Shown: positions 1 through 64,000 of the stretch, one piece after another
How the letters are laid out: each line of letters starts with the position of its first letter
How positions within the stretch are numbered: position 1 is the stretch's first letter
From: Bacillota bacterium
Lineage (GTDB): Bacteria > Bacillota > Sulfobacillia > Fermentithermobacillales > Fermentithermobacillaceae
Reading direction: 5' to 3'
DNA length: 64,000 nt
Assembly: GCA_040880305.1 (NCBI GenBank)
Contig: JBBDIP010000049.1
Location: 12,676 to 76,675 of the forward strand
The notes under the pieces: model-generated
What the model saw: the letters and a program-made list of their open reading frames with translations, nothing else
Database searches by the model: none
What the model was told of the DNA's origin: nothing
Translations under genes and position numbers: made by a program

Positions 1-1
1 C

Positions 2-370
2 CTTGATGAGGTCCTGTACCGCTTCCTGGACTCCCGGTACGATTTCCTGCCCGTCATCTCAGACGGGCGGTTCATCGGCATCGTAACCAGGAACGCCATG
101 CTCAGCGCCTTCATCAAGGGCATGGGGCTGAACAAGCGCGCCCACAAGATCGCCGTCTTGGTCAACGACTTCAAGGGCACCTTGGCCAAACTGACCAACC
201 TGATCTCGAACCAGGACGCCGACATCCTTGGCATCGTCTCATTTGATCCAGAGATCATGAACCTGAAGTTCGTGGAGATAAGCGTGCGCACCGAGCACTT
301 CAAGAATCTCGTGGATATCCTTGAACTAAACGGGTTCAGCGTGTGCGAAAGCCGGATGGCCGTAGTCTAG
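2..370 (+). CDS. CBS-domain / ACT-like regulatory protein, 5'-truncated by the window edge
   Basis: The frame of ORF 98..370 stays open back to nt 2. The upstream part ...FLPVISDGRFIGIVTRNAM looks like the end of a CBS domain. The C-terminal ~80 aa resembles an ACT-type fold (AcuB-like architecture). Family-level recall only. Confidence 0.55.
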   Translation, partial: LDEVLYRFLDSRYDFLPVISDGRFIGIVTRNAMLSAFIKGMGLNKRAHKIAVLVNDFKGTLAKLTNLISNQDADILGIVSFDPEIMNLKFVEISVRTEHFKNLVDILELNGFSVCESRMAVV

Positions 371-373
371 CCG

Positions 374-904
374 CTAGCCCAGCAGCATCTTCCACATGAG
401 GAACCCGACAAGAAACCCGCACGCGTCCCCTATCAGACACGACATGAGGGCGCGGCGGGTTCTTCTCACCCCAATCGACCCGAAATACAGCGTGACCACG
501 TAGAACGTCGTGTCGGTAGCTCCTTGAAGGATGGAGGCCAGCAACCCCATAGGCGAGTCCGGCCCGTAGGTGCGCAGTAAGTCTCCCGTGACCGCCAATG
601 CCCCGCTACCGCTTATGGGGCGGACCGCGATAAGCGGGATTATGTCTGCCGGCACTCCCAGAGGCCTTAGGATGAAGGCCAGCCCCCGGGACAGATAGTC
701 CAGCGCCCCTCCGCCTCGGAAGCAGGAAATGCCGACGAAGATGGCCACCATGTAAGGGAGCGCGGAAACGACTACCTTGAGGCCCTCTTCCGCTCCCCCA
801 ACGAAAGTCTCGTAGACTGGGATCCCTTTCAGGTACGCGTAGACCGGCACGCCCAGGAGCAGCGCGGGGAACACGTAAGTCCCTACTGCGGCCAAGAGGT
901 GCAC
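374..904 (-). CDS. spmB: spore maturation protein B (nucleoside-recognition/Gate-domain membrane protein)
   Basis: 176 aa. Colinear by eye with B. subtilis SpmB (..VPVYE.F..G..EG......LPY..A......FR..GALD.., ..YGPDS..G.LAS..QG.TDTT.YV.T.YFG..G). Directly downstream of spmA. Confidence 0.85.
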   Translation of the reverse strand: MHLLAAVGTYVFPALLLGVPVYAYLKGIPVYETFVGGAEEGLKVVVSALPYMVAIFVGISCFRGGGALDYLSRGLAFILRPLGVPADIIPLIAVRPISGSGALAVTGDLLRTYGPDSPMGLLASILQGATDTTFYVVTLYFGSIGVRRTRRALMSCLIGDACGFLVGFLMWKMLLG

Positions 905-910
905 CCCGCG

Positions 911-1552
911 TCACCTCCCCCCAAAAGGGCGGCGCTGGCGCGAGGGGCGGGTCGGGTCCAGCGGGCTGGCCGGACGTCCCAGGTTACTCAGGCGGCCTAT
1001 CAGCCGATATGCGAGGAGTCCTCCGGCTGTCGCTGCGAGCCCGGCCACGGCGGTCGGGCCGGCTGTGAGGGCAGGCGCCCTAGATCCTAACGCTGCCCGA
1101 AGAGCGATAATTGTAGACGGGAAAAGGCAGAACCCCGCGGCGTTGATGATCACCAGGGCAGACATGGAGTCTACGCCCCTGTCGCCCTCCCCCAGCGCAT
1201 CCTTCATCTCCGACATGGCTTTCAAACCCAGGGGAGTCGACGAGCTGAGGCCCAGGGCATTGGACAGAACCGACGCTGTGACAGTACCAAGCGGCTTCGC
1301 CTTGCCCCTAAGGTGGGGAAACAGCGCTCCGAAGAGGGGCGCAAGGGCCCTGGCCAGGGCGTCAATTAGCCCTGACTTCTCGGCCAGCCGCTCAATGCCC
1401 ATCCACAGGCAGAACATCCCGGCAAGGCCGATCATGAGTTCCACCGCCTGCTGGGCCCCTTCCAGAACCGCCGCCATCATCGCCTCCACTCGCCCAGTCA
1501 GAAGCGCGGTGAGGCAGCCTGCGGCTACCATGAGGATCCAAACGAAGTTCAT
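911..1552 (-). CDS. spmA: spore maturation protein A
   Basis: Track ORF 911..1597 trimmed to Met16 (MNFVWILMV...), the typical SpmA N-terminus. Gate-domain membrane protein, paired with spmB. Confidence 0.82.
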   Translation of the reverse strand: MNFVWILMVAAGCLTALLTGRVEAMMAAVLEGAQQAVELMIGLAGMFCLWMGIERLAEKSGLIDALARALAPLFGALFPHLRGKAKPLGTVTASVLSNALGLSSSTPLGLKAMSEMKDALGEGDRGVDSMSALVIINAAGFCLFPSTIIALRAALGSRAPALTAGPTAVAGLAATAGGLLAYRLIGRLSNLGRPASPLDPTRPSRQRRPFGGR

Positions 1553-1627
1553 AGAAAATAGGTATGTCTGGGCGAGGCGGGGTATCTCTGAGGACACTAA
1601 ACCCCCAAAAAGCCGACAACGTCGATG

Positions 1628-1652
1628 CCAGTGCCCACCTCGTGGGCACTGG
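1628..1652 (-). terminator. perfect 11-bp stem / 3-nt loop hairpin downstream of the SASP gene
   Basis: CCAGTGCCCAC-ctc-GTGGGCACTGG. On the minus strand it is followed by a short CGAC-gtt-GTCG hairpin and GCTTTTTGGGGG. Possibly the second part of a tandem terminator. Confidence 0.35.
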
Positions 1653-1680
1653 AACTCTTTCGGAGGCCTCGAAATGACAT

Positions 1681-1700
1681 CCCCCCGGTCTCCCGGGGGG
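1681..1700 (-). terminator. GC hairpin 6 nt after the SASP stop codon
   Basis: CCCCCCGG-tctc-CCGGGGGG. On the minus strand it is followed by ATGTCATTTCG, only a weak U-tract. Confidence 0.45.
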
Positions 1701-1706
1701 AGTTTG

Positions 1707-2042
1707 CTACCGCCAGTTTGGGTCCTCGGCCATGTGGGCCTCGGCGTACTCGATCATCCTCTTGACCATTTGGCCGCCTAGGCGGCCTCCAAGTTGTCCG
1801 CCTATCCTGCCGCACTCCCTGGAGGTCATGTTACCCCAGCCCACGGTCTGGATCTTGTCGAGCAGACCGAGTTCGTCAGCCACCTCGTACTTCATCCGAT
1901 CAAGGTTGTTCTCGAACTGGTCTTCCGAGACCGCGTCACCTGATCCCTGGACATATCCTAACTCCTGGGCGACTTCGTACTTCAGCCTGTCAAGTGCCCT
2001 TGCTGTCTCTCGATCGACCGGTCTTTTCCGTCGTCTCCCCAA
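1707..2042 (-). CDS. alpha/beta-type small acid-soluble spore protein with a duplicated N-terminal helix
   Basis: Carries LDRLKYEVAQELG and again LDRMKYEVADELG, then the SASP core ..TSRECGRIGGQLGG..GGQMVKRMIEYAE. 111 aa, versus the usual 60-75 aa. Confidence 0.85.
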   Translation of the reverse strand: MGRRRKRPVDRETARALDRLKYEVAQELGYVQGSGDAVSEDQFENNLDRMKYEVADELGLLDKIQTVGWGNMTSRECGRIGGQLGGRLGGQMVKRMIEYAEAHMAEDPNWR

Positions 2043-2069
2043 AGAAGGATCCCTCCTCGGGGCGGTAGC

Positions 2070-2996
2070 CTATTTATGTTTCCCAGCTACAGCCGCCGAT
2101 AGAAGGGGATCTATGTTCTGCCTTGTCGTGAGGACAGGCCCAAACAGGTCGCCGGCTGCGGAAATCCGGGCAGGGGCGGTCTCAATATTCCACGATTTGG
2201 GATGCACGCTGTCAAGTTCGTCCCAGGTCACAGGCATCGAGACCGGCGCGCCGGGTGTGGCTCGGACACCGTAGACCGAGGAGATGGTCTGCCCCCTGGC
2301 GTTTTGAGGATAGTCGATGTAGACGCGCCCTGTCCTATCCCTGACCTTTCGCTCCAGAGTGATTTTCTCGGGATAAGCGTCGCGGATGAACCGGGCCCCG
2401 TACTTCACGAAGGAGGATATCTCCTGGTAGGAGTACTTTGGCTCCACCGGCACGTAAATGTGGAGGCCCGTCGCGCCGGAGACCTTGGGGAATCCGAGCA
2501 GCCCCCACTGGTCGAGCAGGCTCTTGACGACGCGCGCAACGACTTTCACGTCGTCCCAGGTGGTACCCTCGGAAGGATCGATGTCGAACACGGCGAAGTC
2601 GGGGCAATCCGGGTTGTCGTAGCGCGATAGCCAGGGGTTCACCTCCACCACGCCCGAATTGGCCATCCACACCAGCGTTTCGACGTTGTCGCAGAGGATG
2701 AAGTTGATGTAAGTGCCTCTGTCCTTTGACAAAAGGGGCGCGAGACGCACCCACTCGGGCATGCCAAGCGGGGCGTCCTTCTGGTAGAAACCTTTTTCCC
2801 CGGTCCCGCCGGGGAAGCGCACAAGGGAAAGCGGCCTGTCCTTGAGGTGAGGGAGCAGGACCGGGGCCATCGCCGCGTAGTAGTCGATGAGGTCGCCCTT
2901 GGTGAAAGAGTCAGCCGGCCAATAGACCTTGTCCAGGTGGGTGAGCTGGACGTCCCTCCCCCCCACCCGCACCACAACCGCGCCTTTACCCGGCAT
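2070..2996 (-). CDS. ligD: LigD polymerase/primase-domain protein (NHEJ)
   Basis: 308 aa. N-terminus ..VQLTHLDKVYWP..FTKGDLIDYY.. is typical of stand-alone LigD Pol domains. Overlaps the ligase gene by 11 nt, downstream of ku. Confidence 0.85.
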   Translation of the reverse strand: MPGKGAVVVRVGGRDVQLTHLDKVYWPADSFTKGDLIDYYAAMAPVLLPHLKDRPLSLVRFPGGTGEKGFYQKDAPLGMPEWVRLAPLLSKDRGTYINFILCDNVETLVWMANSGVVEVNPWLSRYDNPDCPDFAVFDIDPSEGTTWDDVKVVARVVKSLLDQWGLLGFPKVSGATGLHIYVPVEPKYSYQEISSFVKYGARFIRDAYPEKITLERKVRDRTGRVYIDYPQNARGQTISSVYGVRATPGAPVSMPVTWDELDSVHPKSWNIETAPARISAAGDLFGPVLTTRQNIDPLLSAAVAGKHK

Positions 2997-3864
2997 GCGT
3001 CGTCACGACCTCTCTTAGGACGGGGTGGCGCAAGCGCCCGTCGGGAGTCATTTCGGTGAAGTCCACTTCCACCCCGTAAAACGGTTCCACCCAGCGAATC
3101 TGCCGCACCTCCGCCTTGGAGGGCAAGGCGGCGACGCCGGCAGGCGGTCCCGCGGAATCCAGCGGGCGAAGGCTCTCCAGCAGCAGTTTCTCGTAGTCGC
3201 GGTTGAGCCCCGACGATACGCGCCCCACGACTCTAAAGCCATCGCTCACCTTCTCGGCCGCCACCAGCGACCCCAACAGCCGGCCCGGCGACGGCAGGTA
3301 GCCGACCACCCAAAAAGTCCCCTCGTGCAGGTTCTTGAGCTTGAGCCAGTCGGTCGTCCGCTGGCCGGGGAAGTAAAGGCTGTCCCTCCGCTTAGCCATT
3401 ACGCCTTCCATGTCCTGCTCTTTTGCCCAGGAAAACAGCGCCCTGCCTTCCGCCTCGACCGTCTGGGATAGGATGGCGGACCCGCCCCAGGACATGCAGT
3501 CCGACAGCGCATCCTTGCGACCGTGCAGGGGCAACTCCAGCAAGGACCCGCCGTCCAGCCAGAGGACGTCGAACGCCACGAACAGCACGGAATCGGGGCA
3601 TGTCCGGAGGTAGGAAAAGTCGACCTTGCCGCCTTTCATGGCCACGATCTCGCCATCGAGCAGGACTTCCCTGCTCCGGAGGGCGGGCGCCATCGAAGAC
3701 AGGACCGGGAACTTGGGCAGAAGCGGCTTGCCGTTACGCGAGTCCAGGTAGAGACCCTGGGGACTGATATAGGCCAGACACCGGTACCCATCCCACTTCA
3801 GCTCGAACAGCCAATCGTCGCCGTCGAAGGGGCTGGGCGCAGCGCTGGCCAGCATAGGGCTCAT
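2986..3864 (-). CDS. ligD: ATP-dependent DNA ligase (LigD ligase domain)
   Basis: Track ORF 2986..4014 trimmed to Met51 (MSPMLAS..), 23 nt after the ku stop. Adenylation motif ELKWDGYR (KxDG). OB-fold-like C-terminal part. Confidence 0.85.
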   Translation of the reverse strand: MSPMLASAAPSPFDGDDWLFELKWDGYRCLAYISPQGLYLDSRNGKPLLPKFPVLSSMAPALRSREVLLDGEIVAMKGGKVDFSYLRTCPDSVLFVAFDVLWLDGGSLLELPLHGRKDALSDCMSWGGSAILSQTVEAEGRALFSWAKEQDMEGVMAKRRDSLYFPGQRTTDWLKLKNLHEGTFWVVGYLPSPGRLLGSLVAAEKVSDGFRVVGRVSSGLNRDYEKLLLESLRPLDSAGPPAGVAALPSKAEVRQIRWVEPFYGVEVDFTEMTPDGRLRHPVLREVVTTHAG

Positions 3865-3886
3865 CCTGGGGATACCCAGGATAGCC

Positions 3887-4732
3887 TCACCCGCCCGGAG
3901 GCGGGGACGGTCCTGCTTCAACCTGGTTCTCGCCGGCGGTCTTCCGGCGCCTGGGAGGCTTCTTCTCGGACTTGGCCTTCTCGACGCTCTTCCGAAGGGC
4001 CACCATGAGGTCAATGACCTGGAACGCGGCCTCGGGCTGTTTCACAATCTGCCTGCCCTGGACCTTTCGTTGGATCAGGTCAGCCACCGCCTCTCTTTGG
4101 CGGTTGTGGTACTTGGACGGGTCGAAGCCTGTCGAGAGAGCCTCGATTAGAGTACGAGCCATGGCCTGCTCGCGGGCTCCGAGTTCGGTTTTGGCGCTTA
4201 CCCGAAGCTCTTCTCCGGAGCGGACCTCGTCTGCCCAAAACATGGTCTCCAGCATGATGTACTTGTCACCGTAGGCCCGCACGACGGCCAGCGTCTCCTT
4301 GGCGCGTATGGCCACCCTGGCCAGGGCCACTTTGCCTTCTTCCTTCATGGACCCCAAGAGCAGCGAATACGCCTTCTCGGCGCCTTCTCGCGGCTCAAGA
4401 TAGAAACTCTTCTCGTAGTACACGGGATCGACGTCGGAGAGCTTCACGAAATCCAGAATCTCGATGGCGTGGGCGTCGGGGCCCGGGATAGCCTCCATCT
4501 CCTCCTCGCTCACCACCACGTGCTCGCCTTTTTGGTACTCGTACGCCTTCACTATCTCCGCGGGGGGCAGCTCCTTCTCGCAGTGAGGACACCACTTCAT
4601 GTACTTTACGGGCGTGTGGCACTCCTCATGGATAAGGTGGAACGACACCGACTTGCGCTCGGTGGCGGCGTAGAGCCTGACAGGTATGGCTACCAGGCCA
4701 AATGTGAGAGTCCCGTTCCACAGCGGGCGCAT
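3887..4732 (-). CDS. ku: Ku protein (non-homologous end joining)
   Basis: N-terminus MRPLWNGTLTFGLVAIPVRLYAATE is the canonical bacterial Ku start. Basic C-terminal tail. Confidence 0.9.
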   Translation of the reverse strand: MRPLWNGTLTFGLVAIPVRLYAATERKSVSFHLIHEECHTPVKYMKWCPHCEKELPPAEIVKAYEYQKGEHVVVSEEEMEAIPGPDAHAIEILDFVKLSDVDPVYYEKSFYLEPREGAEKAYSLLLGSMKEEGKVALARVAIRAKETLAVVRAYGDKYIMLETMFWADEVRSGEELRVSAKTELGAREQAMARTLIEALSTGFDPSKYHNRQREAVADLIQRKVQGRQIVKQPEAAFQVIDLMVALRKSVEKAKSEKKPPRRRKTAGENQVEAGPSPPPGG

Positions 4733-4734
4733 GG

Positions 4735-5211
4735 CTACTCCCCGTCGTCTTCGCGCTTCTCGCGCCCGTGGTTTTCCCGCTCCTCGCGGCGGTGTTCGAA
4801 TACCTCGGCGAACCTATCCACTATCTCGGGCGCTTCCTCAAGCAACCGGTCCAAGAGCGCCCTGCTGTCCACCGGCAGGAACCTGACTTTTCGCTCTCCG
4901 ACCACCAAAAACCCGACTGGCCTGACCGAAACCCCTGCGCCCGTGCCGCCGGTAAACGGCATCGACCCAGAGGGCAACTGCGACTGCGACTGCTCTTCAC
5001 CTTCCTGCACGGGTTCGCTCTGCCCGCCTTCGCCCGCAACAGCTTCGTCGCCACCGCCGGTCACGAACCCAAATGACACCCTGGAGACAGGGATTATCAC
5101 AGTCCCTTCCTTGGTCTCCACCGGTTCGCCGACCACGGTATTAACGTCGACCATGTCCTTCAGGCTGTCCATAGTCGTCCTCATCAGGCTCTCGATCGGA
5201 TGATAGCCCAT
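4735..5211 (-). CDS. ytfJ: sporulation protein YtfJ (GerW family)
   Basis: ..VNTVVGEPVETKEGTVIIPVSRVSFGFVTGGG.. and ..GGTGAGVSVRPVGFLVV.. are typical YtfJ/GerW motifs. Confidence 0.85.
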   Translation of the reverse strand: MGYHPIESLMRTTMDSLKDMVDVNTVVGEPVETKEGTVIIPVSRVSFGFVTGGGDEAVAGEGGQSEPVQEGEEQSQSQLPSGSMPFTGGTGAGVSVRPVGFLVVGERKVRFLPVDSRALLDRLLEEAPEIVDRFAEVFEHRREERENHGREKREDDGE

Positions 5212-5246
5212 GAATGCAGACCTCCAATCTTGCTCGTCCTCACGCT

Positions 5247-5921
5247 TTAGTATTCCAAATCGGGGACTTTGACACGACGCTTCGCGCCAACCGCTTTAAC
5301 TTTGCGGAACTGCCGGTAGAGACGGTATGCGACCAGTATCGTCCTCCAGGGAGCGATCGAAGCGGCAAGCTGGACCTCGGCGGAGGCCGTCGTCCGGTCG
5401 TATACAGGGGTGATGCGGAAAGCGGGGCGCTGTCGAAAACGGATACCCTTTCGCTGCGCGGTCGTGATGGCGATCCCGGCCGCCGCTCCCAAGGCGCCCG
5501 TCAACAACGCGGTATCGCACGCATCGCCGGTGCCGACCCTGCCGTGGAAGCGGAGCTCCTCGACCACAATTGCGCGTGCCAGATACGACAGCGACTCCGC
5601 GATCTTTGGGTAGTAATCCATGAGCATCTCGAAAGCCCTTCGCAGGGTATCGATGCGCGACCAGATGCTTTCCTGCGGACCTTCCCGTTCAGGCGGAGAT
5701 CTTGGCGCGGTCGTCGCTTTCGGGTCAGGCCGCCGCCGGCCGCCGAAGTCGGGAAGAGCCACGTACCAGGGGATCAAGGGCAGACGGATGCTCGCCCGGT
5801 AGTGGGCCCGGCCGGGCGCGAACTCGCCGTGGAACCGGAACCGCACCGGGAGCAGCACATTGAACGCAAGCAAGAAGATAGCGACCAGCAGCGCTAGCAG
5901 GATGACCACGAAGACGCCCAC
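5247..5921 (-). CDS. DUF2953 family protein (YtfI-like)
   Basis: N-terminal TM segment, then an R/P-rich body. Sits immediately upstream of ytfJ, as ytfI does in B. subtilis. Family recall plus synteny. Confidence 0.6.
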   Translation of the reverse strand: MGVFVVILLALLVAIFLLAFNVLLPVRFRFHGEFAPGRAHYRASIRLPLIPWYVALPDFGGRRRPDPKATTAPRSPPEREGPQESIWSRIDTLRRAFEMLMDYYPKIAESLSYLARAIVVEELRFHGRVGTGDACDTALLTGALGAAAGIAITTAQRKGIRFRQRPAFRITPVYDRTTASAEVQLAASIAPWRTILVAYRLYRQFRKVKAVGAKRRVKVPDLEY

Positions 5922-5999
5922 CTTGGAAGCTCCTTGCGCCGAAACCGTAGGGTCGCTCCCAGTATGCTTCCAGGTACGGTTGCCTAGTCAGGGGCGGTA

Positions 6000-6536
6000 C
6001 TAGGGGTCCGGGAGAAGTTTCCTCTCGGCGTCCTTTTCCGATCCGCCGTCGAGCGGGGGTAAATCCTCGATTGAGTTGAGACCGGCTTTCCTGAGGAATT
6101 CATCTGTGGTGCCATAAAGTTTGGGCCTGCCCAGGGTCTTCTTTCGCCCCACTTCGCGGATGAGGCCTTTCTCCAAGAGGGTCTCCAGGCTGGCCTCGGG
6201 GTTCACGCCCCTGGCGGTCTCGATGTCCTGCCTGGTGACGGGCTGCCTGTAGGCCACGACAGCCAGTGTCTCCATGGTGCCTCTAGACAGCGAGAGCGGC
6301 ACTCTCCTCGACAGGGTCTTCTCGATCTGCTCTGCGTACTCAGGCCTGGTCACGAACACAAAGCCGCCGGATACCCGCTGCAGCATGACCCCGTGGTCAG
6401 CGTACTCCCGCTCAAGTGTGGTGACAGCGGCCAGAACGTCGAGCTCTCCCAGCTCCAGGGCATCGACCAGCTTCTGAAGGGGTACGGGCTCATCCGATGA
6501 GAACAGAATTGCCTCCAAGAGGGCGGGAAGGTTCAT
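6000..6536 (-). CDS. scpB: segregation and condensation protein B
   Basis: LEAILFSSDEPVPLQKL..., ...GFVFVTRPEY..., ..LETLAVVAYRQPVTRQDIE..RGV.. are classic ScpB winged-helix repeats. Confidence 0.9.
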   Translation of the reverse strand: MNLPALLEAILFSSDEPVPLQKLVDALELGELDVLAAVTTLEREYADHGVMLQRVSGGFVFVTRPEYAEQIEKTLSRRVPLSLSRGTMETLAVVAYRQPVTRQDIETARGVNPEASLETLLEKGLIREVGRKKTLGRPKLYGTTDEFLRKAGLNSIEDLPPLDGGSEKDAERKLLPDP

Positions 6537-7237
6537 GGTTCGCTATTATCCTCCCGGTTCACGGTGTCTTGGGTAGTCGAGAACTCGATGTCGCCAAAGA
6601 GCTCCTTTTGGCGAGCATAGAGCCTTCTCCTCTTTATGAGTTCGAGGAAGGCCAAAAAGTTCAGGATCGTTTCCTGCCTGGTCTTGCCGAGGAAACGGGA
6701 AAACCGCAGGATAGCGCCACTGGCGGTCAGCCGCCTGACCTCCCGCCAGAAGTCCCTCAGGTGGGTGACAAAGCTGAGTCTTGGCACAAGCAGGACTCTG
6801 TCAGTTGGGCTTGTCCGCTTTTGTGTCGTAATCAGGGCGTCGCGGACGGCGGTCGGGTCGATGTTCACAACCAGGAGGCGGCGGCCGCCTTCGTAGGAAG
6901 GCGAGTATCCGCGGCTAAACGTGCGGGCGACGCCCTTCATCTCTTCCCCGACCGCCCGCGCGGCGGCGTCGACCTCCCACCGCTCCATCACTGCAGTGGC
7001 TGTGGCGCTGACAAGGTCTTCGGCCCCGCCCATGATCTCCTCCGCTTCCTCGGCTTGCTCCCGCTCTGGCCTGGTGTTGGGAAGGAGCCACCTGAGTTTT
7101 TGGACCACCAACTCCGACGCGTAGGACAGGGTCTTCACCGACTCCTCAAGGGGGATTTCCCGCGCCTCAACCCTCTGGCGGAACCGCCTGAACAGGGGCG
7201 ACAGCTGAAGCACGTTCATCATGGCCAGGAGCTTCAT
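6533..7237 (-). CDS. scpA: segregation and condensation protein A
   Basis: C-terminus ..ETILNFLAFLELIKRRRLYARQKELFGDIE matches the ScpA winged helix. 4-nt overlap with scpB. Confidence 0.8.
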   Translation of the reverse strand: MKLLAMMNVLQLSPLFRRFRQRVEAREIPLEESVKTLSYASELVVQKLRWLLPNTRPEREQAEEAEEIMGGAEDLVSATATAVMERWEVDAAARAVGEEMKGVARTFSRGYSPSYEGGRRLLVVNIDPTAVRDALITTQKRTSPTDRVLLVPRLSFVTHLRDFWREVRRLTASGAILRFSRFLGKTRQETILNFLAFLELIKRRRLYARQKELFGDIEFSTTQDTVNREDNSEP

Positions 7238-7890
7238 CCGAGCCTCACGGGAAACAAGAGCAGAGAGAGGGCTCCCGCCAATCCCTGCGCAAACCGTATG
7301 AGCACGTTCAGCATAGGCGACATAATTGCGGAGATGACTCCAGTGGAAAGCAGCACAACAAGGATGACAAACCCGTAACGCTCCAGGTTATTCCACATCC
7401 CGGCCATAGACGGCGGCAGGAAGAATGCCAGGATGCGCGACCCGTCCAGGGGCGGGATGGGGATCAAGTTGAACACTCCCAGCCCTGCGTTAATGAAGGC
7501 GGCTTCCTGGATCATATTAGGCACATAGAACCACCTTGAGCCAAAAAAGCGCACTTTGGTGGCAAGCAGAACCACCAGGACCTGCAGGACTATGAACATT
7601 ATGAAGTTGGCCAGTGGGCCGGCCAGAGCCACTTTCGCCATATCCTTGCGGGGGTTTCTCATGCGGTAGGGCTCGACAGGGACGGGACGCGCCCAGCCAA
7701 AGCCGAAAACGATGAGCATGACGGCGCCGACCAGGTCAAAATGTGCCCACGGCTCCAGGGTCATCCTACCCGCTCGCTCAGCGGTATCGTCCCCCAAGCG
7801 AAAAGCCATCCGGGCGTGGGCGTACTCGTGAACGCTGATGGCGAGGAGGAAACCGGGAATCCGTAATACCATCTGCAAGGGAGACAACAA
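7234..7890 (-). CDS. site-2 protease family (peptidase M50) membrane protein
   Basis: HEYAHA (HExxH) in the first TM region, multiple TM segments, ..NLIPIPPLDGS.. motif. Confidence 0.8.
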   Translation of the reverse strand: MLSPLQMVLRIPGFLLAISVHEYAHARMAFRLGDDTAERAGRMTLEPWAHFDLVGAVMLIVFGFGWARPVPVEPYRMRNPRKDMAKVALAGPLANFIMFIVLQVLVVLLATKVRFFGSRWFYVPNMIQEAAFINAGLGVFNLIPIPPLDGSRILAFFLPPSMAGMWNNLERYGFVILVVLLSTGVISAIMSPMLNVLIRFAQGLAGALSLLLFPVRLG

Positions 7891-7908
7891 AACCCCTCCT
7901 TCGACCTT

Positions 7909-9135
7909 CTATCTGGATCCCAGCACCAGGTCCACGCTAATCTTCTGGTTGCCGCGGAGGACGTCCAGCCTCACCTTGTCTCCGGGTTTGTGTCTCAGGA
8001 TTTCGGTCGACAGGTTGGAGCCGGTCACCTCAACCCCGTCAAGCCCGGTGACGATGTCGCCGCCGACCGGGACTTCCTGCCCGCCCGCGATCAGCGTCTT
8101 GGTGGAACCCCGCAGCCCTGCCCTCTCACCAGGCCCGCCATCCTCCAATTCCGTGACCAGAGCCCCTTTGGAGGTGGGAAGGTCCAACTGAGAAAAAGCC
8201 GTGGTGCCGAGGTCGTGGTACAGGACGTCAAGCTGCAGGTACGACACTCCCATAAAAGCCCTCGTCACCTTGCCGTTCCGGAGGATCTCCGGGACGATGG
8301 AGCCAACCACCTGCGACGGTATGGCAAAGCCGATGCCGTTGGCGGAGTCCATGATGGCGGTAACCACGCCGACCACCTCACCGCTGGAGTTCAGGAGGGG
8401 CCCGCCGCTGTTGCCCGGGTTGACCGCTGCATCGGTTTGGATGAGGTTTTCGATGGTGTAGTCGTTGACGTTGGGCTTGGTCAGGCTCTCGATGGGCATT
8501 GAGCGGTCTTTGGCGCTGATGATGCCGGTTGTGACGGTGGGCGAACGGTCAAGCCCCATGCTTGAACCGGTCGCCAGCGGACTCCCCAACACTATGGCCT
8601 TTTGGCCAACCTTGACCGCGGAATAGTCGGCCAATCTCAGAGGGTAAATCTCATCGGAAGGAGCCTCTACCTTCAAAACCGCAAGGTCGGTCAGCCTGTC
8701 GCTGCCGATGACGGTCGCCTTAAAGGACCTCCCCGATATGGTCTGCACCTCGATATCGGTGGCGTCTTCTATTACGTGGTTGTTGGTTACGACGTGTCCC
8801 TGGTTGTCCACGAAGAACCCGGAGCCGTTACCTTTTCGCGAGGCCTGAGGCGTACCGAGTGAGGTGCGGCCCGTTCGCGACGTAGAAACCTTGACCACGC
8901 CCCACTTAGCCGCGCCGAAAACCTCCACGGTGTTCTGCTCGTCCTGTATGCGCCAAACTTCTTCGTCGGACGCGCTTGGACGCGAGGAGTTTTGGGGCGC
9001 GGACAGGCCAGCGAACGAAGGTGAAAGGTCATTGCCGAACGTGGCTAGAGTTCCCAGGATGATCCCGGCAAGCGCCAGAGCAAAAAGCCAGTATTCAGGT
9101 TTTTGATAGGGGGATCTATTTTTCACAGGTCTCAC
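7909..9135 (-). CDS. HtrA/DegP-like trypsin-type serine protease with PDZ domain
   Basis: N-terminal TM anchor, VTNNHV (catalytic His), D..LAVLKV, GNSGGPLLN (catalytic Ser), C-terminal PDZ-like ..GDIVTGLDG.. Confidence 0.85.
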   Translation of the reverse strand: MRPVKNRSPYQKPEYWLFALALAGIILGTLATFGNDLSPSFAGLSAPQNSSRPSASDEEVWRIQDEQNTVEVFGAAKWGVVKVSTSRTGRTSLGTPQASRKGNGSGFFVDNQGHVVTNNHVIEDATDIEVQTISGRSFKATVIGSDRLTDLAVLKVEAPSDEIYPLRLADYSAVKVGQKAIVLGSPLATGSSMGLDRSPTVTTGIISAKDRSMPIESLTKPNVNDYTIENLIQTDAAVNPGNSGGPLLNSSGEVVGVVTAIMDSANGIGFAIPSQVVGSIVPEILRNGKVTRAFMGVSYLQLDVLYHDLGTTAFSQLDLPTSKGALVTELEDGGPGERAGLRGSTKTLIAGGQEVPVGGDIVTGLDGVEVTGSNLSTEILRHKPGDKVRLDVLRGNQKISVDLVLGSR

Positions 9136-9217
9136 TCCGGTTTCGACGCTGCCCTAAGTCTACAACGAACTTCCCTCCTTTACCAACCCTATGCTCTCGT
9201 GATCACTTTTCGACCTG

Positions 9218-9568
9218 CTAGCCCTTTGGATTGAACAGCACGGCCATCAGGTATCCAAACACAACTGCAGCAGTTAAGGCGGACGCGGTGGCCCTAAGTC
9301 CCCCGGTAAGCAGCCCAAACAGGCCGATCTTCTGGGCATCCTCGACCATACCCGTGACCAGCGCGTGCCCGAAGCCAAACAGAGGGATCGTCGCGCCCGC
9401 CCCTCCCAACTTCACCAAGGGCGCATAGATCCCCAGCCCCGAGAGCACGGCGCCGGCGCTGACCGCCGAGACCATCACGATGGCCGGGTTTATCTTCGTA
9501 GCGTCCACAACTCCCTGCGCCAAGGCACACAGGGCGCCGCCAACGAGGAACGCCTTGAGGAGCGTCAT
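9218..9568 (-). CDS. spoVAE: stage V sporulation protein AE
   Basis: 116-aa polytopic protein, last gene of the spoVAC-AD-AE trio, 4-nt overlap with spoVAD. Confidence 0.85.
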   Translation of the reverse strand: MTLLKAFLVGGALCALAQGVVDATKINPAIVMVSAVSAGAVLSGLGIYAPLVKLGGAGATIPLFGFGHALVTGMVEDAQKIGLFGLLTGGLRATASALTAAVVFGYLMAVLFNPKG

Positions 9569-10608
9569 TCTCTCGCCTCCTTATGCTGCTCCGCTAGGTC
9601 TTCGGAGACCAAAGAGACCGCATGGGCGATGCACGGGATAGATTCTCCCTGCTGACACGCGGTGGGACTGTGCAACGCGCCGGTCGGGACCAGGAGCACC
9701 CTGCCTAAGACCCCGTTGTTGAGATCGGCCCATATCTTCGCGGCGAACACCGATCCGACGCAGCCGCAGCCTGAAGCCCCCGAGGCGATTTCCGGCTTCA
9801 TCTCGTATATCAGGAGAGCGGTATCCTGGTGTCGGGCCTTGACGTCCAACCCTTTTTGCTTGAGCAAGGCCAGAGCGATGTCAGAACCCACCCTACCCAG
9901 GTCCCCCGAGAATATGACGTCGTAGTCGTCCACCTCGCGCGCCATGTCCGAAAGGTGCCGCCAGACCGTGTCGGCGAAGGCCGGCGCCATAGCGGAGCCC
10001 ATGTCGTTGGCGTCCACTATGCCGTAATCCTGCACCCGGCCTATCGTGACCGCCTCCACCCTTGGCCCGCGCCCGCTGGGGGCGACCACGGCGGCTCCGG
10101 CCCCTGTGACGGTCCACTGGCTGGCCGGCACGCGCTGGTAGCCAAACTCGGTCGGATACCTGTACTGCCGCTCCGCCGTATCGTGGTGACTGGATGTGCA
10201 GACCAAGACGTTGCGGGCGAAGTGGCCGGCCACCAAGAACGAAGCTACCCCCAGCCCCTCCCCCATTGTGGCGCAGGCGCCGTAAAGACCCAGGTAGGGA
10301 ATGTCGTGCTCCCTCGCCACGTAGCTGGAGGAAACGATCTGGTTGAGCAGGTCTCCTGCCAGGAGGAAGTCCACGCCGGCGTCGGTGAGTCCCGCCTTTT
10401 CCATGGCAATGTCCCCGGCCTGCCGGAGCATGCGGGCCTCGGCCCGCTCCCACGAGACCTCGCCCGCAAGGGTGTCGTGGTAGACCAAGTCAAAAAGAGA
10501 CCCCAAGGGACCCTGACCTTCTCTCGGCCCCACGACGGAACCGGTGGAGACCACCACCGGCATGTCGGGGAACAGGCAGGTAGAAGATCCAATGCGGTCT
10601 AATCTCAC
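9565..10608 (-). CDS. spoVAD: stage V sporulation protein AD
   Basis: 347 aa with a thiolase/KAS-III-like fold. Typical SpoVAD size and position between spoVAC and spoVAE. Confidence 0.9.
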   Translation of the reverse strand: MRLDRIGSSTCLFPDMPVVVSTGSVVGPREGQGPLGSLFDLVYHDTLAGEVSWERAEARMLRQAGDIAMEKAGLTDAGVDFLLAGDLLNQIVSSSYVAREHDIPYLGLYGACATMGEGLGVASFLVAGHFARNVLVCTSSHHDTAERQYRYPTEFGYQRVPASQWTVTGAGAAVVAPSGRGPRVEAVTIGRVQDYGIVDANDMGSAMAPAFADTVWRHLSDMAREVDDYDVIFSGDLGRVGSDIALALLKQKGLDVKARHQDTALLIYEMKPEIASGASGCGCVGSVFAAKIWADLNNGVLGRVLLVPTGALHSPTACQQGESIPCIAHAVSLVSEDLAEQHKEARE

Positions 10609-11057
10609 TTGAACACGAAGACTCGAAGCAGACTCACGATTATAGCAGCAACACTCCCGTACACGATGACAGGCCCGGCTATCTGGAACATCCGGGCCGA
10701 GACCCCCAGGATGAACCCCTCGCGCTTGAACTCCAGGGCGGGCGAGACCATGGAGTTAGCGAAGCCGGTTATCGGCAGAGCAGCGCCCATGCCTGCGAAG
10801 GCTCCTATTCTGTCGTATATGCCCAGCCCGGTAAGAGTGGCGCCCAGCACCACCATGGCCGTGGACGTCATGGATTGAGAGAGCGTCAGCGGGATCTGCC
10901 TGGACACCAGATAATCCAGGATCACCTGGCCAACCACACAGATAGCGCCCCCGACCCAAAAAGCCACTGCGAGATTACGGAGCACCGGTCTTCGGGGGTG
11001 AAAGGTCTGGACTAGCCGGGCATAGGCCTCCTGCTCGCGGACGTTGACCCGCGTCAT
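10605..11057 (-). CDS. spoVAC: stage V sporulation protein AC
   Basis: 150-aa four-TM protein. ..GAALPITGFANS.. motif is typical of SpoVAC. Confidence 0.9.
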   Translation of the reverse strand: MTRVNVREQEAYARLVQTFHPRRPVLRNLAVAFWVGGAICVVGQVILDYLVSRQIPLTLSQSMTSTAMVVLGATLTGLGIYDRIGAFAGMGAALPITGFANSMVSPALEFKREGFILGVSARMFQIAGPVIVYGSVAAIIVSLLRVFVFK

Positions 11058-11260
11058 TTCATCTCATCCAGATACGCCACCTTGACGTTGGCCTTGTACT
11101 CGACGATCTCGCCGTTCTTGACGTTGGCGGTCCAATTGAGGACCTCGACGCCGCTAATAGTAGGGACCTTTGCGGCCGCCTCGCGAACCGCTTGGTTGGC
11201 GGCGTCGCTCCAGTCCTTGTGGGACTGTCCTACCAGTTCCAGAACTCTTACTACCGGCAT
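11054..11260 (-). CDS. dodecin-family small protein
   Basis: 68 aa. The pattern V.ELVG.S....DA...A...A.K......VEV.......NG.I.EYK..VKVA aligns by eye with bacterial dodecins such as the Thermus one. 4-nt overlap with spoVAC. Confidence 0.6.
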   Translation of the reverse strand: MPVVRVLELVGQSHKDWSDAANQAVREAAAKVPTISGVEVLNWTANVKNGEIVEYKANVKVAYLDEMK

Positions 11261-11288
11261 AGTAGAAGGTCATCTCCTCGCGATGAAT

Positions 11289-11984
11289 TCACTTGCCCCG
11301 GTAGTATTCCCTCAAGTTCATGAGGGCTTTCTTCTCGAGTCGCGACACGTGGGCCTGGGAGATCCCGAGTTCCCTGGATATCTCAGATTGGGTCCTGCCC
11401 AGGAGGAACCTTCCTCTTACGATGGCCTGCATGTCCGGCCCCAAGCGCTCCAGCGCTTCTTGCAGGTCAACCGAGTCCTCTCTGGCTGCCGACTGGTCCC
11501 CGGACGCCTCTTTTTCAACGTAGCCAGGGACGTCCTCCAGGTACAGGACCGAAGATGCAGCTTCCATAGCCTCCAGTACCGTGTCCGGCGGCACGCCCAA
11601 AGCGCGCGCTATGTCGGTGAGTGGGGGTTCCGCGCCGGACTTTGCCGTCATTTGCTGCCGGATCTTACCGGCCTGAAAGGCTATCTCTCGCAGGCGTCTA
11701 TCCACCTTGACCAGGGCGTTATCACGCAGGTAGCGGCGCACCTCGCCCAGGATGTGGGGCACCGCGAACGTCGAAAAGACCACTCCGTAAGTGGGGTCGA
11801 AGCGGTCGATGGCTTTGAGTAAACCGATGGAACCCAACTGGAAAAGATCGTCCTTCTCGAGGAGCCCTGCATACTTCCTTATGCAAGCCCAGATGAGCCC
11901 CGTGTTGGACGCGAATATCTCGTCCCGCGCACGCTTGTCGCCGCTCTGCGCTCGCAGGAAAAGCAACTGGTCTAGGCGCTGCAT
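11289..11984 (-). CDS. sigF: RNA polymerase sporulation sigma factor SigF
   Basis: Sigma-70 regions 2-4 (..DLFQLGSIGLLKAIDRFD.., ..RTQSEISRELGISQAHVSRLEKKAL). Third gene after spoIIAA-spoIIAB. Confidence 0.9.
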   Translation of the reverse strand: MQRLDQLLFLRAQSGDKRARDEIFASNTGLIWACIRKYAGLLEKDDLFQLGSIGLLKAIDRFDPTYGVVFSTFAVPHILGEVRRYLRDNALVKVDRRLREIAFQAGKIRQQMTAKSGAEPPLTDIARALGVPPDTVLEAMEAASSVLYLEDVPGYVEKEASGDQSAAREDSVDLQEALERLGPDMQAIVRGRFLLGRTQSEISRELGISQAHVSRLEKKALMNLREYYRGK

Positions 11985-12391
11985 CGTCGCTTGATCATCC
12001 GGACCCGGGTCCCGCCGCCGGGAGTAGATTCGAGGTAGAGGTCATCGGTGAACGACTCCATGAAGGATAGGCCCAGCCCCATGTGGTCGGACGCCGTAGT
12101 GAACCCGGGTTCTCGCGCTCTAGCCAGATCGGGAATGCCGACCCCCTGATCCTCCACTTCCACGACCAGCCCATCGCCATCGGCGTAAGCCGTCAAAGCA
12201 ACGTCGCCCTCCCCGCCCGGATAGGCGTGGAGCACGGCATTGGAAACCGCCTCAGATACCGCTACCTTGATCTCCTCAATATCCGGCACTGTGAAGTCCA
12301 GAGAGGCGGCGAATGTGGCCACAGCTATGCGGGCCACCCCGACGTTGGATGGGACACATGATAAGCGAAGGTAGATGCGGTTTTTGCTCAC
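11972..12391 (-). CDS. spoIIAB: anti-sigma F factor (serine kinase)
   Basis: HATPase_c motifs ..EAVSNAVLHAY.., ..DQGVGIPD.., ..GLGLSFME.. Confidence 0.9.
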   Translation of the reverse strand: MSKNRIYLRLSCVPSNVGVARIAVATFAASLDFTVPDIEEIKVAVSEAVSNAVLHAYPGGEGDVALTAYADGDGLVVEVEDQGVGIPDLARAREPGFTTASDHMGLGLSFMESFTDDLYLESTPGGGTRVRMIKRRCSA

Positions 12392-12771
12392 ACCCCTTCA
12401 CCCCCTTCGGATTTTGCGGAGGAGCCGCCCAAGGCCAAGCGGAAGGCGTCTTCCTCGGTGCGGGCGACGGGGAGAAGCGAGGCCAGTCCAGCCATCTCTA
12501 ACATGGACAGGACCTTGGGAGGGACGGCCGCCAGGACCAGATGACCGCCCCCTGCGGTGACCTGCCGCATGCGCCCCAAGATGGCGCCAAGCCCCGTGGA
12601 GTCCACGAAATCCAGGCCGCGCAGGTTCAGGACCAAGTTCGGCACGCCGGTGGCGCGAAGCTCCTGGTCCACGCGTTCCTTGAAGACAGAAGCCGAAGAC
12701 AAGTCGAGTTCCCCGGACATCTTCGCAACCAAACACGAAGGTCCGCGGTGAAAAGAGAGGTTCATGCCCAT
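12388..12771 (-). CDS. spoIIAA: anti-sigma F factor antagonist (STAS)
   Basis: STAS domain with the phosphorylatable Ser in ..LDFVDSTGLGAILG.. Confidence 0.9.
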   Translation of the reverse strand: MGMNLSFHRGPSCLVAKMSGELDLSSASVFKERVDQELRATGVPNLVLNLRGLDFVDSTGLGAILGRMRQVTAGGGHLVLAAVPPKVLSMLEMAGLASLLPVARTEEDAFRLALGGSSAKSEGGEGV

Positions 12772-12844
12772 ACACTCCCATACCGGAGTTCTTTGTCAGC
12801 AGGGTTCAACGGTGAACGGGCATTTCCCTTTTTTTGGCATCCAC

Positions 12845-14032
12845 CTACCTGCCCAACGTGAACGCTCGCAGGTACCGTGCCGCGTAATCGAGGAAGCTGG
12901 CGCGCTCGACCGCATCCCTTGCGACCAGCGGGATTTCCCCCACTTTCTCGCCGTCCACTTCTATCTTGACGGTGCCCAGCACTGCGCTTTTCTTGACCGG
13001 GGCGACTACCTCAAGCAGGGCGATGGAACGCCGGACCTCACCCTTCTGACCCTTGTTCAGGGTGACTGCGAACGGCGCCTCGGGTACCAGGATGAGTGTG
13101 TCTTCTTGCCCTTTGAGGACCCGCGCCTCGGCGATGGATTCTCCCTCCTTGAGGATTGGAAGCGATCTGAAGTTTGCAAAGCACCAGTCCAAGAGCCTCC
13201 AAGCGTCATTTTGGCGCTGGTCGGGAGTCTCCGCCCCCATGAGGGCGATTAGGAACCTGGACCCATCCCTCTGGGCGGTAGCCGACAGACAGTAGAGGGA
13301 CTTGCTGGTCATCCCGGTCTTAAGGCCGTCGGCCCCCGGGTACAGGTAGACCAGCTTGTTGAAGTTTGTGAGCATGTTCTTGCCGCCCCTGAACTCCTGC
13401 TGGTAGATCTTGGTGTACTCCAGGAGGTGGGGCACGGTGACGGCGTGGCGGGACAGGACCGCGAGGTCCATCGCGGTGGTCAGATGTCCGTCCGCGTCCA
13501 ACCCGTGAGGGTTCTCGTAATGGGTGTCGTTCATGCCCAATTCCTTGGCCCTCTGGTTCATCCTGGCGACAAAACCTTCCTCGGTGCCGTCCAGGAACTC
13601 GGCCACCACCACGGCTGCGTCGTTGGCCGACGCCACGGCGACCGCGCAAATCCACTGGTCAAGGGGCATGCTCTCGCCGGGCTCGGCCCACACTTCGGTC
13701 CCGCCCAGCTCCCAGGCGTTTTCGCTGCACACGGCCTCATCGGTGAGTTTGACCTTGCCCGCCGCCACGTCCTCGAGCGCCAGGACCAGGGTCATTATCT
13801 TGGTTACGCTGGCCGGGTTCCTCTTCACTTGGGAGTCCTTTTCGAACAGCACTTTGCCCGAGACAGCGTCCATGACCACGCACGACGGGGTATCCACCTT
13901 GGGAGCCGGTATCTGGACTGATGAGGGAGCGGGCGCCGCCAACGCGCTTGCTCCCGGGATGACCCCCACTATTAAGGATAGGACCAGCGGAAGCAAAATG
14001 AGGAATCGTCTGTGTCGGCTGGGTAAATGCAT
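12845..14032 (-). CDS. dacF: D-alanyl-D-alanine carboxypeptidase (DacF-like, S11)
   Basis: Signal peptide, SxxK motif PASVTKIMT, SGN-like and KTG (LKTGMT) motifs. Upstream of spoIIA, as in B. subtilis. Confidence 0.85.
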   Translation of the reverse strand: MHLPSRHRRFLILLPLVLSLIVGVIPGASALAAPAPSSVQIPAPKVDTPSCVVMDAVSGKVLFEKDSQVKRNPASVTKIMTLVLALEDVAAGKVKLTDEAVCSENAWELGGTEVWAEPGESMPLDQWICAVAVASANDAAVVVAEFLDGTEEGFVARMNQRAKELGMNDTHYENPHGLDADGHLTTAMDLAVLSRHAVTVPHLLEYTKIYQQEFRGGKNMLTNFNKLVYLYPGADGLKTGMTSKSLYCLSATAQRDGSRFLIALMGAETPDQRQNDAWRLLDWCFANFRSLPILKEGESIAEARVLKGQEDTLILVPEAPFAVTLNKGQKGEVRRSIALLEVVAPVKKSAVLGTVKIEVDGEKVGEIPLVARDAVERASFLDYAARYLRAFTLGR

Positions 14033-14067
14033 TTTCGCGCGCCTCCAAGTTTTGATATCCTTGTCTT

Positions 14068-15000
14068 ATGATTTCCCTCTTGTACGTCCTTATAGGCGCA
14101 ACCCTCGGCTTCTGGCGTCCTTCAGTCCTTCGGCGCTTCGAGTGCCTTTCATCGCGCGCGCTAGACATCCTTTTGCTCGCCCTACTCTTCTTCACGTCAA
14201 CAACTTTTGGGCTCGATGGCGAGGTCAGGGGGTCTTTGGGGAGGCTCGGGGCCGCTTCGCTGGTGACAGCCGTGCTGGTGGTCGCGGCATCGGCGGCCGC
14301 AGGCTGGCTCTGGGGCAGACGATTTGCCACCGCGGCGGATAGTAGCGCCGCGCCCGTCGCTGCGGCCTCGTCGACGCAGGCCAAGACTATGTCGGCTTTG
14401 GTCGGATCTTCAGCCATCGCGGGGTGGCTGCTCGGATGGCTGCTGGGGTGGCTGACACAGGCGCCGGGCGCCGCCGCTTTGACCGGAGCGATGTCCGGTC
14501 TGTGTCTTAATGGACTCTTGCTAGTCATTGGGTACGACCTGGGCAAAGTGAGGATCTGGCGGAGGATATTGGAATACGGGGCCGTGTCGCTGACCCTTCC
14601 TCTGTCGGTGGGCCTCGCGAGTCTCGCGGGGGCGGCGGTTGCGGCGGCGCTGGTGAGAGTACCACTAGGGCGCGCCCTCTGTGCCGGCTCGGGCTTTGGA
14701 TGGTACTCAATGGCAGGGGCAGTGGCGTTGGAGGAGGCGGGAGCTGAGATAGGGGCCTATGTGTTCCTTTCAAACCTCTTGCGGGAACTCATCACGATCC
14801 TCGCGGCGCCCTTCCTTTCGGGCCGCGTCCCCCCCGTCGTAGGAGCTGCCATGGGCGGGGCTACGTCCATGGACTCGACCCTCCCGGCAATAACGCGATC
14901 GTTCGGTCCCATGGGGGCGGTGTGGGGGCTGATAACAGGAACAGGACTCTCTCTTGTGAGCCCGTTCCTGCTAAACCTATTCTTGAGACTGCCTCTGTAG
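14068..15000 (+). CDS. LysO/YbjE-family (DUF340) membrane protein, fused form
   Basis: Polytopic membrane protein. The N-terminal ~90 aa and C-terminal ~190 aa resemble the two parts of DUF340/LysO, joined by an Ala/Ser-rich linker that contains GWLLGWLLGWL. Confidence 0.6.
   Translation: MISLLYVLIGATLGFWRPSVLRRFECLSSRALDILLLALLFFTSTTFGLDGEVRGSLGRLGAASLVTAVLVVAASAAAGWLWGRRFATAADSSAAPVAAASSTQAKTMSALVGSSAIAGWLLGWLLGWLTQAPGAAALTGAMSGLCLNGLLLVIGYDLGKVRIWRRILEYGAVSLTLPLSVGLASLAGAAVAAALVRVPLGRALCAGSGFGWYSMAGAVALEEAGAEIGAYVFLSNLLRELITILAAPFLSGRVPPVVGAAMGGATSMDSTLPAITRSFGPMGAVWGLITGTGLSLVSPFLLNLFLRLPL
14422..14457 (+). repeat. in-frame 12-bp tandem triplication inside the LysO-like gene
   Basis: gggtggctgctc / ggatggctgctg / gggtggctgaca, encoding GWLL-GWLL-GWLT. 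Confidence 0.85.
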
Positions 15001-15015
15001 CGTAACCTGAGCGCT

Positions 15016-15936
15016 CTACGCTCTCGGATGGCTCTTCGCGTAGACGTCCTTCAGCCGGTCCTTGGTGACATGTGTATAGATCTGAGTCGTCGAGATGTCG
15101 GCGTGCCCCAACATCTCCTGGACCGCGCGGATGTCAGCGCCGTTCTCAAGAAGGTGGGTCGCAAACGAGTGCCGGATCGTGTGAGGCGTGATCTCCTTGC
15201 GGATCTGAGCCAGGGCAGCGTACTTTTTGACGATCTTCCAGAAGCCCTGGCGGGTTAGCCTTTTCCCGTGGTGGTTCACGAACACCGCTTTTTCTTTGGG
15301 ATCGGCGATCACTTTTTGCCGAGCGCTGTCGAGGAACGAGCGTAGCGCCCCTATTGCCATCTCGCCCATGGGTACCACCCGCTCCTTGGACCCTTTGCCC
15401 ATGCAGCGGATGAAGCCCTCCCGGAGGTCGACATCGGATACATTGAGGTTCACCAGTTCCGAGACGCGGATCCCGGTGGCATAAAGCAGTTCGAGCATGG
15501 CTTTGTCTCTCTTGCCGACCGGGTTCTGGATATCGGGCTGGGCGAGCAGGCGCTCGACCTCCTCCACGGTAAGCACCTTGGGGAGCTTGCGCTCCAGTTT
15601 GGGCGATGAGAGGTCATCGGTCGGGTCCTGGGCGACGTAGTTCTCCTTGAGAAGGAACTGGTAGAACGCCTTTAACGCGGCCAGACGGCGGGCGATGGTG
15701 GCGGTCGCCTTTCCCTGCTTTCGCAAGTACATTAGGTAAGCCACTATGGTGGACTGAGAGGCGTTGGCGAGAGAAGGCACTGCGGCTGAGTCTCCGGTCA
15801 AAAAGCCGTAGTACTGCTTTAGGTCCCGGCTATAGGACTCCAGGGTGTTATCGGCGAGTCCCCTCTCGTGGCCAAGGTAGTCTATGAACTCCTGTATGAG
15901 ACTCTCCACGACCACCATCCTCCCCCCCACCTTCAA
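15016..15936 (-). CDS. xerD: tyrosine recombinase XerD
   Basis: Phage-integrase SAM-like N-domain. Catalytic ..HTIRHSFATHLL..GADIRAVQEMLGHADISTTQIYTHV.. (R-H-R-Y). Confidence 0.85.
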   Translation of the reverse strand: MKVGGRMVVVESLIQEFIDYLGHERGLADNTLESYSRDLKQYYGFLTGDSAAVPSLANASQSTIVAYLMYLRKQGKATATIARRLAALKAFYQFLLKENYVAQDPTDDLSSPKLERKLPKVLTVEEVERLLAQPDIQNPVGKRDKAMLELLYATGIRVSELVNLNVSDVDLREGFIRCMGKGSKERVVPMGEMAIGALRSFLDSARQKVIADPKEKAVFVNHHGKRLTRQGFWKIVKKYAALAQIRKEITPHTIRHSFATHLLENGADIRAVQEMLGHADISTTQIYTHVTKDRLKDVYAKSHPRA

Positions 15937-16076
15937 AGAAAATCCATTTTGCTTCTCTATGTTTCCCTACAAGCGGCGAAATATCCTACCGCAAGAAATG
16001 TCTTCCTAGAAGTCTTATGTTAGGTGCTGGGGATCTATACACGTTGGGAGGAAACGATTGGCACTTTGTGGGACGA

Positions 16077-16102
16077 GAGAGGGGCCCTTGAGGACCCCTC
16101 TC
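16077..16102 (-). terminator. hairpin downstream of ald
   Basis: GAGAGGGG-cccttgagga-CCCCTCTC, 8-bp GC-rich stem, 33 nt after the ald stop. No clear U-tract on the minus strand. Confidence 0.35.
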
Positions 16103-16134
16103 GTTTCATGTCAGGAAAGAGTGAGGCACTCTCC

Positions 16135-17253
16135 TCACGCCAGGATCTTCTCCAGCGGGGTGTACGGCAAATTGTGCGCCTGAGAAACCGCCTGGTAGGT
16201 GACCTGACCCTCGGTAACGTTTACGCCCTTGGCCAAAGCCGCGTTCGCTTTCACCGCGCCCTTGAAGCCCTTGTTGGCCAGAAGTAGAGCGTAAGGCAGA
16301 GTCGCGTTGGTCAGAGCCAGAGTCGAGGTCCTGGGAACGGCTCCCGGTATGTTCGGCACTGAGTAGTGGACCACGCCGTACTTGGTGAACGTGGGGTCCG
16401 AGTGGGTGGTCGTATGGTCCATGGTCTCGATGCATCCGCCCTGGTCGATGGCGACGTCGACGATGACCGAGCCGGGCATCATGTTTTGGACCATCGCCTC
16501 GGTCACCAGTTTTGGCGCCTTTGCTCCAGGGATTAGAACAGCTCCCACGGTCAGGTCAGCGGTCTTCACAGCATCAGCGATGTTGAGCGAGTTGGACGCC
16601 AGCGTCTGTACGCGGGCTCCAAAGATGTCGTCGAGGTAACGCAGCCTGTCGAGGTTAAGGTCGATTATGGTAACCTTGGCTCCCAGGCCAACAGCCATCT
16701 TGGCGGCGTTGGTCCCAACTACTCCGCCTCCGACGATGACCACTTCGCAAGCCGGCACTCCCGGCACTCCACCGAGGAGGACTCCCCTGCCGCCGTGCCT
16801 CTTTTCAAGGAAGTGGACTCCAACCTGAATTGCCATCCTGCCGGCGATCTCGCTCATGGGCGTAAGAAGCGGCAGGCTCCGGTTGGGTAGTTCCACTGTC
16901 TCATAAGCCACAGCGTCGACGCACTTGTCAATGAGCACCTTGGTGAGCTCGGGGTCGGGCGCGAGGTGGAAGTATGTGAAAACCAGAAGACCTTTTCTCA
17001 TGTAGGGGAACTCAGAATGGAGCGGCTCCTTGACCTTAATGATCATGTCAACCGTTCCCCAGACTGATGCGGCGTCGGGAAGCATCTTAACTCCCGAAGC
17101 AGCGTAGGCTGCGTCTTTAAAACCGCTGCCAACTCCCGCGCCCTTCTCCACGAAAACCTGGTGCCCTGCGCTGACTAGCGCCTGCGCGCCGGCCGGCGTG
17201 AGCGAAACCCGGTTCTCGTCAGGCTTTATCTCTCTCGGTACTCCGACTTTCAA
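16135..17253 (-). CDS. ald: alanine dehydrogenase
   Basis: [18 protein letters not shown], Rossmann motif [14 protein letters not shown], full-length 372 aa. Confidence 0.92.
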
Positions 17254-17372
17254 ACCCTCATCCCCTTTACAGTTCTAAGCAAACCATAACCGTAGTCAAG
17301 ATCAACCAGAAGATTCTACACTTGTCCAATAGATCCTTCTAGCGCAAATCGAAGGAGGAGAGCCGAGGAAGC

Positions 17373-17966
17373 TCAGAACCCGGTCGTTCGGGCGAGCAGG
17401 AGCGGCGAGATGTAGGCCTCAACCAGCGAAGACACTACCAAACCGAGGGATACCAGGGCAAACCTCCAGGAGTAGCCCGCGGCCATTTTCCAGAGCCCTC
17501 CGTAGGTCCAAGGACGGTCCCTCACCAGGGCAAGGGAAAACGACACGGACAGGGCGGACAAAACCAGGACCGCCGGCACCGCGAAGAGGTTGTGGGGGAG
17601 CATCCCGCAGAGGAAAACGGCTACCCCGCCGGTAGAGACCTCTTTCACGACGAATGCGGACCCGAACCCGACGGCAAATCCACGGGCCAGGAGCAGAAGG
17701 CACGTGAGGGGCGTACCGATCACCGCAAGGCCAAAACCCCAGAGCAGCACCGCGGTCTTGGCGTTTTGGGCAATCGACAGTCTGAAAATGGCGCTCGAGG
17801 AGAGCCCGGGGTTCTCCAGGCCGCGCATGAATACCTCAAGGTAGGAGACAAGCTCGGCCTTTTCGTCGGGCGAGAGAACGCGAAGGCCCAGGATTCCCAT
17901 GGAGAGGCCCGCGACGAAAAGGACCAGGCACAAGATGAAAGGCGACAGGTTCTGGACCTTGCGCAC
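17373..17966 (-). CDS. spoIIM: stage II sporulation protein M
   Basis: 197-aa polytopic protein, ..LPHNLFAVPA.. motif, SpoIIM-like topology. Confidence 0.82.
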   Translation of the reverse strand: MRKVQNLSPFILCLVLFVAGLSMGILGLRVLSPDEKAELVSYLEVFMRGLENPGLSSSAIFRLSIAQNAKTAVLLWGFGLAVIGTPLTCLLLLARGFAVGFGSAFVVKEVSTGGVAVFLCGMLPHNLFAVPAVLVLSALSVSFSLALVRDRPWTYGGLWKMAAGYSWRFALVSLGLVVSSLVEAYISPLLLARTTGF

Positions 17967-18038
17967 AGCGTTTGCCCCCCCGGTCTTCGCATGACCAAGA
18001 CAAACCTATGAGGGGGGCCGGAGGAACATGCCAGCGCT

Positions 18039-18860
18039 TTACCGGACCGGCGGGCGGTCGGGGACATCCTCCTCGAGGGGCAGGGCCGGCTTTTCAGGCT
18101 CGGTTACTGTGGGATTGACCGGCGAACCGGCGGGAAGAGGCGGCGGAACTCTCTGTGCAGGCCCATCGTCTGCGGGCTTCGTAGTGCCTTTTTGGGGGAG
18201 CACTTCCATCCTTCTGTTCATGGCGTCCATAGTCGCGCGCACGCAGGCCTCGCGCAGATCGCGCTTCACCAGGGCGCACCCAACCATCTGCTCCTGGTTC
18301 CGCCTGGGAGTCAAGAGGTCAAGGAGAACGGCGACGCTCCGGTACTGCCCGATCTCGACGGTGGCGACGTCATCGACAAAAAACGCGTTTGGGGGCTCCA
18401 GGGTGAGGTTGCCTGCCAGGCAGGTAGCCCTGGCGACCCCCAACAGCGTCGATACTTCGGTGGAATCAGATACGGCTTTGCCCACGTATGACGGGCTCTG
18501 GCCGTCGCCGGACCGGTCCAAAGTCACCACTATCTCGCTCTTGCCGGTTCTGGCGTCGGTCTTGACCTCAAGACCGGAGTAGCGAAGGCGACTTGACGGT
18601 TCGGGCATACCTGCCTGGATCTGGGCGATCGATACTTTGCGGCGGTCGACTGTGATGTCCCACTGCGCCTTCAGTGCGCTCTGGACGTCACGGACAATCT
18701 GCTTGGGGTTTCGCCCAAGCCCGGTGAGGATGTGGATCTCCTCAATGGCGCCCCAGTCGTTCACCACGACTCGGGCCTTCTGGATGCCTGGGAGGCAGAC
18801 CAGAAGCGATTCGATATCTTTCACGCTCACCGTTCTCCGCTCGCTCACACACAACCCCAC
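18039..18860 (-). CDS. uncharacterised protein, Pro-rich C-terminal tail
   Basis: 273-aa ORF starting 14 nt after the oxidoreductase gamma-subunit stop. Coding-like composition. No family recognised by eye. Confidence 0.5.
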   Translation of the reverse strand: MGLCVSERRTVSVKDIESLLVCLPGIQKARVVVNDWGAIEEIHILTGLGRNPKQIVRDVQSALKAQWDITVDRRKVSIAQIQAGMPEPSSRLRYSGLEVKTDARTGKSEIVVTLDRSGDGQSPSYVGKAVSDSTEVSTLLGVARATCLAGNLTLEPPNAFFVDDVATVEIGQYRSVAVLLDLLTPRRNQEQMVGCALVKRDLREACVRATMDAMNRRMEVLPQKGTTKPADDGPAQRVPPPLPAGSPVNPTVTEPEKPALPLEEDVPDRPPVR

Positions 18861-18874
18861 CAGTCATAAGTCCT

Positions 18875-19414
18875 CTACTTCTTGACCAGTTCAAGCCCCC
18901 TGGCTAGAGCCCTTTGGTTCAGCGGCAGGAGGTCGTGGTGCCTTGCGCTAATCACCTTGGGGAGTACCTTGTACACCGTCTCAAGGTTGACCGCACCCGT
19001 GGCTCCGAGAAGAGCCCCCAGGCAGACCATGTTAGCGACGCGGTCTGATCCCAGGGCCACAGCCTCATCGTTAGCCGGGATCTCGTAGACCGAGATATCC
19101 TCTCTGACATTCTCGGCATGGATGAGCGACGAGTTTACGATCAAGACTCCACCGGGGACTACAGTCCTATGAAACTTCTCAAATGAAGGGAGATTCATGA
19201 CCACCGCAGCCGTCGGCTCAACCACCACGGGCGAGGCTATGGCCTCGTCGGATATGCAAATCGCGCAGTTGGCGGTGCCGCCCCGCATCTCGGGGCCGTA
19301 CGACGGCAGCCATGAGACGGACTTGCCTTCTTCTTTGCCGGCGTAAGTGAGTAAGGTGCCTATGAGCATGATCCCTTGTCCGCCGAACCCCGCCATGACT
19401 ATCTCGTGGTTCAT
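18875..19414 (-). CDS. 2-oxoacid:ferredoxin oxidoreductase, gamma subunit
   Basis: Track ORF trimmed to Met38 ([16 protein letters not shown]..), which gives an ATGA overlap with the beta-subunit stop. Typical ~180-aa gamma subunit. Confidence 0.85.
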
Positions 19415-20160
19415 GCCACCGGCCCCTCCTCGTTCTTGAACTCTCCCAGGGGAAACTCGGGGATCATCTTCTCTTCCAGCCATTTGAGCGCCGCCTGGGG
19501 CGTCATCCCCCAGTTGGTGGAGCAAGTGGAAAGCAGTTCTACGAGCGAGAACCCTTTACCTTCAACCTGGTTCCGGAACGCCTTCTTTATCGCCTGCTTG
19601 GCCTTTCCAATATGGGCCGCGTTGTGCAAGGAACAGCGGGCGATGTAGCGAGCGCCCTGTATCGTCGCCAGCATCTCGGAGACCTTAACAGGATAGCCCT
19701 GGAGCTTTGGATCGCGCCCAAAAGGCGACGTGGTGGTCTTCTGCCCGACCAGCGTGGTCGGGGCCATCTGTCCGCCTGTCATCCCGTAGATTGCGTTGTT
19801 TATGAAGATGACCGTGATGTTCTCGCCTCTCACGGCGGCATGCACTATCTCAGCCATGCCGATGGACGCAAGGTCGCCGTCGCCCTGGTAGGTGAACACG
19901 ATGGATTCGGGCCTGACCCGCTTGACGCCGGTGGCGACCGCCGGAGCGCGCCCGTGTGCGGCCTGCTGGAAGTCGACGTCGAAATAGTTGTAGGCGAAGA
20001 CCGAGCAGCCCACCGAAGCGACGCCGACCGTCCTGCCCTGGATGCCGAGTTCATCAATTGTCTCGGCGACAAGGCGATGAGCGATGCCGTGACTGCAGCC
20101 GGGACAGTAGTGGGTGACCACGTTGTAGAGCGACTTGGGCCTCTGATAGACGACGTTCAC
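19411..20160 (-). CDS. 2-oxoacid:ferredoxin oxidoreductase, beta (TPP-binding) subunit
   Basis: Track ORF trimmed to GTG at 20160 ([10 protein letters not shown]..), a GTGA overlap with the alpha stop. YCPGCSHG cysteine motif and TPP motif [14 protein letters not shown]. Confidence 0.87.
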
Positions 20161-21236
20161 GCCCCAACACCTCCCGCCATTATCTCGCGAAGGCGCTTCT
20201 CCACGTTGCGGGGATGCGGCACCGCGCCTCCAGTCCTCCCGTAGAAGTGCACAGGCTTGCGGCCATTCACCGCGAGGCGCGCGTCCTCTACCATCTGGCC
20301 GGTGGACATCTCGACGCACAAGAAGCCCTTGGCGCGGTCGACGACCTGCTCAAAAGCCCAATCAGGGAACGGCCACAGGCTTACGGGCCTGACCAGGCCG
20401 ACCTTGACGCCTTCTTTGCGCATCTTGTTGATCACCGCTTGGCAGATCCTGGCGACAGTGCCGTAAGCGACGAGGAACCATTCCGAATCGTCGCCGTAGA
20501 GGATCTCGGCCTTCTTCTCCGTCTTCTCGATCTCCCTATACTTGGCCTGAATCCGCCAGTTGTGGGCGTCGAGCTCCTCCGGATCGAGCCAGATGGAGGT
20601 GACCACGTTCGACTCCCTGCCCTCGTTGCCCGTGGTAGCCCAGGGTTTGTCGGGCAGAGCAAGGCTGGACTGGCGGTCGGGGAAAGTAACCGGCTCCATC
20701 ATCTGGCCGATCATGCCGTCTCCGAGGATCATCACCGGGTTCCGGAACTTGTCGGCCACGTCAAAGGCGTGGGCCATTAGGTCGCAGGACTCCTGGATAG
20801 TGGAGGGGCCGTAGACCACGAGACGGTAATCGCCGTGGCCGCCGCCCTTGGTCGCCTGGAAGTAGTCGGATTGTGACGGCTGGATCCCGCCCAGCCCAGG
20901 GCCACCCCTCTGCATGTTGATCATGACGCAGGGGAGTTGCGAACCCGCGATGTACGAGACCGCTTCTTGCATGAGGCTGATTCCCGGGCTGGAGGACGAG
21001 GTGAGCACGCGACCGCCCGCTCCCGCCGCGCCGTACACCATATTAATGGCCGCAACCTCGCTTTCGGCCTGAAGGAACACGCCGCCCTCGTCGGCAAGCC
21101 TGCGAGCCATGTACTCGGAGATCTCGTTCTGTGGGGTAATAGGATACCCAAAGTAGTACTTACATCCCGCGCGGATCGCGGCCTCCGCCAGGGCCTCATT
21201 GCCTTTCATAAGGATTGATTCCGCCAAAACCTTCAC
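20157..21236 (-). CDS. 2-oxoacid:ferredoxin oxidoreductase, alpha subunit
   Basis: 359 aa. ..[27 protein letters not shown].. is the typical alpha N-terminus. Confidence 0.87.
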
Positions 21237-21243
21237 CTCCTCG

Positions 21244-21459
21244 TTATGGCCGAAAAACGTCGATCACGGCGTCGGGACACATCCGGGCGCAGAGAGCGCA
21301 GCTGATGCACACCATCTGGTCCTCGTCGCTCACGTAGGCCGGGTGATACCCTTGCCGGTTGAGACTGCCCTTCATCTTGATGATCTTCTTGGGGCAGACT
21401 GCCGCGCAGAGCTCGCAGCTCTTGCAGAGGTCCTCCCGGAAAACCACTCTTTTGTCCAA
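21244..21459 (-). CDS. 2-oxoacid:ferredoxin oxidoreductase, delta subunit (2x[4Fe-4S] ferredoxin)
   Basis: 71 aa with CKSCELCAAVCP and CISCALCARMCP. Confidence 0.82.
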   Translation of the reverse strand: MDKRVVFREDLCKSCELCAAVCPKKIIKMKGSLNRQGYHPAYVSDEDQMVCISCALCARMCPDAVIDVFRP

Positions 21460-21484
21460 GCCTCTCCCTCCCCGTGTTCAGGAG

Positions 21485-22168
21485 CTACTGCTCTTCGGTC
21501 TCCCAGGGCTTCTTGAGGAACCGTTCCAGCCAAAGGACGGGAAGCCCCTCTGTCCGCCCCGCAATTTCTTCTTCCTTCGACTTTAGGTCCGCCGGCGCGG
21601 CACAGAACACCACTGGCAGCCCAATCTGGCGTCCTAGCTCCCTCGCGAATTGGACGCCCTGCACCACATGCTCCACGGTTGTCTGGTCAGTCATGTGGGT
21701 GTTGGCGACCAGGCCCGAAGGCTGGAGCCCCGCAGAAGCCGCGATATTCGCGACCGCCTTCTTGGCGTCCTCGACCGTCCTGGTGAACGGCCTGGACGAA
21801 TTCACAACAAAGAGGCCCTTGGCATCCCGCGAAAGGGCGTCTTCCAGCCCTCCCAGCACCCGCGCCCCGGTGGGATCGCCGCCAACGTCGACTACGACCT
21901 CGCCCGGCCCTTGCTGCAACACCGTGCGCACTCCCTCGGGCAGGACCGGCAGGTCGGCGTGGCGGATAGACTCCTTGGGGGCCACAACGACTATTCCCTC
22001 TTGTATGAGCCGGTCCCGGACGTCCCGCACCCGGAAGTAAGGGGTGACGGCGTCAAGGTCGACGATTGTGACGGCCTTGCCCTGCCTCGCCAGCTTCACT
22101 GCGTAGTTGATGGATATCTCGGTCTTGCCGCTGCCGTAGAGGCCGTAGAAAACCGTCACGCCCGGCAA
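21485..22168 (-). CDS. P-loop NTPase of unknown role (SIMIBI/GPN-loop-like)
   Basis: Walker A GLYGSGKT, ..VTIVDLDAVTPYFRVRDVRD.. resembling GPN-loop GTPase spacing, Walker B-like EVVVDVGGD. Confidence 0.55.
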   Translation of the reverse strand: MPGVTVFYGLYGSGKTEISINYAVKLARQGKAVTIVDLDAVTPYFRVRDVRDRLIQEGIVVVAPKESIRHADLPVLPEGVRTVLQQGPGEVVVDVGGDPTGARVLGGLEDALSRDAKGLFVVNSSRPFTRTVEDAKKAVANIAASAGLQPSGLVANTHMTDQTTVEHVVQGVQFARELGRQIGLPVVFCAAPADLKSKEEEIAGRTEGLPVLWLERFLKKPWETEEQ

Positions 22169-22171
22169 TTG

Positions 22172-23146
22172 TCAAGACTCCTTCCGCCGCGGAGTTGAAA
22201 GACTACAGTTCGATGATAGAGCCCTTATTCCCTCTCCAATCAGATGCGGCATGACCAGGTCCTCAGCGAAGACCAGCAAAGCGGCCCATTTGCGCACGCG
22301 GAGTTCGATTCCGGACACGAGGGGGTCCAGCGACGCCCCCGGACCGCACAGGGCGACACAATCGACCTTTCCCCTAAGGGCCGCGATCTGGCGCCCCACT
22401 TCCTTTGCGACCTGATAGGCCATGCCCTGGACTCCGCGAGCCGCCCCTTCGTGGCCGGCCGCAAGAGCCGCCGCCAGGGCCTCCGCGTCACCGACCCCGG
22501 CGTACGAAAAAACTCCTGATCCGGTTTTCAGCTTTGACCGCACCGCCTCCGCGGCGCCGGACGTTCGACCCACGCCGGCCTGTGTCAGGTAAGATACGAA
22601 CGACGTAGCCGGGAGAGTGCCCGCCGAGGTAAAGCCAAACGGGCCCTCGCACGCTACCGGGTCGGAAGTATCGACCACTTCATGCCCGCTGTGGGCTGAG
22701 ACCGACACCTCGTCCCCCAGATAGACGGTTATGACGTTTGCCGAGTTGGCGGGGACTCCGAGGTGCTTCGCGGCCTTCTCGAACGCGCACATCTGCGGGA
22801 TTGCGTAGAAGTTCCCACGGCGGTCGCACTCCCGAAAGCCCGACAAGCGCGCTTTCGCGTTTAGTTCCACCCAGGATGCAGGCAAGGCCGTTATGCAGGG
22901 GATGCCTTTTGTAGCGCAATAGCTCCCTGCCCTGGCGGCCATGATGTTGCGCGGGTGCCATGGATAAGCCTGTGCCGGGGGCCCGCCCGGCACGACCACG
23001 ACCGACAGCGGGCACCCGGCAAGCGACTCTCCCACTTCCATGGGGTCATCCCCGGAACGCACCGTGCAAACCGCGGTGCCGTTCCCATCGAACACCCCTA
23101 CCCGAGTGCTGCTGTATCCGGGGTCTATCCCAAGGACCGCGCTCAC
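22172..23146 (-). CDS. divergent butyrate-kinase paralog (ASKHA fold), probably not a canonical kinase
   Basis: Aligns by eye with the buk product of this window ([10 protein letters not shown] vs INPGSTSTK; [10 protein letters not shown] vs MAYQVGKEIG). Lacks ~45 aa near the N-terminus. YLGDE replaces HLGSG and RRGNFYAIP replaces RRSLLHALN. Confidence 0.6.
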
Positions 23147-24207
23147 CTGGAGAGGAACATCCTCTTCTGCAAAAGGGCGCGGTGGATGCGCTCCTCGGAA
23201 TATAGGTCGGCGGCCTCGTAGGTCTCGATCCCCTTCTCCTTGGCCATCGCAAAGATCTTCATCTGAATGTCGTATATCTTGGAGACTCTGGCCAGGGCCC
23301 GGCTTTCGCTGTAGCCGCCCGGGTGCAGCTCATCGGCCACGTTAATTACGCCGCCGCCATTGGCGATGAAGTCAGGGGCGTAGATGATGCCCTTGTCCGC
23401 GAGTGCCTTGCCGTGCCTGGGCTCCAAGAGCTGGTTGTTGGCGGCGCCGCATACCACCTTGCACCGCAGCCTGGGGATGGAGTCGTCGTTGATAACGGCG
23501 CCCAGAGCGCACGGGGCGAACACGTCACACTCCTGGTCGAGGATCTTGTCGCTGGGGACGGCGGTGGCGCCAGCCTCAACGGCCCTTCCAACCTTGTCGG
23601 CGTAAATGTCGGTTACGTACACCTTGGCGCCGGCTTCGATCAGGCGCTCGACCAGGCTGAAGCCGACAGCTCCGACGCCCTGGACGGCGACCGTCCGGCC
23701 CTTGAAGCTGTCAGAGCCGAAAGCTGTCTTGATCGACGCGGCCATTGCCCGGAAAACTCCAAACGCGGTGACCGGAGACGGGTTGCCCGAGGTGCTGGCA
23801 AGGCCCGCCACGTGAGTGGTCTCTCCCCGGATTATGTCCATATCGTCGGTATTGGTGCCAACGTCCTCGGCGGTGATGTACCGTCCGCCCAATGACTCCA
23901 CGAACTTGCCAAAGGCCCTGAAGAGCTCCTCGCTCTTGTCTTTTCTGGAGTCACCGATGATGACCGCCTTACCACCACCCAGGTTCAGCCCCATGGCGGC
24001 GTTCTTGTAGGTCATGCCCCGGGACAGGCGCATCACGTCGATCAGGGCTTCTTCTTCAGTCTTGTAGGGCCACATCCTGGTGCCGCCCAGCGCGGGACCC
24101 AGCGTTGTGTCGTGCACCGCAATGATGGCCTTGAGATCGGAGACCTTGTCGTAGCAGAAGACCACCTGCTCGTGCCCATGTTCTCCCATCAGTTCGAAGA
24201 CTCTCAT
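23143..24207 (-). CDS. Leu/Val/Phe dehydrogenase family enzyme (paralog 2)
   Basis: ..[17 protein letters not shown].., catalytic-Lys motif NLGGGKAVI, Rossmann motif VQGVGAVG. Confidence 0.87.
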
Positions 24208-24222
24208 GGCTCTCCTCCCTTT

Positions 24223-25134
24223 CTATTCGCAAAGGCACCTCGCCATGGCCAGTGAATTGAGTTTCACCACGTGGGTGTCCGCCCTTGAGATGACTACTAT
24301 CGGCGCAAGAGCGCCTACTATCACGCCGCCCATCACCGCATGCGCGAAGTACTGCATGCTCTTGGCAACGCTGTTGCCCGAAACTACATCCGGCGCCAGC
24401 AAGACGTCGGCCCTGCCGGCCACGTCTCCCCCGACGCCCTTGATCTCGGCCGACTCGGGGGACACAGCCACGTCAAGGGCCATCGGCCCGTCGACGAAAG
24501 CCCCCGGGAAGGCGCCTTCCTCGGCCAGTCTCGAGAGAGCGGCTGCGTGCATGCTGGCCTCTGAGTCGGGGTTCAGCACCTCGGACGGCGCGAGGACCGC
24601 GATCCTGGGGTGCTCCACGCCCATCATGCGGCACACCTCGATGGCGTTCTTAGCGATCTGGACCTTCTTGTCGAGGTCCGGTTTAAGGACAACGCCGCCG
24701 TCGGTCACGAAAATGAACCGGTCGAACCCCGGCACTTCGAGCGCGGCGACGTGGCTCAAGATCCCGCCGGCCCTAAGGCCGGTCTCCTTGTCGAGAGCTG
24801 CCTTGAGAAGGACCGCGGTGCCGACCTTGCCCTTCATAAGCACCTTGCACTTGCCCTCTCTGACCAGTGAGACGCCCAGCTTCGCCGATTCTTCGGGCGT
24901 CGCCGCCGGGACAAACGTGGGGTTCGTTAGGGGTATACCCGCATCAGATATGACCTTGCGTATCCGGTCTTCGTCGCCGACCAGATAGGGCGTCACGAAG
25001 CCTTGGGCCAGGGCCAGCGCCGACAACGCTTCTGGGTCGAACGCCTCGACCAGGCTTACGCCGACCGGTCCTTGTCTCCTGACCCGTCCCAGAAAGGCCG
25101 AAAACAGCGGGCCGACTTCATTAGCCTTGCTCAA
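24223..25134 (-). CDS. ptb: phosphate butyryltransferase (branched-chain phosphotransacylase)
   Basis: PTA/PTB family (..YLVGDEDRI.., ..VTDGGV.., ..APDVVSGN..). Start set to TTG at 25134 (Leu32 of the track ORF, AGAGG upstream). The ATG at 25227 would overlap buk by 107 nt. Start uncertain. Confidence 0.8.
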   Translation of the reverse strand: MSKANEVGPLFSAFLGRVRRQGPVGVSLVEAFDPEALSALALAQGFVTPYLVGDEDRIRKVISDAGIPLTNPTFVPAATPEESAKLGVSLVREGKCKVLMKGKVGTAVLLKAALDKETGLRAGGILSHVAALEVPGFDRFIFVTDGGVVLKPDLDKKVQIAKNAIEVCRMMGVEHPRIAVLAPSEVLNPDSEASMHAAALSRLAEEGAFPGAFVDGPMALDVAVSPESAEIKGVGGDVAGRADVLLAPDVVSGNSVAKSMQYFAHAVMGGVIVGALAPIVVISRADTHVVKLNSLAMARCLCE

Positions 25135-26239
25135 CGGATCGCCGCCTCTCGCTTTCAGGATAGGTGCGCGGTTGTTCCAGGCCCCGGAGCACGCGGAGCG
25201 CTCCCGCCGCAAGGGCCTCCATCTCATCCTCGCCGGGGTAGACCAGGTGACGGCCCAAAAAAGCGGTGTACTCCTTCACCATGGCGACGAAGCCGGCCGA
25301 CTTGGCCAACCCGCCGGTTATGACCACGGCGTCCGGCGCTTCAGGGTAGGCCGCGGACATGGCGCCGATCTCCTTGCCCACCTGATAGGCCATAGCCTCC
25401 CAGGGCAGGGCGGCGGGGCCGCCCGAAGCTGCCTGCGCTTCGACCTTCCGGGCATCCTTGGTGCCGGTGTAACAGAACATGCCGGACCTGGCCGTGAGCG
25501 CCCCGGCAAGCTCCTCCAGGTCGGACTCAACCGCAAGGTCAAGGAGGCAAAGAGCCGGCAGCGTACCAGCCCTCTCGATCGTGAACGGCCCCTCCTCGTT
25601 AGAGTTGTTGACATCGCGGAGCCGGCCGCGATAGCACGGGGCGATCGAGAAGCCGCTGCCCAGGTGAGCCACCACAAGGTAGAGGTCCTCAAGCGGTCTG
25701 CCAAGTTCCTCGGCGGCCCTGCGGGCGCAGGCCCGGATATTGAGAGCGTGGAGCAGGCTCCTCCTTGGAATTGCAGGAACGCCCGAAATGGTGGCCTCAG
25801 GCGCGAATTCATCGACGGAAACCGGGTCAACTATGTAGGAGGGCACCCGGCCTCCCGTGGGCCGGTCGACGTCGCCAACTGTCCAGGCTATGAGCCCGCC
25901 CAGGTTGGCGGCGTGTCTGCCGCCGACGTCGTGGAGCAGATCCGCTTTCATGTACTCGTTCACGGCGTAGGCGCCCGATCTGACGGGCCTGAGAAGGCCT
26001 CCTCTGGCTACAATGCAGTCAAGATCCCGCGCGTTCACGCCACATCTTTTCAGGTACTCGTGGGTGATGGAGATCCGGTGCGGAAGCTGAGACGCGGTAT
26101 TGTACCGCGCCGCCCATTCTTCGCCCGAGTGGTCAAGCTTATCGACGCATAGAGGTTCCTCGCCATTGAAGATGGCGAGTTTTGTCGATGTCGAGCCCGG
26201 GTTTATGACCAGAATCAGTTCTCCCATGGATCGCGCCAC
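25121..26239 (-). CDS. buk: butyrate kinase
   Basis: ILVINPGSTSTK, RHAANLGG, RRSLLHALN, AHLGSGFSI, ITGGLA motifs. Confidence 0.9.
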   Translation of the reverse strand: MARSMGELILVINPGSTSTKLAIFNGEEPLCVDKLDHSGEEWAARYNTASQLPHRISITHEYLKRCGVNARDLDCIVARGGLLRPVRSGAYAVNEYMKADLLHDVGGRHAANLGGLIAWTVGDVDRPTGGRVPSYIVDPVSVDEFAPEATISGVPAIPRRSLLHALNIRACARRAAEELGRPLEDLYLVVAHLGSGFSIAPCYRGRLRDVNNSNEEGPFTIERAGTLPALCLLDLAVESDLEELAGALTARSGMFCYTGTKDARKVEAQAASGGPAALPWEAMAYQVGKEIGAMSAAYPEAPDAVVITGGLAKSAGFVAMVKEYTAFLGRHLVYPGEDEMEALAAGALRVLRGLEQPRTYPESERRRSVEQG

Positions 26240-27312
26240 TATCTGGCAGGCGCGAGCGTAGCCTTAAGCGTGAGGACCCTTGCGATCCTCTCCTCCACCA
26301 AGAGGGTGGCGGCTTTGTCGGTATCTATGCCCTGCTCCCTGGATGTCATGAAGATCTGCGCCAAGAGAGACGGGATCATCTCGACCTTGGCCTTGCAGCG
26401 GTCGTAGTTGTAGCCGTCCAACTCGTCGGCGACTTGGATCACGCCGCCTGCGTTTACCACATAGTCGGGCCCGTATAGGATGCCGCGCTCCCACAGAAGG
26501 GGAGCGTCCTCGGACGTCTCCAGCTGGTTGTTGGCTCCCCCGCATACTATCTTGCACTTCAGGCTGGGGATGGTCTTGTGGTTCAGCACTCCGCCGAGTG
26601 CGTTTGGCGACAGCACATCGCATGGCGAAGAAAGGATCGCGTCGGGCTCAACTATGCGAGCCCCCAGTTCGGCCGCTACTTTCTCGGCAGACTCGCGCCG
26701 CACATCAGAAACGATGAGCGACGCACCGGCGTCTTTGAGGTGCCGGCACAGTTTGGAGCCCACTTTCCCGACTCCCTGCACGGCGACCACCAGCCCCTGA
26801 CAGTCCTTCTTGCCGTAGACTTGAGTGACGCAGGTCTGGATTCCCAAAAAAACCCCGTAGGCGGTCAAGATCGAGGTGTCTCCGCTGCCGCCGTACTCCA
26901 CCGGCAGGCCGACGACGTAGCCGGTTTCGGGCAGGAGCTTGACGAAGTCCGACGAGAACGTGCCGACGTCGGTCCCGGTGCGGAACCTCCCTCGCAGGCC
27001 TTGTATGAAACGACCGTATGCTCTAAAGAGCAGCTCGTTTTTGTCGGTACCCGGGTTGCCCCAGATAATGCCCTTGCCGCCTCCGTAGTGGAGCCCCGCC
27101 GCGCCGGACTTGAGCGTCATTCCCTTTGAGAGCCTGAGGGCGTCGATGACCGCCTCGTCCTCTGTCGCGTAGGGGTACATCCTGGTGCCGCCCATGGCCG
27201 GGCCAAGCGTGGTGTCGTGAAATGCGATAATGGACTTGAGCAGCCCGGTCTTATCGCGGAAGAACATCACTTGCTCGTGCCCTTCTCGGGCCATCTTCGA
27301 GAACAGGTCCAA
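26239..27312 (-). CDS. leucine (branched-chain amino acid) dehydrogenase (paralog 1)
   Basis: ..[17 protein letters not shown].., HYGGGKGII, VQGVGKVG. TTG start preceded by AAGGAGG at 7-nt spacing. Confidence 0.87.
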   Translation of the reverse strand: MDLFSKMAREGHEQVMFFRDKTGLLKSIIAFHDTTLGPAMGGTRMYPYATEDEAVIDALRLSKGMTLKSGAAGLHYGGGKGIIWGNPGTDKNELLFRAYGRFIQGLRGRFRTGTDVGTFSSDFVKLLPETGYVVGLPVEYGGSGDTSILTAYGVFLGIQTCVTQVYGKKDCQGLVVAVQGVGKVGSKLCRHLKDAGASLIVSDVRRESAEKVAAELGARIVEPDAILSSPCDVLSPNALGGVLNHKTIPSLKCKIVCGGANNQLETSEDAPLLWERGILYGPDYVVNAGGVIQVADELDGYNYDRCKAKVEMIPSLLAQIFMTSREQGIDTDKAATLLVEERIARVLTLKATLAPAR

Positions 27313-27361
27313 TTAGATCCCTCCTTGGGTTGGAGCGAAAGCCCTTCGGAGATCCGTATGA

Positions 27362-27377
27362 AGCAAGAACCGTGCCT
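27362..27377 (-). promoter_or_regulatory. sigma-54 (-24/-12) promoter of the branched-chain operon
   Basis: The minus strand reads aGGCACGgttcTTGCt, matching TGGCACG-N4-TTGCW at every position except the first T. It lies ~50 nt upstream of the first operon gene and directly downstream of a sigma-54 activator gene. Confidence 0.75.
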
Positions 27378-27442
27378 TCATCGATGCGCGCCTGTGACAG
27401 GCCACCAGCTGCTATCCGACTCGATCCAGTATGCAGGACTCT

Positions 27443-29191
27443 TCACATACGATTGTCTGTGCCTGCAGCCAAGTGCGCATGCCGGTCGAGCTTGTTGTAT
27501 AGGGTGCGGATGCTGATCCCAAGAAGCCTCGCAGCCTTGGTCTTGTTGCGCCCCGCGCTCTCCAGCGCCTGCTCGATGGCGCGCCTTTCAGCTTCCCCGG
27601 TAGCGAAGCGCAGCTCGACGCTGTCGGGAGAGGCGGCCATCCGAGCCCACTCTTTGATCGAAGGCGCGTCGACGATTGGGGGCAGATGTTCCACCCTCAC
27701 CTCATCGTCCTGGTAGCGCATGTTGATGATAGACCGGCTGAGCACGTTCTCAAGCTCGCGCACGTTCCCAGGCCACCTGTACTGGCGAAAGACCTCCATG
27801 ACCGGGGCCGAAACCCGTTCCACCGAGCGGCCGTACTCCTGATTTAGTTTTCGCAAAAGGACCAGCGTCAGGCCAGGTAGGTCTTCGGTCCTCTGCCTAA
27901 GAGGCGGGATGAATATGGGGATGACGTTCAGCCTGTAGTAGAGGTCCTCGCGGAAGCGCCCTTCGCCCACCAGCTGCTCCAACGGGACGTTTGTCGCGGC
28001 GACGACCCGGACGTCGACCGGTATGGGTTTGGAGTCGCCGACCCGCACAATCTCTTTTTCCTGCAGCACGCGCAAAAGGTGAGCCTGCGAAGAAAGGTTC
28101 ATGACCCCGACTTCGTCCAAGAACAGCGTGCCACCCTCGGCCTCCTCGAAGAGCCCTCGTCTGCCGCCTTTCCGCGCGCCTGTGAACGCGCCGTCAACGT
28201 AGCCAAAGAGCTCGGATTCAAGAAGGCTCTCGGTCAGGGCGGCGCAGTTGACCCTCACGAAGGGCTTGTTCTTCCTTGGCGACGCGCTGTGGACGGCGTG
28301 GGCGAAGAGCTCCTTGCCTGTTCCGCTCTCGCCGCGCAAGAGCACTGTCGCCGAAGTAGCCGCTACTCTCTTGGCCTGGTCAACGGCCTGGGCGGTGAGA
28401 GGACTCACGGACACGACCTCGTCGAAGGTGTACTTGGCCTCCAACTGGCGCACTATCTTCTTCATCCGGTCCAGCTCATCGTTCAGCCGGGCCATCTCTG
28501 ATACGTCGTGCACCACGCCGACGGCGCCCTTGAGCTGGTCGTCCACCATGACAGGATTGACCGATACCACGACCTGCCTGCGCGCCGGGCCGACCTTCAT
28601 GAGCACGTTCTTCACCGGTTGCCGGGTACGCAGGACTTGCATGTGCATACTGGGCTGGCCTTCGGCGATGTCGACCGTGGCGGGTTTCCCGATGATGTCT
28701 TTCTCTGACAATCCGGTGAGCCGGGTATAGGCGGGGTTGATGAGGAGTCCGTTGCCGTCGGCGTCCACCACGGAGATGGCGTCCTGGGTGGCGTCGATAA
28801 TGGCTGTGAGCAACGACTGGACCTGGCGGAGGTTGGTTATCTCCTCGGCCAGGTTCTTTACCTCGGTTATATCCCTAAACACCGCGACCGCGGCCACGAC
28901 GTTCCCATTCTCATCCCTCACCGGCACACGGTTGGTGATAATCTCAGTATCTCCGACCATCTGGCGCTGGTTGATTTCGACCTCTCCAGTCACGAGGACC
29001 CTGTCGAGACGGGTGGTCAAAATGACGTCCCTAACGTGTTTTCCCACCACGTCCTCTGCCTTCTGGCCAATGATCTTTTCGGCGGAGGGGTTGAACACAA
29101 AGATCCTGCCGAGGGCGTCAACCGCTACAATCGCGTCGTGAGTTGCATTGAGTATGAGGTCCATGAGTCGCGTTCGTGCAAGATCCTGCAT
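27443..29191 (-). CDS. sigma-54-dependent transcriptional activator with PAS domains (BkdR-like)
   Basis: Track ORF trimmed to Met67 (MQDLARTRL..), downstream of the spo0A stop. PAS repeats, AAA+ Walker [15 protein letters not shown] motif (DGAFTGA), C-terminal [19 protein letters not shown]. Confidence 0.85.
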
Positions 29192-29262
29192 GTAATGCAC
29201 CTCCGCTTGGTTGTTCGCCAGACGGAGCGCAATCCCTCTATGTAGAAAGTGGCGCCGGGAGG

Positions 29263-30027
29263 TCAGGCACCCAGTCTCAGCCTGTCGGCCACCATCGCGA
29301 TGAACTCGGAGTTGGTGGGCTTGCCTTTCGACTGGCTGATGGTGTGGCCAAAAACCTTCTGAATGAACTCCACATTCCCGCGGTCCCACGCCACCTCGAT
29401 GGCGTGCCTTATCGCCCGCTCGACCCTGCTGGGAGTGGTCACATACTTCTGGGCGATAGTCGGGTACAGCTCCTTGGTTATTCGGGACAGGAGGTCGACT
29501 CTGTCGAATACCAGGATGATGGCGTCACGAAGGTACTGGTAGCCTTTGATGTGGGCCGGGATGCCAAGTTCGTGCATGACAGAAGTAACCTTGGTATCCT
29601 GCCCCTTCTCCTTGTCACGGACGGTGGGAACTCTAGGCGCCGCGACCGGCCCCTTGATGAAAAGCTGCCTCAGCCGTTCGGTGAGGATGTTCAGGTCAAA
29701 AGGTTTGAGTATGTAGTAGTCGGCGCCAAGTTCCAGCACTCTGTGGGTTATGGATTCCTGCCCAAACGCGGTGAGCATGACAATCTTGGGCCGCTTCACC
29801 TGATCCTGCTTGTCCAATCCCTCCAACACGCCGATGCCGTCCAAATAGGGCATTATTATGTCGAGAACCACTACGTCCGGCTCGGTCAGAGAGATCGCCT
29901 CCAGTGCCTCAACCCCGTTGTAGGCCACCCCCACGACCTCGATGTCATCTTGCTTTTCCAGATACTCCCTTAGAAGCCCTACAAATTCTCTATTGTCATC
30001 CACAATTAGGACCCGCATCTTCTCCAT
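29263..30027 (-). CDS. spo0A: sporulation master regulator Spo0A
   Basis: Receiver domain MRVLIVDDN.., C-terminal Spo0A-specific ..[31 protein letters not shown].. Confidence 0.95.
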
Positions 30028-30158
30028 CCGTTGACTCCCCCCTGAGCTCTTCGGGCTGTGTCTGCGGTCTCATTTGACAACATATTCCAGTTGTCATTCT
30101 AACTCCTTCTGCACAACTTGGCAACACATACCAAGTCCATGTGGTTGGATCTTCCGCT

Positions 30159-31478
30159 CTACTTCCCTTTGAAAGCCGCAACCGATCCCTCGTAGGCGAC
30201 CCCCGGCATCATCCTGGCCTCGCGCGCCATCCACTCGGCGAAGGTGCCGTATCCCCTGGTAGGGTCGTTTACCAGGACGTGGGTGATCGCTCCGATGAGG
30301 GCTCCATCCTGCATGATTGGGCTGCCGCTCATGCCCTGGACTATGCCGCCGGTTCGCGCGAGCAATCGCTCGTCTGTGATCCTCACCACGAACCCTTTGG
30401 ACGGAGTGCCGCTGCCCGAAAATAGCTGTTCTATCTCAATCGAGAACTGCTCGATGGTTGTGCCGTCGATTGTTGTAAGGACAATGGCCGCGCCTTTCCT
30501 GACTTGGCTTTCCAGAGCGAGGGGAATGGCTTCCGGGTAAAGCGGGTTGCGCAGGTAGCTCGACAGGACTCCGGTGATCCCGCAGGGACCGTTTTGAAGG
30601 ATGTTGCCTATGACGTCCCGGCCCTCCACGAATGTACCCATAACCTCTCCGGGCTGGCCCTTGCGAGAGGGCTGGACCCCGGTAACGGTGGCTCTCACTA
30701 TCTGGCCCTGTTTCATGGCTGTGGGTTGCCTCCCGTCGCCTTCGGAGATCACATGCCCCAGAGCGGTGTACAGCCCGCTTGAAGGGTCATAGAACGTCAG
30801 CGTCCCGACGCCTGCCAGAGTATCCTTCACGAGGATCCCTATCTGATACCCTCCGTTGCGGTGCTTAACAGGGCTAAGAGTTCTCCGGATAACCGAGCCG
30901 TCAGGCTTTTCGATCAGGAGGTCCACCCACTGACCTGCGCGTCCCGCGCGCTCGACCAAGATCGCGAGCTCCTCCTTGGTCGAGACCTGTTTGTCGCCGG
31001 CGGAGACTACGACGTCGCCGACCGCGATCCCCGCGCTTCGAGCGGGCCAGACCTCCCGCCCGTCCACCGTGACCACGGGCGACAACCCGGTTATGACCAG
31101 CCCGGAACTCCTCAAAATGACGCCGATGGAGTTGCCGCCGGGAACGACCATCATGCGATCTGCCACGATGAGAGACACCCGGCGGATCGGCACCAGCCCG
31201 AAAAGCCTGAACTCGACCGCGTACTCGCCGGCCTTGGCGGTGTTCATAGTAAGGCGGTTGGGGAGTTTTGCCCAGGGGTGGGATTCGACTCTGGCGGCGC
31301 CGGTGGAATAAACGGAGACTACCGGGAAGCCTGTGTCGATGGTGAAATCCTGGCCTGTAAAGACGGTGACTGCTTCGGGAAACGAAAAGGCCAGTCTGAA
31401 GGCGCTAGAGAAGCACACCAGAAGGACCAACGCCGAGAAGGTGACTCCCAGAGCCGTTCGAAGCCTTGCCTTTTTCAC
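30159..31478 (-). CDS. spoIVB: SpoIVB peptidase (S55)
   Basis: Signal anchor, PDZ-like region, catalytic region ..GIVQGMSGSPIMQDGALIGAITHV.. Confidence 0.9.
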   Translation of the reverse strand: MKKARLRTALGVTFSALVLLVCFSSAFRLAFSFPEAVTVFTGQDFTIDTGFPVVSVYSTGAARVESHPWAKLPNRLTMNTAKAGEYAVEFRLFGLVPIRRVSLIVADRMMVVPGGNSIGVILRSSGLVITGLSPVVTVDGREVWPARSAGIAVGDVVVSAGDKQVSTKEELAILVERAGRAGQWVDLLIEKPDGSVIRRTLSPVKHRNGGYQIGILVKDTLAGVGTLTFYDPSSGLYTALGHVISEGDGRQPTAMKQGQIVRATVTGVQPSRKGQPGEVMGTFVEGRDVIGNILQNGPCGITGVLSSYLRNPLYPEAIPLALESQVRKGAAIVLTTIDGTTIEQFSIEIEQLFSGSGTPSKGFVVRITDERLLARTGGIVQGMSGSPIMQDGALIGAITHVLVNDPTRGYGTFAEWMAREARMMPGVAYEGSVAAFKGK

Positions 31479-31516
31479 GGGAGATGCCCCCTTCGGCTGG
31501 CCCTACATTGTGGTGC

Positions 31517-31537
31517 CAGTCGCGTGACACGCGACTG
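31517..31537. other. perfect 10+1+10 palindrome between recN and spoIVB
   Basis: CAGTCGCGTG-A-CACGCGACTG, ~40 nt upstream of the spoIVB start. A second palindrome, GTTTAC-c-GTAAAC, lies 14 nt further on. Confidence 0.6.
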
Positions 31538-31570
31538 ACACGCAATTAAGGTTTACCGTAAACGGGGGTT

Positions 31571-33265
31571 TTATGACCGGCTTTTGTAGTCATCCGACGC
31601 TCGTATGAGCTCGCGCGCGTGCTCAAGCGATATGTCGAGGCTGCCGCCCGACAGCATCCTTGCGATCTCGCGGGCGCGCTCAGGGGGAGTCAAGGCGCTG
31701 ACCGTGGCGTACGTGCGCCCGTCCTTTTCTTCCTTGGAGACTAGATAGTGGTTGTCGGCCAGCGCTGCGATGGACGCAAGATGGGTCACGCAGAGTATCT
31801 GGTGGCTTCTTCCAAGCTCCCAGAGTTTTTCACCCACGGCCTGACCGGCGTTCCCGCCAATCCCGGCGTCAATTTCATCGAAGATTAGAGTTGGAACGGG
31901 GTCAACCGCTTCCATGTGGGACTTCACTGCCAGCATCAGTCTGGAAAGCTCTCCGCCCGAAGCCACCTTGTTGACGGGCATCGGCGGCTCGCCTGGATTG
32001 GCCGAGAACATGAAACCCACTTTGTCGAACCCATACGGCCCCGGTTCGGCCTCCTGCTCTATCTTGACGCTGAACCTGGCGCCGGGCATCCCAAGTTCTT
32101 GAAGGCTTGCCAACACATCCTGCTCCATGGCCCGCGCGACCTCCCGGCGCAGGCCGGTCAAATTGGCGCCCAAAGACGCCATCTGCTTTCCAATTCCGTC
32201 GAGCTCCTGCCGCAGTCTGGCCAGGGTTTCGTCTGCGTGGACAAGCTCATCGAGGCGGGTCTTGGACAATGCGGCAAACTCGGTGATCCTCTCCACGGTC
32301 TCCCCGTACTTGGATTTCAGGCGCTCCAAAAAATCAAGTCTCTCGGAGATGACGCGCAAGCGCTCCGGGTCAAGCGCCAGTCGCTTGCGATAGTCGCGCA
32401 AGACGTCGAGCGCGGCTTCCAAGTCGAAGGCTACCTGCTGGGCGGCGTCGAGGGCTTGTCCGACTGAAGGATCAATCGAGAGCACCTTACGGAGCTGGGC
32501 TACGGCCTGATCCACTGCCTCTCTGGCGGACCTGTCCGACCCGCGGCTCCCTTCGTACAGCGCCTCGTAGGCGCCACCTGACAGCTCCACCAGCCGCTCC
32601 TGTGAGGATAAGACTCCGTATTCCTGGCGGAGCTCGTCTTCCTCACCCGCCTTTAGCTTGGCCTTGGCAATCTCATCTACCTGATAAGCCAAGAGGTCTA
32701 TCTCGCGTTGCCGCTCGCGGTCTCCCCTGTCAAGGTCCGAGAGGCGCGCAAGCACGGACTGGCGCTTGCGGTAGAGGTCGTTGAACGCGCGGGAGAGCGA
32801 CTCCAGCGCGTCTTTACGGAGGCTGTCCAATATGGAAAGGTAGTTTTGGGGTCGGAGTAGCGAGTGGTGTTCCTGCTGGCCGTGGATGTCTACCAGACGG
32901 CCGCCAAGTTCCTGCGCCATGGAGGCCGTGGCCAGATGGCCGTTTACCCGGAGGTACGACCGGTCGGCCAAAATATCCTTCTGCAGGACAACGTCTCGGG
33001 TTCCCGACAGTGCGGCAAACAGCGGGTCGTCGGGGCCGCCCGGCAGTCCCTCAGGCAGGCCGGCAAGCATCTCGACTACGGCCCGCTCCTCTCCCGTCCG
33101 GAGCAGTTCGCGCGAGGTCCTCTGCCCCAAGCAGGCCAGGACCGCTCCCACCACCATGGACTTGCCGGCCCCCGTCTCTCCGGTGAAGACCGTGAGCCCT
33201 TCGCCCAGATCGAGCCTAACCGAAGAGAACAGGCCGAAATTCCTAATAGAAAGGTAGGAGATCAT
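31571..33265 (-). CDS. recN: DNA repair protein RecN
   Basis: Walker A GETGAGKS, long coiled coil, signature ..ASGGELSR.., Walker B LIFDEIDAG. Confidence 0.93.
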   Translation of the reverse strand: MISYLSIRNFGLFSSVRLDLGEGLTVFTGETGAGKSMVVGAVLACLGQRTSRELLRTGEERAVVEMLAGLPEGLPGGPDDPLFAALSGTRDVVLQKDILADRSYLRVNGHLATASMAQELGGRLVDIHGQQEHHSLLRPQNYLSILDSLRKDALESLSRAFNDLYRKRQSVLARLSDLDRGDRERQREIDLLAYQVDEIAKAKLKAGEEDELRQEYGVLSSQERLVELSGGAYEALYEGSRGSDRSAREAVDQAVAQLRKVLSIDPSVGQALDAAQQVAFDLEAALDVLRDYRKRLALDPERLRVISERLDFLERLKSKYGETVERITEFAALSKTRLDELVHADETLARLRQELDGIGKQMASLGANLTGLRREVARAMEQDVLASLQELGMPGARFSVKIEQEAEPGPYGFDKVGFMFSANPGEPPMPVNKVASGGELSRLMLAVKSHMEAVDPVPTLIFDEIDAGIGGNAGQAVGEKLWELGRSHQILCVTHLASIAALADNHYLVSKEEKDGRTYATVSALTPPERAREIARMLSGGSLDISLEHARELIRASDDYKSRS

Positions 33266-33267
33266 TG

Positions 33268-33723
33268 CTAGAGACCAGCTATCTTCCTGAGCGACTCCAA
33301 CATCTCCTGTGACGAATTGGTTTCTCTTACCACAACCAGGACTGAATCGTCTCCCGCGACGGTGCCCAGGACGCCGGGGAGTTTGAGAGCGTCGATGGCT
33401 TCGCCCACAGCCGAAGCTGTGCCGTCAATGGTTTTGACCAATATGATGTTTAGCGACCTGTCCATGTCAAGACAGCAATCGGTGAAGAGCCGCCTAAAGC
33501 GTTCACGGTATACCAAAGAGGGGTCGCCAGGCATGAGGGCGTATTTGTACCTGCCGTCGCCGGACGGCACCCTGACCAGGTTCATCTCCTTGATGTCTCG
33601 AGAGACTGTCGCCTGGGTGACATGGATGCCCTCGCGCGAGAGCGCCTCACACAGGCCTTCTTGACTGGTAATCACGCTTTGTGATACCAGCTCAACGATC
33701 CTCATCTGTCTTTTAGCTTTCAT
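33268..33723 (-). CDS. argR: arginine repressor
   Basis: Winged-helix ..GIHVTQATVSRDIKE.., C-terminal ..GTVAGDDSVLVV.. Confidence 0.9.
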   Translation of the reverse strand: MKAKRQMRIVELVSQSVITSQEGLCEALSREGIHVTQATVSRDIKEMNLVRVPSGDGRYKYALMPGDPSLVYRERFRRLFTDCCLDMDRSLNIILVKTIDGTASAVGEAIDALKLPGVLGTVAGDDSVLVVVRETNSSQEMLESLRKIAGL

Positions 33724-33762
33724 CTGGATGTCCCCCGGTACGTCACCGTTTGTCTGGAACCG

Positions 33763-34650
33763 CTACCTTGGAAGCCTGTCAGCCCCTTCCTTCATCTTTC
33801 GGCGCAGCACGTCGTAGAACGACCACTCGTTACGCCGGAGAAGGACCACTCTTAAACCTGAGGTGGACACTCGGACTCGGTCGCCTGCGTACAGCGGCAG
33901 GAACTCCTGCCCGTCTACTGACAGCGAGGTCGACTGGCTTGGTTCGACCACTTCGATCTCACAGGGCTCGGACGACGGCACTACCATTGATCTGGAATAC
34001 AGGGTGTGCGCGCAAACCGGCGTCACCAAGAGCGCGTCTATCTCCGGTGACATGAGGGGTCCGCCTGCGGACAACGAGTATGCCGTGGAGCCTGTGGGGG
34101 TAGCCACTATGACCCCGTCGGCGAAATAGGTGTCCACCTCGTTGCCGTGGACCCGAAGAGTGAGAGCCGTCATGCGTCCGTACGGGCCTTTAATGACAGC
34201 AGCCTCATTCATGGCGATGCTCTCATACACCTTCCGGCCTTCCCGGAAAACCTGCGCTGTGAGAGTGATCCTCTCATCCCTCTTACACGCGCCGGAGATG
34301 AACGAGGGCAACGCCGTGAACAAGTCGATAGATTCGAGTTCGGTTAGGAAGCCAAAATGCCCAAGGTTGACGCCTAGAAGCGGGATCCCCAGGGGGCCCA
34401 AAGCCCTCGCCGCGCCAAGGAGCGTGCCGTCCCCGCCCAAGACTATCGCGAAATCCGTGTTCGAGGACCATTTGTCCAGGGGCAGACTAGTCTGGGGCAG
34501 GCCAAGCATTTGGGCAACGCATGACGGAAAGTAGCCGACATGCCCCCGCTCTCTCAGCCAATCAAAGAGCTTTGCGGAAAGCTCCCTGCTGCCTTCCTTC
34601 TCGAGGTTAGGGTAGATACCTATTCTTCTTCCCGTCGGCTTGTCCGTCAT
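33763..34650 (-). CDS. nadK: NAD kinase
   Basis: GGDGT motif (VLGGDGTLLGAAR), ..GVNLGHFGFL.., ..ATPTGSTAYSLSAGGP.. Confidence 0.9.
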   Translation of the reverse strand: MTDKPTGRRIGIYPNLEKEGSRELSAKLFDWLRERGHVGYFPSCVAQMLGLPQTSLPLDKWSSNTDFAIVLGGDGTLLGAARALGPLGIPLLGVNLGHFGFLTELESIDLFTALPSFISGACKRDERITLTAQVFREGRKVYESIAMNEAAVIKGPYGRMTALTLRVHGNEVDTYFADGVIVATPTGSTAYSLSAGGPLMSPEIDALLVTPVCAHTLYSRSMVVPSSEPCEIEVVEPSQSTSLSVDGQEFLPLYAGDRVRVSTSGLRVVLLRRNEWSFYDVLRRKMKEGADRLPR

Positions 34651-36527
34651 TTCCCTTTTCCGAGTGCTTCCTGCACTCTCGCGGCGATGGACCTAGCGTC
34701 GAGGCCGTAAACCTCCCGCAACTTGGCCTGCGACCCGTGCTGCAAAAACCTCTCGGGCAAACCCACCTTGAAGACCGCAGCGCGCTCATTGTTGGATAGG
34801 GCGTCCACAACCGCCTGCCCAAATCCGCCCGACACGACGTTTTCTTCCAACACCCAAACTGGACCCTTAATCGCTGCCAGAGAGATCGTCGAAACGTCCA
34901 GAGGCTTGCTGAACCTGGCGTTCACAACCCCACACGAAATACCCTGTTCTCGTAAGATCTCCGCAGCCGCGACGGCAGGGGCGACCATACTTCCCAGGGC
35001 AACCAGGTTCGCATCCCTCCCCCATGACAGCACTTCGGCCTTTCCCGGCTCCAGCAATTCGGGGGCATCCAGCGCACTCAAATAGTCCACCCCCACCGCC
35101 GCGCCTCTCGGATACCTGACTGCGCAGGGCCCGGGGATGCGGAGCGCGGTATACAGCATGTCGACCAGTTCCTTTTCATCCTTGGGCGCCATGATTGTGA
35201 TACCGGGGACAGGGTTCAGATACGACAGGTCGAATTCACCATGGTGGGTTTCTCCGTCCTCTCCGACAAGTCCTGCACGGTCTATGGCGAACACTACCTT
35301 CTGCCCCTGCAGGCACACGTCTTCGATTATCTGGTCGTACGAGCGCTGCAAGAATGTCGAGTAGATCGCCACTACCGGAAGCATCCCACCCTGGGCGAGA
35401 CCCGCCGCGAAGGTGACCGCGTGACTCTCTGCTATGCCCACGTCGAAGAACCTATCCGGGTATCTGGCCTTGAACTCGTTCAGCCCGGTCCCGTCCGACA
35501 TGGCCGCCGTTATGGCGACAATCCTCGGGTCGTCCTTCGCGAAGCGACACATAGCTTCGCCGAACACTTTGTTCCACGCGACTGAGTCGTTGTTCTTGAA
35601 GATCTCTCCGGTAACCGGGTCGAAAGGGCCCGGCCCGTGGAACTTCTCGGGCTCCTCTTGGGCAGGAGCGTAGCCGCGTCCTTTTTGGGTGACCACGTGG
35701 ACCAGGACCGGCTCCCTCAGCATCTTGGCTTCTTCGAAGACCTTCTGCATAGCGGATATGTCGTGACCGTCGATGGGGCCGTAATAGCGGAAGCCTAGCG
35801 ATTCGAACCACGCCTCAGGAAACAAGAAGTACTTGAGGCCGCCTTTTAGCCTCCGCAAGAGGCTCGCCGCTTTCTTCCCCAAGCTTGGCATGCGTTCAAG
35901 AAGGCGCTCGACCGTCTGCTTGGTCGACCGGTACAAAGGCGCCAAGCGCAAAATCGTGAGGTAATACGAGATGCCTCCAACGCTCTCGGATATTGACATG
36001 GAGTTGTCGTTGACCACCACGATTAGGTTGGTCCTGGAATCGCCGGCGTTGTTTAGGCCCTCAAAGGCCACGCCCGAGGTCAACGCCCCGTCACCGATGA
36101 CCGCCACTACTTTGTAGTCCTCTTGGCGAAGGTCCCTGGACTTGGCCAGCCCGAGAGCATACGAGATTGACCCCGACGCATGCCCGGTGTCATAGATGTC
36201 GAACGGGCTTTCAGCCCGCTTGGGATAGCCCGAGATCCCGCCGAACTTCCGCAGCGTGTGGAAGTTTTCATATCGTCCTGTCACCAACTTGTGGGCGTAC
36301 GACTGATGGCCGACGTCCCACACGATCTTGTCGTCCGGCGTGTGAAATACCGTGTGGAGAGCCAGGGTCAACTCGACGACTCCGAGAGATGAGGCCAGAT
36401 GGCCTCCGTTCTTAGAGACCGTCGCGACTATCTCTTCCCTAATGGCGCGCGCGATCTCATTTAGATCGCGCACCGTCATGCCACGCAGGTCAGAAGGAGA
36501 TTTTACGTCAGAGAGTTTCCGAGTCAT
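34647..36527 (-). CDS. dxs: 1-deoxy-D-xylulose-5-phosphate synthase
   Basis: Track ORF trimmed to Met13 (MTRKLSDVKSPSDLR..), an ATGA overlap with the upstream ORF. ..GGHLASSLGVVELT.., TPP motif IGDGALTSG. Confidence 0.93.
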   Translation of the reverse strand: MTRKLSDVKSPSDLRGMTVRDLNEIARAIREEIVATVSKNGGHLASSLGVVELTLALHTVFHTPDDKIVWDVGHQSYAHKLVTGRYENFHTLRKFGGISGYPKRAESPFDIYDTGHASGSISYALGLAKSRDLRQEDYKVVAVIGDGALTSGVAFEGLNNAGDSRTNLIVVVNDNSMSISESVGGISYYLTILRLAPLYRSTKQTVERLLERMPSLGKKAASLLRRLKGGLKYFLFPEAWFESLGFRYYGPIDGHDISAMQKVFEEAKMLREPVLVHVVTQKGRGYAPAQEEPEKFHGPGPFDPVTGEIFKNNDSVAWNKVFGEAMCRFAKDDPRIVAITAAMSDGTGLNEFKARYPDRFFDVGIAESHAVTFAAGLAQGGMLPVVAIYSTFLQRSYDQIIEDVCLQGQKVVFAIDRAGLVGEDGETHHGEFDLSYLNPVPGITIMAPKDEKELVDMLYTALRIPGPCAVRYPRGAAVGVDYLSALDAPELLEPGKAEVLSWGRDANLVALGSMVAPAVAAAEILREQGISCGVVNARFSKPLDVSTISLAAIKGPVWVLEENVVSGGFGQAVVDALSNNERAAVFKVGLPERFLQHGSQAKLREVYGLDARSIAARVQEALGKGK

Positions 36528-37093
36528 CTCCTCGCGCCCGTCCTTCCTAGCGCCGCTAACCAAAGACGCCTTAATCTGCCAAGCAAAAGGATGATGGTTT
36601 CAGCGTACTTCAAAGCAAACGGCTTGGAAAGGGCTTTGGCTCCTACGGAAAGAAACGACGCGACACCCACGGCCGCGCTCGCGAGGTAGACTTGGTTCAA
36701 AGCGGGAAACCCCGCCCGCACACGGAAGGCCATCGCCACCGCCAGCGCCCCCGAAAGAGTCGCCGAAACATCACCCATCAGATCGCTAAATACGGAAGAA
36801 ACCCGAGAAGCGTTCCTTACAAACCACACAGCCTCTCTCGCCCCCGCGACCCTGCGCGAGCTCATCGATAGGAGTGACTCCTCTTTGGCCCGCGCGCTGG
36901 CGAGGCCGACGGCGTCGGAGACCACTCCTAGCAGGACCACGCCCAAGAACAAGGGGACGGTGAAACCAAGCGGAATTCGTCGTGAGAGGTTTTCTAACGA
37001 TAGGTTCATGCCAAAGCTCAGTAAGAAACCGGCCAGCGCGAGGCCGAGACACTGCAGGTACCATCTGAGAATGCCGGTTTTCCTCTTCGCCAT
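36524..37093 (-). CDS. oapA: small polytopic membrane protein, candidate OLE-associated protein OapA
   Basis: 189 aa, about four hydrophobic segments, SDLMGD (D-x-x-x-D) inside one of them. Its position between a long non-coding gap and dxs is the published OapA context. No alignment to OapA was possible by eye. Confidence 0.5.
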   Translation of the reverse strand: MAKRKTGILRWYLQCLGLALAGFLLSFGMNLSLENLSRRIPLGFTVPLFLGVVLLGVVSDAVGLASARAKEESLLSMSSRRVAGAREAVWFVRNASRVSSVFSDLMGDVSATLSGALAVAMAFRVRAGFPALNQVYLASAAVGVASFLSVGAKALSKPFALKYAETIILLLGRLRRLWLAALGRTGARR

Positions 37094-37099
37094 TAAATG

Positions 37100-37715
37100 G
37101 TTAGGTTCTCGCCTCCGAGGGGCAGCGCATGCAGTAAATCTTGTGCCTTTAGGTCCAGCAGGATTTCCCGCCGGCCAACCCCCGCTTCCGCGTTGGGCGG
37201 TTCCCCTTTAAGGCCGGCCTGCCGCGTCACCGTTGGCAGAGCTGGATCACCACTTAGTGCACACCGCAACCCCGCACGCGCCCGCATAAGACAGTCTAGG
37301 AGTTTTCCTCAAAGGCCCCTGTCCCTAGCCTTTTTTGCAGCCGAGCTTTCAGGAGGAACCATCCTGCCCGGCCACTCAAGACAGGCCATGTCTCTTGTTA
37401 AGGACACAACCGATAAGACGCGAATTTCTCCGGTCTTCGCGAAAAAAGGGCATACAGCCTACATGCCATTGTAGGTTTCCCTTTTTTCCTTCTCCCTAAA
37501 GAAGCCGGAAGCTGGGCGCAACCAGCCTCTTAAAGGGCGAACTCCGGTTCTGGCCCACGACGGATTTTTAGCCCCGCCTTTGGAACAGGTCAGCCCACTA
37601 GAATACTGCGCCCTCTCGGAGGAGGAACGCATCACGTATTATAGGGGATATGCTGGGCAAATGCAAATCCTGGCCTGTGCCAGCCGCTGAAACGCCAAGG
37701 CCCGGCTTACCGCTA
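37100..37715 (-). ncRNA. ole: candidate OLE (ornate, large, extremophilic) RNA; boundaries approximate
   Basis: ~620 nt without a credible ORF between ispA and the OapA-like gene. Many GC stems visible by eye. Size and synteny (xseA-xseB-ispA-[RNA]-membrane protein-dxs-nadK-argR-recN) match the described OLE locus. The consensus was not checked. Confidence 0.5.
37638..37666 (-). promoter_or_regulatory. sigma-A-like promoter element TTGCAT-N17-TATAAT
   Basis: The minus strand reads ggatTTGCATttgcccagcatatccccTATAATacg. The -10 is perfect, the -35 matches 3/6. It lies inside or at the 5' end of the OLE candidate and could be fortuitous. Confidence 0.35.
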
Positions 37716-37718
37716 TGT

Positions 37719-37997
37719 GGCCAGGGATGAACCATGTCTATCCTGTATGGCTACCGGCAGACCGTGATTTGAGGGGATGTAACCAAGGATGGACCGTTTC
37801 CTTAGAGGATCTGGCCACCGGTGAACCGTTTCCGCCAAAGTGACTATGGACAGCCCATGTTTCGAGGAAAATAACCACTGATGAACCAGATCCGCCCAAG
37901 AACCGGCTACTGGCGAGCCATATCCTTTGACGTAACCATCTGCAGACCATATTCGCGGGAGAAGCGACTACTGGCGGGCCGAATCAACTCCTGAATC
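37719..37997. repeat. nine degenerate direct repeats at 29-32 bp phasing
   Basis: 15-nt cores start at 37719, 37749, 37781, 37813, 37842, 37873, 37905, 37934 and 37966: ggccagggatgaacc, ggctaccggcagacc, aaccaaggatggacc, ggccaccggtgaacc, gactatggacagccc, aaccactgatgaacc, ggctactggcgagcc, aaccatctgcagacc, gactactggcgggcc. Consensus RRCYAnnGRnRRRCC. Confidence 0.8.
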
Positions 37998-38064
37998 GTG
38001 GCGGGGCTGAGAGTTGGCCCCACGTTCCACGGATGCGGGACTCGCTTGGCGCGCTTTGCAGCGT

Positions 38065-38922
38065 CTAGGTGGCTCGGATCAGGTATCTCCTGGTCAGGTC
38101 CTCGGCCAGCGTAGCGCGGCCCTTGAAATGGCCGAGGAGCGCGAGGGCGGCTTCCAGAGCCTCTTTGGCTTCGAGGCAGGCCTCTTCCCGCGAAGTCTCC
38201 CTCGCCAGGGTGTCCTTGTCCTGCTCCTTCTGGCTTTGGTCATCGTCTTCGAGGTCGTCGAGCACTTGGAATGCGTAGCCGAACAGTGAACCCCATTCGC
38301 CGGCAGCGTCTTCCGTCTCCTGCGGAGCGCCGGCTAAGATGGCTCCTAGCCTGGCAGAGGCCTGGAAAAGCGCGCCGGTCTTAAGAGCGTACATCTTCCT
38401 CACCTTATCGGCGCCGCCGGGACTGCGTTCAAAGCCCAGGTCAAGAATCTGGCCTCCGACCATCCCGGACGGGCCGGCAGCTCTTGAGAGGGTCGCTAGG
38501 CCACGGACTACCCGGTCAGGCGGCAATGAAGGCGAGCGCGCAGCCACCTCGAAAGCCGCTGTGAGGAGCGCGTCACCGGCCAGCAACGCAGTCGAATAGC
38601 CGAACTTTTTGTGGCAGGAGGGTTTGCCGCGGCGAAAGTCATCGTCGTCCATGCAAGGGAGGTCGTCGTGGACAAGGGAGTAGGCCTGGATCATCTCGAG
38701 CGCAGCGGCAAAATCCAGGGCTTCTTCGGCCTGCCCGCCCAGGGCTTCGAAGAAACACAGCAAGATGGAGCCTCTCAGCCGCTTCCCGCCTTCGAGGGCG
38801 TAGGCGCAGGCGTCCCGCAAGACCTCGCCACACTGGAATTCTGCAGGTACCGCCTGCACATGGCGGTCGACAAGCGCCTTGTACCGCTCAAGCGTGTCTT
38901 GTGACAACGCCTTTCCTCCCAA
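38065..38922 (-). CDS. ispA: farnesyl/geranylgeranyl diphosphate synthase
   Basis: First DDxxD region LVHDDLPCMDDDDFRRGKPSCH and second FQVLDDLED. Confidence 0.9.
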   Translation of the reverse strand: MGGKALSQDTLERYKALVDRHVQAVPAEFQCGEVLRDACAYALEGGKRLRGSILLCFFEALGGQAEEALDFAAALEMIQAYSLVHDDLPCMDDDDFRRGKPSCHKKFGYSTALLAGDALLTAAFEVAARSPSLPPDRVVRGLATLSRAAGPSGMVGGQILDLGFERSPGGADKVRKMYALKTGALFQASARLGAILAGAPQETEDAAGEWGSLFGYAFQVLDDLEDDDQSQKEQDKDTLARETSREEACLEAKEALEAALALLGHFKGRATLAEDLTRRYLIRAT

Positions 38923-38929
38923 CGCCGTT

Positions 38930-39145
38930 CTATTCCTTCGGCTGGTCTTCGGTGGGGTTCAGGATCTCCTTGACCTTGCGCTCCGCGCGGTCCAGGACTC
39001 TCTCCAACTGCCTCGCCAGGCTTATTCCTTCCTCAAACTTGCGAAGGGAATCCTCCAGCGAGAGTTCGCCGCTCTCCAGCGACTTGACGGTCTCCTCAAG
39101 CTTCTTCAGAGCCTTAGCGAACTCGAGGTCTTTGGCGGCCATCAC
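38930..39145 (-). CDS. xseB: exodeoxyribonuclease VII small subunit
   Basis: 71 aa, ..FAKALKKLEETVKSLESGELSLEDSLRKFEEGISLARQ.. Confidence 0.9.
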   Translation of the reverse strand: MMAAKDLEFAKALKKLEETVKSLESGELSLEDSLRKFEEGISLARQLERVLDRAERKVKEILNPTEDQPKE

Positions 39146-40374
39146 TTTCCCTCCTCAGGGGGTCTTGAGTCTTCGACCAGGCAACGCAACGAGCCCCTAA
39201 ACAATGACACGTCCAACCGGGTGCCGGCCGGCGCATCCTTGTGGTCGCGAACTATCGCACCGTCCTCTGCCCTGCGGGCCAGGCTGAACCCTCTTGAGAG
39301 GATCTGTAGCGGGCTCAGGGCGTCAAGTGAGGACGCGACGTTGGCAAGCCCTGCGCGCGCCCTTTCCAGTAGTGCCTGGACGGCGTCTTCCAGGTCTTCG
39401 CGCAGGCGGACCAAAGACTCCCTGGATGACACCAAGAACCAGTCTGGCCGCTCCAGCGCGGGCCTTTGGCGCAGGAGGCTCAGGGTTTGACGCAGCCCGC
39501 CAATCAGCGTGTAGACCTGATTGCGCATTCCTTCCTCAAAGGACTGGACTTCCTGCCGCAGATCGATAGCATTTGGCACTACCATCTCCGCGGCCTGTGA
39601 GGGAGTGGCTGCCCTCGCGTCGGCGACCAAGTCGGCGACAGTGAAATCCCGCTCGTGTCCGACGGCCGAGACAACCGGTGCTCTGGACGAGTAGATGGCG
39701 CGGGCGACAACCTCGTCATTGAAGACCCAGAGGTCCTCCTGAGAGCCTCCTCCTCTACCGACCACGATGACGTCTACCTCCGGCAGTTCATTGAGGGTGC
39801 GGATCCCGCGGGCGATGTCCTTGGCGGCCCCATCGCCCTGGACTTTGGTGTCGGCTACCGCGAAAGCAACGCCTGGATAGCGACGCCGGCCAACCGAGAC
39901 TATGTCCTTTATCGCGGCGCCCCGGATCGAGGTGACCAGGCCGATGGTGCGCGGGAAGGCAGGGAGAGGGCGTTTGCGCTCCTCGGCGAATAGCCCCTCC
40001 GCCTCCAGCCTCTGTTTGAGTCTCTCCAGAGCGGCGTAGAGAGCTCCGAGGCCGGACGGCTCCATGTAGGTCGCGTAGACCTGGTAGACACCATCCCGCT
40101 CAAACACGGAGACGTTGCCCGCGACCAGGACTTCGGATCCATCAGTGGGGACAAAGGTGAGTCGCGCCGCGTCGGTCCTCCACATGACAGCCTTGACCGA
40201 GCACTTCTGGTCCTTGAGGGTGAAGTAAAGGTGCCCCTGATAGTTGCGGATATTGGCGATCTCGCCCCGGACCAGAACTTGCCGCAGGAGCTCGTCCTTC
40301 CAAAGGACGTCCTTGACGTAGGAGTTGAGCTGGCTGACTGTGAAGGCGCTATCGGATTGGAGCATCACGAGCAC
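39142..40374 (-). CDS. xseA: exodeoxyribonuclease VII large subunit
   Basis: OB-fold N-terminus ..FTVSQLNSYVKDVL....V.GEI.N.......GHLYFTLKD.., 4-nt overlap with xseB. Confidence 0.9.
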   Translation of the reverse strand: MLVMLQSDSAFTVSQLNSYVKDVLWKDELLRQVLVRGEIANIRNYQGHLYFTLKDQKCSVKAVMWRTDAARLTFVPTDGSEVLVAGNVSVFERDGVYQVYATYMEPSGLGALYAALERLKQRLEAEGLFAEERKRPLPAFPRTIGLVTSIRGAAIKDIVSVGRRRYPGVAFAVADTKVQGDGAAKDIARGIRTLNELPEVDVIVVGRGGGSQEDLWVFNDEVVARAIYSSRAPVVSAVGHERDFTVADLVADARAATPSQAAEMVVPNAIDLRQEVQSFEEGMRNQVYTLIGGLRQTLSLLRQRPALERPDWFLVSSRESLVRLREDLEDAVQALLERARAGLANVASSLDALSPLQILSRGFSLARRAEDGAIVRDHKDAPAGTRLDVSLFRGSLRCLVEDSRPPEEGK

Positions 40375-40398
40375 CCCCTCTCATCCCCAAAATTCCAA

Positions 40399-40427
40399 GG
40401 ATACCGGCCTTTGAGGGGCCGGTATCC
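40399..40427 (-). terminator. intrinsic terminator after nfnB
   Basis: Perfect 11-bp stem GGATACCGGCC-n7-GGCCGGTATCC, followed on the minus strand by TTGGAATTTTGGGG, 30 nt after the nfnB stop. Confidence 0.62.
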
Positions 40428-40457
40428 TATCATGACTTGGCGGGGGCCGTAGCCTTG

Positions 40458-41855
40458 CTAGGCCCAGGTCTCCTGGTTGCCGTTGAGGTACTCGTCGATG
40501 TCCTTGGCAGCCGCCTTGCCGGCGCCCATGGCCAGGATGACAGTGGCGGACCCGGTGACAGCGTCGCCGCCAGCCCAGACCCTGGATTTGGTGGTGCGGC
40601 CGGCCTCGGTGGCTCTGAGCCCGCCCCAATCCTGGGCATCCAAGCCAGGGGTGGTGGTCGGGAGGATCGGGTTCGGCGTAGTGCCGAGGGCCATGATCAC
40701 AATGTCGCAGTCCATGACGAACTCGGAGCCTGGGATGGCCACGGGACGCCTTCGCCCGGACTTGTCGGGCTCGCCCAGTTCCATCTTCACGCACTCAAGG
40801 CCGGTCACCCAGCCCTTTTCATCGCCGATCACGCGGATGGGGTTGGTCAGGAGATGCATCTCCACGCCTTCTTCCTCGGCGTTCTCCAACTCCTCCAGCC
40901 TTGCCGGCATCTCGGCGCGGCCCCTGCGGTACACGATGCATGCCTTTTCGGCGCCCAGCCTAAGGGCGCAACGTACCGAGTCCATCGCCACATTCCCTGC
41001 CCCAACGACCGCGACTCTCTTGCCGCGCTTCACGGGAGTGTCAAACTCGGGGAACAAGTAGGCCTTCATCAGGTTGATCCTGGTCAGCCACTCGTTGGCC
41101 GAGTAGACGCCGTTAAGGTTCTCGCCGGGGATGTGCATGAACATGGGGAGACCCGCGCCCGAACCGACGAAGACGGCCTGGTACCCATCGTCGAAGAGCT
41201 CGTCGATGGTGATGCTCCTGCCCACGACCACGTCGGTCTCGATCTCGACTCCCAGCTGCCGCACGTAGTCTACTTCACGCCTCACAACGTCCTTGGGCAG
41301 ACGAAACTCGGGTATGCCGTATATCAGCACGCCGCCCGCTGCGTGAAGCGACTCGAAGATTCTGACGCCGTAGCCCATCTTGGCCAGGTCGCCGGCGCAG
41401 GTAAGTCCCGCGGGGCCGGCGCCCACGACGGCCACTTTCTTGCCGTTGGTCTGTGGCTTTTCGACCTTGCTGCTTCCGTGCAGAGCTTCCCAGTCGGCCG
41501 CGAACCGCTCGAGGCGGCCGACGGCGATGGGCTGGCCGGTCCTGAATAGGACGCACTTGATCTCGCACTGGTGTTCCTGGGGGCAGACCCTTCCGCAGAC
41601 GGCGGGCAGGTTGTTGGTCTCTTTGATGGTGTCTATGGCTGATTGAAAGTTCCTATCCTTAAGGTACTTGATGAAGTTGGGAATCTTGACTGCGACAGGG
41701 CATCCCGTCATGCAGAGCGGATTCTTGCACTGGAGGCAACGGGCGGCCTCTCCGATAGCCATTTCTTCAGTGTATCCCTGCGCGACTTGTTCGAAGTTGG
41801 TAGCCCTTTCCTTGGGGTCCTGCATGGGCATTGCTGTCCTTTGCTTGACGGGCAT
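40458..41855 (-). CDS. nfnB: NfnB / glutamate-synthase small-chain-like NADPH-dependent FAD oxidoreductase
   Basis: N-terminal Cys clusters (CLQCKNPLCMTGCP, CGRVCP..C), Rossmann motifs VAVVGAGPAG and VAVVGAGNVAMD. Paired with a PyrK-like subunit. Confidence 0.82.
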   Translation of the reverse strand: MPVKQRTAMPMQDPKERATNFEQVAQGYTEEMAIGEAARCLQCKNPLCMTGCPVAVKIPNFIKYLKDRNFQSAIDTIKETNNLPAVCGRVCPQEHQCEIKCVLFRTGQPIAVGRLERFAADWEALHGSSKVEKPQTNGKKVAVVGAGPAGLTCAGDLAKMGYGVRIFESLHAAGGVLIYGIPEFRLPKDVVRREVDYVRQLGVEIETDVVVGRSITIDELFDDGYQAVFVGSGAGLPMFMHIPGENLNGVYSANEWLTRINLMKAYLFPEFDTPVKRGKRVAVVGAGNVAMDSVRCALRLGAEKACIVYRRGRAEMPARLEELENAEEEGVEMHLLTNPIRVIGDEKGWVTGLECVKMELGEPDKSGRRRPVAIPGSEFVMDCDIVIMALGTTPNPILPTTTPGLDAQDWGGLRATEAGRTTKSRVWAGGDAVTGSATVILAMGAGKAAAKDIDEYLNGNQETWA

Positions 41856-42691
41856 TAGTTGTCACCTCCACAGCTGGCGCAGCGCTCGTTGGCGATCTTC
41901 TCTTCGTCCCGGTACAAATTGGCCCGGCGCCACGCCTCCTGCCAGTCGACCTCATGTCCGTCGAACATGGGACCGTCAACGCAGCAAAACTTGGTCTTGC
42001 CGCCCACCGTGACGCGGCACGCGCCGCACATCCCGGTGCCGTCGACCATGATGGGGTTCATCGAAACCCAGGTCTTCAGCCCAAAAGGTTTGGTAACGTC
42101 GCAGACGGCCCTCATGGCGGGCATGGGCCCTATTGTGACGACCTCATCGACCTTTAGACCTTTCTCTATGAGCTCCTTGAGCTGGTTGGAAATATACCCG
42201 TGAAAACCGCGGCTGCCGTCGTCGGTGCAGATGAACACAGCATCTGAGCAGGCGCGCATTTGGTCTTCAAGGATGATGAGATCCTTGGAGCGGGCGCCTA
42301 TGATTGAGATGACCTTGACTCCCCGCCTGTGCAATTCCTTGGCTTTGGGGAGGCAAGGAGCGACTCCGACTCCGCCGCCCGCGATCACGACGATGCCTTT
42401 TTCGGGCAGCTCTGCCGGGACACCCAGCGGTCCCACCAAGTTGAGGATGCAATCGCCGGCTTCGAGGCTGCCAAGAAGCCGTGTGCTGAACCCGACCTCC
42501 TGGAAGACCAGCGTGATGGTGCCATTCTCCCGGTCGTAGTCGGCGAGGGTGAGAGGTATGCGCTCACCCTCCTCGCGGACGCGCAGGATAATGAACTGCC
42601 CAGGCTGGGCCTTGGCTGCCACGTAGGGGTTTCTTACGACGATCAGTTTGGTGACGGGGGTAAGGACCTGCTTCACGAGAATGTCGTTCAT
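41855..42691 (-). CDS. nfnA: NfnA / PyrK-like FAD and [2Fe-2S] subunit
   Basis: Track ORF trimmed to Met36 (MNDILVKQVL..), downstream of the nusB stop. RIPLTLADY FAD motif, C-terminal GTGMCGACRV cluster motif. Confidence 0.8.
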   Translation of the reverse strand: MNDILVKQVLTPVTKLIVVRNPYVAAKAQPGQFIILRVREEGERIPLTLADYDRENGTITLVFQEVGFSTRLLGSLEAGDCILNLVGPLGVPAELPEKGIVVIAGGGVGVAPCLPKAKELHRRGVKVISIIGARSKDLIILEDQMRACSDAVFICTDDGSRGFHGYISNQLKELIEKGLKVDEVVTIGPMPAMRAVCDVTKPFGLKTWVSMNPIMVDGTGMCGACRVTVGGKTKFCCVDGPMFDGHEVDWQEAWRRANLYRDEEKIANERCASCGGDN

Positions 42692-42770
42692 CCCATCTAT
42701 CCTCCAGTTTCTTTTTAGAGAGCACCGCCGCGAGATTGCTTGTCCAAGAGATACGGCGACACGTTTAATT

Positions 42771-43214
42771 TTACTCTTCTGAGGCTTTCTTGGCATGCCC
42801 CATTTCGCGGAAGACTGCTACTAGCACCCCGTTGACGAACCTCGGCGACGCGTGGGTGGAGAACTCCTTTGAGAGCTCCAGAGCCTCGTCGATCACGACT
42901 TCGTCAGGGGTCTTACCGAGGTAGATAGCCTCGGCCACCGCCAGCCTGAGTATGGAAAGGTCCACCCGGGGCATCCGGGGCAGGGGCCACCCTTGCGAGG
43001 CCTTAGCGAGGAGAGGATCTATCTCGCCCGCATGGGCGACCGCGGAGAGGAAAAGCTCCTTGGCGTAGTCAAAACGGGCGCTCCCCTCGAAGTAGCTCTC
43101 GACGACCTGGGCAAACACCACGTCAGGGGCGTCTTTGGAAATCTCCCAACAAAAAAGCGCCGATAGCGCCAGTATTCTGGCGTCGTGCCGTCTCATCTGC
43201 CCTGTTGTGATCAA
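42771..43214 (-). CDS. nusB: transcription antitermination factor NusB
   Basis: ..RILALSALF..E.., ..VDLSILRLAVAE.., ..EALELSKEF....PRFVNGVL.. Confidence 0.9.
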   Translation of the reverse strand: MITTGQMRRHDARILALSALFCWEISKDAPDVVFAQVVESYFEGSARFDYAKELFLSAVAHAGEIDPLLAKASQGWPLPRMPRVDLSILRLAVAEAIYLGKTPDEVVIDEALELSKEFSTHASPRFVNGVLVAVFREMGHAKKASEE

Positions 43215-43456
43215 TGGAAATCGGGTCTTCCAGGAAGCTTCTCCTCCAGGAATTCCCTCAGGCCCTTCCCTTCGTCATCCATCCACTTGCCTATAGAATA
43301 CCCAATTGTCGTAAGCAAAGAGACCACCAGCGTCCTCCACAGCCCCAACCAGATCAGGCACACGCCCATGAGCAACCCCACGGTGGTGCCCAGCAGCCGT
43401 CCGGGGTGCTCCCGGAGGGTGCGGAGGATCCTGTCCCAGAAACCTTCCTGATCCAC
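43211..43456 (-). CDS. DUF2273 small membrane protein
   Basis: 81 aa, two TM segments, in its conserved position after asp23-amaP. Confidence 0.7.
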   Translation of the reverse strand: MDQEGFWDRILRTLREHPGRLLGTTVGLLMGVCLIWLGLWRTLVVSLLTTIGYSIGKWMDDEGKGLREFLEEKLPGRPDFH

Positions 43457-43468
43457 TTCCGTCTCCCC

Positions 43469-44008
43469 CTAACGCCGGCCTTCCAGCGAGATGTCTGAGA
43501 CCGACACCCTCACCGAATCAACAGTCACACCCACAATGTCGTGGACGTAGGAAGACGTGGCTTTTTGCACTTTGTCAGCAAGATCCGGCAGGTTGGCGTC
43601 CGACGCGACTTTTAGGTCAAGCGCCACCTGAATGCCTGTCCCCAACGAGTTCAGCTGGACGTGGGTGCGGACTTCCCTCACTCCCGGCGTTCTGGAAGCT
43701 ACGCGGGTGACCAGGCTCTTCACCGCGACCAGCGAGATGTTGACCTCGCCCATCCCGGTATTGTGGACCACTGCCTGGGCGGGCGCTCTCTTGAAACCGT
43801 AGTAGATGAAGCGGAGTCCGGCTAAGAAAATGAGGCCTGAGACGATACCGGTGGCTGTCCGCCCCGAGGGCATCCTGAGCGTGTCAATGATCAGGTCCAC
43901 TGGGGCGTTCCATCCAAAAGAGGTAAGAACCACCATGAAGGAGACCACGGTGAGGGCCAACGCATAGAGGCTTAGGACCACTCTATCGACGATTCCCAAG
44001 AAAACCAC
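43469..44008 (-). CDS. alkaline-shock-response membrane anchor protein AmaP-like
   Basis: 179 aa, N-terminal TM segments, immediately downstream of the Asp23 gene. Confidence 0.7.
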   Translation of the reverse strand: MVFLGIVDRVVLSLYALALTVVSFMVVLTSFGWNAPVDLIIDTLRMPSGRTATGIVSGLIFLAGLRFIYYGFKRAPAQAVVHNTGMGEVNISLVAVKSLVTRVASRTPGVREVRTHVQLNSLGTGIQVALDLKVASDANLPDLADKVQKATSSYVHDIVGVTVDSVRVSVSDISLEGRR

Positions 44009-44012
44009 CCCG

Positions 44013-44396
44013 CTAAGAGTTTTGGTCGGATTCAGGCTTCGCCGCGTCTTGGAACGTCACGCCTTGGATGTGGATGTTGACCTGCGAAACCTTCAAATCG
44101 GTCATGCCCTCCACGGATTTCTTGACGCTCTCCTGCACTTTGAAGGCCAACTCAGGGATTCTGGCGCCGTACTTGACTGCTAGGTAGAGATCCAGCGTGA
44201 CGTCCTTATCGGCGGACGCGACTCTGACTCCTTTGGCGGTGTACTTCCTGCCCAGGATGGCCCCTCCGATGTCGCCCACGATATTCCCTGCCATTGCGGC
44301 GACTCCTTGGACCTGGGATGCAGCTACGCTGGCTATTGCAGCAATGACGTCGTCGGATATCTTGACTTCCGAGCTCCCCGGGGTGTCTTCCGGCAC
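44013..44396 (-). CDS. Asp23/Gls24-family stress protein
   Basis: ..KISDDVIAAIASVAA..V.GV.., ..GVRV......V.LDLYL.V.YG..IPE.A..VQE.V...VE.MT.L.V..VN.. Confidence 0.88.
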   Translation of the reverse strand: MPEDTPGSSEVKISDDVIAAIASVAASQVQGVAAMAGNIVGDIGGAILGRKYTAKGVRVASADKDVTLDLYLAVKYGARIPELAFKVQESVKKSVEGMTDLKVSQVNIHIQGVTFQDAAKPESDQNS

Positions 44397-44524
44397 TATT
44401 TGGCCTCCTTGGAAAACCTTACGTTAACCATTATACAGATGGTTCCCAGGCAAACACAATGTCCACGGGGCGGAGGGTAGCCGGCTCCCGTGGGCATCGT
44501 GGATCGTGGGCGGTCACGACACGG

Positions 44525-45070
44525 TCAGGATGCCGGGATGACCGTGATCTTCTCCAAACTCAGGCGGGTGACCCTGCGCACGGTATCACCTATCTGCGCA
44601 ACGGCCTTCTCATCCATGGACGAGGACCTAACAACCACCGTGCACGCGTCGGACGACAGGAACGCAACGCTCTCGAAGCCCCGCGCCTTGAGCAGCCCCT
44701 CAATCTTGAGCTCCTTACCCATGGCGTCGACGATGGCCAGGTACTGCGCTCTGGCAGCGTCGCGCACATCCTTGCCGGCCTCCGTGTCGTCCATGACATG
44801 TTTCAGCATATCTACCTGCTCTTTTTCCGTCTTCTCCCGGTCCAGTTTGAACTCTATGAGGAAGTCCTCACCCGCTGTCGTGGCGCCTGCCCCCGTAGCG
44901 GCGGGGACTGAATCGGCTATCCCGGACAGCACCATGGCGAAATCCTGCCACTTGGATATCACGTAGACCGCGAGAGCGGATACCAGCAAAACGAAGCACA
45001 GCAGACGCCACGACCGCAAAGGCCGGGCGTTAGGGGGAGCAGGTCTTTGCGCAAAGCCGGTGAGCTTCAT
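44525..45070 (-). CDS. spoIIIAH: stage III sporulation protein AH
   Basis: N-terminal TM, C-terminal ..IEGLLKARGFESVAFL.....VVV......EKAVAQIGD.V..VT.L..EKITVIP, as in SpoIIIAH. Confidence 0.78.
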   Translation of the reverse strand: MKLTGFAQRPAPPNARPLRSWRLLCFVLLVSALAVYVISKWQDFAMVLSGIADSVPAATGAGATTAGEDFLIEFKLDREKTEKEQVDMLKHVMDDTEAGKDVRDAARAQYLAIVDAMGKELKIEGLLKARGFESVAFLSSDACTVVVRSSSMDEKAVAQIGDTVRRVTRLSLEKITVIPAS

Positions 45071-45071
45071 C

Positions 45072-45620
45072 TCACCGTCCTCCTTTCATGGGTTCGACCT
45101 GGATTTTGTACATGGGTAGGTTCAAGAGCGTCTCAACCGCGCGGTAGATGTCCTGCTTGATCCGGGAGGACGACGCTCCTTCGGCGACCACGAGACACCC
45201 GCCCACCTTGACCGGGGCGACCCTCTCAACAAGCGGGGAATCCGCGGTGCCGAACCGGCCCGTAACAGGCTGCGACGACTCGCTTTCGGTCGTGTTCTCC
45301 CTGGTTTCACCCGTCGCCGTGGTCTCGACTGAGGAAGTCCTGGACTTGGTCACGTTACGGGCGTAGACGCTCTCGGGACCCATCTCCAATATGACCTTGA
45401 CCTGGACCTTGCCGACACCCTTCACAGCCGCGAGAGCTTCTTCGACCGCCTCGGATACCGCTTTCTCCTGCTCGGCCAGGCTGCCTCCCGTGAATTGCCC
45501 GGATTCCTGAGCAGGCTTGGGGTTCCCGTAAAACGTGCCAACCAGGAGGAGCGCGATCCCCAACGCCCCCAGGGCTGCTATCTTGAGGTATTGGGACTTC
45601 ATTAGACCCGACAGACTCAT
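45072..45620 (-). CDS. spoIIIAG: stage III sporulation protein AG
   Basis: Track ORF trimmed to Met158 (MSLSGLMKS.., GGAGGTG 7 nt upstream). C-terminus ..VGGCLVVAEGASSSRIKQDIYRAVETLLNLPMYKIQV.. Confidence 0.82.
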   Translation of the reverse strand: MSLSGLMKSQYLKIAALGALGIALLLVGTFYGNPKPAQESGQFTGGSLAEQEKAVSEAVEEALAAVKGVGKVQVKVILEMGPESVYARNVTKSRTSSVETTATGETRENTTESESSQPVTGRFGTADSPLVERVAPVKVGGCLVVAEGASSSRIKQDIYRAVETLLNLPMYKIQVEPMKGGR

Positions 45621-45646
45621 GGCCCTCACCTCCGACTCTCCTTGTT

Positions 45647-46108
45647 TCACTTGCCGACCACCACCCGGAGCCTGTCTTCTTGGATGCCCAGGTAAGCGGA
45701 AAGGCTCTCCACGAACGCGTGGAGCCGCTCCTCCTCCGGCTGCGATTTGAGGCGGACGAGCACCTCGGCCAGGGAAAACCCGGCGTCTTTGGTGGTCACC
45801 GAAACGGACTCGACGATTAGCCCGGCCTTCTGCCCGATCTCGGTGACGCGGCGCGCGGTCTCCTCGGCGTAGAACTTCCCCAGTGAGAACTGAACTGCAG
45901 CTGTCGCGCCGGAGTCCGGCTGCATCAGGGCCGCCCTTGTCCCGGCAGACAAAAGACCGCCCAGCGGAGCCACGACGCAAAGCAGGAGCAGCATCTCGGC
46001 AACGAAGCGAGACTGCTTCTGCATTGATTTGGGGACGATGAGGAGAACCGTCGACGAGAAGATTGCCAGCAAGAAGATAGCCCTTGCCCAAACCTTCAGT
46101 GCCTCCAC
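45647..46108 (-). CDS. spoIIIAF: stage III sporulation protein AF
   Basis: Track ORF trimmed to GTG at 46108 (VEALKVWARAIFLLAIF..), preceded by GGGAGG at 7-nt spacing. TM N-terminus typical of SpoIIIAF. Confidence 0.75.
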   Translation of the reverse strand: MEALKVWARAIFLLAIFSSTVLLIVPKSMQKQSRFVAEMLLLLCVVAPLGGLLSAGTRAALMQPDSGATAAVQFSLGKFYAEETARRVTEIGQKAGLIVESVSVTTKDAGFSLAEVLVRLKSQPEEERLHAFVESLSAYLGIQEDRLRVVVGK

Positions 46109-46122
46109 GTTACCGCCTCCCG

Positions 46123-47319
46123 TCAGAACGGCCTCACAGCATGCGCCACCAGCGACAAGCAGATGACGAAACAGAAACTGGTCACGAACAGGGCCGTGGC
46201 CACAGTCGCGACCCCATCCGACATGGACTTCAGCGACTTGCGTACATTGGCGCCGCACAAGGGGCCCAGCACGGCGGCCGACACCTTCCACACCGCAAGG
46301 CAGGAAAGCACCTGCAGGAAAGGCGAGAACACGCCTGCCAGCAGGGCGATGCTACCTATTATCCCTAGAGCCGCCCGCAGGCTGTAGGCAGACACGAAGA
46401 ACATGTCCATCGTGTCGCCTATGGGCTTGCCGATCAGGGGGATGAAAGTGGAGGTCATGTACTTGGCGGTCCTAAAAGCCATGCCGTCGGCTAGCCCGGT
46501 CGCAGCCTTTTGCCCCACCACGGCCCCGACGAAACAGGCCATCAGAACCCCCGTACCCAGGAACGCTACCTGGCGCAGCATAGTGGCGATCCCCGAGGCC
46601 CTCTCGGCGTCGGTCAGATTCCCCGCCAGGTCCAGCGCTACCGACGTGTATATCATTGGGAACGCCACGTCGACCACAAAGACCGACACCAGCGTGCCCA
46701 TGCCGAAGACAAGGGGATGGAGCACGGACGCGGTGATAGGAGCGCCCGACACCAGCGATAGGCTGGTGAGCGCGGGGATGAAGGCGAAAAACGCCGTCCG
46801 GACCGTGTCCAGAGCGCCCCGCGCTATTTGCAGGACTTCGTTGAAAGACATTATGGCCAGTGCTATCAGCGCAAGGTGGGACGCCCACAGCGCGATCTTG
46901 CTGGATCCGCCGGGGGCGATGGTCTCGGTGAGCACCTCAAGGCAGGCCATGACCACGCCAATCAGCATGATCCGTCCCAGCACTTTGGAGTTCACCAGCA
47001 GGTCAGCCGCCACGGACCTCCCGAAAGCCCCCGCGAGGGCGCGGAAGTCGAGGCCCTTCCCGGTGAAGATGCCTGTGAGTATATCGCGCCAGGACACTTC
47101 GCTGCCGCCGGATATCCGGCTGAATATGTCGTCGATGGGTTGGATCACTCCTGAATCCTCAAGCCTCTTGAGTGGGGCTTCGGTGAGACTGGATTCATCA
47201 GGACTCGCAGAAGGAGCTGCGAAAATTGCGCCATCTGCCAGGAGCGCGAGCACGGCAAAAGCGGTCATAGCGGCCAGGAAAACCCTGCGCGTAGCGGCCG
47301 TCCGGCGCCTCACTCGCAT
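46123..47319 (-). CDS. spoIIIAE: stage III sporulation protein AE
   Basis: 398-aa polytopic protein with signal sequence. Typical size and operon position. Confidence 0.87.
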   Translation of the reverse strand: MRVRRRTAATRRVFLAAMTAFAVLALLADGAIFAAPSASPDESSLTEAPLKRLEDSGVIQPIDDIFSRISGGSEVSWRDILTGIFTGKGLDFRALAGAFGRSVAADLLVNSKVLGRIMLIGVVMACLEVLTETIAPGGSSKIALWASHLALIALAIMSFNEVLQIARGALDTVRTAFFAFIPALTSLSLVSGAPITASVLHPLVFGMGTLVSVFVVDVAFPMIYTSVALDLAGNLTDAERASGIATMLRQVAFLGTGVLMACFVGAVVGQKAATGLADGMAFRTAKYMTSTFIPLIGKPIGDTMDMFFVSAYSLRAALGIIGSIALLAGVFSPFLQVLSCLAVWKVSAAVLGPLCGANVRKSLKSMSDGVATVATALFVTSFCFVICLSLVAHAVRPF

Positions 47320-47326
47320 CCCCCTC

Positions 47327-47722
47327 CTAGACCAACAGCGACCTTATGACGTTCAGAACCTCTTGCACTATGGGCAGCGCCGACACAAGTATCAGGACCT
47401 TCCCCGCCATCTCGACCCGGGTCGCGATGAGTTCCTCACCTGCGTCCCGGCAGATGGCTGCGCCGAAGTCGGCGACGTACGAGATCGCCAGCACCTTCAG
47501 GATGATCCCGAAGTAAAGGGGCTCCAGCCCGGACTCAGATGCCATGGTGCCGAACACTGACACGACCGAGGATATCCTGGGCAGAATCAGGAAGAACAAA
47601 AGGAGTCCCGACACCAGCGTGGCGCCAAGCGCCATCTCAGGCCTTTCCTTACGTAGCAGCAGGAGGATCAGGCTGGCGACGATGCCGAAGCCGGCGATCT
47701 GGAAGATATCCACTACCGGCAC
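47327..47722 (-). CDS. spoIIIAD: stage III sporulation protein AD
   Basis: 131-aa membrane protein. Operon position. Confidence 0.85.
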   Translation of the reverse strand: MPVVDIFQIAGFGIVASLILLLLRKERPEMALGATLVSGLLLFFLILPRISSVVSVFGTMASESGLEPLYFGIILKVLAISYVADFGAAICRDAGEELIATRVEMAGKVLILVSALPIVQEVLNVIRSLLV

Positions 47723-47723
47723 C

Positions 47724-47924
47724 TCACGGCAGGAGGAAAGTGGCCTTCACGGCTGTAAAGAAATCCGAGACCAATCTGGTCACCATGGTGAGCACCACGA
47801 TGATGCCGGTCAGGGTGATCAGCCACGCGTACTCTTCCTTGCCGGCCTGTTTAATGACCGAATGGAGGACGGAAACGATGATCGCCATGCCGGCGATCTT
47901 GAATATGAGGTCTACGCTCAGCAT
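47724..47924 (-). CDS. spoIIIAC: stage III sporulation protein AC
   Basis: 66-aa two-TM protein, MLSVDLIFKIAG.. Confidence 0.85.
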   Translation of the reverse strand: MLSVDLIFKIAGMAIIVSVLHSVIKQAGKEEYAWLITLTGIIVVLTMVTRLVSDFFTAVKATFLLP

Positions 47925-47964
47925 GTGGACGAACCTCCCCCGCAGACACTAACCGCGCCGGACT

Positions 47965-48498
47965 CTACAAAAGGACGATGGCGACACAGGCGCCTCCAAA
48001 CACTCCCAGATAGCGGTACAGTTTCGCCCGCTTGCGGCACTCGTCCTCGAACTGTGTTCTACGGGACCGGGCCTTGCCAATGGACATCTCTATATATCTC
48101 TCCTGCTCCTTATGACCGGACGTACCAAGGCTCCCGGCCAAGTCTCTGAGCAGTTCCCGTTCAAACCGGGGCACCTTCCCGCCGTCCTCGGCCAGCGCTT
48201 GGTCCAGCGCTTCGATCGCCGTCCGGCGCTGAGACAGTCCGGTGAGGGCTCCAAACCTTCGGAGGAGCGAGCCGGTAGCGCCGCCTGCCCTCTCCCCCGC
48301 CCTCGCCAGGGCGCCGGGGAGGGGTGTGAGCGAGTAGGAGATCTCTCCAGACAGGCAGAGCAGGGCAAGTTCCAGCCTCTCAAGTTCCTTGAGCTCGGAT
48401 TCAAGCCGTCCCGCCAGGCCGAAACCGGCGATCCCGCCTGCCGCGATCACAAGGACCGAACCCAGGACTTTGGATATGGGGATCCACGCGGCGCTCAC
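47965..48498 (-). CDS. spoIIIAB: stage III sporulation protein AB
   Basis: 177 aa. Operon position between AA and AC. Confidence 0.8.
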   Translation of the reverse strand: MSAAWIPISKVLGSVLVIAAGGIAGFGLAGRLESELKELERLELALLCLSGEISYSLTPLPGALARAGERAGGATGSLLRRFGALTGLSQRRTAIEALDQALAEDGGKVPRFERELLRDLAGSLGTSGHKEQERYIEMSIGKARSRRTQFEDECRKRAKLYRYLGVFGGACVAIVLL

Positions 48499-49436
48499 GT
48501 CAATCCCCCCGCGTACTCGACGGTACCCGGACCTTTGCGCCTGGATAGCACCACGGCGCGCTCAAAGTAGCCGGAGGACACAAGCCACGACGAGTAGGGG
48601 CGGCGCTTCACCCCATCCACGCTTTCCCCGTGACAGGTGGCCAGCATGGACGCCCCGGCCGACAATGCGGTGGCGACGGCTCTGGCATCCTCGTCGCTCC
48701 CGATCTCGTCGGTCGCGATCACCCCGGGTCCCATGGACCTTAAGAGCATCATGATCCCCTTGGCCTTCGGGCACCTGTCCAACACGTCCACCCGCAACCC
48801 CAGGTCGTGCTGTGGGACGCCCGAGTAGCAGGCGGCTATCTCGGATCTCTCATCGACGATGCCCACCTGGGACGGGAGAAGGCCCGCGGGCGCGTAGCCT
48901 TCGGCCGAAATGCGGCAGAGGTCGCGAAGCAGCGTGGTCTTTCCACAGCCCGGCGGGGAGATAATGAGCGTTGAAAGCAATCGTCCGGACCCTCCCGAGA
49001 GCCGTGCGGCCAGCCTCTCTCCCGCCCCGCGAACCGCTCTGGCGACGCGAAAACTCATGCCGCCGACTTCTCTTATCCGCACGGACCCATCGGGCCAAAC
49101 CGCCACCTGCCCGACCAGACCCACTCGATGTCCGCCGGGGATGGTGATGTACCCGTTGGAGAACTCGTTCTCCAGGGCGTAGTAGGAGCAGTTGCTCACC
49201 AGCGACAAGGTCTTTTCTATTTCGTCGCGAGTGACGACGCCGCCGCTGAGGAGGGCGTCGGTCCCGAGGTAGACAACGCAGACCGGGCATCCGGCACGCA
49301 GCCTTACCTCGGCAACCGTGCTCGCTTCGGCGGGGTGCTTTGAAAGCCAGTCGCGTACCAGTTTCTGCAGCCGTCCGGGGAATAGCGGGAGGACGTCGCA
49401 CTCCAGCGGGTCGTTGGGCCTTTCAAGAGCTTGCAC
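48495..49436 (-). CDS. spoIIIAA: stage III sporulation protein AA (AAA ATPase)
   Basis: Walker A PPGCGKTTLLRDL, Walker B ..VIATDEIG.. GTG start with GGGAGG upstream. Confidence 0.88.
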   Translation of the reverse strand: MQALERPNDPLECDVLPLFPGRLQKLVRDWLSKHPAEASTVAEVRLRAGCPVCVVYLGTDALLSGGVVTRDEIEKTLSLVSNCSYYALENEFSNGYITIPGGHRVGLVGQVAVWPDGSVRIREVGGMSFRVARAVRGAGERLAARLSGGSGRLLSTLIISPPGCGKTTLLRDLCRISAEGYAPAGLLPSQVGIVDERSEIAACYSGVPQHDLGLRVDVLDRCPKAKGIMMLLRSMGPGVIATDEIGSDEDARAVATALSAGASMLATCHGESVDGVKRRPYSSWLVSSGYFERAVVLSRRKGPGTVEYAGGLT

Positions 49437-49499
49437 CGTCGTCCATGCCTCCCGTTGTCATAACATATTTGCGGGGGGAGGCTTGTATGACTGGGAGGG

Positions 49500-49841
49500 C
49501 TAACCTAAGAGAGTTACTAGCCGGCCGAGGATCTCGGCCATCACGCTGTCGGGGAGCGAGCATACAAATTGCGCCCTTCTAGCCTGCCAGTCCAGGCTCT
49601 TCACCTGGTCAGACAACACAACGCCAACGATTGGGAGTCCATCGGGGATGGCCACCTCAAAAGGATAGCCTTTGACCAAAGACGTAATGGGACAGAAAAT
49701 CCCCAAGCCGACCTTCTTGTTGTACTGCAGCGGGGATAAGGTCACCGCTGGCCGAGTCCCCATCTGCTCGTGCCCTAGCTGGGGGTCGAAGGAAAGCCAC
49801 ACAATATCGCCTCTGGAGGGAGCATAGGCGCGCTCCATCAC
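49500..49841 (-). CDS. mazF: MazF-type endoribonuclease toxin
   Basis: Colinear by eye with E. coli MazF (GDIVWLSFDP..G.EQ.G.RPAV.LSP..YN.K.G.....P.T...KGYPFEV......DGV.L.DQVKS.DW.AR). Confidence 0.9.
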   Translation of the reverse strand: MMERAYAPSRGDIVWLSFDPQLGHEQMGTRPAVTLSPLQYNKKVGLGIFCPITSLVKGYPFEVAIPDGLPIVGVVLSDQVKSLDWQARRAQFVCSLPDSVMAEILGRLVTLLG

Positions 49842-50077
49842 CAGGTCTCCTTCCCAACGGGGCCGCCAAACTGGACCTCGCGGTGGATGTTGTCCTTGGT
49901 GACCTTGGACAGCAGTTCCTTGAGAGTAAGAGTCCTGGGGGCCTGCCGGATTACCAGCCTATCGCCGTCGATCGAGAGAGTGACTGGAGATCCGGGTCGG
50001 AGGTCCATCTCGGAAGCGAATGCATTCGGGATTCGGAGCGCCAGGCTGTTGCCCCATTTCTGAACGGTGGTTTTCAC
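49838..50077 (-). CDS. mazE: MazE antitoxin (AbrB/SpoVT fold)
   Basis: ..VQKWGNSLALRIP.. and the C-terminus ..TLKELLSKVTKDNIHREVQFGGPVGKETW parallel E. coli MazE. Start set to GTG at 50077 (GGGGGG 9 nt upstream); the track uses TTG at 50086. 4-nt overlap with mazF. Confidence 0.87.
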   Translation of the reverse strand: MKTTVQKWGNSLALRIPNAFASEMDLRPGSPVTLSIDGDRLVIRQAPRTLTLKELLSKVTKDNIHREVQFGGPVGKETW

Positions 50078-50118
50078 GAGTTCCAACCCCCCTTGCGTAT
50101 CTACAATGATTATACATG

Positions 50119-50148
50119 ACCGCGGGGGGTCGTGCGAGCCCCCGCGGT
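50119..50148 (-). terminator. hairpin after the DUF1657 gene
   Basis: ACCGCGGGGG-n10-CCCCCGCGGT (10-bp stem), 27 nt after the stop. On the minus strand it is followed by CATGTATAATCATTG, which also contains a TATAAT upstream of mazE. Confidence 0.4.
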
Positions 50149-50174
50149 GGAAGAGACGAAGTACGCTCCCTCAT

Positions 50175-50384
50175 CTACTGAGGCTGCTTGTACTGCGGCT
50201 TCTGTCCTTCAATCTCGCTCAGCCTGGACTCCAGCGAATCCGCTATGGTCTTGGTCTGTGCGGCCGCTGACTGGTAGAGCTGTTTGGCGGTCGGATTGTC
50301 GGTGTCGAGCGCGAATCCCTCCAGGGACGCGTTCGCGCTCTTCAGGCTCGCAACGCACTGCTTGACCTTCAGAGGAACGGTCAT
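50175..50384 (-). CDS. DUF1657 small protein (spore-associated family)
   Basis: Track ORF trimmed to Met11. ..VKQCVASLKSANASLEGFALDT.N..AKQLY..........I...LE.R...IE...PQYK matches my recollection of the DUF1657 pattern. Confidence 0.65.
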   Translation of the reverse strand: MTVPLKVKQCVASLKSANASLEGFALDTDNPTAKQLYQSAAAQTKTIADSLESRLSEIEGQKPQYKQPQ

Positions 50385-50703
50385 ATCGTCACCCCCGTAG
50401 AAGCGTCTGCACACTAGGCTCAGTTGATACAGGCCCTGTCCGCATCGCTGGTTCTACGGATGACCCAATCCTGACTACTGGATATACCTCACCCTTCGCT
50501 ACTGTTCAGAAAAACCACCCCAGACACGCGAGGAGCGTTTCGGCTTGGGCCCCAGCGATCGTGTCTCATGCAGGTCATGCGCTCTTCGCTCATTTCCGGT
50601 GCTTAATATTAGTGAGATATACATTTACAACATTAACTAACCTGAGAAGGAATGTCACATTGTCTGTGGAACATTCAAGGTGGAGAAAGAAGGGGTGTAT
50701 TTC

Positions 50704-51996
50704 ATGGGCGGCGATACCAGAGTAGTACACCACAACATCCGAGTGAACTTGGCCCCCGAACGAGGCACGATGGCTGCCACGGACACCATGTTCTTCGGGG
50801 GTGAGGGTACCGAACTACTGGTCTATCTCGGTAAAGGCTTCACTCTGACCGAAGCCACTCAGGGCGGTCGCAACCTGAGCATCGAAATGGTGGAGGAGCA
50901 AAGACGGGCACGTCGTTATCGGCTTTCCGGTTGGGATCCGACGAGGATGACGGCTACCCTCAAATGGGAAGGAAGAGTTGGAGAATTCGAGGTGTCGAAA
51001 GTCTGCTCCATCAGCCCACGGGTCGTTGAGTTGTCGGGTTTCGGTGCTTGGTTCCCAACCATCAAGCCGAGCTGCTATGATGAGCAGTTCACCTACCAAC
51101 TCGATGCGGATCTTCCGGAAGACTGGGCTCTGGTGATGCCAGGGATTTCGTCCCACGGCGATGTGCGGCGGCGTCACCATGACTGGCAGCGCCCCATTGA
51201 GGATATTTTCATCTGCGCGGCCCCCCATCTCAACCATCTGGAATCCGAGACGGATGGTCAAGTACTGCGGGTTTACTTTGCGGGCCTGAGTGTGGAAGTA
51301 GGTACAGCGCTAATTGATGATTATGTTCAGTCGGTTAGAATGATGGAAAAGTACTTTGGCTCCATGTTGCACGGACGAGGCGGTGTGGTGGTGATCTCAC
51401 CGCGCAGCCCTAGTGGTGACAGCTGGGGTTTTGAGCGCGGTGACCTGTGGGTAGCGGGCGATGAGTTTGTGAATGGACTAGTGAAGAGCGATTGGCAGCC
51501 GGATTACCTGCCGGGCCCGATGTCGCCGTCTTTGCATGAGTCAATCCACTCTTGGATCGGGTTGGGTCTCCAGTTCGTTCAGCCTTGGCTGGCCGAGTCC
51601 ATCACCCAGTACCTTCAGGTCGTTCTATCAGAGGAGCTGTTCTCGCAACCCGGACTAGCGGACTCATACTTTCAGTGGTATGTACCCAGGATTCGGGCCG
51701 CGCTTGTCAGAGACGACCGGGCGATTGCGAATCTAACGCTAGCTGACAATCCCTATGACCACTGGTATCTGAAGGGCAGCTGGTGTTTCTGGGACCTTGA
51801 GTCGGAGGTCGGGCGTGATGGTCTGATTTCGGCGCTTGCGGCCATCTACCGTCACCACGTAGCAGCAACTTTGGACTATGATAGCTTTGTGCGCGAGATG
51901 AGTGAACAACTATGTCGACCGCTGGACGAGCACTTCAACTACTGGTTCAAGGAGCGAGACTTTTCGCCGTTATGCCGTTCCACTCTGGAACTCTAG
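50704..51996 (+). CDS. divergent M1-like (gluzincin) metallopeptidase
   Basis: HESIHSWIG...WLAES, i.e. HExxH plus a downstream Glu with W.G and WL.E as in M1 aminopeptidases, but the spacer is X15, not X18. GFER sits where GxMEN is expected. Start set to ATG at 50704 (AGGGG 8 nt upstream); the track GTG at 50680 has no RBS. Confidence 0.55.
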   Translation: MGGDTRVVHHNIRVNLAPERGTMAATDTMFFGGEGTELLVYLGKGFTLTEATQGGRNLSIEMVEEQRRARRYRLSGWDPTRMTATLKWEGRVGEFEVSKVCSISPRVVELSGFGAWFPTIKPSCYDEQFTYQLDADLPEDWALVMPGISSHGDVRRRHHDWQRPIEDIFICAAPHLNHLESETDGQVLRVYFAGLSVEVGTALIDDYVQSVRMMEKYFGSMLHGRGGVVVISPRSPSGDSWGFERGDLWVAGDEFVNGLVKSDWQPDYLPGPMSPSLHESIHSWIGLGLQFVQPWLAESITQYLQVVLSEELFSQPGLADSYFQWYVPRIRAALVRDDRAIANLTLADNPYDHWYLKGSWCFWDLESEVGRDGLISALAAIYRHHVAATLDYDSFVREMSEQLCRPLDEHFNYWFKERDFSPLCRSTLEL

Positions 51997-52092
51997 GGCG
52001 TATCATCCTCGGCATGGACGAGGCGGTTGAGCTCAACAAAGGGGACCGCCCCGATTTCTCGTAGGCATGCAACAAGCTTTTACAACAAGCCA

Positions 52093-52116
52093 GGGGCATC
52101 TCGACCGAGATGCCCC
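52093..52116. terminator. bidirectional hairpin between convergent genes
   Basis: GGGGCATCTC-gacc-GAGATGCCCC (10-11 bp stem) between the M1-like gene (plus strand) and the zinc-ribbon gene (minus strand). Flanking T-tracts are weak. Confidence 0.5.
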
Positions 52117-52141
52117 TTACGCACTCAGTCTGCGTTCAGAC

Positions 52142-52609
52142 CTATACTGTCTTGTCTCTGCCCTTCTTGCCCTTGGGCTGCGACTTCTCTTCTTCCTCTT
52201 CGCCCTCTTCAGCGCACTCCGGACACTCGCACTCCGCTTCATCTTCGTCGTCCCAGTCGACTTCGTCGGCCGTGAACGACTCGCCACACTCGGGGCAGAC
52301 GACCTCAGTGTCAGGATCGTCCAGGACTGACGACTCGACCTCGATCAGTTCCCCGCAGTTGGGGCACTCCAGCTCCACGAAGTCCTCACCGTAGACTTCT
52401 TCCTCGACATCCGACAGGTCCTCATCTAGCGAGTCGATGTAGTCCTGCATGTCGTCCTGGGCCTCGGCCTGCTCCTCGATGGCCTGCGCCATCTCCTTGA
52501 GCACGTCACAGATCACCTTAATGGCCTTGCCTTCCTTGGTGGCCTCCGAAATGTCCAAGCCATCAACCAAACCCTGCAAATACGAGACCTTTTCTTTGAG
52601 TTGCGACAT
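52142..52609 (-). CDS. acidic zinc-ribbon protein (CD1247 N-terminal-domain-like)
   Basis: Track ORF trimmed to Met8 (MSQLKEKVSYLQGLVDGL..). CPNCG...CPECG zinc ribbon plus CECPEC, highly acidic. Conserved neighbour of efp in Clostridia, as far as I recall. Confidence 0.55.
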   Translation of the reverse strand: MSQLKEKVSYLQGLVDGLDISEATKEGKAIKVICDVLKEMAQAIEEQAEAQDDMQDYIDSLDEDLSDVEEEVYGEDFVELECPNCGELIEVESSVLDDPDTEVVCPECGESFTADEVDWDDEDEAECECPECAEEGEEEEEKSQPKGKKGRDKTV

Positions 52610-52642
52610 CCTGACCCCTCCTTTGCCCACAGAGCAGTTGTT

Positions 52643-53209
52643 TTACTTTACCCTCTCGATATACGACCCGATCCTGGTGTCAACCTTGACCACGTCGCCC
52701 TGATTGATGAACAAGGGAACCTTGACTGTAGCGCCGGTCTCGAGTTTGGCGAGTTTTGTACCGCCTGTGGCGGTATCGCCCTTGAAGCCCGGGTCGGTCT
52801 CAACCACTTCAAGGTCCACAAAGTTTGGAACCTCGATGCCAATCACCCTGTTATCATAGCTCAGGACAAACACGTTCATGTTTTCCTTGAGGTACTGAGC
52901 GCCGCCGCCGATGTCTTTGCGTGAGACGGTTACCTGCTCGTAGGATGAAGTGTCCATGAGCGTGTAGTCGTCGTCCACCCCGTACAGATACTGGGCTTCT
53001 CTGCGCTCGATAAGGGCTTTGGGGAGTCTCTCGCCCGCGTTGAAAGTCTTCTCGAGCACCGCGCCGGTGATAACGTTCTTTATCTTGGCGCGGACAAACG
53101 CCGAGCCCTTGCCCGGCTTCACATGCTGGAAGTCCACGACGACCCAGGGCTGGCCATCGATCTCAACGGTCACACCGGTATGGAAGTCGTTGGTTGATAT
53201 CACGCGCAT
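52643..53209 (-). CDS. efp: elongation factor P
   Basis: ..DGQPWVVVDFQHVKPGKGSAFVRAKIKN.. with the conserved KPGKG loop, 188 aa. Confidence 0.95.
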   Translation of the reverse strand: MRVISTNDFHTGVTVEIDGQPWVVVDFQHVKPGKGSAFVRAKIKNVITGAVLEKTFNAGERLPKALIERREAQYLYGVDDDYTLMDTSSYEQVTVSRKDIGGGAQYLKENMNVFVLSYDNRVIGIEVPNFVDLEVVETDPGFKGDTATGGTKLAKLETGATVKVPLFINQGDVVKVDTRIGSYIERVK

Positions 53210-53256
53210 CCCTCGCTATCAAAGAGACCTGGCCGAATAGCCCCTTCGTTTACCTA

Positions 53257-54336
53257 TCATTTGTCCAGGACCTTGAGTTCTTTCGGGCTGTGAGACAGGA
53301 TCCTGCTGCCCGTTTCTGTCACCAGGACAATATCCTCGATCCGGCAGCCGCCAAAGCCCGGGATGTAGATCCCCGGCTCGACAGTCACGATCATGCCCGG
53401 TGCCAGGACGTTATCAGACTTCTTACCGGCGCTTGGCCCTTCATGGACGTTCAACCCAACGCCGTGCCCAATGCCATGCCCAAAATACTGGCCGTACCCG
53501 GCGGCGTCGATGACCTTGCGGCCCGCCGCGTCGACGTCCATGCCCTTCACGCCCGGCTTCACCGCCTCGAGACCTGCGAGTTGGGCTTCCAGAACCACGT
53601 TGTAGATCTCCTCGTGCTTCTTGTCCAAGCGCCCGACGACGAAGGTCCTGGTCTCGTCCGAGCAGTAACCCTGGCACCGCGCGCCAAAGTCGAACGTGAG
53701 GAAGTCGCGGTCGGCGACCTTCCTTTCGCTGGGAACCCCGTGTGGGAGTGACGACCTCTCGCCGCTCACCGCGATAATCGGAAACGCGAGTCCCTCAGAC
53801 CCCATCCTTCGCATCGTGAACTCGAACTCGAGGGCGAGGTCGATCTCCCGTGACCCCAGACGAATAGAGTTGGTCAGCAGCGCAAACGCGTCGTCGGCGA
53901 TATCCTGGGCCTTCTGTATGAACTGGACTTCCTGCGGGGTCTTGACCATTCTCAGTTCCTCAACCCAAAGCGAGACTCCGACCAGTTCAACCCCCTCGAA
54001 ACGCTCCTTCAGCTTTTCCCAGGCCGAGTAGGTGACGTGCTCCTTCTCGAACGCGAGCCTCTTCAGGCCCTCACGCTGGACTGTGGTTTTGATCTCGTCG
54101 GTCTCGACCTTGGTCATGACGGCGGAGAAACCCACGGCCTCTTCCTGGGCTTCCTCTATGTAACGCGAGTCGGTGAAGAGGTATGCGGACTTGTCGGTTA
54201 TGAGGAGGGCACCAGCATCCCCGCGAAAGCCTGTTATGTAGCGCCAGTTCAAAAACGTGGTCACCAACAAACCGTCGACAGACTCCTGGGCCATCTTCTC
54301 CCTAAGCTTGTCTACCCTGACATTGGGAGCGCTCAA
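53257..54336 (-). CDS. Xaa-Pro aminopeptidase/dipeptidase (M24B)
   Basis: Creatinase-like N-domain. Metal ligands in ..FDFGA...GYCSD.. and HGIGHGVGLNVHE, ..VEPGIY.. TTG start with GGAGG at 7-nt spacing. Confidence 0.88.
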   Translation of the reverse strand: MSAPNVRVDKLREKMAQESVDGLLVTTFLNWRYITGFRGDAGALLITDKSAYLFTDSRYIEEAQEEAVGFSAVMTKVETDEIKTTVQREGLKRLAFEKEHVTYSAWEKLKERFEGVELVGVSLWVEELRMVKTPQEVQFIQKAQDIADDAFALLTNSIRLGSREIDLALEFEFTMRRMGSEGLAFPIIAVSGERSSLPHGVPSERKVADRDFLTFDFGARCQGYCSDETRTFVVGRLDKKHEEIYNVVLEAQLAGLEAVKPGVKGMDVDAAGRKVIDAAGYGQYFGHGIGHGVGLNVHEGPSAGKKSDNVLAPGMIVTVEPGIYIPGFGGCRIEDIVLVTETGSRILSHSPKELKVLDK

Positions 54337-54370
54337 AGCATCGCCTCCAACCTCTGGAATTCACTTGCCA

Positions 54371-54379
54371 ATTCTATCA
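54371..54379 (-). promoter_or_regulatory. possible extended -10 promoter (TGaTAGAAT) for the pepP-efp unit
   Basis: The minus strand reads ctgTGaTAGAATtgg, ~35 nt upstream of the TTG start. No convincing -35. Confidence 0.3.
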
Positions 54380-54455
54380 CAGCCCGTAGTTCGCCTGCAC
54401 CTTGATCGCCGGCAGCAGACAACCTCTTCGGGAGGCACAGCACCGCCGGATGCAA

Positions 54456-54774
54456 CCCCGATGATGCTCTCAGCATCACCCTCGAGGCGGAGGTGCTGCT
54501 GAGAACAGCAGCTTTCCAGCCGACCTGATGCTCACAGCATCACCTTCGACCCGACCGAGGCAGCCGCCGACCCCGATGATGCTCTCAGCATCACCCTCGA
54601 GGCGGAGGTGCTGCTGAAAGCAGCAGCCTTCCAGCCGACCTGATGCTCAAAGCATCACCTTCGACCCGACCGAGGCAGCCGCCGAGCCCGATGCTGCTCT
54701 AAGCATCACCCTCGAGGCGGAGGTGCTGCTGAAAGCAGCAGCCTTCCGCACGACCTGATGCTCAAAGCATCACC
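54456..54774. repeat. 2.8 tandem copies of a 115-bp unit, each with three short hairpins
   Basis: Units 54456-54570, 54571-54685 and 54686-54774 (truncated). Each contains TGATGCT-ctc-AGCATCA, GCTGCTG-agaa/aaag-CAGCAGC and TGATGCT-cac/caa-AGCATCA. Copies 1 and 2 differ at 4 of 115 positions. Confidence 0.88.
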
Positions 54775-54878
54775 CGAGATAGTCTCCAAGCAATAAGGAG
54801 CCCGGGTCCGGACCGCCTTGAGGCGCGGCGCGGAAACCCGGGCCAGCAATTCAGACTCTCAAGCGCCTGTGGCACCTC

Positions 54879-55022
54879 TCTCAGCGATGCTCTCAGCGAT
54901 GCTCTCAGCGATGCTCTCAGCGATGCTCTCAGCGCTGTTCTCAGCGATGCTCTCAGCGCTGTTCTCTGCGCTGCTCTTGGTGCTGCTCTCAGTGCTGCTA
55001 TTAGCGCCGCTATTACTCGTAG
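54879..55022. repeat. twelve tandem 12-bp repeats (tctcagcgatgc and variants) abutting the glyA stop codon
   Basis: Four perfect copies from 54879, then progressively degenerate ones (tctcagcgctgt, tctctgcgctgc, tcttggtgctgc, tctcagtgctgc, tattagcgccgc, tattactcgtag). The last copy overlaps the final glyA codons. Confidence 0.9.
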
Positions 55023-56281
55023 AACGGGTGCTTAGCGGTGAGTTCCTTGACTTCGGCAGCCACCTTGGCCTGCTCTGCCTCATCCGAGACGTTGGAGAGG
55101 CAGCGGTTGATGAGGGAGGCGATGACTTTCATGTCGCCCTCCTTCATCCCCCTGGTGGTCACGGCGGGAGTGCCGATGCGGATGCCGCTGGTCACCATGG
55201 GCTTCTTGGTGTCGAACGGGATGCCGTTCTTGTTCACCGTGATGCCGACCTTGTCCAGGGCGACTTCGGCGTCGCGGCCGGTGATGTTCTTGGAGGTGAG
55301 GTCGACCAACATGAGGTGGTTGTCGGTTCCGCCCGACACCAGCCTGAAGCCGCCCTTCACCATTTCCTCGGCCAGGGCGTGGGCGTTCTTCACGATCTGA
55401 GCCTGGTACTCCTTGAACGACGGCTCCAGCGCCTCTTTGAAGGCCACCGCTTTGGCGGCGATGATGTGCATGAGAGGACCGCCCTGGATGCCGGGGAAGA
55501 TGGCCTTGTCGATGGCGTTAGCCCAGTCCTGGGTGCAGAGGATCATGCCGCCCCTGGGCCCGCGCAGCGTCTTGTGGGTAGTGGTGGTCACAAACTGGGC
55601 GTAAGGCACGGGCGATGGGTGAAGCCCGGCGGCGATTAGCCCCGCAATGTGGGCCATATCCACCATGAGCAGGGCGCCGACCTCGTCGGCTATCTCGCGG
55701 AACTTGACGAAGTCGATGACCCTGGGGTACGCGCTGGCGCCGGCGACGATCAACTTGGGCTTGCATTCATTGGCAATCCTGCGAACCTCGTCGTAGTTGA
55801 TGCGCTCGGTGTCCTTGTCCACGCCGTAGGGCACGAAGTTGAAGTACTTGCCCGATATGTTGACCGGACTGCCGTGGGTCAAATGCCCGCCGTGCGCGAG
55901 GTTCATGCCGAGCACGGTGTCGCCCGGCTTAATGGCGGCAAAGTACACGCCTGTGTTGGCCTGGGCCCCGGAGTGAGGCTGGACGTTGGCGTGCTGGGCT
56001 CCGAAGATCTGCTTGGCCCTGTCCCTCGCCAGGTTCTCGGCGATATCCACGACCTCGCAACCGCCGTAGTAGCGGTGCGCGGGATACCCTTCGGCATACT
56101 TGTTGGTCAAAACTGAGCCCATGGCCTCGAGCACGGCCTTGGACACCAAGTTCTCTGAAGCAATGAGCTCGATGACGCTCATCTGGCGCGCCTTTTCGTC
56201 AAGGATCGTCTTGAAGATGTCGGGGTCAGACTGCGAGAGAGGTTTGGTCGTCATACCCACGTTGTGTTCCCTACCTTTCAT
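55013..56281 (-). CDS. glyA: serine hydroxymethyltransferase
   Basis: ..[32 protein letters not shown].., PLP-Lys motif [14 protein letters not shown]. The start may instead be Met10 at 56254. Confidence 0.93.
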
Positions 56282-56294
56282 TTCTTACTGAATG

Positions 56295-57689
56295 TTACCT
56301 GCTTAGGATGTGGATAGGCTTGTCTTGCACGCCGTGCATCGCCTCGAGCATGGCCTCGGGGAGCGTCGGATGGGCGTGGATCATCCCCGCCACCTGCCGC
56401 GCCGTGAGTCCCGCCTTCATGGCGAGGGCGGCCTCGTGGATGAGGTCGTCAGCGTGAGGCCCAAGGATGTGGACACCCAGGATCTTGCCGGTGTCCGCCT
56501 CGCCGACCACCTTGACCAGGCCTTCGGTCTCGCCTATGGCCATAGCCCTGCCGTTGGCGCTGAACGGGAACTTGGAAACCTTCACGTTGAAGCCCTTTTC
56601 TTTGGCCTCCAGCTCCTTGAGGCCGACCGAGGCGCACTCGGGGATGGAGAAGACGCAGCCAGGGACGACCGAATAGTCCATGGTAGCCGGGTGGCCGAAG
56701 ATGTTCTCGATAGCCACGATGCCCTCGGTGGACGCCACGGGAGCGAGGAAGGTGCGGCCAACCACGTCGCCGATGGCCCAGATTCCGCTTACGTTGGTGG
56801 ACATGCGCTCGTCGGTCTTGATGCCGCGCTTGTCGAACTCGACGCCCAGCGCAGCCAGGTCGATTCCGCCGAAGAAGGGGACGCGGCCCATGGCCACGAG
56901 CACGGTGTCAGCGCGGAACTCCTGCTGGCCGCCTTCCTTGGTGTCGGCGATGAGGACCTTCTCGCCGCCCTCTTCCCTAATCTCCTTGATGTACTGCCCT
57001 CCGTGAACGGTGATGCCCTTGCGGCGCAGTATGGGCATGAGCCTGCGGGAGATCTCCTCGTCGACCGGAGGCAGGATCAGCGGTGAGCGCTTGACCATGT
57101 CGACGGTTGAACCGAACGCGTTCCAGATGCAGGCGAACTCTACGCCTAGCACCCCTCCGCCGATAACCAGCATCCGCCCTGGGACGTGGTCAAGTTCGAG
57201 GGCGTCGTCGGATGAAATGGTGTGGGCCAGGCTCTCTCTGGAAACGGGGGGCAACTGCTGGGACGAACCTGTCGCCAGGATTATGTTCTTTGTCTCGAGG
57301 ACTTCTTTGGACCCGTCCGGGTATGCGACCTCGACCTTGCCTGGAGCGGGCACGCTAGCCCAGCCGCGGTAGACAGCGACGCCGTTTCCCTTCAAGAGCA
57401 TGTCGACGCCGCCGACCAGCTGCTTCACGGTCTTTTCCTTGTGGGCCATAGCGCCTGCAAGGTTCAGTTTGACCTCGCCGGTCTCGACTCCGTATTTGCC
57501 CGCCTCTTTGGTGTTGAGGTAGGTCGTGGCTGCGTGAACCAAGGCCTTCGTGGGGATGCACCCGACATTTAGGCAGCACCCGCCGATCTTGTGGCCCTCA
57601 ACCAGCGCGATCTTGCCGCCCATCTGGGCTCCTTTGATCGCGGTCACGTACCCGCCGGGACCGCTGCCGATGACGACTGCGTCGAACAT
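56295..57689 (-). CDS. lpd: dihydrolipoyl dehydrogenase (E3 / L-protein)
   Basis: FDAVVIGSGPGGY, redox-active GGCCLNVGCIPTK, C-terminal ..HAHPTLPE.. Confidence 0.92.
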   Translation of the reverse strand: MFDAVVIGSGPGGYVTAIKGAQMGGKIALVEGHKIGGCCLNVGCIPTKALVHAATTYLNTKEAGKYGVETGEVKLNLAGAMAHKEKTVKQLVGGVDMLLKGNGVAVYRGWASVPAPGKVEVAYPDGSKEVLETKNIILATGSSQQLPPVSRESLAHTISSDDALELDHVPGRMLVIGGGVLGVEFACIWNAFGSTVDMVKRSPLILPPVDEEISRRLMPILRRKGITVHGGQYIKEIREEGGEKVLIADTKEGGQQEFRADTVLVAMGRVPFFGGIDLAALGVEFDKRGIKTDERMSTNVSGIWAIGDVVGRTFLAPVASTEGIVAIENIFGHPATMDYSVVPGCVFSIPECASVGLKELEAKEKGFNVKVSKFPFSANGRAMAIGETEGLVKVVGEADTGKILGVHILGPHADDLIHEAALAMKAGLTARQVAGMIHAHPTLPEAMLEAMHGVQDKPIHILSR

Positions 57690-57700
57690 ATCAATTCCTC

Positions 57701-58543
57701 CTAATAGAGTTCTTCCTGCTGGCGACCTCTCTCCATCGTCCAGTGGTCGTTTCCGTATTTCTCAAACGAAAGTCTCTTTGCGTCGGACTTCTCACCGGGC
57801 GAAAGCTCGCCGGGCTGAACGTCCCATCCCAGGACCGTCCGAAAGCCAAGTACCAGGTGCTCTTGGAGCTCCTCCCGGCTGACCAGGCGCCCGAGGACGT
57901 CGGACACACCCGCCGCCTTGCGCCTAAGCATCGCCTCGGTGCGCGCGGCATGCTCGGGTGAACCTGTACGAATGCAGCGCACTATCTTGGCGGCGTCAAA
58001 TGTGAACGGGATGGACCCGTGCTGAAGGATGAATCCGTTCCTGCGGCTTTGAGCCGAACCTATAATCTTCTTGTCGTCGCTCATAATCTCGTACCACGAT
58101 GGGGCCGAAAAGCAGGCGGCCTGCCTGAACCTGGGATCCCGGGACGTCACTCCGTGCTCTAGCGCGGCCAGAGATGCGGGGATCCCCATGGTCCGAAGCC
58201 CCTCTACCAACCCCTCGGACAGCCTATGGTAAGTCTCCAGGACTGAGCCGGGCAGGTCCTTCTCGGCGATGATCACGCTGTAGGTCAGTTCATCGTCATG
58301 GAGCACCGCTTTGCCACCGGTGGCCCTCCTGACCAGATCGACGCCCTCTTCGCGCAGCGACTCCGATCTCACTTCCTTCTCAACGTCCTGGAAATACCCC
58401 AGCGAGAGACAAGCGGGCTGCCACTGGTAGAACCTCAGAGTGGGGCCTGCGGCCCCGTTCTGGCACGCGCGGTGGATGGCCTCATCAACGGCCATGTTCA
58501 CCTTTCCGGTAAGGTGCCCATCGGATATCAGGCGGACCTTCAC
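57701..58543 (-). CDS. lipoate-protein ligase / octanoyltransferase family protein (LplA/LipM-like)
   Basis: Track ORF trimmed to GTG at 58543 (GGAGG 7 nt upstream). ..VRRATGGKAVLHDDELTYS.. and ..KKIIGSAQSRR.. correspond to LplA/LipB-family motifs. Confidence 0.8.
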   Translation of the reverse strand: MKVRLISDGHLTGKVNMAVDEAIHRACQNGAAGPTLRFYQWQPACLSLGYFQDVEKEVRSESLREEGVDLVRRATGGKAVLHDDELTYSVIIAEKDLPGSVLETYHRLSEGLVEGLRTMGIPASLAALEHGVTSRDPRFRQAACFSAPSWYEIMSDDKKIIGSAQSRRNGFILQHGSIPFTFDAAKIVRCIRTGSPEHAARTEAMLRRKAAGVSDVLGRLVSREELQEHLVLGFRTVLGWDVQPGELSPGEKSDAKRLSFEKYGNDHWTMERGRQQEELY

Positions 58544-58547
58544 GTTT

Positions 58548-59567
58548 CTACCTCCTTCGTGAAGAAGCGGGGCGGCCTTCAAAGGCAAGCCCCGAATCCT
58601 TTAGCGCCAGAAGCGCCTCGTCCGGATCGAGTGGACGGGGGTAGTTCATCATCACCTGTCCAGGCCTTTCGTTGTAGTAGGGCCTGTTGCAGTAGAGGCA
58701 ACCGGAGGTCTCGAACGGCCGGCCTTCCACGGCTTCCTCCAACAAGTGACCTTCAAGACCGATCCGGGAGATCCTTCCGCCCGAGAATTCGATTCCGCCG
58801 GCGTCCCCACCTTTTTTGAGGTAGTGGGCCGCCAGCTGGACGCGCCTGTAGGATGAGACGGAGGGCGGGTCCTGGCTTTCCATCGCGGTGCCCTTGACCG
58901 GGGTGAACGCGAACAGTCCGGCCGTCACCCCGGCGTCCCGAGCCTTCTCCAGGAAATTCACGGCTTCTTCCTCGGTTTCGCCCAAGCCAACTATGAGGTG
59001 AGTGGATATCCTGCCGGGCCACGATGACGCGCACTTGGCCAGCACGTCCCATGACCTCTCGAATACGCCCTCGGGTCCGCCCTTCACGCCGGAGTAGATC
59101 TTGGCCGTCGCGGCGTCCACCGGCAGTCCGACGTTGGTAGCTCCGGCATCAAAGTAAACTTTCACGCGGGCGACCGAAACAGGCGCCACCGACGCGCTGA
59201 TGAGAACCGACGGCGAAAGCGCCCGGACGCGCCTCACGAACTCCAGCGCCTGCTCTGGCGTTCCCGCACACTCGACCGTCTGCACGCAAACCCTCTTCAG
59301 AGCCCCATTGCCCAGCGCCTGCCGGAGGGGTTCTTGGATCTGCTCCCATGTAAACTCGGGCCAGGTCACCCTGGACAGGTGGTGGGGTCCGGCCGTAGCC
59401 CCGCTGGCTTGGGCGCAGAACGCGCAGTTATTGGAGCATTTTTCTCCGAAAAGAAAGTGGCCGGTAGTGGGCGTCTCTTGAAGACGCGCCCTCTTTAGGC
59501 CCAGCACGGCAGCGGTGCCGAGAGACACGCCTACCTTGTCGATCGACTTTCCGCCGTTCTCACTCAA
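58548..59567 (-). CDS. radical SAM protein, candidate LipS1/LipS2-type lipoyl synthase component
   Basis: CX3CX2C motif CSNNCAFC, additional Cys in ..TSGCLYCNRPYYN.. Adjacent to a second radical SAM gene and an LplA-like gene inside the gcv cluster. Confidence 0.6.
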   Translation of the reverse strand: MSENGGKSIDKVGVSLGTAAVLGLKRARLQETPTTGHFLFGEKCSNNCAFCAQASGATAGPHHLSRVTWPEFTWEQIQEPLRQALGNGALKRVCVQTVECAGTPEQALEFVRRVRALSPSVLISASVAPVSVARVKVYFDAGATNVGLPVDAATAKIYSGVKGGPEGVFERSWDVLAKCASSWPGRISTHLIVGLGETEEEAVNFLEKARDAGVTAGLFAFTPVKGTAMESQDPPSVSSYRRVQLAAHYLKKGGDAGGIEFSGGRISRIGLEGHLLEEAVEGRPFETSGCLYCNRPYYNERPGQVMMNYPRPLDPDEALLALKDSGLAFEGRPASSRRR

Positions 59568-60531
59568 AGGCGCAACACTCTTCTTTCTTCACAACCGAGA
59601 GGCCGAGGGACGCGGCCACCTTGAGAGACTCAGGATGTGGCAGGACGATCCTGTCGACGCCGCACCTCACGGCCATGGCGTCAACCTCCCGGCGGTATTT
59701 CCCGGCAGGCCGCATGCATCCCAGCGAGATGTCGAGTCTGGGCGCCCGCGCCCTGGTCCACGCGATGACTCTGGCTACGTCCTCGATGGACGGAGGAGGC
59801 ACGTCGGCCCAGGGTGTGTTCGCGGTGGGAATCAAAACGATGAATATGAGCCTTTCAATTCCTTCCTCAAGGAGGAAGTCCACCGCTCGGAACTCCCCTG
59901 CTATCTGCCCTTTTTTCAAACCTATCAGGATGTGAGGCACGACTTCCGCTTTCCCCTTGCGAAGGTTCCGGAATGTCTCGATGTAGTCCTGGCCTGTCCA
60001 CATCCCGTGGAAAGCTTCTTTGATAGTCTCGTCGTCGAGCACCACGTCGAAGGAGACTACCGACGCCGTCTCACCTATCTCCCTGGCCACTGAAGCCTGC
60101 GCGATCCCCGGGTGCACGTTGATCGAGAACCGGTTCCCCAGTTCCGCCTGCTTACGGGCCAATTCCTTTACTTCCCGCAGGGCGGAAAGGAGCGGAACCG
60201 CCCCCGCGAGGTCGCACCCGCCCGACAACAGGATGCTTGCGGGCTTTTTCTTGGCTATCACGTCCGGCAGGTCCTTTATGTCCAGCATGCGCTCAAGGTA
60301 GTGGCCGGCGCAATGGGAGCAATTCAGGGAGCACGCCTTACCTGTCACGCTGACTGCAACCGTCTTGGTCGGGTAGACAGCCTGGAGAGTCGGGGGCCGG
60401 CTTTGCTGCCGCGCCTTCCAGGCCAGATCAAGCAGATCGTCTAGAGCGGCTTGCTTTCGGGTATCGGGATCCACGGTTCTCCTCCCCAGACTTGTCGGGA
60501 GGAGGCGCCGCAAGGCTCCCCCTCCCGACAC
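59560..60531 (-). CDS. radical SAM protein, candidate LipS1/LipS2-type lipoyl synthase component
   Basis: CX3CX2C motif CSLNCSHC, further Cys (..LSGGCD.., ..SLGCMRP.., C-terminal EECCAFE). 8-nt overlap with the neighbouring radical SAM gene. Confidence 0.6.
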   Translation of the reverse strand: MSGGGALRRLLPTSLGRRTVDPDTRKQAALDDLLDLAWKARQQSRPPTLQAVYPTKTVAVSVTGKACSLNCSHCAGHYLERMLDIKDLPDVIAKKKPASILLSGGCDLAGAVPLLSALREVKELARKQAELGNRFSINVHPGIAQASVAREIGETASVVSFDVVLDDETIKEAFHGMWTGQDYIETFRNLRKGKAEVVPHILIGLKKGQIAGEFRAVDFLLEEGIERLIFIVLIPTANTPWADVPPPSIEDVARVIAWTRARAPRLDISLGCMRPAGKYRREVDAMAVRCGVDRIVLPHPESLKVAASLGLSVVKKEECCAFE

Positions 60532-60573
60532 ATGTCGCGGTCTAAGACCCGGCGCTATGAGGGCGCCGTCCTA

Positions 60574-62037
60574 CTAGGCTTCCTTCTTCCACCGGATCCG
60601 CGGGTTCTTAGCGGCGCCGGCTTCGTCCAGCCTCCCGACAACAGTGGTATGAGGCGCGTCGTGGAGGCTCTTGGGATCGCGGTAAGCCTCTTTGGCGATC
60701 TCAATCATGGCGTTGGCGAAGTAGTCCAGTGTGTCCTTGGACTCAGTTTCGGTCGGCTCAATCATGATCGCCTCGTCCACAATCATCGGGAAGTAGTTCG
60801 TCGGCGGATGCACGCCGTAGTCGAGGAGCCGCTTGGAGATGTCCATGGTGTGGCACCCGGTCTCCTTCTTGATCCTCTGCGGCGAGACCACGAACTCGTG
60901 CTTGTAATGCCTGTCGTAGGGCAGGTCATAGTACTCGGTTATGCGGCGCAGGATGTAGTTGGCGTTCAAAACCGCATCCTCGCTGACTTTCTTGAGCCCG
61001 TCGGGACCAAGTGACCGGATGTAGGCGTAGGCCTTGACGATGACCAGGAAGTTGCCGTAGAAGGACTTCATCTGGCCGATGGACTGGGGCCTGTTGTAAT
61101 CCAGCCAGTACTTCTGACCGTCGGACTCCACGGTGGGCACGGGCAGGAACGGGATGAGATGCTTCTTCACCCCGACCGGGCCCGAACCGGGACCGCCGCC
61201 GCCGTGGGGGGTCGAGAACGTCTTATGCAGGTTGAAGTGCATGACGTCAAAACCCATGTCGCCGGGACGGCAGATGCCCATGATCGCGTTGGCGTTGGCG
61301 CCGTCGTAGTACAATAGCCCGCCTTTGCTGTGGACTATCTTCTCGATCTTCTCGATGTTCTCATCGAAGAGGCCGAGCGTGTTGGGGTTCGTGAGCATCA
61401 GGCCGGCCACGGTCTCGTCCATGACCTGGGCGAGGGCCTCGGTGTCAACTCCGCCCCGCTTGTCGGACGGTATGGTCACCGTCTGGAAGCCGGCGAGGAC
61501 GCTGGACGCCGGGTTGGTCCCGTGCGCTGCGTCGGGGATCAGGATCTTGGTCCTCTTGTCGTCATGCCTGGACCTGTGATATGCGTGGATGATGTTGATT
61601 CCGGTGAGCTCACCGTGCGCGCCTGCGGCGGGCTGGAGAGTGAACTTGTCCATTCCGCCTATCTCGCACATATACTGCTGCATCTCGTACATCAACTGGA
61701 GCGCGCCCTGGGCGGTCTCCTCCGGAGCGTACGGGTGCACGTCGGTGAATCCGGGGAGGTTCGCGACCTCCTCGTTGATCTTCGGGCTGTACTTCATGGT
61801 GCAGGACCCAAGCGGGTAGAACCCGATGTCCACGCCGTGGTTAAGCTGCGATAGCCTTGTGAAGTGACGGATCAGGTCAACTTCGGCGACTTCCGGCAGC
61901 TCAGGCGCCACAGCCCTGAACTCACTCTTGGGCAGGTAGCTCGAAACCGGCTTATCCGGGATGCCTAGCTCCGGGAGCGAGTAAGCCTTGCGGCCTGGGC
62001 TCGATACCTCGAAGATGAGCGGCTCGAGGCGCATCAT
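60574..62037 (-). CDS. gcvPB: glycine dehydrogenase (decarboxylating) subunit 2
   Basis: ..LGSCTMKY.., PLP-Lys region ..[18 protein letters not shown].. Confidence 0.93.
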
Positions 62038-63371
62038 GCTAGCACCTCCAATCCCTTAACCAGCTCATCCATCTCCGCCTTGGTACGCTTCTCGGTGACG
62101 GCGATGAGCAGGTGGTTCTTGAACTCGGGGTAGGCCTTTCCAAGCGGGTAACCCGCAAGGATACCCTTTTGCAGCAGCGACTTAACGACCTTCTCGGAGT
62201 CGACCGGGCACTTCACGGCAAACTCGTTGAAGAACGGCGTGGTCCAGGCCAGGCTGTACCCCTTGAGGGATGAGATCTTCTCGGAGAGGTAGTGGGCCTT
62301 CTTCACACACTGCTCGGCCAAGTCCTTGATGCCTTGCTTGCCGAGCCAGGATAGATAGACGACCGCGGCAAGAGCGTTCAACGCCTCATTGGAGCAGATG
62401 TTCGAAGTCGCTTTGTCGCGACGGATGTGCTGCTCGCGGGTCTGGAGGGTAAGCACAAACCCTCTCTGGCCCCTGTTGTCGTTGGTCATGCCGACCAGGC
62501 GGCCGGGCATGCGACGCAGGTACTTGTCTTTGACCGCCAGGACGCCCAGGTACGGGCCGCCGAACGCCATGGGGTTGCCGAGGACTTGTCCCTCGCCCAC
62601 AACGATCTCAGCGCCGTACTCAGCGGGGGTCCGCAAGAGTCCCAGGCTTATGGGGTTGACCGCTACTATGAGGGTGGCCCCTGCCGCCTTGACCTTGGCG
62701 GAGATCTCGTCGACCGGCTCTATGTTGCCGAGGAAGTTGGGCTCCTGGATAACCACGCACCCGATCTCCTGGGAAAGCATTTTGTCCAGGGCGGCGAGAG
62801 AGGTGACCCCGTTCTCCATCGGGACCTCTTCGACCGTGATTTCGTGGCCGGCGGCGTAAGTCCTGGTGACCGCGCGGGTCTCGGGATGAACGGTGCGGGC
62901 GACTAGAGCCTTGCTCCTGCGGGTGAGACCACAGGCGATGGTCACCGATTCGGCGGCGGCCGAGGGGCCGTCGTACATGGAGGCGTTTGCGGCGTCCATG
63001 CCGGTGAGCTCGCAGATCATGGTCTGATACTCGAATATGGACTGAAGCACAGCCTGACTGACTTCAGGCTGGTAAGGCGTGTAGGCGGTATAGAACTCAG
63101 ACCGCCCGAGCACGTGGCGGACCACCGACGGAACGTAGTGGTCGTACGCGCCCGCGCCGATGAACGTGACGTACTTGGCGGCGGAGTCCTTGTCGGCGAG
63201 TTCCCTCATGAGCTTCAGAAGTTCCCACTCAGAGAGGCTCTCCGGCAACTGCATCTGCCCCTTGAGCCTAAGCGCAGGAGGGATATCGCTGAAGAGGTCG
63301 GCGATCGAACTAACGCCGATGGTCTTCAGCATCTCCGCCCTGTCTTTATCTGTGTTGGGTAGGAAGTTCAT
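62034..63371 (-). CDS. gcvPA: glycine dehydrogenase (decarboxylating) subunit 1
   Basis: [18 protein letters not shown]...LF.DIP.., ..[13 protein letters not shown].., 4-nt overlap with gcvPB. Confidence 0.93.
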
Positions 63372-63766
63372 TAGTGATGCCCGCCACCCTCAGCAGCGTG
63401 CTTCTCGTACGCCGCGACATTCATGAGCTTGGCCACATCGGCGGGATCAGAGATCTCTATGGCGCAGATCCAGCCCTCACCGTGAGGATCCTTGTTAAGA
63501 ATCTCGGGGGTGTCGGCAACCTTCTGGTTGACCTCAACGATCTTGCCGGAAACAGGGGCGTAGCAGTCGGAAACAGCCTTCACCGACTCGACGGTGGAGA
63601 AGATCTCTCCGGCCTTGACCACCCTGCCGATTTCGGGGGTCTCGACGAACACGATGTCGCCGAGCTGGTCCTGGGCATAGTTGGTGATACCGACGTACGC
63701 CTTTTTGCCCTCGACCTTCGCGTACTCATGGGTCTGGGTGTACTTCAGGTTCGCAGGATATGTCAT
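63371..63766 (-). CDS. gcvH: glycine cleavage system H protein
   Basis: ..YT..HEY........VGIT.YAQ..LGDIVFVE.PE.G..V......VESVKAVSD.. with the lipoyl-Lys. Confidence 0.93.
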   Translation of the reverse strand: MTYPANLKYTQTHEYAKVEGKKAYVGITNYAQDQLGDIVFVETPEIGRVVKAGEIFSTVESVKAVSDCYAPVSGKIVEVNQKVADTPEILNKDPHGEGWICAIEISDPADVAKLMNVAAYEKHAAEGGGHH

Positions 63767-64000
63767 TTCTTTTTACCCTCCCTCTTGTAGAACGGCATCT
63801 TGACTACTTCCGCGAGGTACTTCTTGCCGCGGATCTCTACCCTGACCTTCGTGCCGACCGGACTCAGGTCCACGGGCACGAACGCCATTGCCAGGTACTT
63901 GTCGAGCGTTGGGGCATAAGAGCCGGTGGTGACGTAACCTATCTCCGTGCAGCCGCACTCGCTGAACACCTTGTAGCCGGTCCTGGGCACGCCCTTCTCG
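63763..64000 (-). CDS. gcvT: aminomethyltransferase (T-protein), C-terminal part; 5' end outside the window
   Basis: ..GYVTTGSYAPTLDKYLAMAFVP......GT.V.VEIRGKKY.AEVVKMPFY... The frame is open to the window edge. Confidence 0.85.
   Translation of the reverse strand, partial: EKGVPRTGYKVFSECGCTEIGYVTTGSYAPTLDKYLAMAFVPVDLSPVGTKVRVEIRGKKYLAEVVKMPFYKREGKKK

Follow-up and report, generated by a model that had tools for sequence, protein, structure and literature searches.

A shortened OLE RNA and an OapA-like protein gene between ispA and dxs in an uncultured spore-forming Bacillota

Introduction

What occupies the long gap between ispA and dxs in an uncultured member of the Bacillota, and is the small membrane protein encoded directly after it the partner of an RNA? 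A sequence-only reading of 64,000 nt of contig JBBDIP010000049.1 (hereafter the window, meaning the whole stretch that was analysed) had proposed an ole-oapA locus at this position. OLE is, to our knowledge, among the largest bacterial non-coding RNAs without a known biochemical function, and each well-defined natural variant is therefore useful comparative material. The proposal is supported here by a match to the Rfam OLE model and by the OapA-like traits of the 189-aa protein, and we put the probability at about 95% that this is an ole-oapA locus, with an OLE RNA of ~528 nt made from its own sigma-A-type promoter and oapA directly after it. The gap holds a real but ordinary copy of a known RNA, in an already described shortened form, and the locus adds no new kind of element.

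Results and discussion

The gap between ispA and dxs holds an OLE RNA gene

Pfam confirmed the gene order xseA-xseB-ispA-ole-oapA-dxs-nadK-argR-recN that had been read from the sequence, with ispA (polyprenyl synthetase; 38065–38922, minus strand; PF00348 polyprenyl_synt, E 2.5e-45) as the upstream neighbour and dxs (34647–36527, minus strand; DXP_synthase_N, E 1e-115) downstream. Read from the ATG at 36527–36525, dxs has its DXP_synthase_N match beginning at residue 5; this ATG overlaps the oapA TGA at 36526–36524 in the ATGA noticed earlier, and the dxs stop overlaps the nadK start. Between ispA and the 189-aa ORF the gap runs from 37094 to 38064 and measures 971 nt. As had been claimed, no credible ORF lies within it: the only frames are short (54–125 aa), and third-position GC in the two longest is 0.49 and 0.57, compared with 0.67–0.85 in the flanking genes. 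Because its ORFs are short and their third-position GC is low, we read the gap as noncoding and ruled out a coding interpretation.

The OLE covariance model, named beforehand as the way to check the locus, matches the minus strand at 37103–37630 with 306.5 bits (E 2.7e-86), far above the gathering threshold of 50 bits for RF01071; the match is not truncated, spans model positions 1–616 and is the sole Rfam match returned by cmscan in the whole 64-kb window. The gene lies directly upstream of oapA on the same strand, in the ispA/dxs neighbourhood. The non-repetitive, structured part of the gap is thus OLE RNA, as had been surmised, but the sizes of ~620 nt and ~600 nt attached to it were somewhat too long for an RNA of 528 nt, because this copy is the shortened form. 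The upper limit of 37715 placed on the locus likewise overshoots both the RNA and its promoter at 37667–37638.

This promoter is of the sigma-A type (37638–37667, minus strand; 10 of 12 in a promoter scan, and read directly from the sequence), with a −35 box TTGCAT (37666–37661), a 17-nt spacer and a −10 box TATAAT (37643–37638). The predicted transcription start at ~37631 falls where the Rfam match begins, and a TATAAT or TATAGT box is found just 5′ of OLE in nearly all related loci, consistent with transcription of ole from the TTGCAT-17-TATAAT element. Read-through from ispA would probably add to transcription from this promoter. After ole come, at once, oapA and then dxs-nadK-argR-recN.

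Structure and conservation of the RNA

The reduced, 528-nt OLE gene delimited by cmscan (37103–37630, minus strand) is backed by covariation in 20 clade members. De novo folding of these 20 sequences with RNAalifold gave 138 pairs, 51 of them with compensatory changes. Standard pairs occupied 98.4% of cells against 92.0% in shuffled alignments, the observed values of all five pairing measures were reached by none of 500 shuffles, and sliding the 3′ partners as a control lowered pairing to 38–52%. The fold recovers P1, P2 and P3 plus P3.1, and P3 and P3.1 together make 11 bp; the proposed membrane-spanning stem P3/P3.1 is ~12 bp long (PMC12265935).

Helix P1 joins a 5′ strand (CCUCCGAGAGGGC; 37610–37622, minus strand) to a 3′ strand (GCCCCUCGGAGG; 37112–37123, minus strand), RNAalifold pairing columns 13–21 with 553–560, and in one sub-clade a compensatory change replaces CCGAG/CUCGG by UUUGAG/CUCAAA. 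A hairpin at 37559–37578 (minus strand) carries the A-rich loop CUAAAAAU, invariant in all 20 clade sequences; we take this to be P4, which makes a dimer contact in cryo-EM models, the helix name being mapped from the text of PMC12265935. Two long hairpins at 37441–37537 (minus strand), delimited by the Rfam alignment, clade conservation and the fold, end in the conserved loops GCGCCCAG and CAAUGGCAUG and are assigned, with names mapped from the same source, to P5/P5.1 and P6/P6.1, for which kissing-loop dimer contacts and a k-turn region bound by OapC or bS21 have been described (PMC12265935). The 3′ domain P10–P15 (37124–37282, minus strand) is intact, as judged from the high-posterior Rfam alignment and from covariation, and includes the OapB-binding features as defined in PMC7936274. 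All of the conserved blocks (CUAAAAAU, GCGCCCAG, CAAUGGCAUG, GAGGAAAACUCCUAGACUGU, ACUAAGUGG, UAAAGGGGAACCGCC and GGGAAAUCCU) are present, and they are invariant or nearly so across the clade.

An OapA-like protein is encoded directly after the RNA

The 189-aa ORF (oapA; 36524–37093, minus strand) opens with an ATG 9 nt past the 3′ end of the Rfam match. Its pairing with the RNA is obligate: in all 25 genomic loci found to encode a homologue, an OLE lies directly upstream on the same strand, the contig scan for homologues having returned clade relatives and two Oscillospiraceae-type loci. The protein is annotated as a "hypothetical protein" in its source MAG and has no match in Pfam (max_evalue 10) or NCBIfam (max_evalue 1). 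Hydropathy bears out the approximately four hydrophobic segments noted earlier (residues about 11–33, 40–64, 99–123 and 132–155), and the SDLMGD motif does sit inside one of them, as S103-D104-L-M-G-D108 in the third. The two aspartates, D104 and D108, do not vary among 29 homologues and are found in L024 and L025 too, two loci with full-length OLEs. Between transmembrane (TM) segments 2 and 3, a basic loop (residues 68–97) holds R68, K70, R80, R81, R86, R93 and R97, of which R93 is invariant; this cluster would face the cytoplasm.

The AlphaFold model is all-helical and of medium confidence (pLDDT 72.5, pTM 0.52). Foldseek places 7m1t_B, 7m1t_A and 7m1u_A (probability 1.00) and 7cff/7cfg (0.99) at the top, with weak E-values (best 9.9e-3), which suggests a CNNM-like predicted fold closest to CorB/CorC. 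A profile search of PDB sequences gave only chance 14-3-3 matches, and the CNNM kinship is visible at the fold level only. Described OapAs are likewise encoded directly downstream of ole, have a mass of about 20 kDa, four predicted TM helices with DxxxD in one of them and a basic cytoplasmic cluster, and share a CNNM-like fold whose best structural match is CorB. At the sequence level the protein studied here shares 36% identity (E 6e-30) with the product of the ORF after the full-length, 399-bit OLE of L024, and a profile joins its group with OapAs beside canonical OLEs at E about 1e-68. The profile search gathered 5,087 proteins, mostly of 180–195 aa and many with PF01595 (CNNM); H. halodurans OapA is not named among the best 120 of these 5,087 matches. 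OapAs beside full-length OLEs differ in being only 30–36% identical to the protein described here, which itself falls below detection by Pfam PF01595. The OLE upstream in 25/25 loci, the DxxxD motif, the four predicted TM segments and the CorB/CorC-like predicted fold uphold the earlier view of the protein as OapA-like and, judged against OapAs beside canonical OLEs, sequence comparison supports its behaving as OapA. It represents a divergent OapA subfamily that Pfam and NCBIfam miss and that is annotated as hypothetical.

A reduced architecture outside the gut symbionts

The RNA is shorter than its full-length relatives (528 nt compared with about 666 nt) and is reduced in two places. The vestigial J6/7-P7-P8 region (37384–37433, minus strand) spans ~45–50 nt, whereas the full-length L024 RNA has ~115 nt there; Rfam model positions about 198–285, present in L024, are largely deleted here. 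P9 is truncated (37328–37382, minus strand): immediately beyond the conserved GGAU/UGAAA internal loop its stem is closed by a loop of 5 nt, and the ~48-nt distal arm bearing a palindromic UGGCCA loop is gone throughout the clade. At this point 5 nt replace 48 nt of the model, and L024 retains the arm. The full P7 and P8 and the long P9 with a palindromic terminal loop that mark the full-length type are therefore missing, and we file the RNA as a reduced variant, an architecture common to more than 20 species-level genomes. With full-length OLE (RF01071; Halalkalibacterium halodurans, Clostridium acetobutylicum) it shares the conserved blocks, P1–P6, the P9 base through P15, a GNRA-capped P13 and P14.1, the ispA/oapA-dxs position, a Bacillota host and a full-model Rfam match. 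It differs in length (528 nt rather than about 610–670 nt), in its vestigial P7/P8 and lost distal P9 arm, in P1 (CCUCC.../...GGAGG, where the consensus is GUGGU/ACCAC) and in the spacing from RNA to oapA, which is 9 nt here and 26–31 nt in L024 and L025.

Shortened OLEs have been described as "variant 1" and "variant 2" by Fernando & Breaker 2024 (PMC11332333). Variant 1 has shortened P7, P8 and P9, as here, and variant 2 has nearly lost P7/P8, as here; the score of 306.5 bits falls within the published variant 2 band (235–310), just below the variant 1 threshold, on cut-offs that were set with a different covariance model. These variants come mainly from gut symbionts of the groups TANB77 and RF39, whose genomes are reduced; the OapB site, OapB and OapC are often lacking (PMC11332333). 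In contrast, the host here is a spore-former with a full sporulation gene set, and the OapB-binding features of its RNA are intact. The MAG comes from an uncultured, spore-forming member of the Bacillota whose relatives are Ca. Fermentithermobacillaceae: a "Bacillota bacterium" MAG is the recorded source of the exact protein, the window is rich in sporulation genes, and the lineage (relatives of Ca. Fermentithermobacillia) is probably thermophilic. Sequencing run SRR27977663 also contains this oapA. Genes for OapB (a KOW/SBB protein) and OapC (YbxF-like) were not found among the checked small ORFs of the 64-kb window. A compact, 528-nt OLE, strongly supported by covariation, is conserved in a Bacillota lineage that forms spores and is probably thermophilic, so reduced OLEs occur beyond the gut symbionts and their reduced genomes as well.

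The palindromic loop of P9 is one of four RNA–RNA dimer contacts in the cryo-EM structures (PMC12265935) and, since it has been lost, the dimer architecture published so far may hold for this RNA only in modified form. Retained in the reduced OLE are the P3 stem, the loops of P4, P5.1 and P6.1, and the entire 3′ domain including its OapB site. This pattern indicates that natural OLEs can do without the P9 arch and its kissing loop but not without P3, the OapB site or the loops of P4, P5.1 and P6.1. Being small, GC-rich and from a likely thermophile, this OLE-OapA pair could also suit structural work on the full ribonucleoprotein (RNP).

Alternative readings

The missing parts invite the view that this is a decaying OLE pseudogene, in which the deletions of P7, P8 and distal P9 record a loss of function, and the RNA does score about 90 bits below the full-length OLEs of L024 and L025 (306 compared with 397–399) and is about 140 nt shorter. 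Decay is, however, hard to square with the same architecture in more than 20 species-level genomes, 98.4% pairing, 51 compensatory pairs and long invariant blocks, with an intact oapA in every locus and a promoter box in nearly all; such variants, moreover, rank as functional classes in published work, and neither P7 nor P8 makes a dimer contact. We rejected this reading because of the covariation, which refutes it for practical purposes and leaves it a probability close to nil. Scarcely better are the chances that the 189-aa protein is a stand-alone fragment of a CNNM/DUF21 Mg2+ transporter of the MpfA/CorB family whose adjacency to the RNA has no functional meaning. The TM-domain fold is indeed similar to that of CorB/CorC (7m1t, 7m1u, 7cff, 7cfg), and some relatives have weak PF01595 matches or are named "CNNM domain-containing protein" in databases. 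MpfA, CorB and CorC, which are CNNM-family Mg2+ transporters, nevertheless combine the TM domain with a CBS pair and a CorC_HlyC domain; the protein here has no Pfam domain and neither of these, carries a DxxxD motif that CNNM domains lack (PMC11332333), has four predicted TM segments where CorB has three, and is always paired with an RNA gene, OLE co-occurring in 25/25 loci at a spacing of 3–31 nt.

That the structured region acts mainly in cis, as a riboswitch-like 5′ leader regulating oapA-dxs rather than as a stable trans-acting RNP component, we consider improbable. The oapA start is only 9 nt past the RNA, there is no terminator between ole and oapA, and the 3′ strand of P1 supplies the sole Shine-Dalgarno-like sequence, all of which would suit a leader; yet the sequence is unambiguously OLE, an RNA documented in H. 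halodurans to be abundant, stable and protein-bound, and known leaders come nowhere near a structure of 528 nt and about 27 helices. An RNP role, moreover, could coexist with a cis effect on oapA and need not be replaced by it.

A proposed role for the OLE-OapA pair

For OLE as an RNP component, expression, processing, membrane localisation and function can be carried over from H. halodurans by analogy. The RNA would fold as two domains linked by helix P3/P3.1, and dimers of the four-helix, CNNM-like OapA would bind it and hold it at or in the cell membrane. The RNP would help the cell with stresses such as short-chain alcohols, cold, excess Mg2+ and poor carbon sources, probably by modulating OapA-mediated handling of divalent cations. 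Membrane localisation, dimerisation, stress function and ion transport are thus suggested for this lineage by the literature on its relatives.

The GGAGG at 37116–37112, within the 3′ strand of P1 and 18 nt from the ATG, is the only Shine-Dalgarno-like sequence before oapA and may serve as the oapA ribosome-binding site. The 5′ strand of P1 starts with CCUCC, the same letters as the anti-Shine-Dalgarno sequence. Within the clade, one sub-clade has GGAGG as its Shine-Dalgarno-like element and another has AGAGGAG or GAGGUGA, and the strand that holds the element pairs with an anti-Shine-Dalgarno-like CCUCC or CCUCU at the 5′ end of the RNA. A speculative extension, which we think unlikely as a whole, is that folding of the RNA hides the oapA ribosome-binding site, tying OapA synthesis to the state of OLE, in a spore-former whose OLE works without the P9 kissing-loop contact. 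If so, how OLE is folded or processed would govern the synthesis of its partner OapA, a built-in form of stoichiometry control not described for OLE, and a free-living spore-former would be using OLE without the P9 kissing-loop dimer contact.

A tandem array upstream of the ole promoter

Between ispA and the ole promoter lies a degenerate tandem array (37704–37980, minus strand) of nine units of 29–32 nt, each opening with GGTYCRYCNGTGGYYA. Its periodicity was reached by none of 500 dinucleotide shuffles; Tandem Repeats Finder reported nothing in the spacer, and the array is seen only by autocorrelation and a degenerate pattern. The closest genomic relatives (L001 and L002) lack the array, and it may not belong to the OLE system. 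A binding motif shared among arrays upstream of ole is unsupported, because an nhmmer profile of the unit from L017 had no match in the window and GCGGAA was only marginally enriched in a 6-mer scan (10 observed, 1.3 expected, a count inflated by the tandem copies). Repeats do occur upstream of ole elsewhere, with units of 62 nt in L017, about 31–32 nt in L008 and L027, and 52 nt in L029.

An OLE RNA and its membrane protein between ispA and dxs

When the entire window was searched against Rfam 15, the sole above-threshold match was OLE (RF01071), on the minus strand at 37103–37630 (306.5 bits against a gathering score of 50 bits; E = 2.7e-86), with an alignment that spans model positions 1–616 and is not truncated. 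A sequence-only reading had proposed an ole–oapA locus between ispA and dxs and had named the OLE covariance model as its check; the call was correct, and the locus is a clear yet ordinary case. As that reading had also held, the 971-nt gap between ispA and oapA (37094–38064) contains no credible ORF: the frames inside it are short (54–125 aa), and third-position GC in the two longest is 0.49 and 0.57, compared with 0.67–0.85 in real genes. A promoter scan and reading of the sequence identified a sigma-A-type promoter (TTGCAT, a 17-nt spacer and TATAAT at 37643–37638) ending 7 nt before the first OLE-matched base, and nearly all related loci carry a TATAAT or TATAGT box at the equivalent position. 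No terminator-like site was found between the OLE RNA and oapA.

The gene order around ole is that classically seen in Bacillota. ORF listing and Pfam placed, all on the minus strand, xseA (39142–40374), xseB (38930–39145) and ispA (38065–38922) ahead of ole, followed by the 189-aa ORF assigned to oapA (36524–37093, from the ORF listing), dxs (34647–36527, counted from its ATG), nadK (33763–34650), argR (33268–33723), recN (31571–33265) and then spoIVB, in agreement with the predicted synteny. The TGA of the 189-aa ORF shares bases with the dxs start (ATGA, 36527–36524), again as anticipated. Further upstream the order runs efp, the spoIIIA operon, two Asp23/YqhY-like genes, nusB and two Fe-S/NAD(P)H oxidoreductase genes before reaching xseA.

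Relatives of the 189-aa protein were sought in one genome per GTDB species, yielding 25 loci, most of them from Ca. Fermentithermobacillaceae or Bacillota MAGs, with two distant loci at 36% identity, L024 (a Clostridiales MAG) and L025 (Dysosmobacter). An Rfam OLE lay directly upstream on the same strand in all 25, and those of L024 and L025 were full-length (666–668 nt, 397–399 bits). This analysis establishes what the RNA and the protein are, and that the two are obligately linked.

The 189-aa protein is a divergent OapA

The 189-aa protein has no match in Pfam or NCBIfam, and databases list an identical sequence as a 'hypothetical protein' from a Bacillota bacterium MAG. Its four hydrophobic segments (residues 11–33, 40–64, 99–123 and 132–155), the number first estimated from the sequence alone, include in the third the DxxxD motif (D104-L-M-G-D108), preceded by a basic loop at residues 68–97; D104 and D108 are invariant across 29 aligned homologues. 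An AlphaFold model built on this alignment is all-helical (pLDDT 72.5), and its closest PDB folds are the CNNM proteins CorB (7m1t, 7m1u; probability 1.00), followed by the CorC transmembrane domain (7cff, 7cfg; probability 0.99), all with weak E-values. These features fit those of OapA: the top structural match of H. halodurans OapA is likewise 7M1U, and DxxxD distinguishes OapA from CNNM domains (Fernando & Breaker 2024, PMC11332333). Similarity to the L024 protein (36% identity, E = 6e-30), and a profile of the clade and distant groups that retrieves 5,087 proteins, mostly of 180–195 aa and often with PF01595 (CNNM), thus identify it, as judged by sequence, as OapA of a divergent subfamily.

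Conserved structure and a reduced form of OLE

Twenty OLEs from the clade formed by the window locus and its close relatives (504–547 nt, mean column identity 76%) were folded with RNAalifold without the Rfam reference, giving 138 pairs, 51 of them with compensatory changes. Paired cells reached 98.4%, compared with 92.0% in shuffles and 38–52% in slid controls, and each of the five measures was reached by none of 500 shuffles; the structure was tested on the alignment it came from, which gives it some advantage, but the margin is large. The fold contains long-range minus-strand helices that appear unpaired in the Rfam consensus line, namely P1 (37622–37610 with 37123–37112), a CUAG/CUAG helix, and P3 with P3.1 (11 bp in total), the helix names being our own mapping onto window coordinates from the text of the cited papers. 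This predicted fold agrees with the architecture of Lyon & Breaker (2025), in which P3/P3.1 of ~12 bp is proposed as a membrane-spanning stem.

Relative to the Rfam model and to L024, whose OLE is full-length, the window RNA lacks most of model positions ~198–285 (J6/7-P7-P8), a region of ~45–50 nt here and ~115 nt in L024. In its P9, a 5-nt loop closes the stem right above the conserved GGAU/UGAAA internal loop, and the ~48-nt distal arm of the L024 OLE, which ends in a palindromic UGGCCA loop, is missing. Both reductions are common to the whole clade, in which the A-rich P4 loop and the loops assigned to P5.1 and P6.1 are invariant, and the 3′ domain of the window RNA is complete, including the determinants of OapB binding. 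In cryo-EM dimers of OLE, the P9 loop provides one of four RNA–RNA contacts, whereas P7 and P8 provide none and are missing in some natural OLEs (Lyon & Breaker 2025). Of the published variants, variant 1 has short P7, P8 and P9 and variant 2 has neither P7 nor P8; the window RNA corresponds to variant 1 shading into variant 2. Unlike those variants, it retains the OapB site, and its host is not a reduced-genome gut symbiont. The locus is a further instance of a known RNA–protein system, in a reduced form previously described, and is valuable as comparative material.

Helix P1 and the start of oapA

Across the clade, oapA starts 3–11 nt past the Rfam 3′ end of OLE, and the 3′ strand of P1 is the only consistent Shine-Dalgarno-like element before it. 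This strand reads GGAGG or AGAGGAG; its partner at the OLE 5′ end is CCUCC or CCUCU, and the pairing covaries across the clade. In the window, GGAGG lies within P1 (37112–37123 with 37610–37622), 18 nt before the oapA ATG (37093–37091), a distance too great for a good ribosome-binding site. L024 and L025, in contrast, carry a separate GGAGG 26–31 nt downstream of OLE. The arrangement suggests that oapA translation may be weak, or dependent on RNA folding.

Proposed function

In H. halodurans, OLE is bound by OapA dimers and taken to the membrane, with OapB, OapC and bS21 occupying particular sites along it. Knock-outs show sensitivity to four stresses (ethanol, cold, excess Mg2+ and poor carbon sources), and OapA has been proposed to act as an MpfA-related divalent-cation transporter. 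By analogy, the window particle most likely functions in the same way: OapA dimers would bind and recruit OLE to the membrane, defined sites would be taken up by OapB, OapC and bS21, and the particle may aid tolerance of the same four stresses, with OapA acting as a putative MpfA-related transporter. Dimerisation of the window OLE would have to proceed without the P9 contact. No OapB or OapC candidates were found among the small ORFs checked in the 64-kb window.

Variation around the locus

A tlyA/rrmJ-like methyltransferase gene is frequent between dxs and nadK in OLE neighbourhoods; the ORF listing shows none there in the window, because dxs and nadK share 4 nt (34647–34650). Between nusB and xseA, a position occupied by folD in many Bacillota, lie two minus-strand genes (40458–42796), one product carrying Fer4_20 and Pyr_redox_2 (GltD/SudA-like) and the other a DHODB-type Fe-S domain (SudB-like). 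After spoIVB comes a sigma-54 activator with PAS domains (27443–29389, minus), at the position that spo0A occupies in Bacillus; no spo0A was found among the window ORFs scanned. Sporulation genes are numerous in the window (spoVA, spoIIM and an HATPase_c_2 anti-sigma-factor-type kinase gene), which fits the correlation of OLE with sporulation reported in the literature. The two Asp23/YqhY-family genes stand in tandem upstream of nusB (43469–44396, minus), and yqhY is among the genes most frequently linked to ole in the literature. Upstream of the spoIIIA operon, a MazE/MazF (PemK) toxin–antitoxin pair (49500–50086, minus) is inserted next to a DUF1657 gene (50175–50414).

Between ispA and the ole promoter lies a degenerate minus-strand tandem array (37704–37980) of nine 29–32-nt units, each headed by GGTYCRYCNGTGGYYA, a motif that clusters only there; the periodicity score of the array was reached by none of 500 shuffles. 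L001 and L002, the closest genomic relatives, have no such array, and their spacers measure 101–129 nt. Tandem or palindromic repeats also lie immediately upstream of the OLE promoter in several related loci: four 62-nt units in L017 (2757–3004), a ~31–32-nt periodicity in L008 (3060–3450) and L027 (1700–1850), and 52-nt units in L029 (1–160). No sequence homology was detectable among the arrays of different loci, and a regulatory role for the window array is possible but unsupported. The ispA–ole spacer, into which a ROK-family gene has inserted in L027, appears to be a favoured site of insertion and expansion.

What the first reader, a model, noticed from the sequence alone, without database searches (positions are those of the whole stretch)
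37719..37997. Nine degenerate repeats phased at ~31 bp between ispA and the OLE candidate
A 15-nt core (RRCYAnnGRnRRRCC; for example ggctaccggcagacc, ggccaccggtgaacc, ggctactggcgagcc, gactactggcgggcc) recurs nine times with spacings of 30, 32, 32, 29, 31, 32, 29 and 32 bp. The spacings are not multiples of 3, so a coding repeat cannot stay in frame. The only ORF here (37738..37950, 70 aa) looks repeat-derived. Alternate units are more alike: ggccaccggtgaaccgtttccgccaaag versus aaccactgatgaaccagatccgcccaag, 60 bp apart. About 31 bp is close to three helical turns, so every core would face the same side of the DNA. Inference: this could be an array of phased protein-binding sites upstream of the RNA gene, or a decayed minisatellite. 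I know of no described element with this architecture at ole loci.
Basis: seen in the sequence. Interest (0 to 1): 0.7.

Follow-up and report, generated by a model that had tools for sequence, protein, structure and literature searches.

The report
Decayed 31-bp tandem repeat upstream of OLE
A real but badly eroded run of nine 31-bp DNA repeats sits in the non-coding gap between the ispA gene and the promoter of the OLE RNA gene; it is most likely an old bacterial minisatellite, and related bacteria carry similar but unrelated repeat runs at the same spot.

Summary
Nine head-to-tail units (period 30.85 bp, cores at 37719-37980) share the core GGYYCRYCNNTRGYY on the - strand. Autocorrelation peaks at lags 32, 61, 92 and 124 exceed all 2000 shuffles. 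Seven of the eight exact pattern matches in 64 kb lie in the array.

The array is not part of OLE RNA (Rfam hit 37103-37630). It lies between the ispA stop (38065) and a conserved sigma-70-type OLE promoter (-35 at 37666-37661, -10 at 37643-37638).

It does not fold better than shuffles on either strand, shows no covariation, has no credible ORF, and is not a dispersed element. Its unit matches nothing in 55 related loci from other organisms.

Relatives often carry their own unrelated arrays at the same place, with periods of about 31, 42.5, 52-53 and 62 bp. Arrays also occur in other spacers, including window 54455-55011. In one relative the array lies between divergent promoters.

Best reading: a decayed minisatellite, typical of intergenic DNA in this Bacillota lineage. 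A helically phased DNA-level role upstream of the strong OLE promoter is not excluded, because periods cluster near multiples of 10.5 bp. Interest is modest.

The parts
37710..37988 (-). Whole array: nine head-to-tail units of 29-32 bp. The sense (- strand) consensus is nnGGAnAT GGTCCGCCnGTGGTC ACnTC.
37966..37980 (-). Unit 1 core, nearest ispA: GGCCCGCCAGTAGTC on the - strand
37934..37948 (-). Unit 2 core: GGTCTGCAGATGGTT on the - strand.
37905..37919 (-). Unit 3 core: GGCTCGCCAGTAGCC
37873..37887 (-). Unit 4 core: GGTTCATCAGTGGTT
37842..37856 (-). Unit 5 core, the most divergent: GGGCTGTCCATAGTC
37813..37827 (-). Unit 6 core: GGTTCACCGGTGGCC
37781..37795 (-). Unit 7 core: GGTCCATCCTTGGTT
37749..37763 (-). 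Unit 8 core: GGTCTGCCGGTAGCC
37719..37733 (-). Unit 9 core, nearest the OLE promoter: GGTTCATCCCTGGCC
37638..37667 (-). Predicted sigma-70-type promoter of OLE. The -35 is TTGCAT at 37666-37661 (the scan tool calls TTTGCA at 37667-37662), followed by a 17-nt spacer and the -10 TATAAT at 37643-37638. It ends about 7 nt before the OLE 5' end. The same box is present in relatives.
   Evidence: experimental precedent in H. halodurans, PMC3413148
37103..37630 (-). OLE RNA gene (Rfam RF01071, 306.5 bits, full-length model match). It does not include the array.
38065..38922 (-). ispA (farnesyl-diphosphate synthase family; DDLPCMDDDD motif). It is the upstream gene of the same strand.
   Evidence: PF00348 on the orthologues
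36524..37093 (-). oapA, the membrane protein partner gene directly downstream of OLE. It served as the anchor for collecting related loci.

Best explanation
The array is an old, decaying tandem-duplication array, that is, a bacterial minisatellite. It lies in non-coding DNA between the end of ispA and the OLE gene's own promoter.

Inferred history: a unit of about 31 bp, possibly amplified as a three-unit block of about 92 bp, was multiplied head to tail by replication slippage or unequal recombination. The copies then drifted apart, mostly by transitions plus a few 1-3-bp indels, to about 49% pairwise identity. That is why the period is still visible although Tandem Repeats Finder no longer detects the array.

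It is not part of OLE RNA, not a structured RNA, not coding and not a mobile or dispersed element. It is one case of a lineage-wide habit. In this group of Bacillota, near Candidatus Fermentithermobacillaceae, intergenic spacers, and especially the one upstream of the OLE promoter, are repeatedly filled by fast-evolving, lineage-specific tandem arrays.

Shown: the repeat structure, its position, the absence of structure, coding and homology, and the recurrence of unrelated arrays.
Inferred: the slippage origin, and the lack of any present sequence-specific function beyond spacing ispA from the OLE promoter.
For: - Periodicity is real but the units are only about 49% identical. TRF is silent.
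- The OLE model ends at 37630, and no other Rfam family matches 30000-45000 at E<=1 apart from one chance miRNA-model hit (E 0.28) about 3.4 kb from the array.
- RNA folding is no better than shuffles on either strand: whole-spacer z -1.1 and -1.0; local span <=40 nt z +0.6 and +0.2.
- The candidate 5-bp unit hairpin pairs in 84% of cells, but column shuffles give 86% and covariation is below the shuffle mean.
- ORFs over the array have no Pfam hit, and unit lengths of 29-32 bp break any reading frame.
- The core pattern is absent elsewhere in the window apart from one chance hit. In the 56 loci held when one search ran (the window's own region is not one of them), it is found only in L052, a short contig of the same organism.
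- An HMM of the nine units hits nothing outside the window's own units at E<2.6. blastn of the spacer against the 37 loci held at that point gives E>=0.31, and there is no plasmid match.
- Relatives with 52-80% OapA identity vary widely. Some have short spacers of 72-110 nt with no array, some have an inserted ROK gene, and some have their own unrelated arrays at the same place: L030 62 nt, L038 and L039 52 nt, L002 52.5, L008 53, L025 42.45, L007 and L040 about 31, L006 17.
- Arrays also occur in other spacers: window 54455-55011 between glyA and a pepP-like gene, xseB-ispA spacers, and oapA-dxs in L025.
- In a spacer survey, 7 of 14 OLE-upstream spacers and 4 of 32 other spacers were significantly periodic. 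Counting only internal 'other' spacers gives 4 of 16.
- The length variation among units is about what neutral indels would produce at this divergence (inference).
Against: - The core keeps a strict purine/pyrimidine pattern. Core transitions to transversions are 168:48, against 166:204 in the flanks, and four positions are invariant. This could reflect constraint rather than pure drift.
- The register has been kept within +/-0.74 bp over nine units.
- A period of about 31 bp recurs upstream of OLE in at least three other lineages with unrelated unit sequences (L007, L040, L030).
- Array periods cluster near multiples of 10.5 bp.
- Arrays appear commoner upstream of OLE than in other spacers, though the difference is fragile.
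- On the sense strand every G9/G10/G21 partner is a pyrimidine, so 84% of stem cells can pair. By my count's pair types, only 44% could pair on the other strand.
Confidence: 0.55

Rival explanations
1. Phased architectural or regulatory DNA. The cores would be binding sites, or bend-inducing modules, spaced about three helical turns apart upstream of the very strong OLE promoter. A multimeric or wrapping protein, or intrinsic curvature, would activate, repress or insulate OLE transcription. Unit sequences would co-evolve with the partner in each lineage, while the period stays tied to the helical repeat.
For: - The array lies at about -50 to -340 from a conserved promoter.
- In H. halodurans the OLE promoter is proximal, strong and ethanol-inducible through an unknown regulator (PMC3413148).
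- The period of 30.85 bp is 2.94 turns.
- Periods of about 31, 42.45, 52-53, 62 and 114-115 bp in related arrays cluster near n x 10.5. Rayleigh p is about 0.001 for 17 arrays and 0.04-0.07 after collapsing possibly related ones.
- In L002 the array lies between two divergent predicted promoters, so it is probably untranscribed DNA.
- The core shows purine/pyrimidine conservation and invariant positions.
- Arrays are commoner upstream of OLE than elsewhere.
Against: - No motif is shared between the arrays of different lineages. The best 6-mer recurs in 4 of 24 spacers.
- Many relatives have spacers of only 72-110 nt with no array, yet keep the same promoter, so the array is dispensable for OLE expression.
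- Similar arrays sit in unrelated spacers.
- A drift of 0.65 bp per unit puts the first and last cores on opposite faces.
- No candidate binding protein was identified.
- The phasing statistic rests on a small, partly non-independent sample.
Confidence: 0.2
2. RNA-level element. The array would be transcribed by read-through from ispA, as a 3'UTR or as the leader of an ispA-OLE precursor. Each unit would offer a weak hairpin or single-stranded site for an RNA-binding protein or RNase, for example to stop or process read-through transcripts before OLE.
For: - No intrinsic terminator is found between ispA and the array.
- Some OLE is co-transcribed with neighbouring genes in H. halodurans (PMC3413148).
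- On the sense strand 84% of stem cells pair through G-C or G-U. By my count's pair types, only 44% would pair on the antisense strand. Slid registers pair in 13-64% of cells.
- Arrays in some relatives fold better than shuffles, and in most of these more so on the sense strand: L025 z -5.0 against -3.2, with 41 G-U pairs; L038 -2.3 against -0.7; L049 -2.5 against -1.3; L002 -3.6 against -2.9.
Against: - The window array does not fold better than shuffles.
- There is no covariation; pairing is explained by column composition.
- A 4-5-bp stem rich in G-U would be unstable.
- Arrays in L030, L006, L007, L027 and L008 are not structured.
- The L002 array lies between divergent promoters.
- The hairpin units of relatives do not meet the terminator criteria.
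- No Rfam family matches.
Confidence: 0.12
3. Remnant of another repeat-bearing element: a decayed CRISPR array, plasmid-type iterons or centromere repeats, or stacked REP/MITE copies.
For: - There is a 61-62-bp super-period.
- Each unit has a short partial dyad, superficially like the sopC or iteron architecture (own knowledge).
Against: - All nine 31-bp segments share the core, so there is no repeat-spacer alternation.
- The motif is not dispersed in the window or the loci.
- There is no similarity to any plasmid in PLSDB.
- The flanking genes are the ordinary xseA-xseB-ispA-OLE-oapA-dxs-nadK-argR-recN chromosome block.
Confidence: 0.03

Closest known systems
Bacterial minisatellites / VNTR-type intergenic tandem repeats
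   Same: Head-to-tail copies of a unit of tens of bp in non-coding DNA. Turnover is rapid between related genomes, copy number and period are lineage-specific, and old arrays decay into cryptic periodicity.
   Different: This copy is far more eroded (about 49% identity) than arrays normally scored as VNTRs, and TRF misses it. Polymorphism between strains could not be tested. Its position just upstream of the OLE promoter recurs in relatives.
Proximal promoter of OLE RNA in Halalkalibacterium halodurans (Wallace et al. 2012, PMC3413148)
   Same: A sigma-70-type promoter directly upstream of the OLE 5' end. The window and its relatives have a conserved TTGCAT-17-TATAAT box at the same place.
   Different: That work describes no repeat array upstream of the promoter. 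The array here is outside the promoter and outside the RNA.
Phased multi-site operator arrays bound by wrapping oligomers, e.g. Lrp/AsnC-family sites spaced about three helical turns apart, or F-plasmid sopC 43-bp repeats (from my own knowledge, not tested)
   Same: Several sites of about 15 bp at a spacing close to an integral number of helical turns, next to a promoter.
   Different: There is no match to any known operator consensus, no identified protein, and no conservation of the site sequence between relatives. A cumulative phase drift of about half a turn builds up across the array.
Hairpin-unit arrays of relatives: L025 42.45 nt x11.6, L008 53 nt, and a single copy in L012
   Same: Same genomic position upstream of the OLE promoter and the same orientation. 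By eye, TGGTnCATCCC...GCCA resembles window units 4 and 9.
   Different: The L025 unit HMM does not hit the window and the window unit HMM does not hit those loci. Window units have lost the inner stem pairs and do not fold.

Membership tests
OLE RNA (Rfam RF01071) | The sequence is covered by the OLE covariance model | tested here: not met
   The full-length model match is 37103-37630 on the - strand. The array at 37710-37988 lies outside it, upstream of the promoter.
Any curated RNA family (Rfam 15) | A match at E<=1 on either strand | tested here: not met
   In 30000-45000 only OLE and one chance miRNA-model hit elsewhere were found.
Structured RNA repeat (hairpin array) | Folding energy better than shuffles | tested here: not met
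   z -1.1 and -1.0 for the whole spacer; +0.6 and +0.2 with span <=40 nt.
Structured RNA repeat (hairpin array) | Covariation that preserves the stem among units | tested here: not met
   84.4% of cells pair against 86.0% in column shuffles. The covariation score is 0.42 against 0.46.
Tandem repeat / minisatellite | Head-to-tail copies with a period significantly above background | tested here: met
   Lags 32, 61, 92 and 124; 0 of 2000 shuffles reach the maximum. The nine units align without gaps. Seven of eight pattern matches cluster here.
Tandem repeat / minisatellite | Detected by Tandem Repeats Finder | tested here: not met
   No TRF row even at minimum score 30. The units are below the roughly 70% identity that TRF needs.
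Tandem repeat / minisatellite | Copy-number or sequence polymorphism between strains | not testable with these tools
   The only other contig of this organism (L052) covers unit 9 and part of unit 8, and is identical there. The ispA look-up found nothing.
CRISPR array | Conserved repeats alternating with unique spacers | tested here: not met
   Every 31-bp segment carries the core, and there are no unique spacers.
Dispersed repeat (REP / BIME / MITE) | Copies at many loci in the genome | tested here: not met
   There is one chance match elsewhere in 64 kb, against 1.6 expected, and none in the loci of other organisms. The whole genome was not available.
Coding repeat | An open frame kept across units, with protein homologues | tested here: not met
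   Unit lengths are 29-32 bp. The 70-, 42- and 41-aa ORFs have no Pfam hit.
Intrinsic terminator(s) | A G+C-rich stem followed by a U run | tested here: not met
   The scan finds no site inside 37710-37988 on either strand.
Phased protein-binding array (Lrp-like, iteron-like) | Site spacing close to an integral number of helical turns | tested here: inconclusive
   30.85 bp is 2.94 turns at 10.5 bp per turn, with a drift of about 5 bp over the array. Lineage-wide clustering of periods is suggestive only.
Phased protein-binding array (Lrp-like, iteron-like) | A protein that binds the units | not testable with these tools
   This needs DAP-seq, footprinting or pull-down. No motif is shared between lineages.

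The most novel reading that the evidence does not exclude
In this Bacillota lineage the DNA just upstream of the strong OLE promoter would be a selected landing zone for helically phased tandem arrays, with periods of about 3, 4, 5 or 6 turns. The unit sequences turn over quickly, but the phased architecture would be kept because it wraps or positions a protein, or absorbs the supercoiling generated by very high OLE transcription. It would thereby tune or insulate OLE expression. The window's nine-unit array would be an old, still-phased example.
Probability: 0.15. Interest if true: 0.6.

Novelty: new member of a known kind. Interest (0 to 1): 0.3.

Why it matters
For annotation, the result separates three things a sequence reader could merge: the OLE RNA, its own conserved promoter, and a repeat array that belongs to neither.

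For OLE biology, the regulation of this highly expressed, stress-linked RNA is unknown. A recurrent and possibly helically phased repeat zone upstream of the promoter gives a cheap experiment: delete or re-phase the array in a promoter fusion. If the arrays are neutral, they are still useful. They are strain-typing markers, and they may explain why metagenome contigs so often break just upstream of OLE.

Tried and rejected
- Part of OLE or another known RNA: rejected by Rfam at E<=1.
- Structured RNA on either strand: rejected by global and local folding against shuffles and by the pair-count controls.
- Coding repeat: rejected; no frame is kept and there is no Pfam hit.
- Dispersed or mobile element, or plasmid-derived iterons: rejected on the available sequence.
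- Sequence homology of the unit to arrays in relatives: not found. This covers the unit HMM, blastn of the spacer, the reverse search with the L025 unit HMM and a shared k-mer search. A by-eye resemblance to L025, L008, L030 and L038 units (GCGGAA..GGTTC; TGGTnCATCCC..GCCA) remains unproven.
- Weak HMM similarity of the unit to an OLE-internal segment at about +240 (E 6-31 in many loci): judged to be chance. That segment is one strand of a long OLE helix and has no partner in the array.
- Terminator-array idea for the hairpin units of relatives: not supported by the terminator scan.
- Mutational strand bias as the cause of the G-U excess: not supported. Synonymous-site GC and AT skews are small.
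- CsrA-site idea: only two window units carry GGA, and they are on the antisense strand. Not pursued.
- Strain-level comparison: failed. The only other contig of the organism ends inside the array, and the ispA look-up found nothing.
- DNA curvature modelling: not attempted, because I could not vouch for the wedge parameters from memory.

Full report
**Layout.** The window carries, on its - strand, the block xseA (39142-40374), xseB (38930-39145), ispA (38065-38922), a 434-nt spacer (37631-38064), OLE RNA (37103-37630; Rfam RF01071, 306.5 bits, full model), oapA (36524-37093) and dxs (34647-36563). Downstream are ORFs that match in size, order and spacing the nadK, argR and recN annotated after dxs in the relatives. 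The OapA protein is identical to a hypothetical protein of a 'MAG: Bacillota bacterium'. The nearest named relatives among the fetched loci are Candidatus Fermentithermobacillaceae MAGs.

**Observation.** On the strand of ispA and OLE they align without gaps to nnGGAnAT-GGTCCGCCnGTGGTC-ACnTC. The degenerate core is GGYYCRYCNNTRGYY, with four invariant columns. The regression period is 30.85 bp, with a residual SD of 0.74 bp.
- Autocorrelation peaks at lags 32, 61, 92 and 124 exceed every one of 2000 dinucleotide shuffles.
- In a sliding scan of the whole window this is the second most periodic non-coding stretch.
- TRF finds nothing, because the units are only about 49% identical.

**Position relative to transcription signals.** A sigma-70-type promoter lies directly upstream of the OLE 5' end. 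It consists of TTGCAT, a 17-nt spacer and TATAAT at 37666-37638 on the - strand; the scan tool scores it as TTTGCA-18-TATAAT, 10 of 12. The same box sits at the same distance from the OLE start in relatives: L002, L003, L007, L012, L014, L015, L025, L030, L038, L039, L043, L046, L049, L054 and L056, with a TATGAT variant in L040. In H. halodurans a promoter immediately upstream of ole drives more than 100-fold higher expression and responds to ethanol, and some OLE is also co-transcribed with neighbours (PMC3413148). The array therefore lies upstream of the OLE promoter, at about -50 to -340, and downstream of the ispA stop. No intrinsic terminator is predicted between ispA and the array, so read-through transcription is possible but not shown.

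**What it is not.**
- No Rfam family other than OLE matches 30000-45000 at E<=1, apart from a chance miRNA-model hit elsewhere.
- As RNA, neither strand of the spacer folds better than shuffles: z -1.1 and -1.0. With pairs limited to 40 nt, z is +0.6 and +0.2.
- A candidate 5-bp hairpin per unit (columns 8-12 with 20-24) pairs in 84% of cells on the sense strand. From the pair types I count 44% on the other strand. Column shuffles give 86%, and covariation is below the shuffle mean. The pairing potential therefore comes from invariant G facing pyrimidines, not from compensatory change.
- The ORFs over the array have no Pfam match, and unit lengths of 29-32 bp break any frame.
- The motif is not dispersed, and the spacer matches no plasmid.

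**Comparative evidence.** I collected 56 loci around oapA homologues (52-80% identity) from metagenomes and genomes, and located OLE in them.
- The spacer upstream of OLE is highly variable. It is 72-110 nt with no array in L004, L009, L010, L016, L019, L026 and L036. A ROK-cupin gene is inserted between ispA and OLE in L003, L014, L015, L040, L043 and L046. Unrelated, divergently oriented genes lie upstream in L002 and L053.
- The window's unit is not found in any other organism: unit HMM best foreign E 2.6; blastn E>=0.31; exact core pattern only in L052, a 1.4-kb contig of the same organism.
- Long spacers nevertheless usually contain their own arrays:

| Locus | Period and copies |
|---|---|
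| L030 | 62 nt x4-5, 86-95% identical, with a 31-nt sub-period |
| L038, L039 | 52 nt |
| L002 | 52/53 nt x5 |
| L008 | 53 nt x3 |
| L025 | 42.45 nt x11.6, plus 18 nt x6.7 |
| L007 | 31 nt x2.3, within a wider 32-nt periodicity |
| L040 | four units of about 31 nt between the ROK gene and the promoter |
| L006 | 17 nt x10 |
| L027 | 114 nt x2 |

- No k-mer is shared by the arrays of more than 4 of 24 spacers.
- The L025 hairpin unit is detectably related only to L008 and to a single copy in L012.

**Arrays are not peculiar to OLE.** The window has a much younger array in the glyA/pepP-like spacer: 54455-54774 (115 nt x2.8, 95% identical) and 54878-55011 (12 nt x9.6). Relatives have arrays between xseB and ispA, between ispA and the ROK gene, and between oapA and dxs. 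In a rough survey of ORF-free segments, 7 of 14 OLE-upstream spacers and 4 of 32 others were significantly periodic. Two more upstream arrays were masked by spurious ORFs. Restricting 'others' to internal segments gives 4 of 16. The enrichment upstream of OLE is suggestive, not robust.

**Interpretation.** The simplest account is a tandem duplication array that arose in this spacer and has been decaying. That fits the low unit identity, the lack of structure, coding and homology, the dispensability of any array in relatives that keep the same promoter, and the abundance of young and old arrays in this lineage.

Some features keep a functional reading alive:
- The core differs among units almost only by transitions (168:48, against 166:204 in the flanks), and four positions are invariant.
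- The register is well kept.
- A period of about 31 bp recurs with unrelated sequences in L007, L040 and L030.
- Seventeen array periods of at least 20 bp cluster near multiples of 10.5 bp. Rayleigh p is about 0.001, or 0.04-0.07 after collapsing possibly related arrays.
- In L002 the array lies between two divergent predicted promoters, so any role there would be at the DNA level.

Mutational strand bias does not explain the G-U-type asymmetry, because synonymous-site skews are small. I put the neutral relic at 0.55, a phased DNA-level role at 0.20, an RNA-level role in read-through transcripts at 0.12, and other repeat-bearing elements at about 0.03. The remainder is unassigned.

**Novelty.** Searches of the held literature for OLE together with promoter, ispA, transcription start or the lineage name found no description of repeat arrays at ole loci. 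The array itself is a new instance of a known kind of sequence, a bacterial intergenic tandem repeat. The lineage-wide recurrence and the possible helical phasing upstream of the OLE promoter are the only parts that could be of wider interest, and they need a genome-scale test.

Noticed in passing
window 54455-55011: A second, much younger intergenic array lies between glyA (55013-56281, - strand) and a pepP-like gene (53257-54336, - strand). It has 115-nt units x2.8 at 95% identity, each with three small hairpins, followed by a 12-nt unit x9.6. It folds far better than shuffles on both strands (z -4.9 and -8.0).
   Followed up: partly
window 37638-37667 (- strand), and the same position in L002, L003, L007, L012, L014, L015, L025, L030, L038, L039, L040, L043, L046, L049, L054, L056: A conserved sigma-70-type promoter (TTGCAT/TTGACA-17-TATAAT) directly abuts the OLE 5' end across the lineage. 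This matches the experimentally shown proximal OLE promoter of H. halodurans.
   Followed up: partly
L025 2381-2874; L008 3125-3258; L012 3382-3406: A hairpin unit (TGGYRCA-5 nt-TGTGCCA-TTTTG) is amplified 11.6 times in L025 (period 42.45) and 3 times in L008 (period 53), and is single-copy at -75 from OLE in L012. It is always on the OLE strand. One arm varies only by transitions opposite G or U, a wobble-tolerant pattern. It does not meet the terminator scan criteria.
   Followed up: partly
L017 267-311; L040 1601-1732: Tandem copies of CCAAGGATGTACAAT (x3, 15-nt period) lie upstream of OLE in L017. A 59-nt unit containing TTTTCAAGGATGT lies just after ispA in L040. From my own knowledge, CAAGGATGT is close to the CsrA SELEX consensus RUACARGGAUGU. 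Two window units carry CCAAGGATGG and CCAGGGATGA, but on the antisense strand.
   Followed up: no
L003, L014, L015, L040, L043, L046 (between ispA and OLE): A gene of 416-475 aa encoding ROK-family and mannose-6-phosphate-isomerase/cupin domains is inserted between ispA and OLE in several close relatives. It is absent from the window.
   Followed up: no
L001, L038, L039, L052, L054, L056 (contig ends): Many short metagenome contigs end 65-290 nt upstream of the OLE start, in two cases (L038, L039) inside a clear array. This suggests that arrays at this position break short-read assemblies or are polymorphic.
   Followed up: no
all arrays in the window and in L002-L040: Array periods of at least 20 bp cluster near integral multiples of 10.5 bp: about 31, 42.45, 52-53, 62, 114-115 and 21. 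Rayleigh p is about 0.001 uncollapsed and 0.04-0.07 collapsed. Exceptions are 59, 40, 36 and 24.
   Followed up: partly
L002 3032-3481: The 52/53-nt x5 array lies between two divergent predicted promoters. One (3061..3032, - strand) faces a Uma2-like gene and the other (3453..3481, + strand) faces OLE. There is no ispA upstream.
   Followed up: partly
window 34205-34323 (- strand): There is a weak Rfam hit to the mir-8515 model (26 bits, E 0.28, gathering score 100) inside the nadK-sized ORF 33763-34650 just downstream of dxs. It is almost certainly chance.
   Followed up: no

Follow-up and report, generated by a model that had tools for sequence, protein, structure and literature searches.

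A strain-variable array of hairpin-forming palindromes between glyA and pepP in an uncultured Bacillota species, probably a locally born minisatellite

In an uncultured Bacillota species, the spacer between glyA and pepP carries a tandem array of 115-bp units, built from short perfect palindromes, the length of which differs between strains. The explanation that we favor, with a probability of about 0.55, is that the array is a species-restricted and strain-variable hairpin minisatellite (VNTR), which arose in situ in the gap bounded by the glyA terminator and the promoter of pepP-efp. An unstable repeat of local birth is the most likely account of it, more so than a novel RNA regulator or a REP-type family with dispersed copies. 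The array was found in a contiguous stretch of 64,000 nucleotides, hereafter called the window, to which all coordinates refer.

Results

Architecture of the array

Tandem Repeats Finder (TRF) delimits the array at 54455-54774, with a period of 115, 2.8 copies, 95% matches, and no indels, while unit comparison and a covariance model place it at 54456-54774 on the minus strand. Its units start at 54456, 54571, and 54686, the third being 89 nt long. Each contains three sub-repeats (A', B, and A), which make up an 88- to 89-nt core, and this core together with a 27-nt linker forms the 115-bp unit. The three 88-nt cores lie at 54686-54773, 54571-54658, and 54456-54543, and the two 27-nt linkers joining them at 54659-54685 and 54544-54570, all on the minus strand. 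A covariance model of the core (R1) matches exactly the three core sites, with 111-117 bits, and nothing elsewhere. The unit is itself a higher-order repeat, since TRF also gives inner periods of 31 and 51, and its building block is a 32-nt sub-repeat in which a perfect palindrome of 17 bp is joined to a G-rich spacer of 15 nt.

Pattern searches and folding define the three palindromes within each unit. Type A, TGATGCT-N3-AGCATCA, lies at 54462-54478 and 54577-54593, with a shifted-register variant at 54692-54708; type B, GCTGCTG-N4-CAGCAGC, lies at 54495-54512, 54610-54627, and 54725-54742, and can alternatively be read as TGCTGCT-N3-AGCAGCA in copies 2 and 3; type A', again TGATGCT-N3-AGCATCA, lies at 54526-54542, 54641-54657, and 54756-54772. 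A reading of the DNA made earlier from the sequence alone (the sequence-only reading) had described three-hairpin 115-bp units at these same three starts, and TRF, pattern searches, and unit comparison bear it out. Since the neighboring genes are on the minus strand, its hairpin 1 (our A) is the last in the direction of transcription, its hairpin 3 being our A'. On the minus strand, the core thus reads as sub-repeat A' (GTGATGCT-N3-AGCATCA, then GGTCGGCTGGAAG), sub-repeat B (GCTGCTG-N4-CAGCAGC, or TGCTGCT-N3-AGCAGCA, followed in the N4 reading by the spacer ACCTCCGCCTCGAGGG), and sub-repeat A (TGATGCT-N3-AGCATCA, then TCGGGG), so that both ends of the 88-nt core are formed by the same palindrome, GGTGATGCT-N3-AGCATCA. 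When the palindromes are aligned in the N3 register, their centers are 32, 32, and 51 bp apart, which corresponds to about 3.0, 3.0, and 4.9 helical turns, with the 51-bp step missing five full turns by about 1.5 bp.

These motifs are concentrated in the array far beyond chance expectation. Allowing at most one mismatch, GATGCTNNNAGCATC occurs six times in the 64-kb window, each time in the array (0.18 expected), and the three occurrences of GCTGCTGNNNNCAGCAGC in the window are also all in the array (0.03 expected); CCTCGAGG is found in every array copy. Copy 1 departs from copy 2 at 4 of 115 positions, namely offsets 47 and 49 in the loop of hairpin 2, offset 79 in the loop of hairpin 3, and offset 57, which is the base just 3' of the hairpin 2 stem. 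This is precisely the distribution (three changes in loops, one next to a stem) that had been noted from the sequence. In copy 3, the first hairpin contains a T>G change and yet keeps a GATGCT/AGCATC stem, as had also been noted, in a register shifted by 3 nt (GATGCT-N6-AGCATC, -7.5 kcal/mol as RNA). Palindromes A and B are one compensatory pair apart (A-T to C-G), and a one-sided intermediate, with AGCAGCA opposite TGATGCT, is present in the promoter-distal copy of the window and in strain L006. No open frame runs through the array, all six frames being interrupted by stops, which rules out that it is a coding repeat.

Folding of the array

The palindromes are predicted to form stable hairpins. 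Palindrome A folds with -11.8 kcal/mol as RNA and -6.0 as DNA, B with -11.5 kcal/mol as RNA, and A' with -7.6 kcal/mol as RNA. For the 88- to 89-nt core, a single long hairpin (-50.9 kcal/mol) is much more stable than three separate small ones (-26.5 kcal/mol). In this long fold, which is also the one returned by RNAalifold, A' is paired with A, leaving B at the tip. The array folds far better than shuffled sequences, with z-scores of -6.3 and -6.5 on the two strands, and together with the closed frames this agrees with the earlier description of the array as noncoding and structured. The two z-scores are so similar that folding favors neither strand. Covariation was considered as support for the hairpins and discarded: the single compensatory pair, which is between paralogous sub-repeats, is equalled in 44 of 500 shuffles, and the consensus fold contains none. 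The hairpin structure consequently rests on the invariance of its stems. No T-run follows any of the nine hairpins in the array, whichever strand is read, which indicates that they are not intrinsic terminators.

Genomic context

The genes adjoining the array are on the minus strand, and the cluster on the glyA side reads toward pepP. Gene calls and a sister contig give the order of this cluster as gcvT-H-P1-P2, a gene without a known role, a radical-SAM gene, lplA, lpdA, and finally glyA (55013-56281, minus strand; Pfam SHMT, 1.1e-174), which encodes serine hydroxymethyltransferase and is upstream of the array. Downstream of the array lies pepP (53257-54336, minus strand; Pfam Peptidase_M24, 2e-70, and Creatinase_N, 2.4e-27), which encodes an Xaa-Pro aminopeptidase of the M24 family and is followed by efp, a zinc-ribbon gene, and the spoIIIA operon. 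Taken in transcription order, the 676-bp glyA-pepP spacer consists of the glyA stop, a 12-bp array, a terminator-like hairpin, the 115-bp array, a unique stretch of about 75 bp, an extended -10 element, a short leader, a GGAGG Shine-Dalgarno sequence, and a TTG start.

The terminator-like hairpin, GGCCCGGG...CCCGGGC with the T-rich tail TCCTTATTGCTT, is located at 54788-54844 on the minus strand, between the 12-mer array and the 115-bp array, and folds with -33.8 kcal/mol. The terminator scan reports it, as a separate hairpin at about 54799-54844, as the only terminator-like site. The GCCCGGG...CCCGGGC hairpin is also present after glyA in the related loci L011 and L012, and L042/L043 have a different G+C-rich hairpin there, all of these loci being without the repeats. 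Since a conserved strong hairpin separates the glyA stop from the array, most glyA transcripts should stop before reaching it, and the array would therefore sit beyond the normal glyA transcript end and before the pepP-efp promoter. The location first proposed, after glyA and upstream of a pepP promoter, is thus correct, with a conserved extended -10 (TGnTAGAAT) as the mark of that promoter, and has to be completed by the terminator hairpin between glyA and the array. This conserved hairpin with its T-rich tail weakens the proposal, made at the same time, that the array stabilizes the 3' end of an mRNA.

In the window, the extended -10 element of the pepP-efp promoter is TGaTAGAAT (54371-54379, minus strand), as read from the sequence; the consensus promoter scan missed this promoter because its -35 is poor. 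TGnTAGAAT followed by TGGCA(A/G)GTGAATTC is kept in L010, L011, L022, and L042, while L043 has TGATACAAT, and L012 retains only the TGGTAGAAT box.

Directly 3' of the glyA stop, the 12-bp tandem array (54878-55011, minus strand) consists of about 10 copies of GCTGAGAGCATC (TRF period 12, 9.6 copies), and its unit is the central 12 nt of palindrome A. In the window, an ORF covers this array (54859-55083, minus strand). A coding role was rejected, since a 1-nt indel shifts the frame in three sister strains.

We also observed a likeness between the repeat and the region of the pepP Shine-Dalgarno sequence and TTG start, GGTTGGAGGCGATGCTTTGAGC (54331-54352, minus strand), which was delimited by local alignment. 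A segment composed of the linker end and the left half of A' (GGTCGAAGGTGATGCTTTGAGC) is identical to it at 19 of 22 positions, with an alignment score of 29 that was reached in 0 of 1000 shuffles and that ranks top among 5050 window segments, the runner-up scoring 28. Relatives without the repeats already have GGAGGCGAT..TGTGAGCG at the pepP start region, so this region may have seeded the repeat, an origin for which the alignment is suggestive. Homology of the 27-nt linker, or of the variant unit of L006, to the flank downstream of the array was not detected, the score of 14 being reached by 550-691 of 1000-2000 shuffles.

Distribution of the element

The element is absent from relatives that have the same gene order and PepP proteins 62-82% identical to that of the window. 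In L012/L013 (73% PepP identity) and L042/L043 (76%), the spacers are 112-129 bp long and contain a terminator and a promoter only, and those of L022 (63%) and L023 (62%) are also short, the shortest being about 25 bp. Two relatives have unrelated insertions in the spacer: a 294-aa gene in L011 (82%) and, in L010 (80%), a different local series of GTGGCGGG...CCCGCCAC hairpins. Since relatives with spacers of 25-130 bp, or with unrelated insertions, lack the element, it is both recent and dispensable. Among orthologous loci retrieved by protein from JGI, the closest (78%) extends over only 22 bp upstream, and the others are too distant for comparison.

Pattern searches, blastn, and covariance model R1 revealed no second copy, either within the 64 kb of the window or across roughly 57 kb of relatives' loci, the best R1 match outside the three array copies having E=0.67. 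No copy was detected in GTDB representative genomes, where five single 24-nt matches, in unrelated taxa and without any likeness beyond the pattern, are attributable to chance. Nor was there one in JGI metagenomes, IMG/VR, plasmids (PLSDB), or phages (INPHARED), and a dispersed family in other organisms was thus dismissed, nothing beyond chance having been found in these five collections. A scan of the window with Rfam at the gathering threshold yielded only an OLE RNA, elsewhere in the window, and the top score of a permissive scan of 54250-55100 was 22.7 bits where the threshold is 60, all its matches being miRNA-like hairpin noise. A known RNA family is therefore ruled out, as no Rfam family reaches its gathering threshold over the array. 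The sequence-only reading had not recognized the family either, and indeed there is no match in Rfam, plasmids, or phages. The collections scanned by DNA pattern did not yield the species' own locus either, so the coverage of the element's own genome is the 64-kb window, with which a low-copy dispersed family would still be compatible.

Comparison between strains

Conspecific contigs from several samples were recovered using the exact PepP and Efp sequences, and their flanking genes are 98.5-99.6% identical to those of the window. Five spacers are complete, those of the window, L006, L008, L015, and L018, and their comparison, which corresponds to a check suggested with the original description, reveals that the array differs in length among the five strains. 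Three of them (L008, L015, and L018) contain one 88-nt core each and no 115-bp periodicity, the window has three cores over 318 nt, and L006 has three cores and an extra A hairpin with linker over 369 nt (51 + 2 x 115 + 88). The lengths of 88, 88, 88, 318, and 369 nt thus follow 88 + n x 115, with an additional 51 in L006. The adjacent 12-mer region is likewise variable, at 130, 94, 93, 81, and 45 nt, in steps of 12 save for one 1-nt indel. Since this indel divides the strains into the two with several units and the three with a single core, the expansion or contraction of the array probably happened once, as far as these sequences indicate, with later changes. Both repeats consist of head-to-tail units of at least about 10 bp (period 115 x 2.8 and period 12 x 9.6), and the copy number is polymorphic within the species, as is characteristic of VNTRs.

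The possibility that an assembler made the tandem structure from strain mixtures had to be considered, because all sequences come from short-read metagenome assemblies, the likely k-mer, to judge from the k141 in contig names, exceeds the 115-bp unit, and the Logan contigs L007, L009, L017, and L020 break inside the array, which is also what is expected of a repeat. We regard this explanation as highly improbable. The window and L006, which are different strains assembled independently, are both multi-unit and have unit-specific SNPs; the array is internal to long contigs; and a single core of identical architecture occurs in three further samples. Moreover, L007, the product of another assembler, matches the promoter-proximal unit of L006 exactly, which speaks against an artefact. 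The array is thus not an assembly artefact, while the exact copy numbers derived from short-read assemblies are uncertain.

Variation spares the stems

When nine units from five strains were compared, variable columns were found at 1 of 42 stem positions, 6 of 10 loop positions, and 11 of 63 spacer positions. Stems differ from the rest (Fisher test, p=0.003) and loops from spacers (p=0.008), which vindicates the earlier impression that stems are preferentially kept. In the three single-core strains, all three differences fall within the loops, which make up 10 positions of the 88-nt core. Since differences are confined to loops when the flanking genes of each strain are 98.5-99.7% identical to those of the window, the loops change far faster than the background, and the stems more slowly.

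Template switching creates perfect inverted repeats and keeps their arms perfect (PMC8794818, PMC5941160). Loop inversion was examined as a signature of this process and rejected, the loop variants not being simple reverse complements of each other, and no direct template-switch footprint was therefore found. Constant stems with changing loops are equally expected if selection acts on a hairpin, whether of RNA or of DNA, or on a symmetric site bound by a protein, so that mutational maintenance and functional constraint would leave the same pattern.

Discussion

We propose that the array is a locally born hairpin minisatellite. The nested periods of 31, 51, and 115, and the 12-mer that is common to palindrome A and the neighboring array, point to local amplification of one seed. 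The gap that hosts the array would be nontranscribed or weakly transcribed, and the same spacer has taken other insertions, the gene in L011 and the hairpin array in L010. Gains and losses of 115-bp units, 51-bp sub-units, and 12-mers could occur by slipped-strand mispairing or unequal recombination. Hairpins or cruciforms would extrude in single-stranded DNA, where intrastrand template switching would correct the arms and the exposed loop bases would mutate faster, with selection for the hairpin as a possible added cause of perfect arms. Such an array would have no dedicated sequence-specific function, and its effect on the neighboring genes would be passive at most. It would act as a structure-prone spacer of 90-370 bp, separating a strongly expressed upstream operon from the pepP-efp promoter, which could take up supercoiling or slow read-through polymerases. 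Passive spacing or insulation, as proposed for BIMEs, is at most what the evidence allows.

Several other explanations have to be weighed against this one. The array might act at the RNA level, being carried by glyA read-through, with hairpins (the small stable ones or the long 88-nt one) that block 3'-5' exonucleases, serve RNase processing, or hinder read-through into pepP-efp in the manner of a REP-like stabilizer or insulator. It does lie in the direction of glyA transcription, both strands fold beyond shuffles (z about -6.3 to -6.5, with -50.9 kcal/mol for the core), and stems are kept while loops are free, one compensatory pair separating A from B. However, the conserved strong terminator upstream places the array beyond the usual 3' end of glyA transcripts, its hairpins lack a U-run, the z-scores give no strand signal, and covariation is weak (44 of 500 shuffles, and no pair in the consensus fold). 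As the element is also missing in relatives of the same gene order and has no Rfam match, we consider a role in RNA unlikely. A DNA-level binding platform is quite unlikely as well. The 17-bp palindromes TGATGCT-N3-AGCATCA and TGCTGCT-N3-AGCAGCA would be pairs of putative half-sites for a dimeric protein (a regulator, a nucleoid protein, or a gyrase-like enzyme), phased on one helix face upstream of the pepP-efp promoter. This would fit the invariance of the half-sites around free central 3 bp, the presence of at least one core in every strain, and the spacings of 32, 32, and 51 within 115 bp, roughly 3, 3, 5, and 11 helical turns. Against it, no regulon is visible, since the motif occurs nowhere else in the 64 kb, there is no candidate regulator gene nearby, and about 100 bp separate the -10 element from the closest palindrome center upstream of it. 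In addition, the number of sites ranges from 3 to 10 among strains while relatives do without any, and B alters both half-sites symmetrically, which fits pairing better than a fixed protein specificity.

The core could alternatively be a nonautonomous mobile element (MITE, REPIN, or Correia type) that entered the glyA-pepP spacer and was then tandemly amplified. It forms an extended, imperfect inverted repeat whose two ends are the same (GGTGATGCT...AGCATCA) and which folds as a long hairpin, it is present in the species and absent in relatives as an insertion would be, and the spacer has accepted other insertions (the L011 gene and the L010 hairpin array). This origin is nevertheless improbable, given that none of the data searched contains a second copy, that inspection of the single cores of L008, L015, and L018 reveals no clear flanking target-site duplication, and that neither a transposase nor a RAYT gene was noticed among the genes near the array, which are gcv, lplA, lpdA, glyA, pepP, efp, and spoIIIA. 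The sequence that the repeat has in common with the adjacent 12-mer array and with the pepP start region favors a local origin instead. There is, finally, a slim chance that the core is a functional, species-specific cis element, in which phased palindromes (as cruciforms or sites for dimeric proteins) insulate the pepP-efp promoter from the gcv-glyA operon, or in which an RNA mimic of the pepP ribosome-binding region (19/22) titrates a factor of pepP-efp translation. Three observations count against the explanation that we favor: at least one complete core is kept in all five strains, so one core may be needed; the roughly whole-turn spacing of the palindromes is a weak hint of a protein array; and the unrelated hairpin array of L010, which occupies the same spacer, suggests that hairpins at this position may be favored.

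Read as a minisatellite, the array is one more intergenic repeat of bacteria, of little general consequence. It is at the same time a clean natural case of invariant palindrome arms with loops mutating far above the strain background, as the template-switch model predicts, and a length-polymorphic marker for typing strains of an uncultured Bacillota species in metagenomes. If one core proved to be needed for pepP-efp or glyA expression, the locus would offer a small and tractable model of a hairpin insulator, and, if the core were a cis element, its loops would be genuine hot spots of mutation that keep a natural record of mutagenesis by template switching. The array also calls for caution, since REP-looking repeats in one window need genome-wide copy counts before a family is named.

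The REP-like character attributed to the array by the sequence-only reading holds for its form and fails for its dispersal, no second copy being present in the window, in about 57 kb of relatives' loci, or in databases. Uniqueness and absence from relatives, which the same reading had named as observations that would count against it, were both found within the sequences scanned (the 64-kb window, relatives' loci, and databases); the insulator and binding-platform roles that it also raised are no more than conceivable.

REP/BIME elements of enterobacteria and REPINs of Pseudomonas are short G+C-rich palindromes clustered after gene 3' ends, for which mRNA 3' protection, gyrase binding, and supercoiling relief have been proposed as roles, and REP/REPIN families are defined by their dispersal in tens to hundreds of copies, together with a RAYT transposase. 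Like them, the array consists of intergenic palindromes after a gene, in a variable number of units, able to form hairpins in RNA or single-stranded DNA, and, as in a REPIN, a doublet folds into one long hairpin. Its palindromes of 17-18 nt with 7-bp stems also conform to the extragenic palindromic stem-loop unit of about 20-40 nt that characterizes REPs. However, REPs and REPINs occupy many loci, whereas dispersal of the array is seen neither within the 64-kb window and conspecific or related loci nor in GTDB, JGI, and IMG/VR. It occupies one locus and has no sequence similarity to them. BIMEs, moreover, alternate in orientation, while the 115-bp repeats are strictly head-to-tail. MITEs and Correia elements have terminal inverted repeats, as does the core, and occur at multiple loci with target-site duplications, whereas the core was found at a single locus in the sequences scanned.

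In its behavior, the array resembles other bacterial intergenic minisatellites and the MIRU-VNTR loci of Mycobacterium tuberculosis, the latter numbering about 40 per genome, many of them with small overlapping ORFs. These, too, are tandem repeats of about 40-115 bp between co-directional genes, variable between strains by slippage or recombination. MIRUs, however, are not made of perfect palindromes, while the array is a higher-order hairpin repeat with all frames closed. BOX elements of Streptococcus pneumoniae, present in more than 100 dispersed copies with a fixed boxA-boxB(n)-boxC order, resemble the array as modular intergenic repeats with variable inner modules, a strong predicted structure, and a Firmicute host. 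The array differs in having no sequence similarity to BOX and no visible dispersal. In its pattern of change, it is like the inverted repeats attributed to template switching (PMC5941160, PMC8794818), in which the arms stay complementary, the loop changes, and a compensatory change is possible in one step, although those studies dealt with isolated repeats or RNA genes, whereas here the repeats form a tandem array for which the mechanism is inferred. We class the array as a bacterial intergenic minisatellite built from palindromes and without sequence relatives.

Sequence variation within the array and at its edges

When the 115-bp tandem array in the glyA-pepP spacer of the window (54456-54774) is compared with L006, L008, L015 and L018, all loci of its own species, the hairpin loops are variable at 6/10 positions, in strains that are ~99% identical elsewhere. 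In unit 3 of L006, six changes are clustered within 17 nt (GCCTCGAGGGTGATGCTGAG to GCTCCGAAGTTGATGCTCTG) and abolish the CCTCGAGG palindrome. This cluster looks like a multi-nucleotide event, for which no donor was identified.

Similar sequence is found on both sides of the array. Toward pepP, the region carrying the Shine-Dalgarno sequence and TTG start of this gene (54331-54352, minus strand) matches, at 19/22 positions, the end of the 27-nt linker that joins the hairpin cores together with the left half of palindrome A'. This start codon is TTG in the window but GTG in the relatives L010, L011, L012 and L021. Possibly the pepP start region seeded the repeat; alternatively, its resemblance to the linker and A' may be the outcome of gene conversion. 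On the other side, ~10 copies of a 12-bp tandem unit, GCTGAGAGCATC, lie between the terminator and the glyA stop codon, which they directly adjoin (54878-55011, minus strand). The unit is identical to the middle of palindrome A, and the length of this second array ranges from 45 to 130 nt across five strains, in steps of 12. It is crossed in the window by an ORF (54859-55083), the coding role of which could be ruled out since it is frame-shifted in sister strains.

The glyA-pepP spacer in relatives

The same spacer is occupied differently in more distant relatives. In L010 (GCA_964602455.1), with a PepP 80% identical to that of the window, it contains a series of ~5 hairpins of the form GTGGCGGG...CCCGCCAC (3640-3800), which are unrelated to the window's array. 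Two are perfect and 32 bp apart, T-runs follow the first two, and a 14-bp direct repeat, TAGGATGCCAGGCTA, is present in 2.9 copies nearer the promoter. The spacer seems prone to independent gain of hairpin repeats. In L011 (GCA_041890195.1; PepP 82% identical), a gene encoding 294 aa, for which a Pfam search returned no match, is inserted between glyA and pepP on the opposite strand (238-1122). The glyA-pepP spacer is a recurrent insertion site.

Other features of the window

A ~2.6-kb segment between the zinc-ribbon gene that follows efp and spoIIIAA (~49503-52150) is present, 100% identical, in the window and L019; the seven other conspecific loci extending to that position (L006, L007, L008, L009, L015, L017 and L018) have ~68 bp in its place. 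Within it, a plus-strand ORF of 438 aa (50680-51996) resembles Peptidase_M1 only weakly, with a match that falls below the cut-off (E=6.8e-5). The sole match in an Rfam scan of the window at the gathering threshold is a full-length ornate large extremophilic (OLE) RNA (RF01071; 37103-37630, minus strand; 306.5 bits, E=2.7e-86), which, together with the spoIIIA operon, places the host organism among spore-forming Bacillota.
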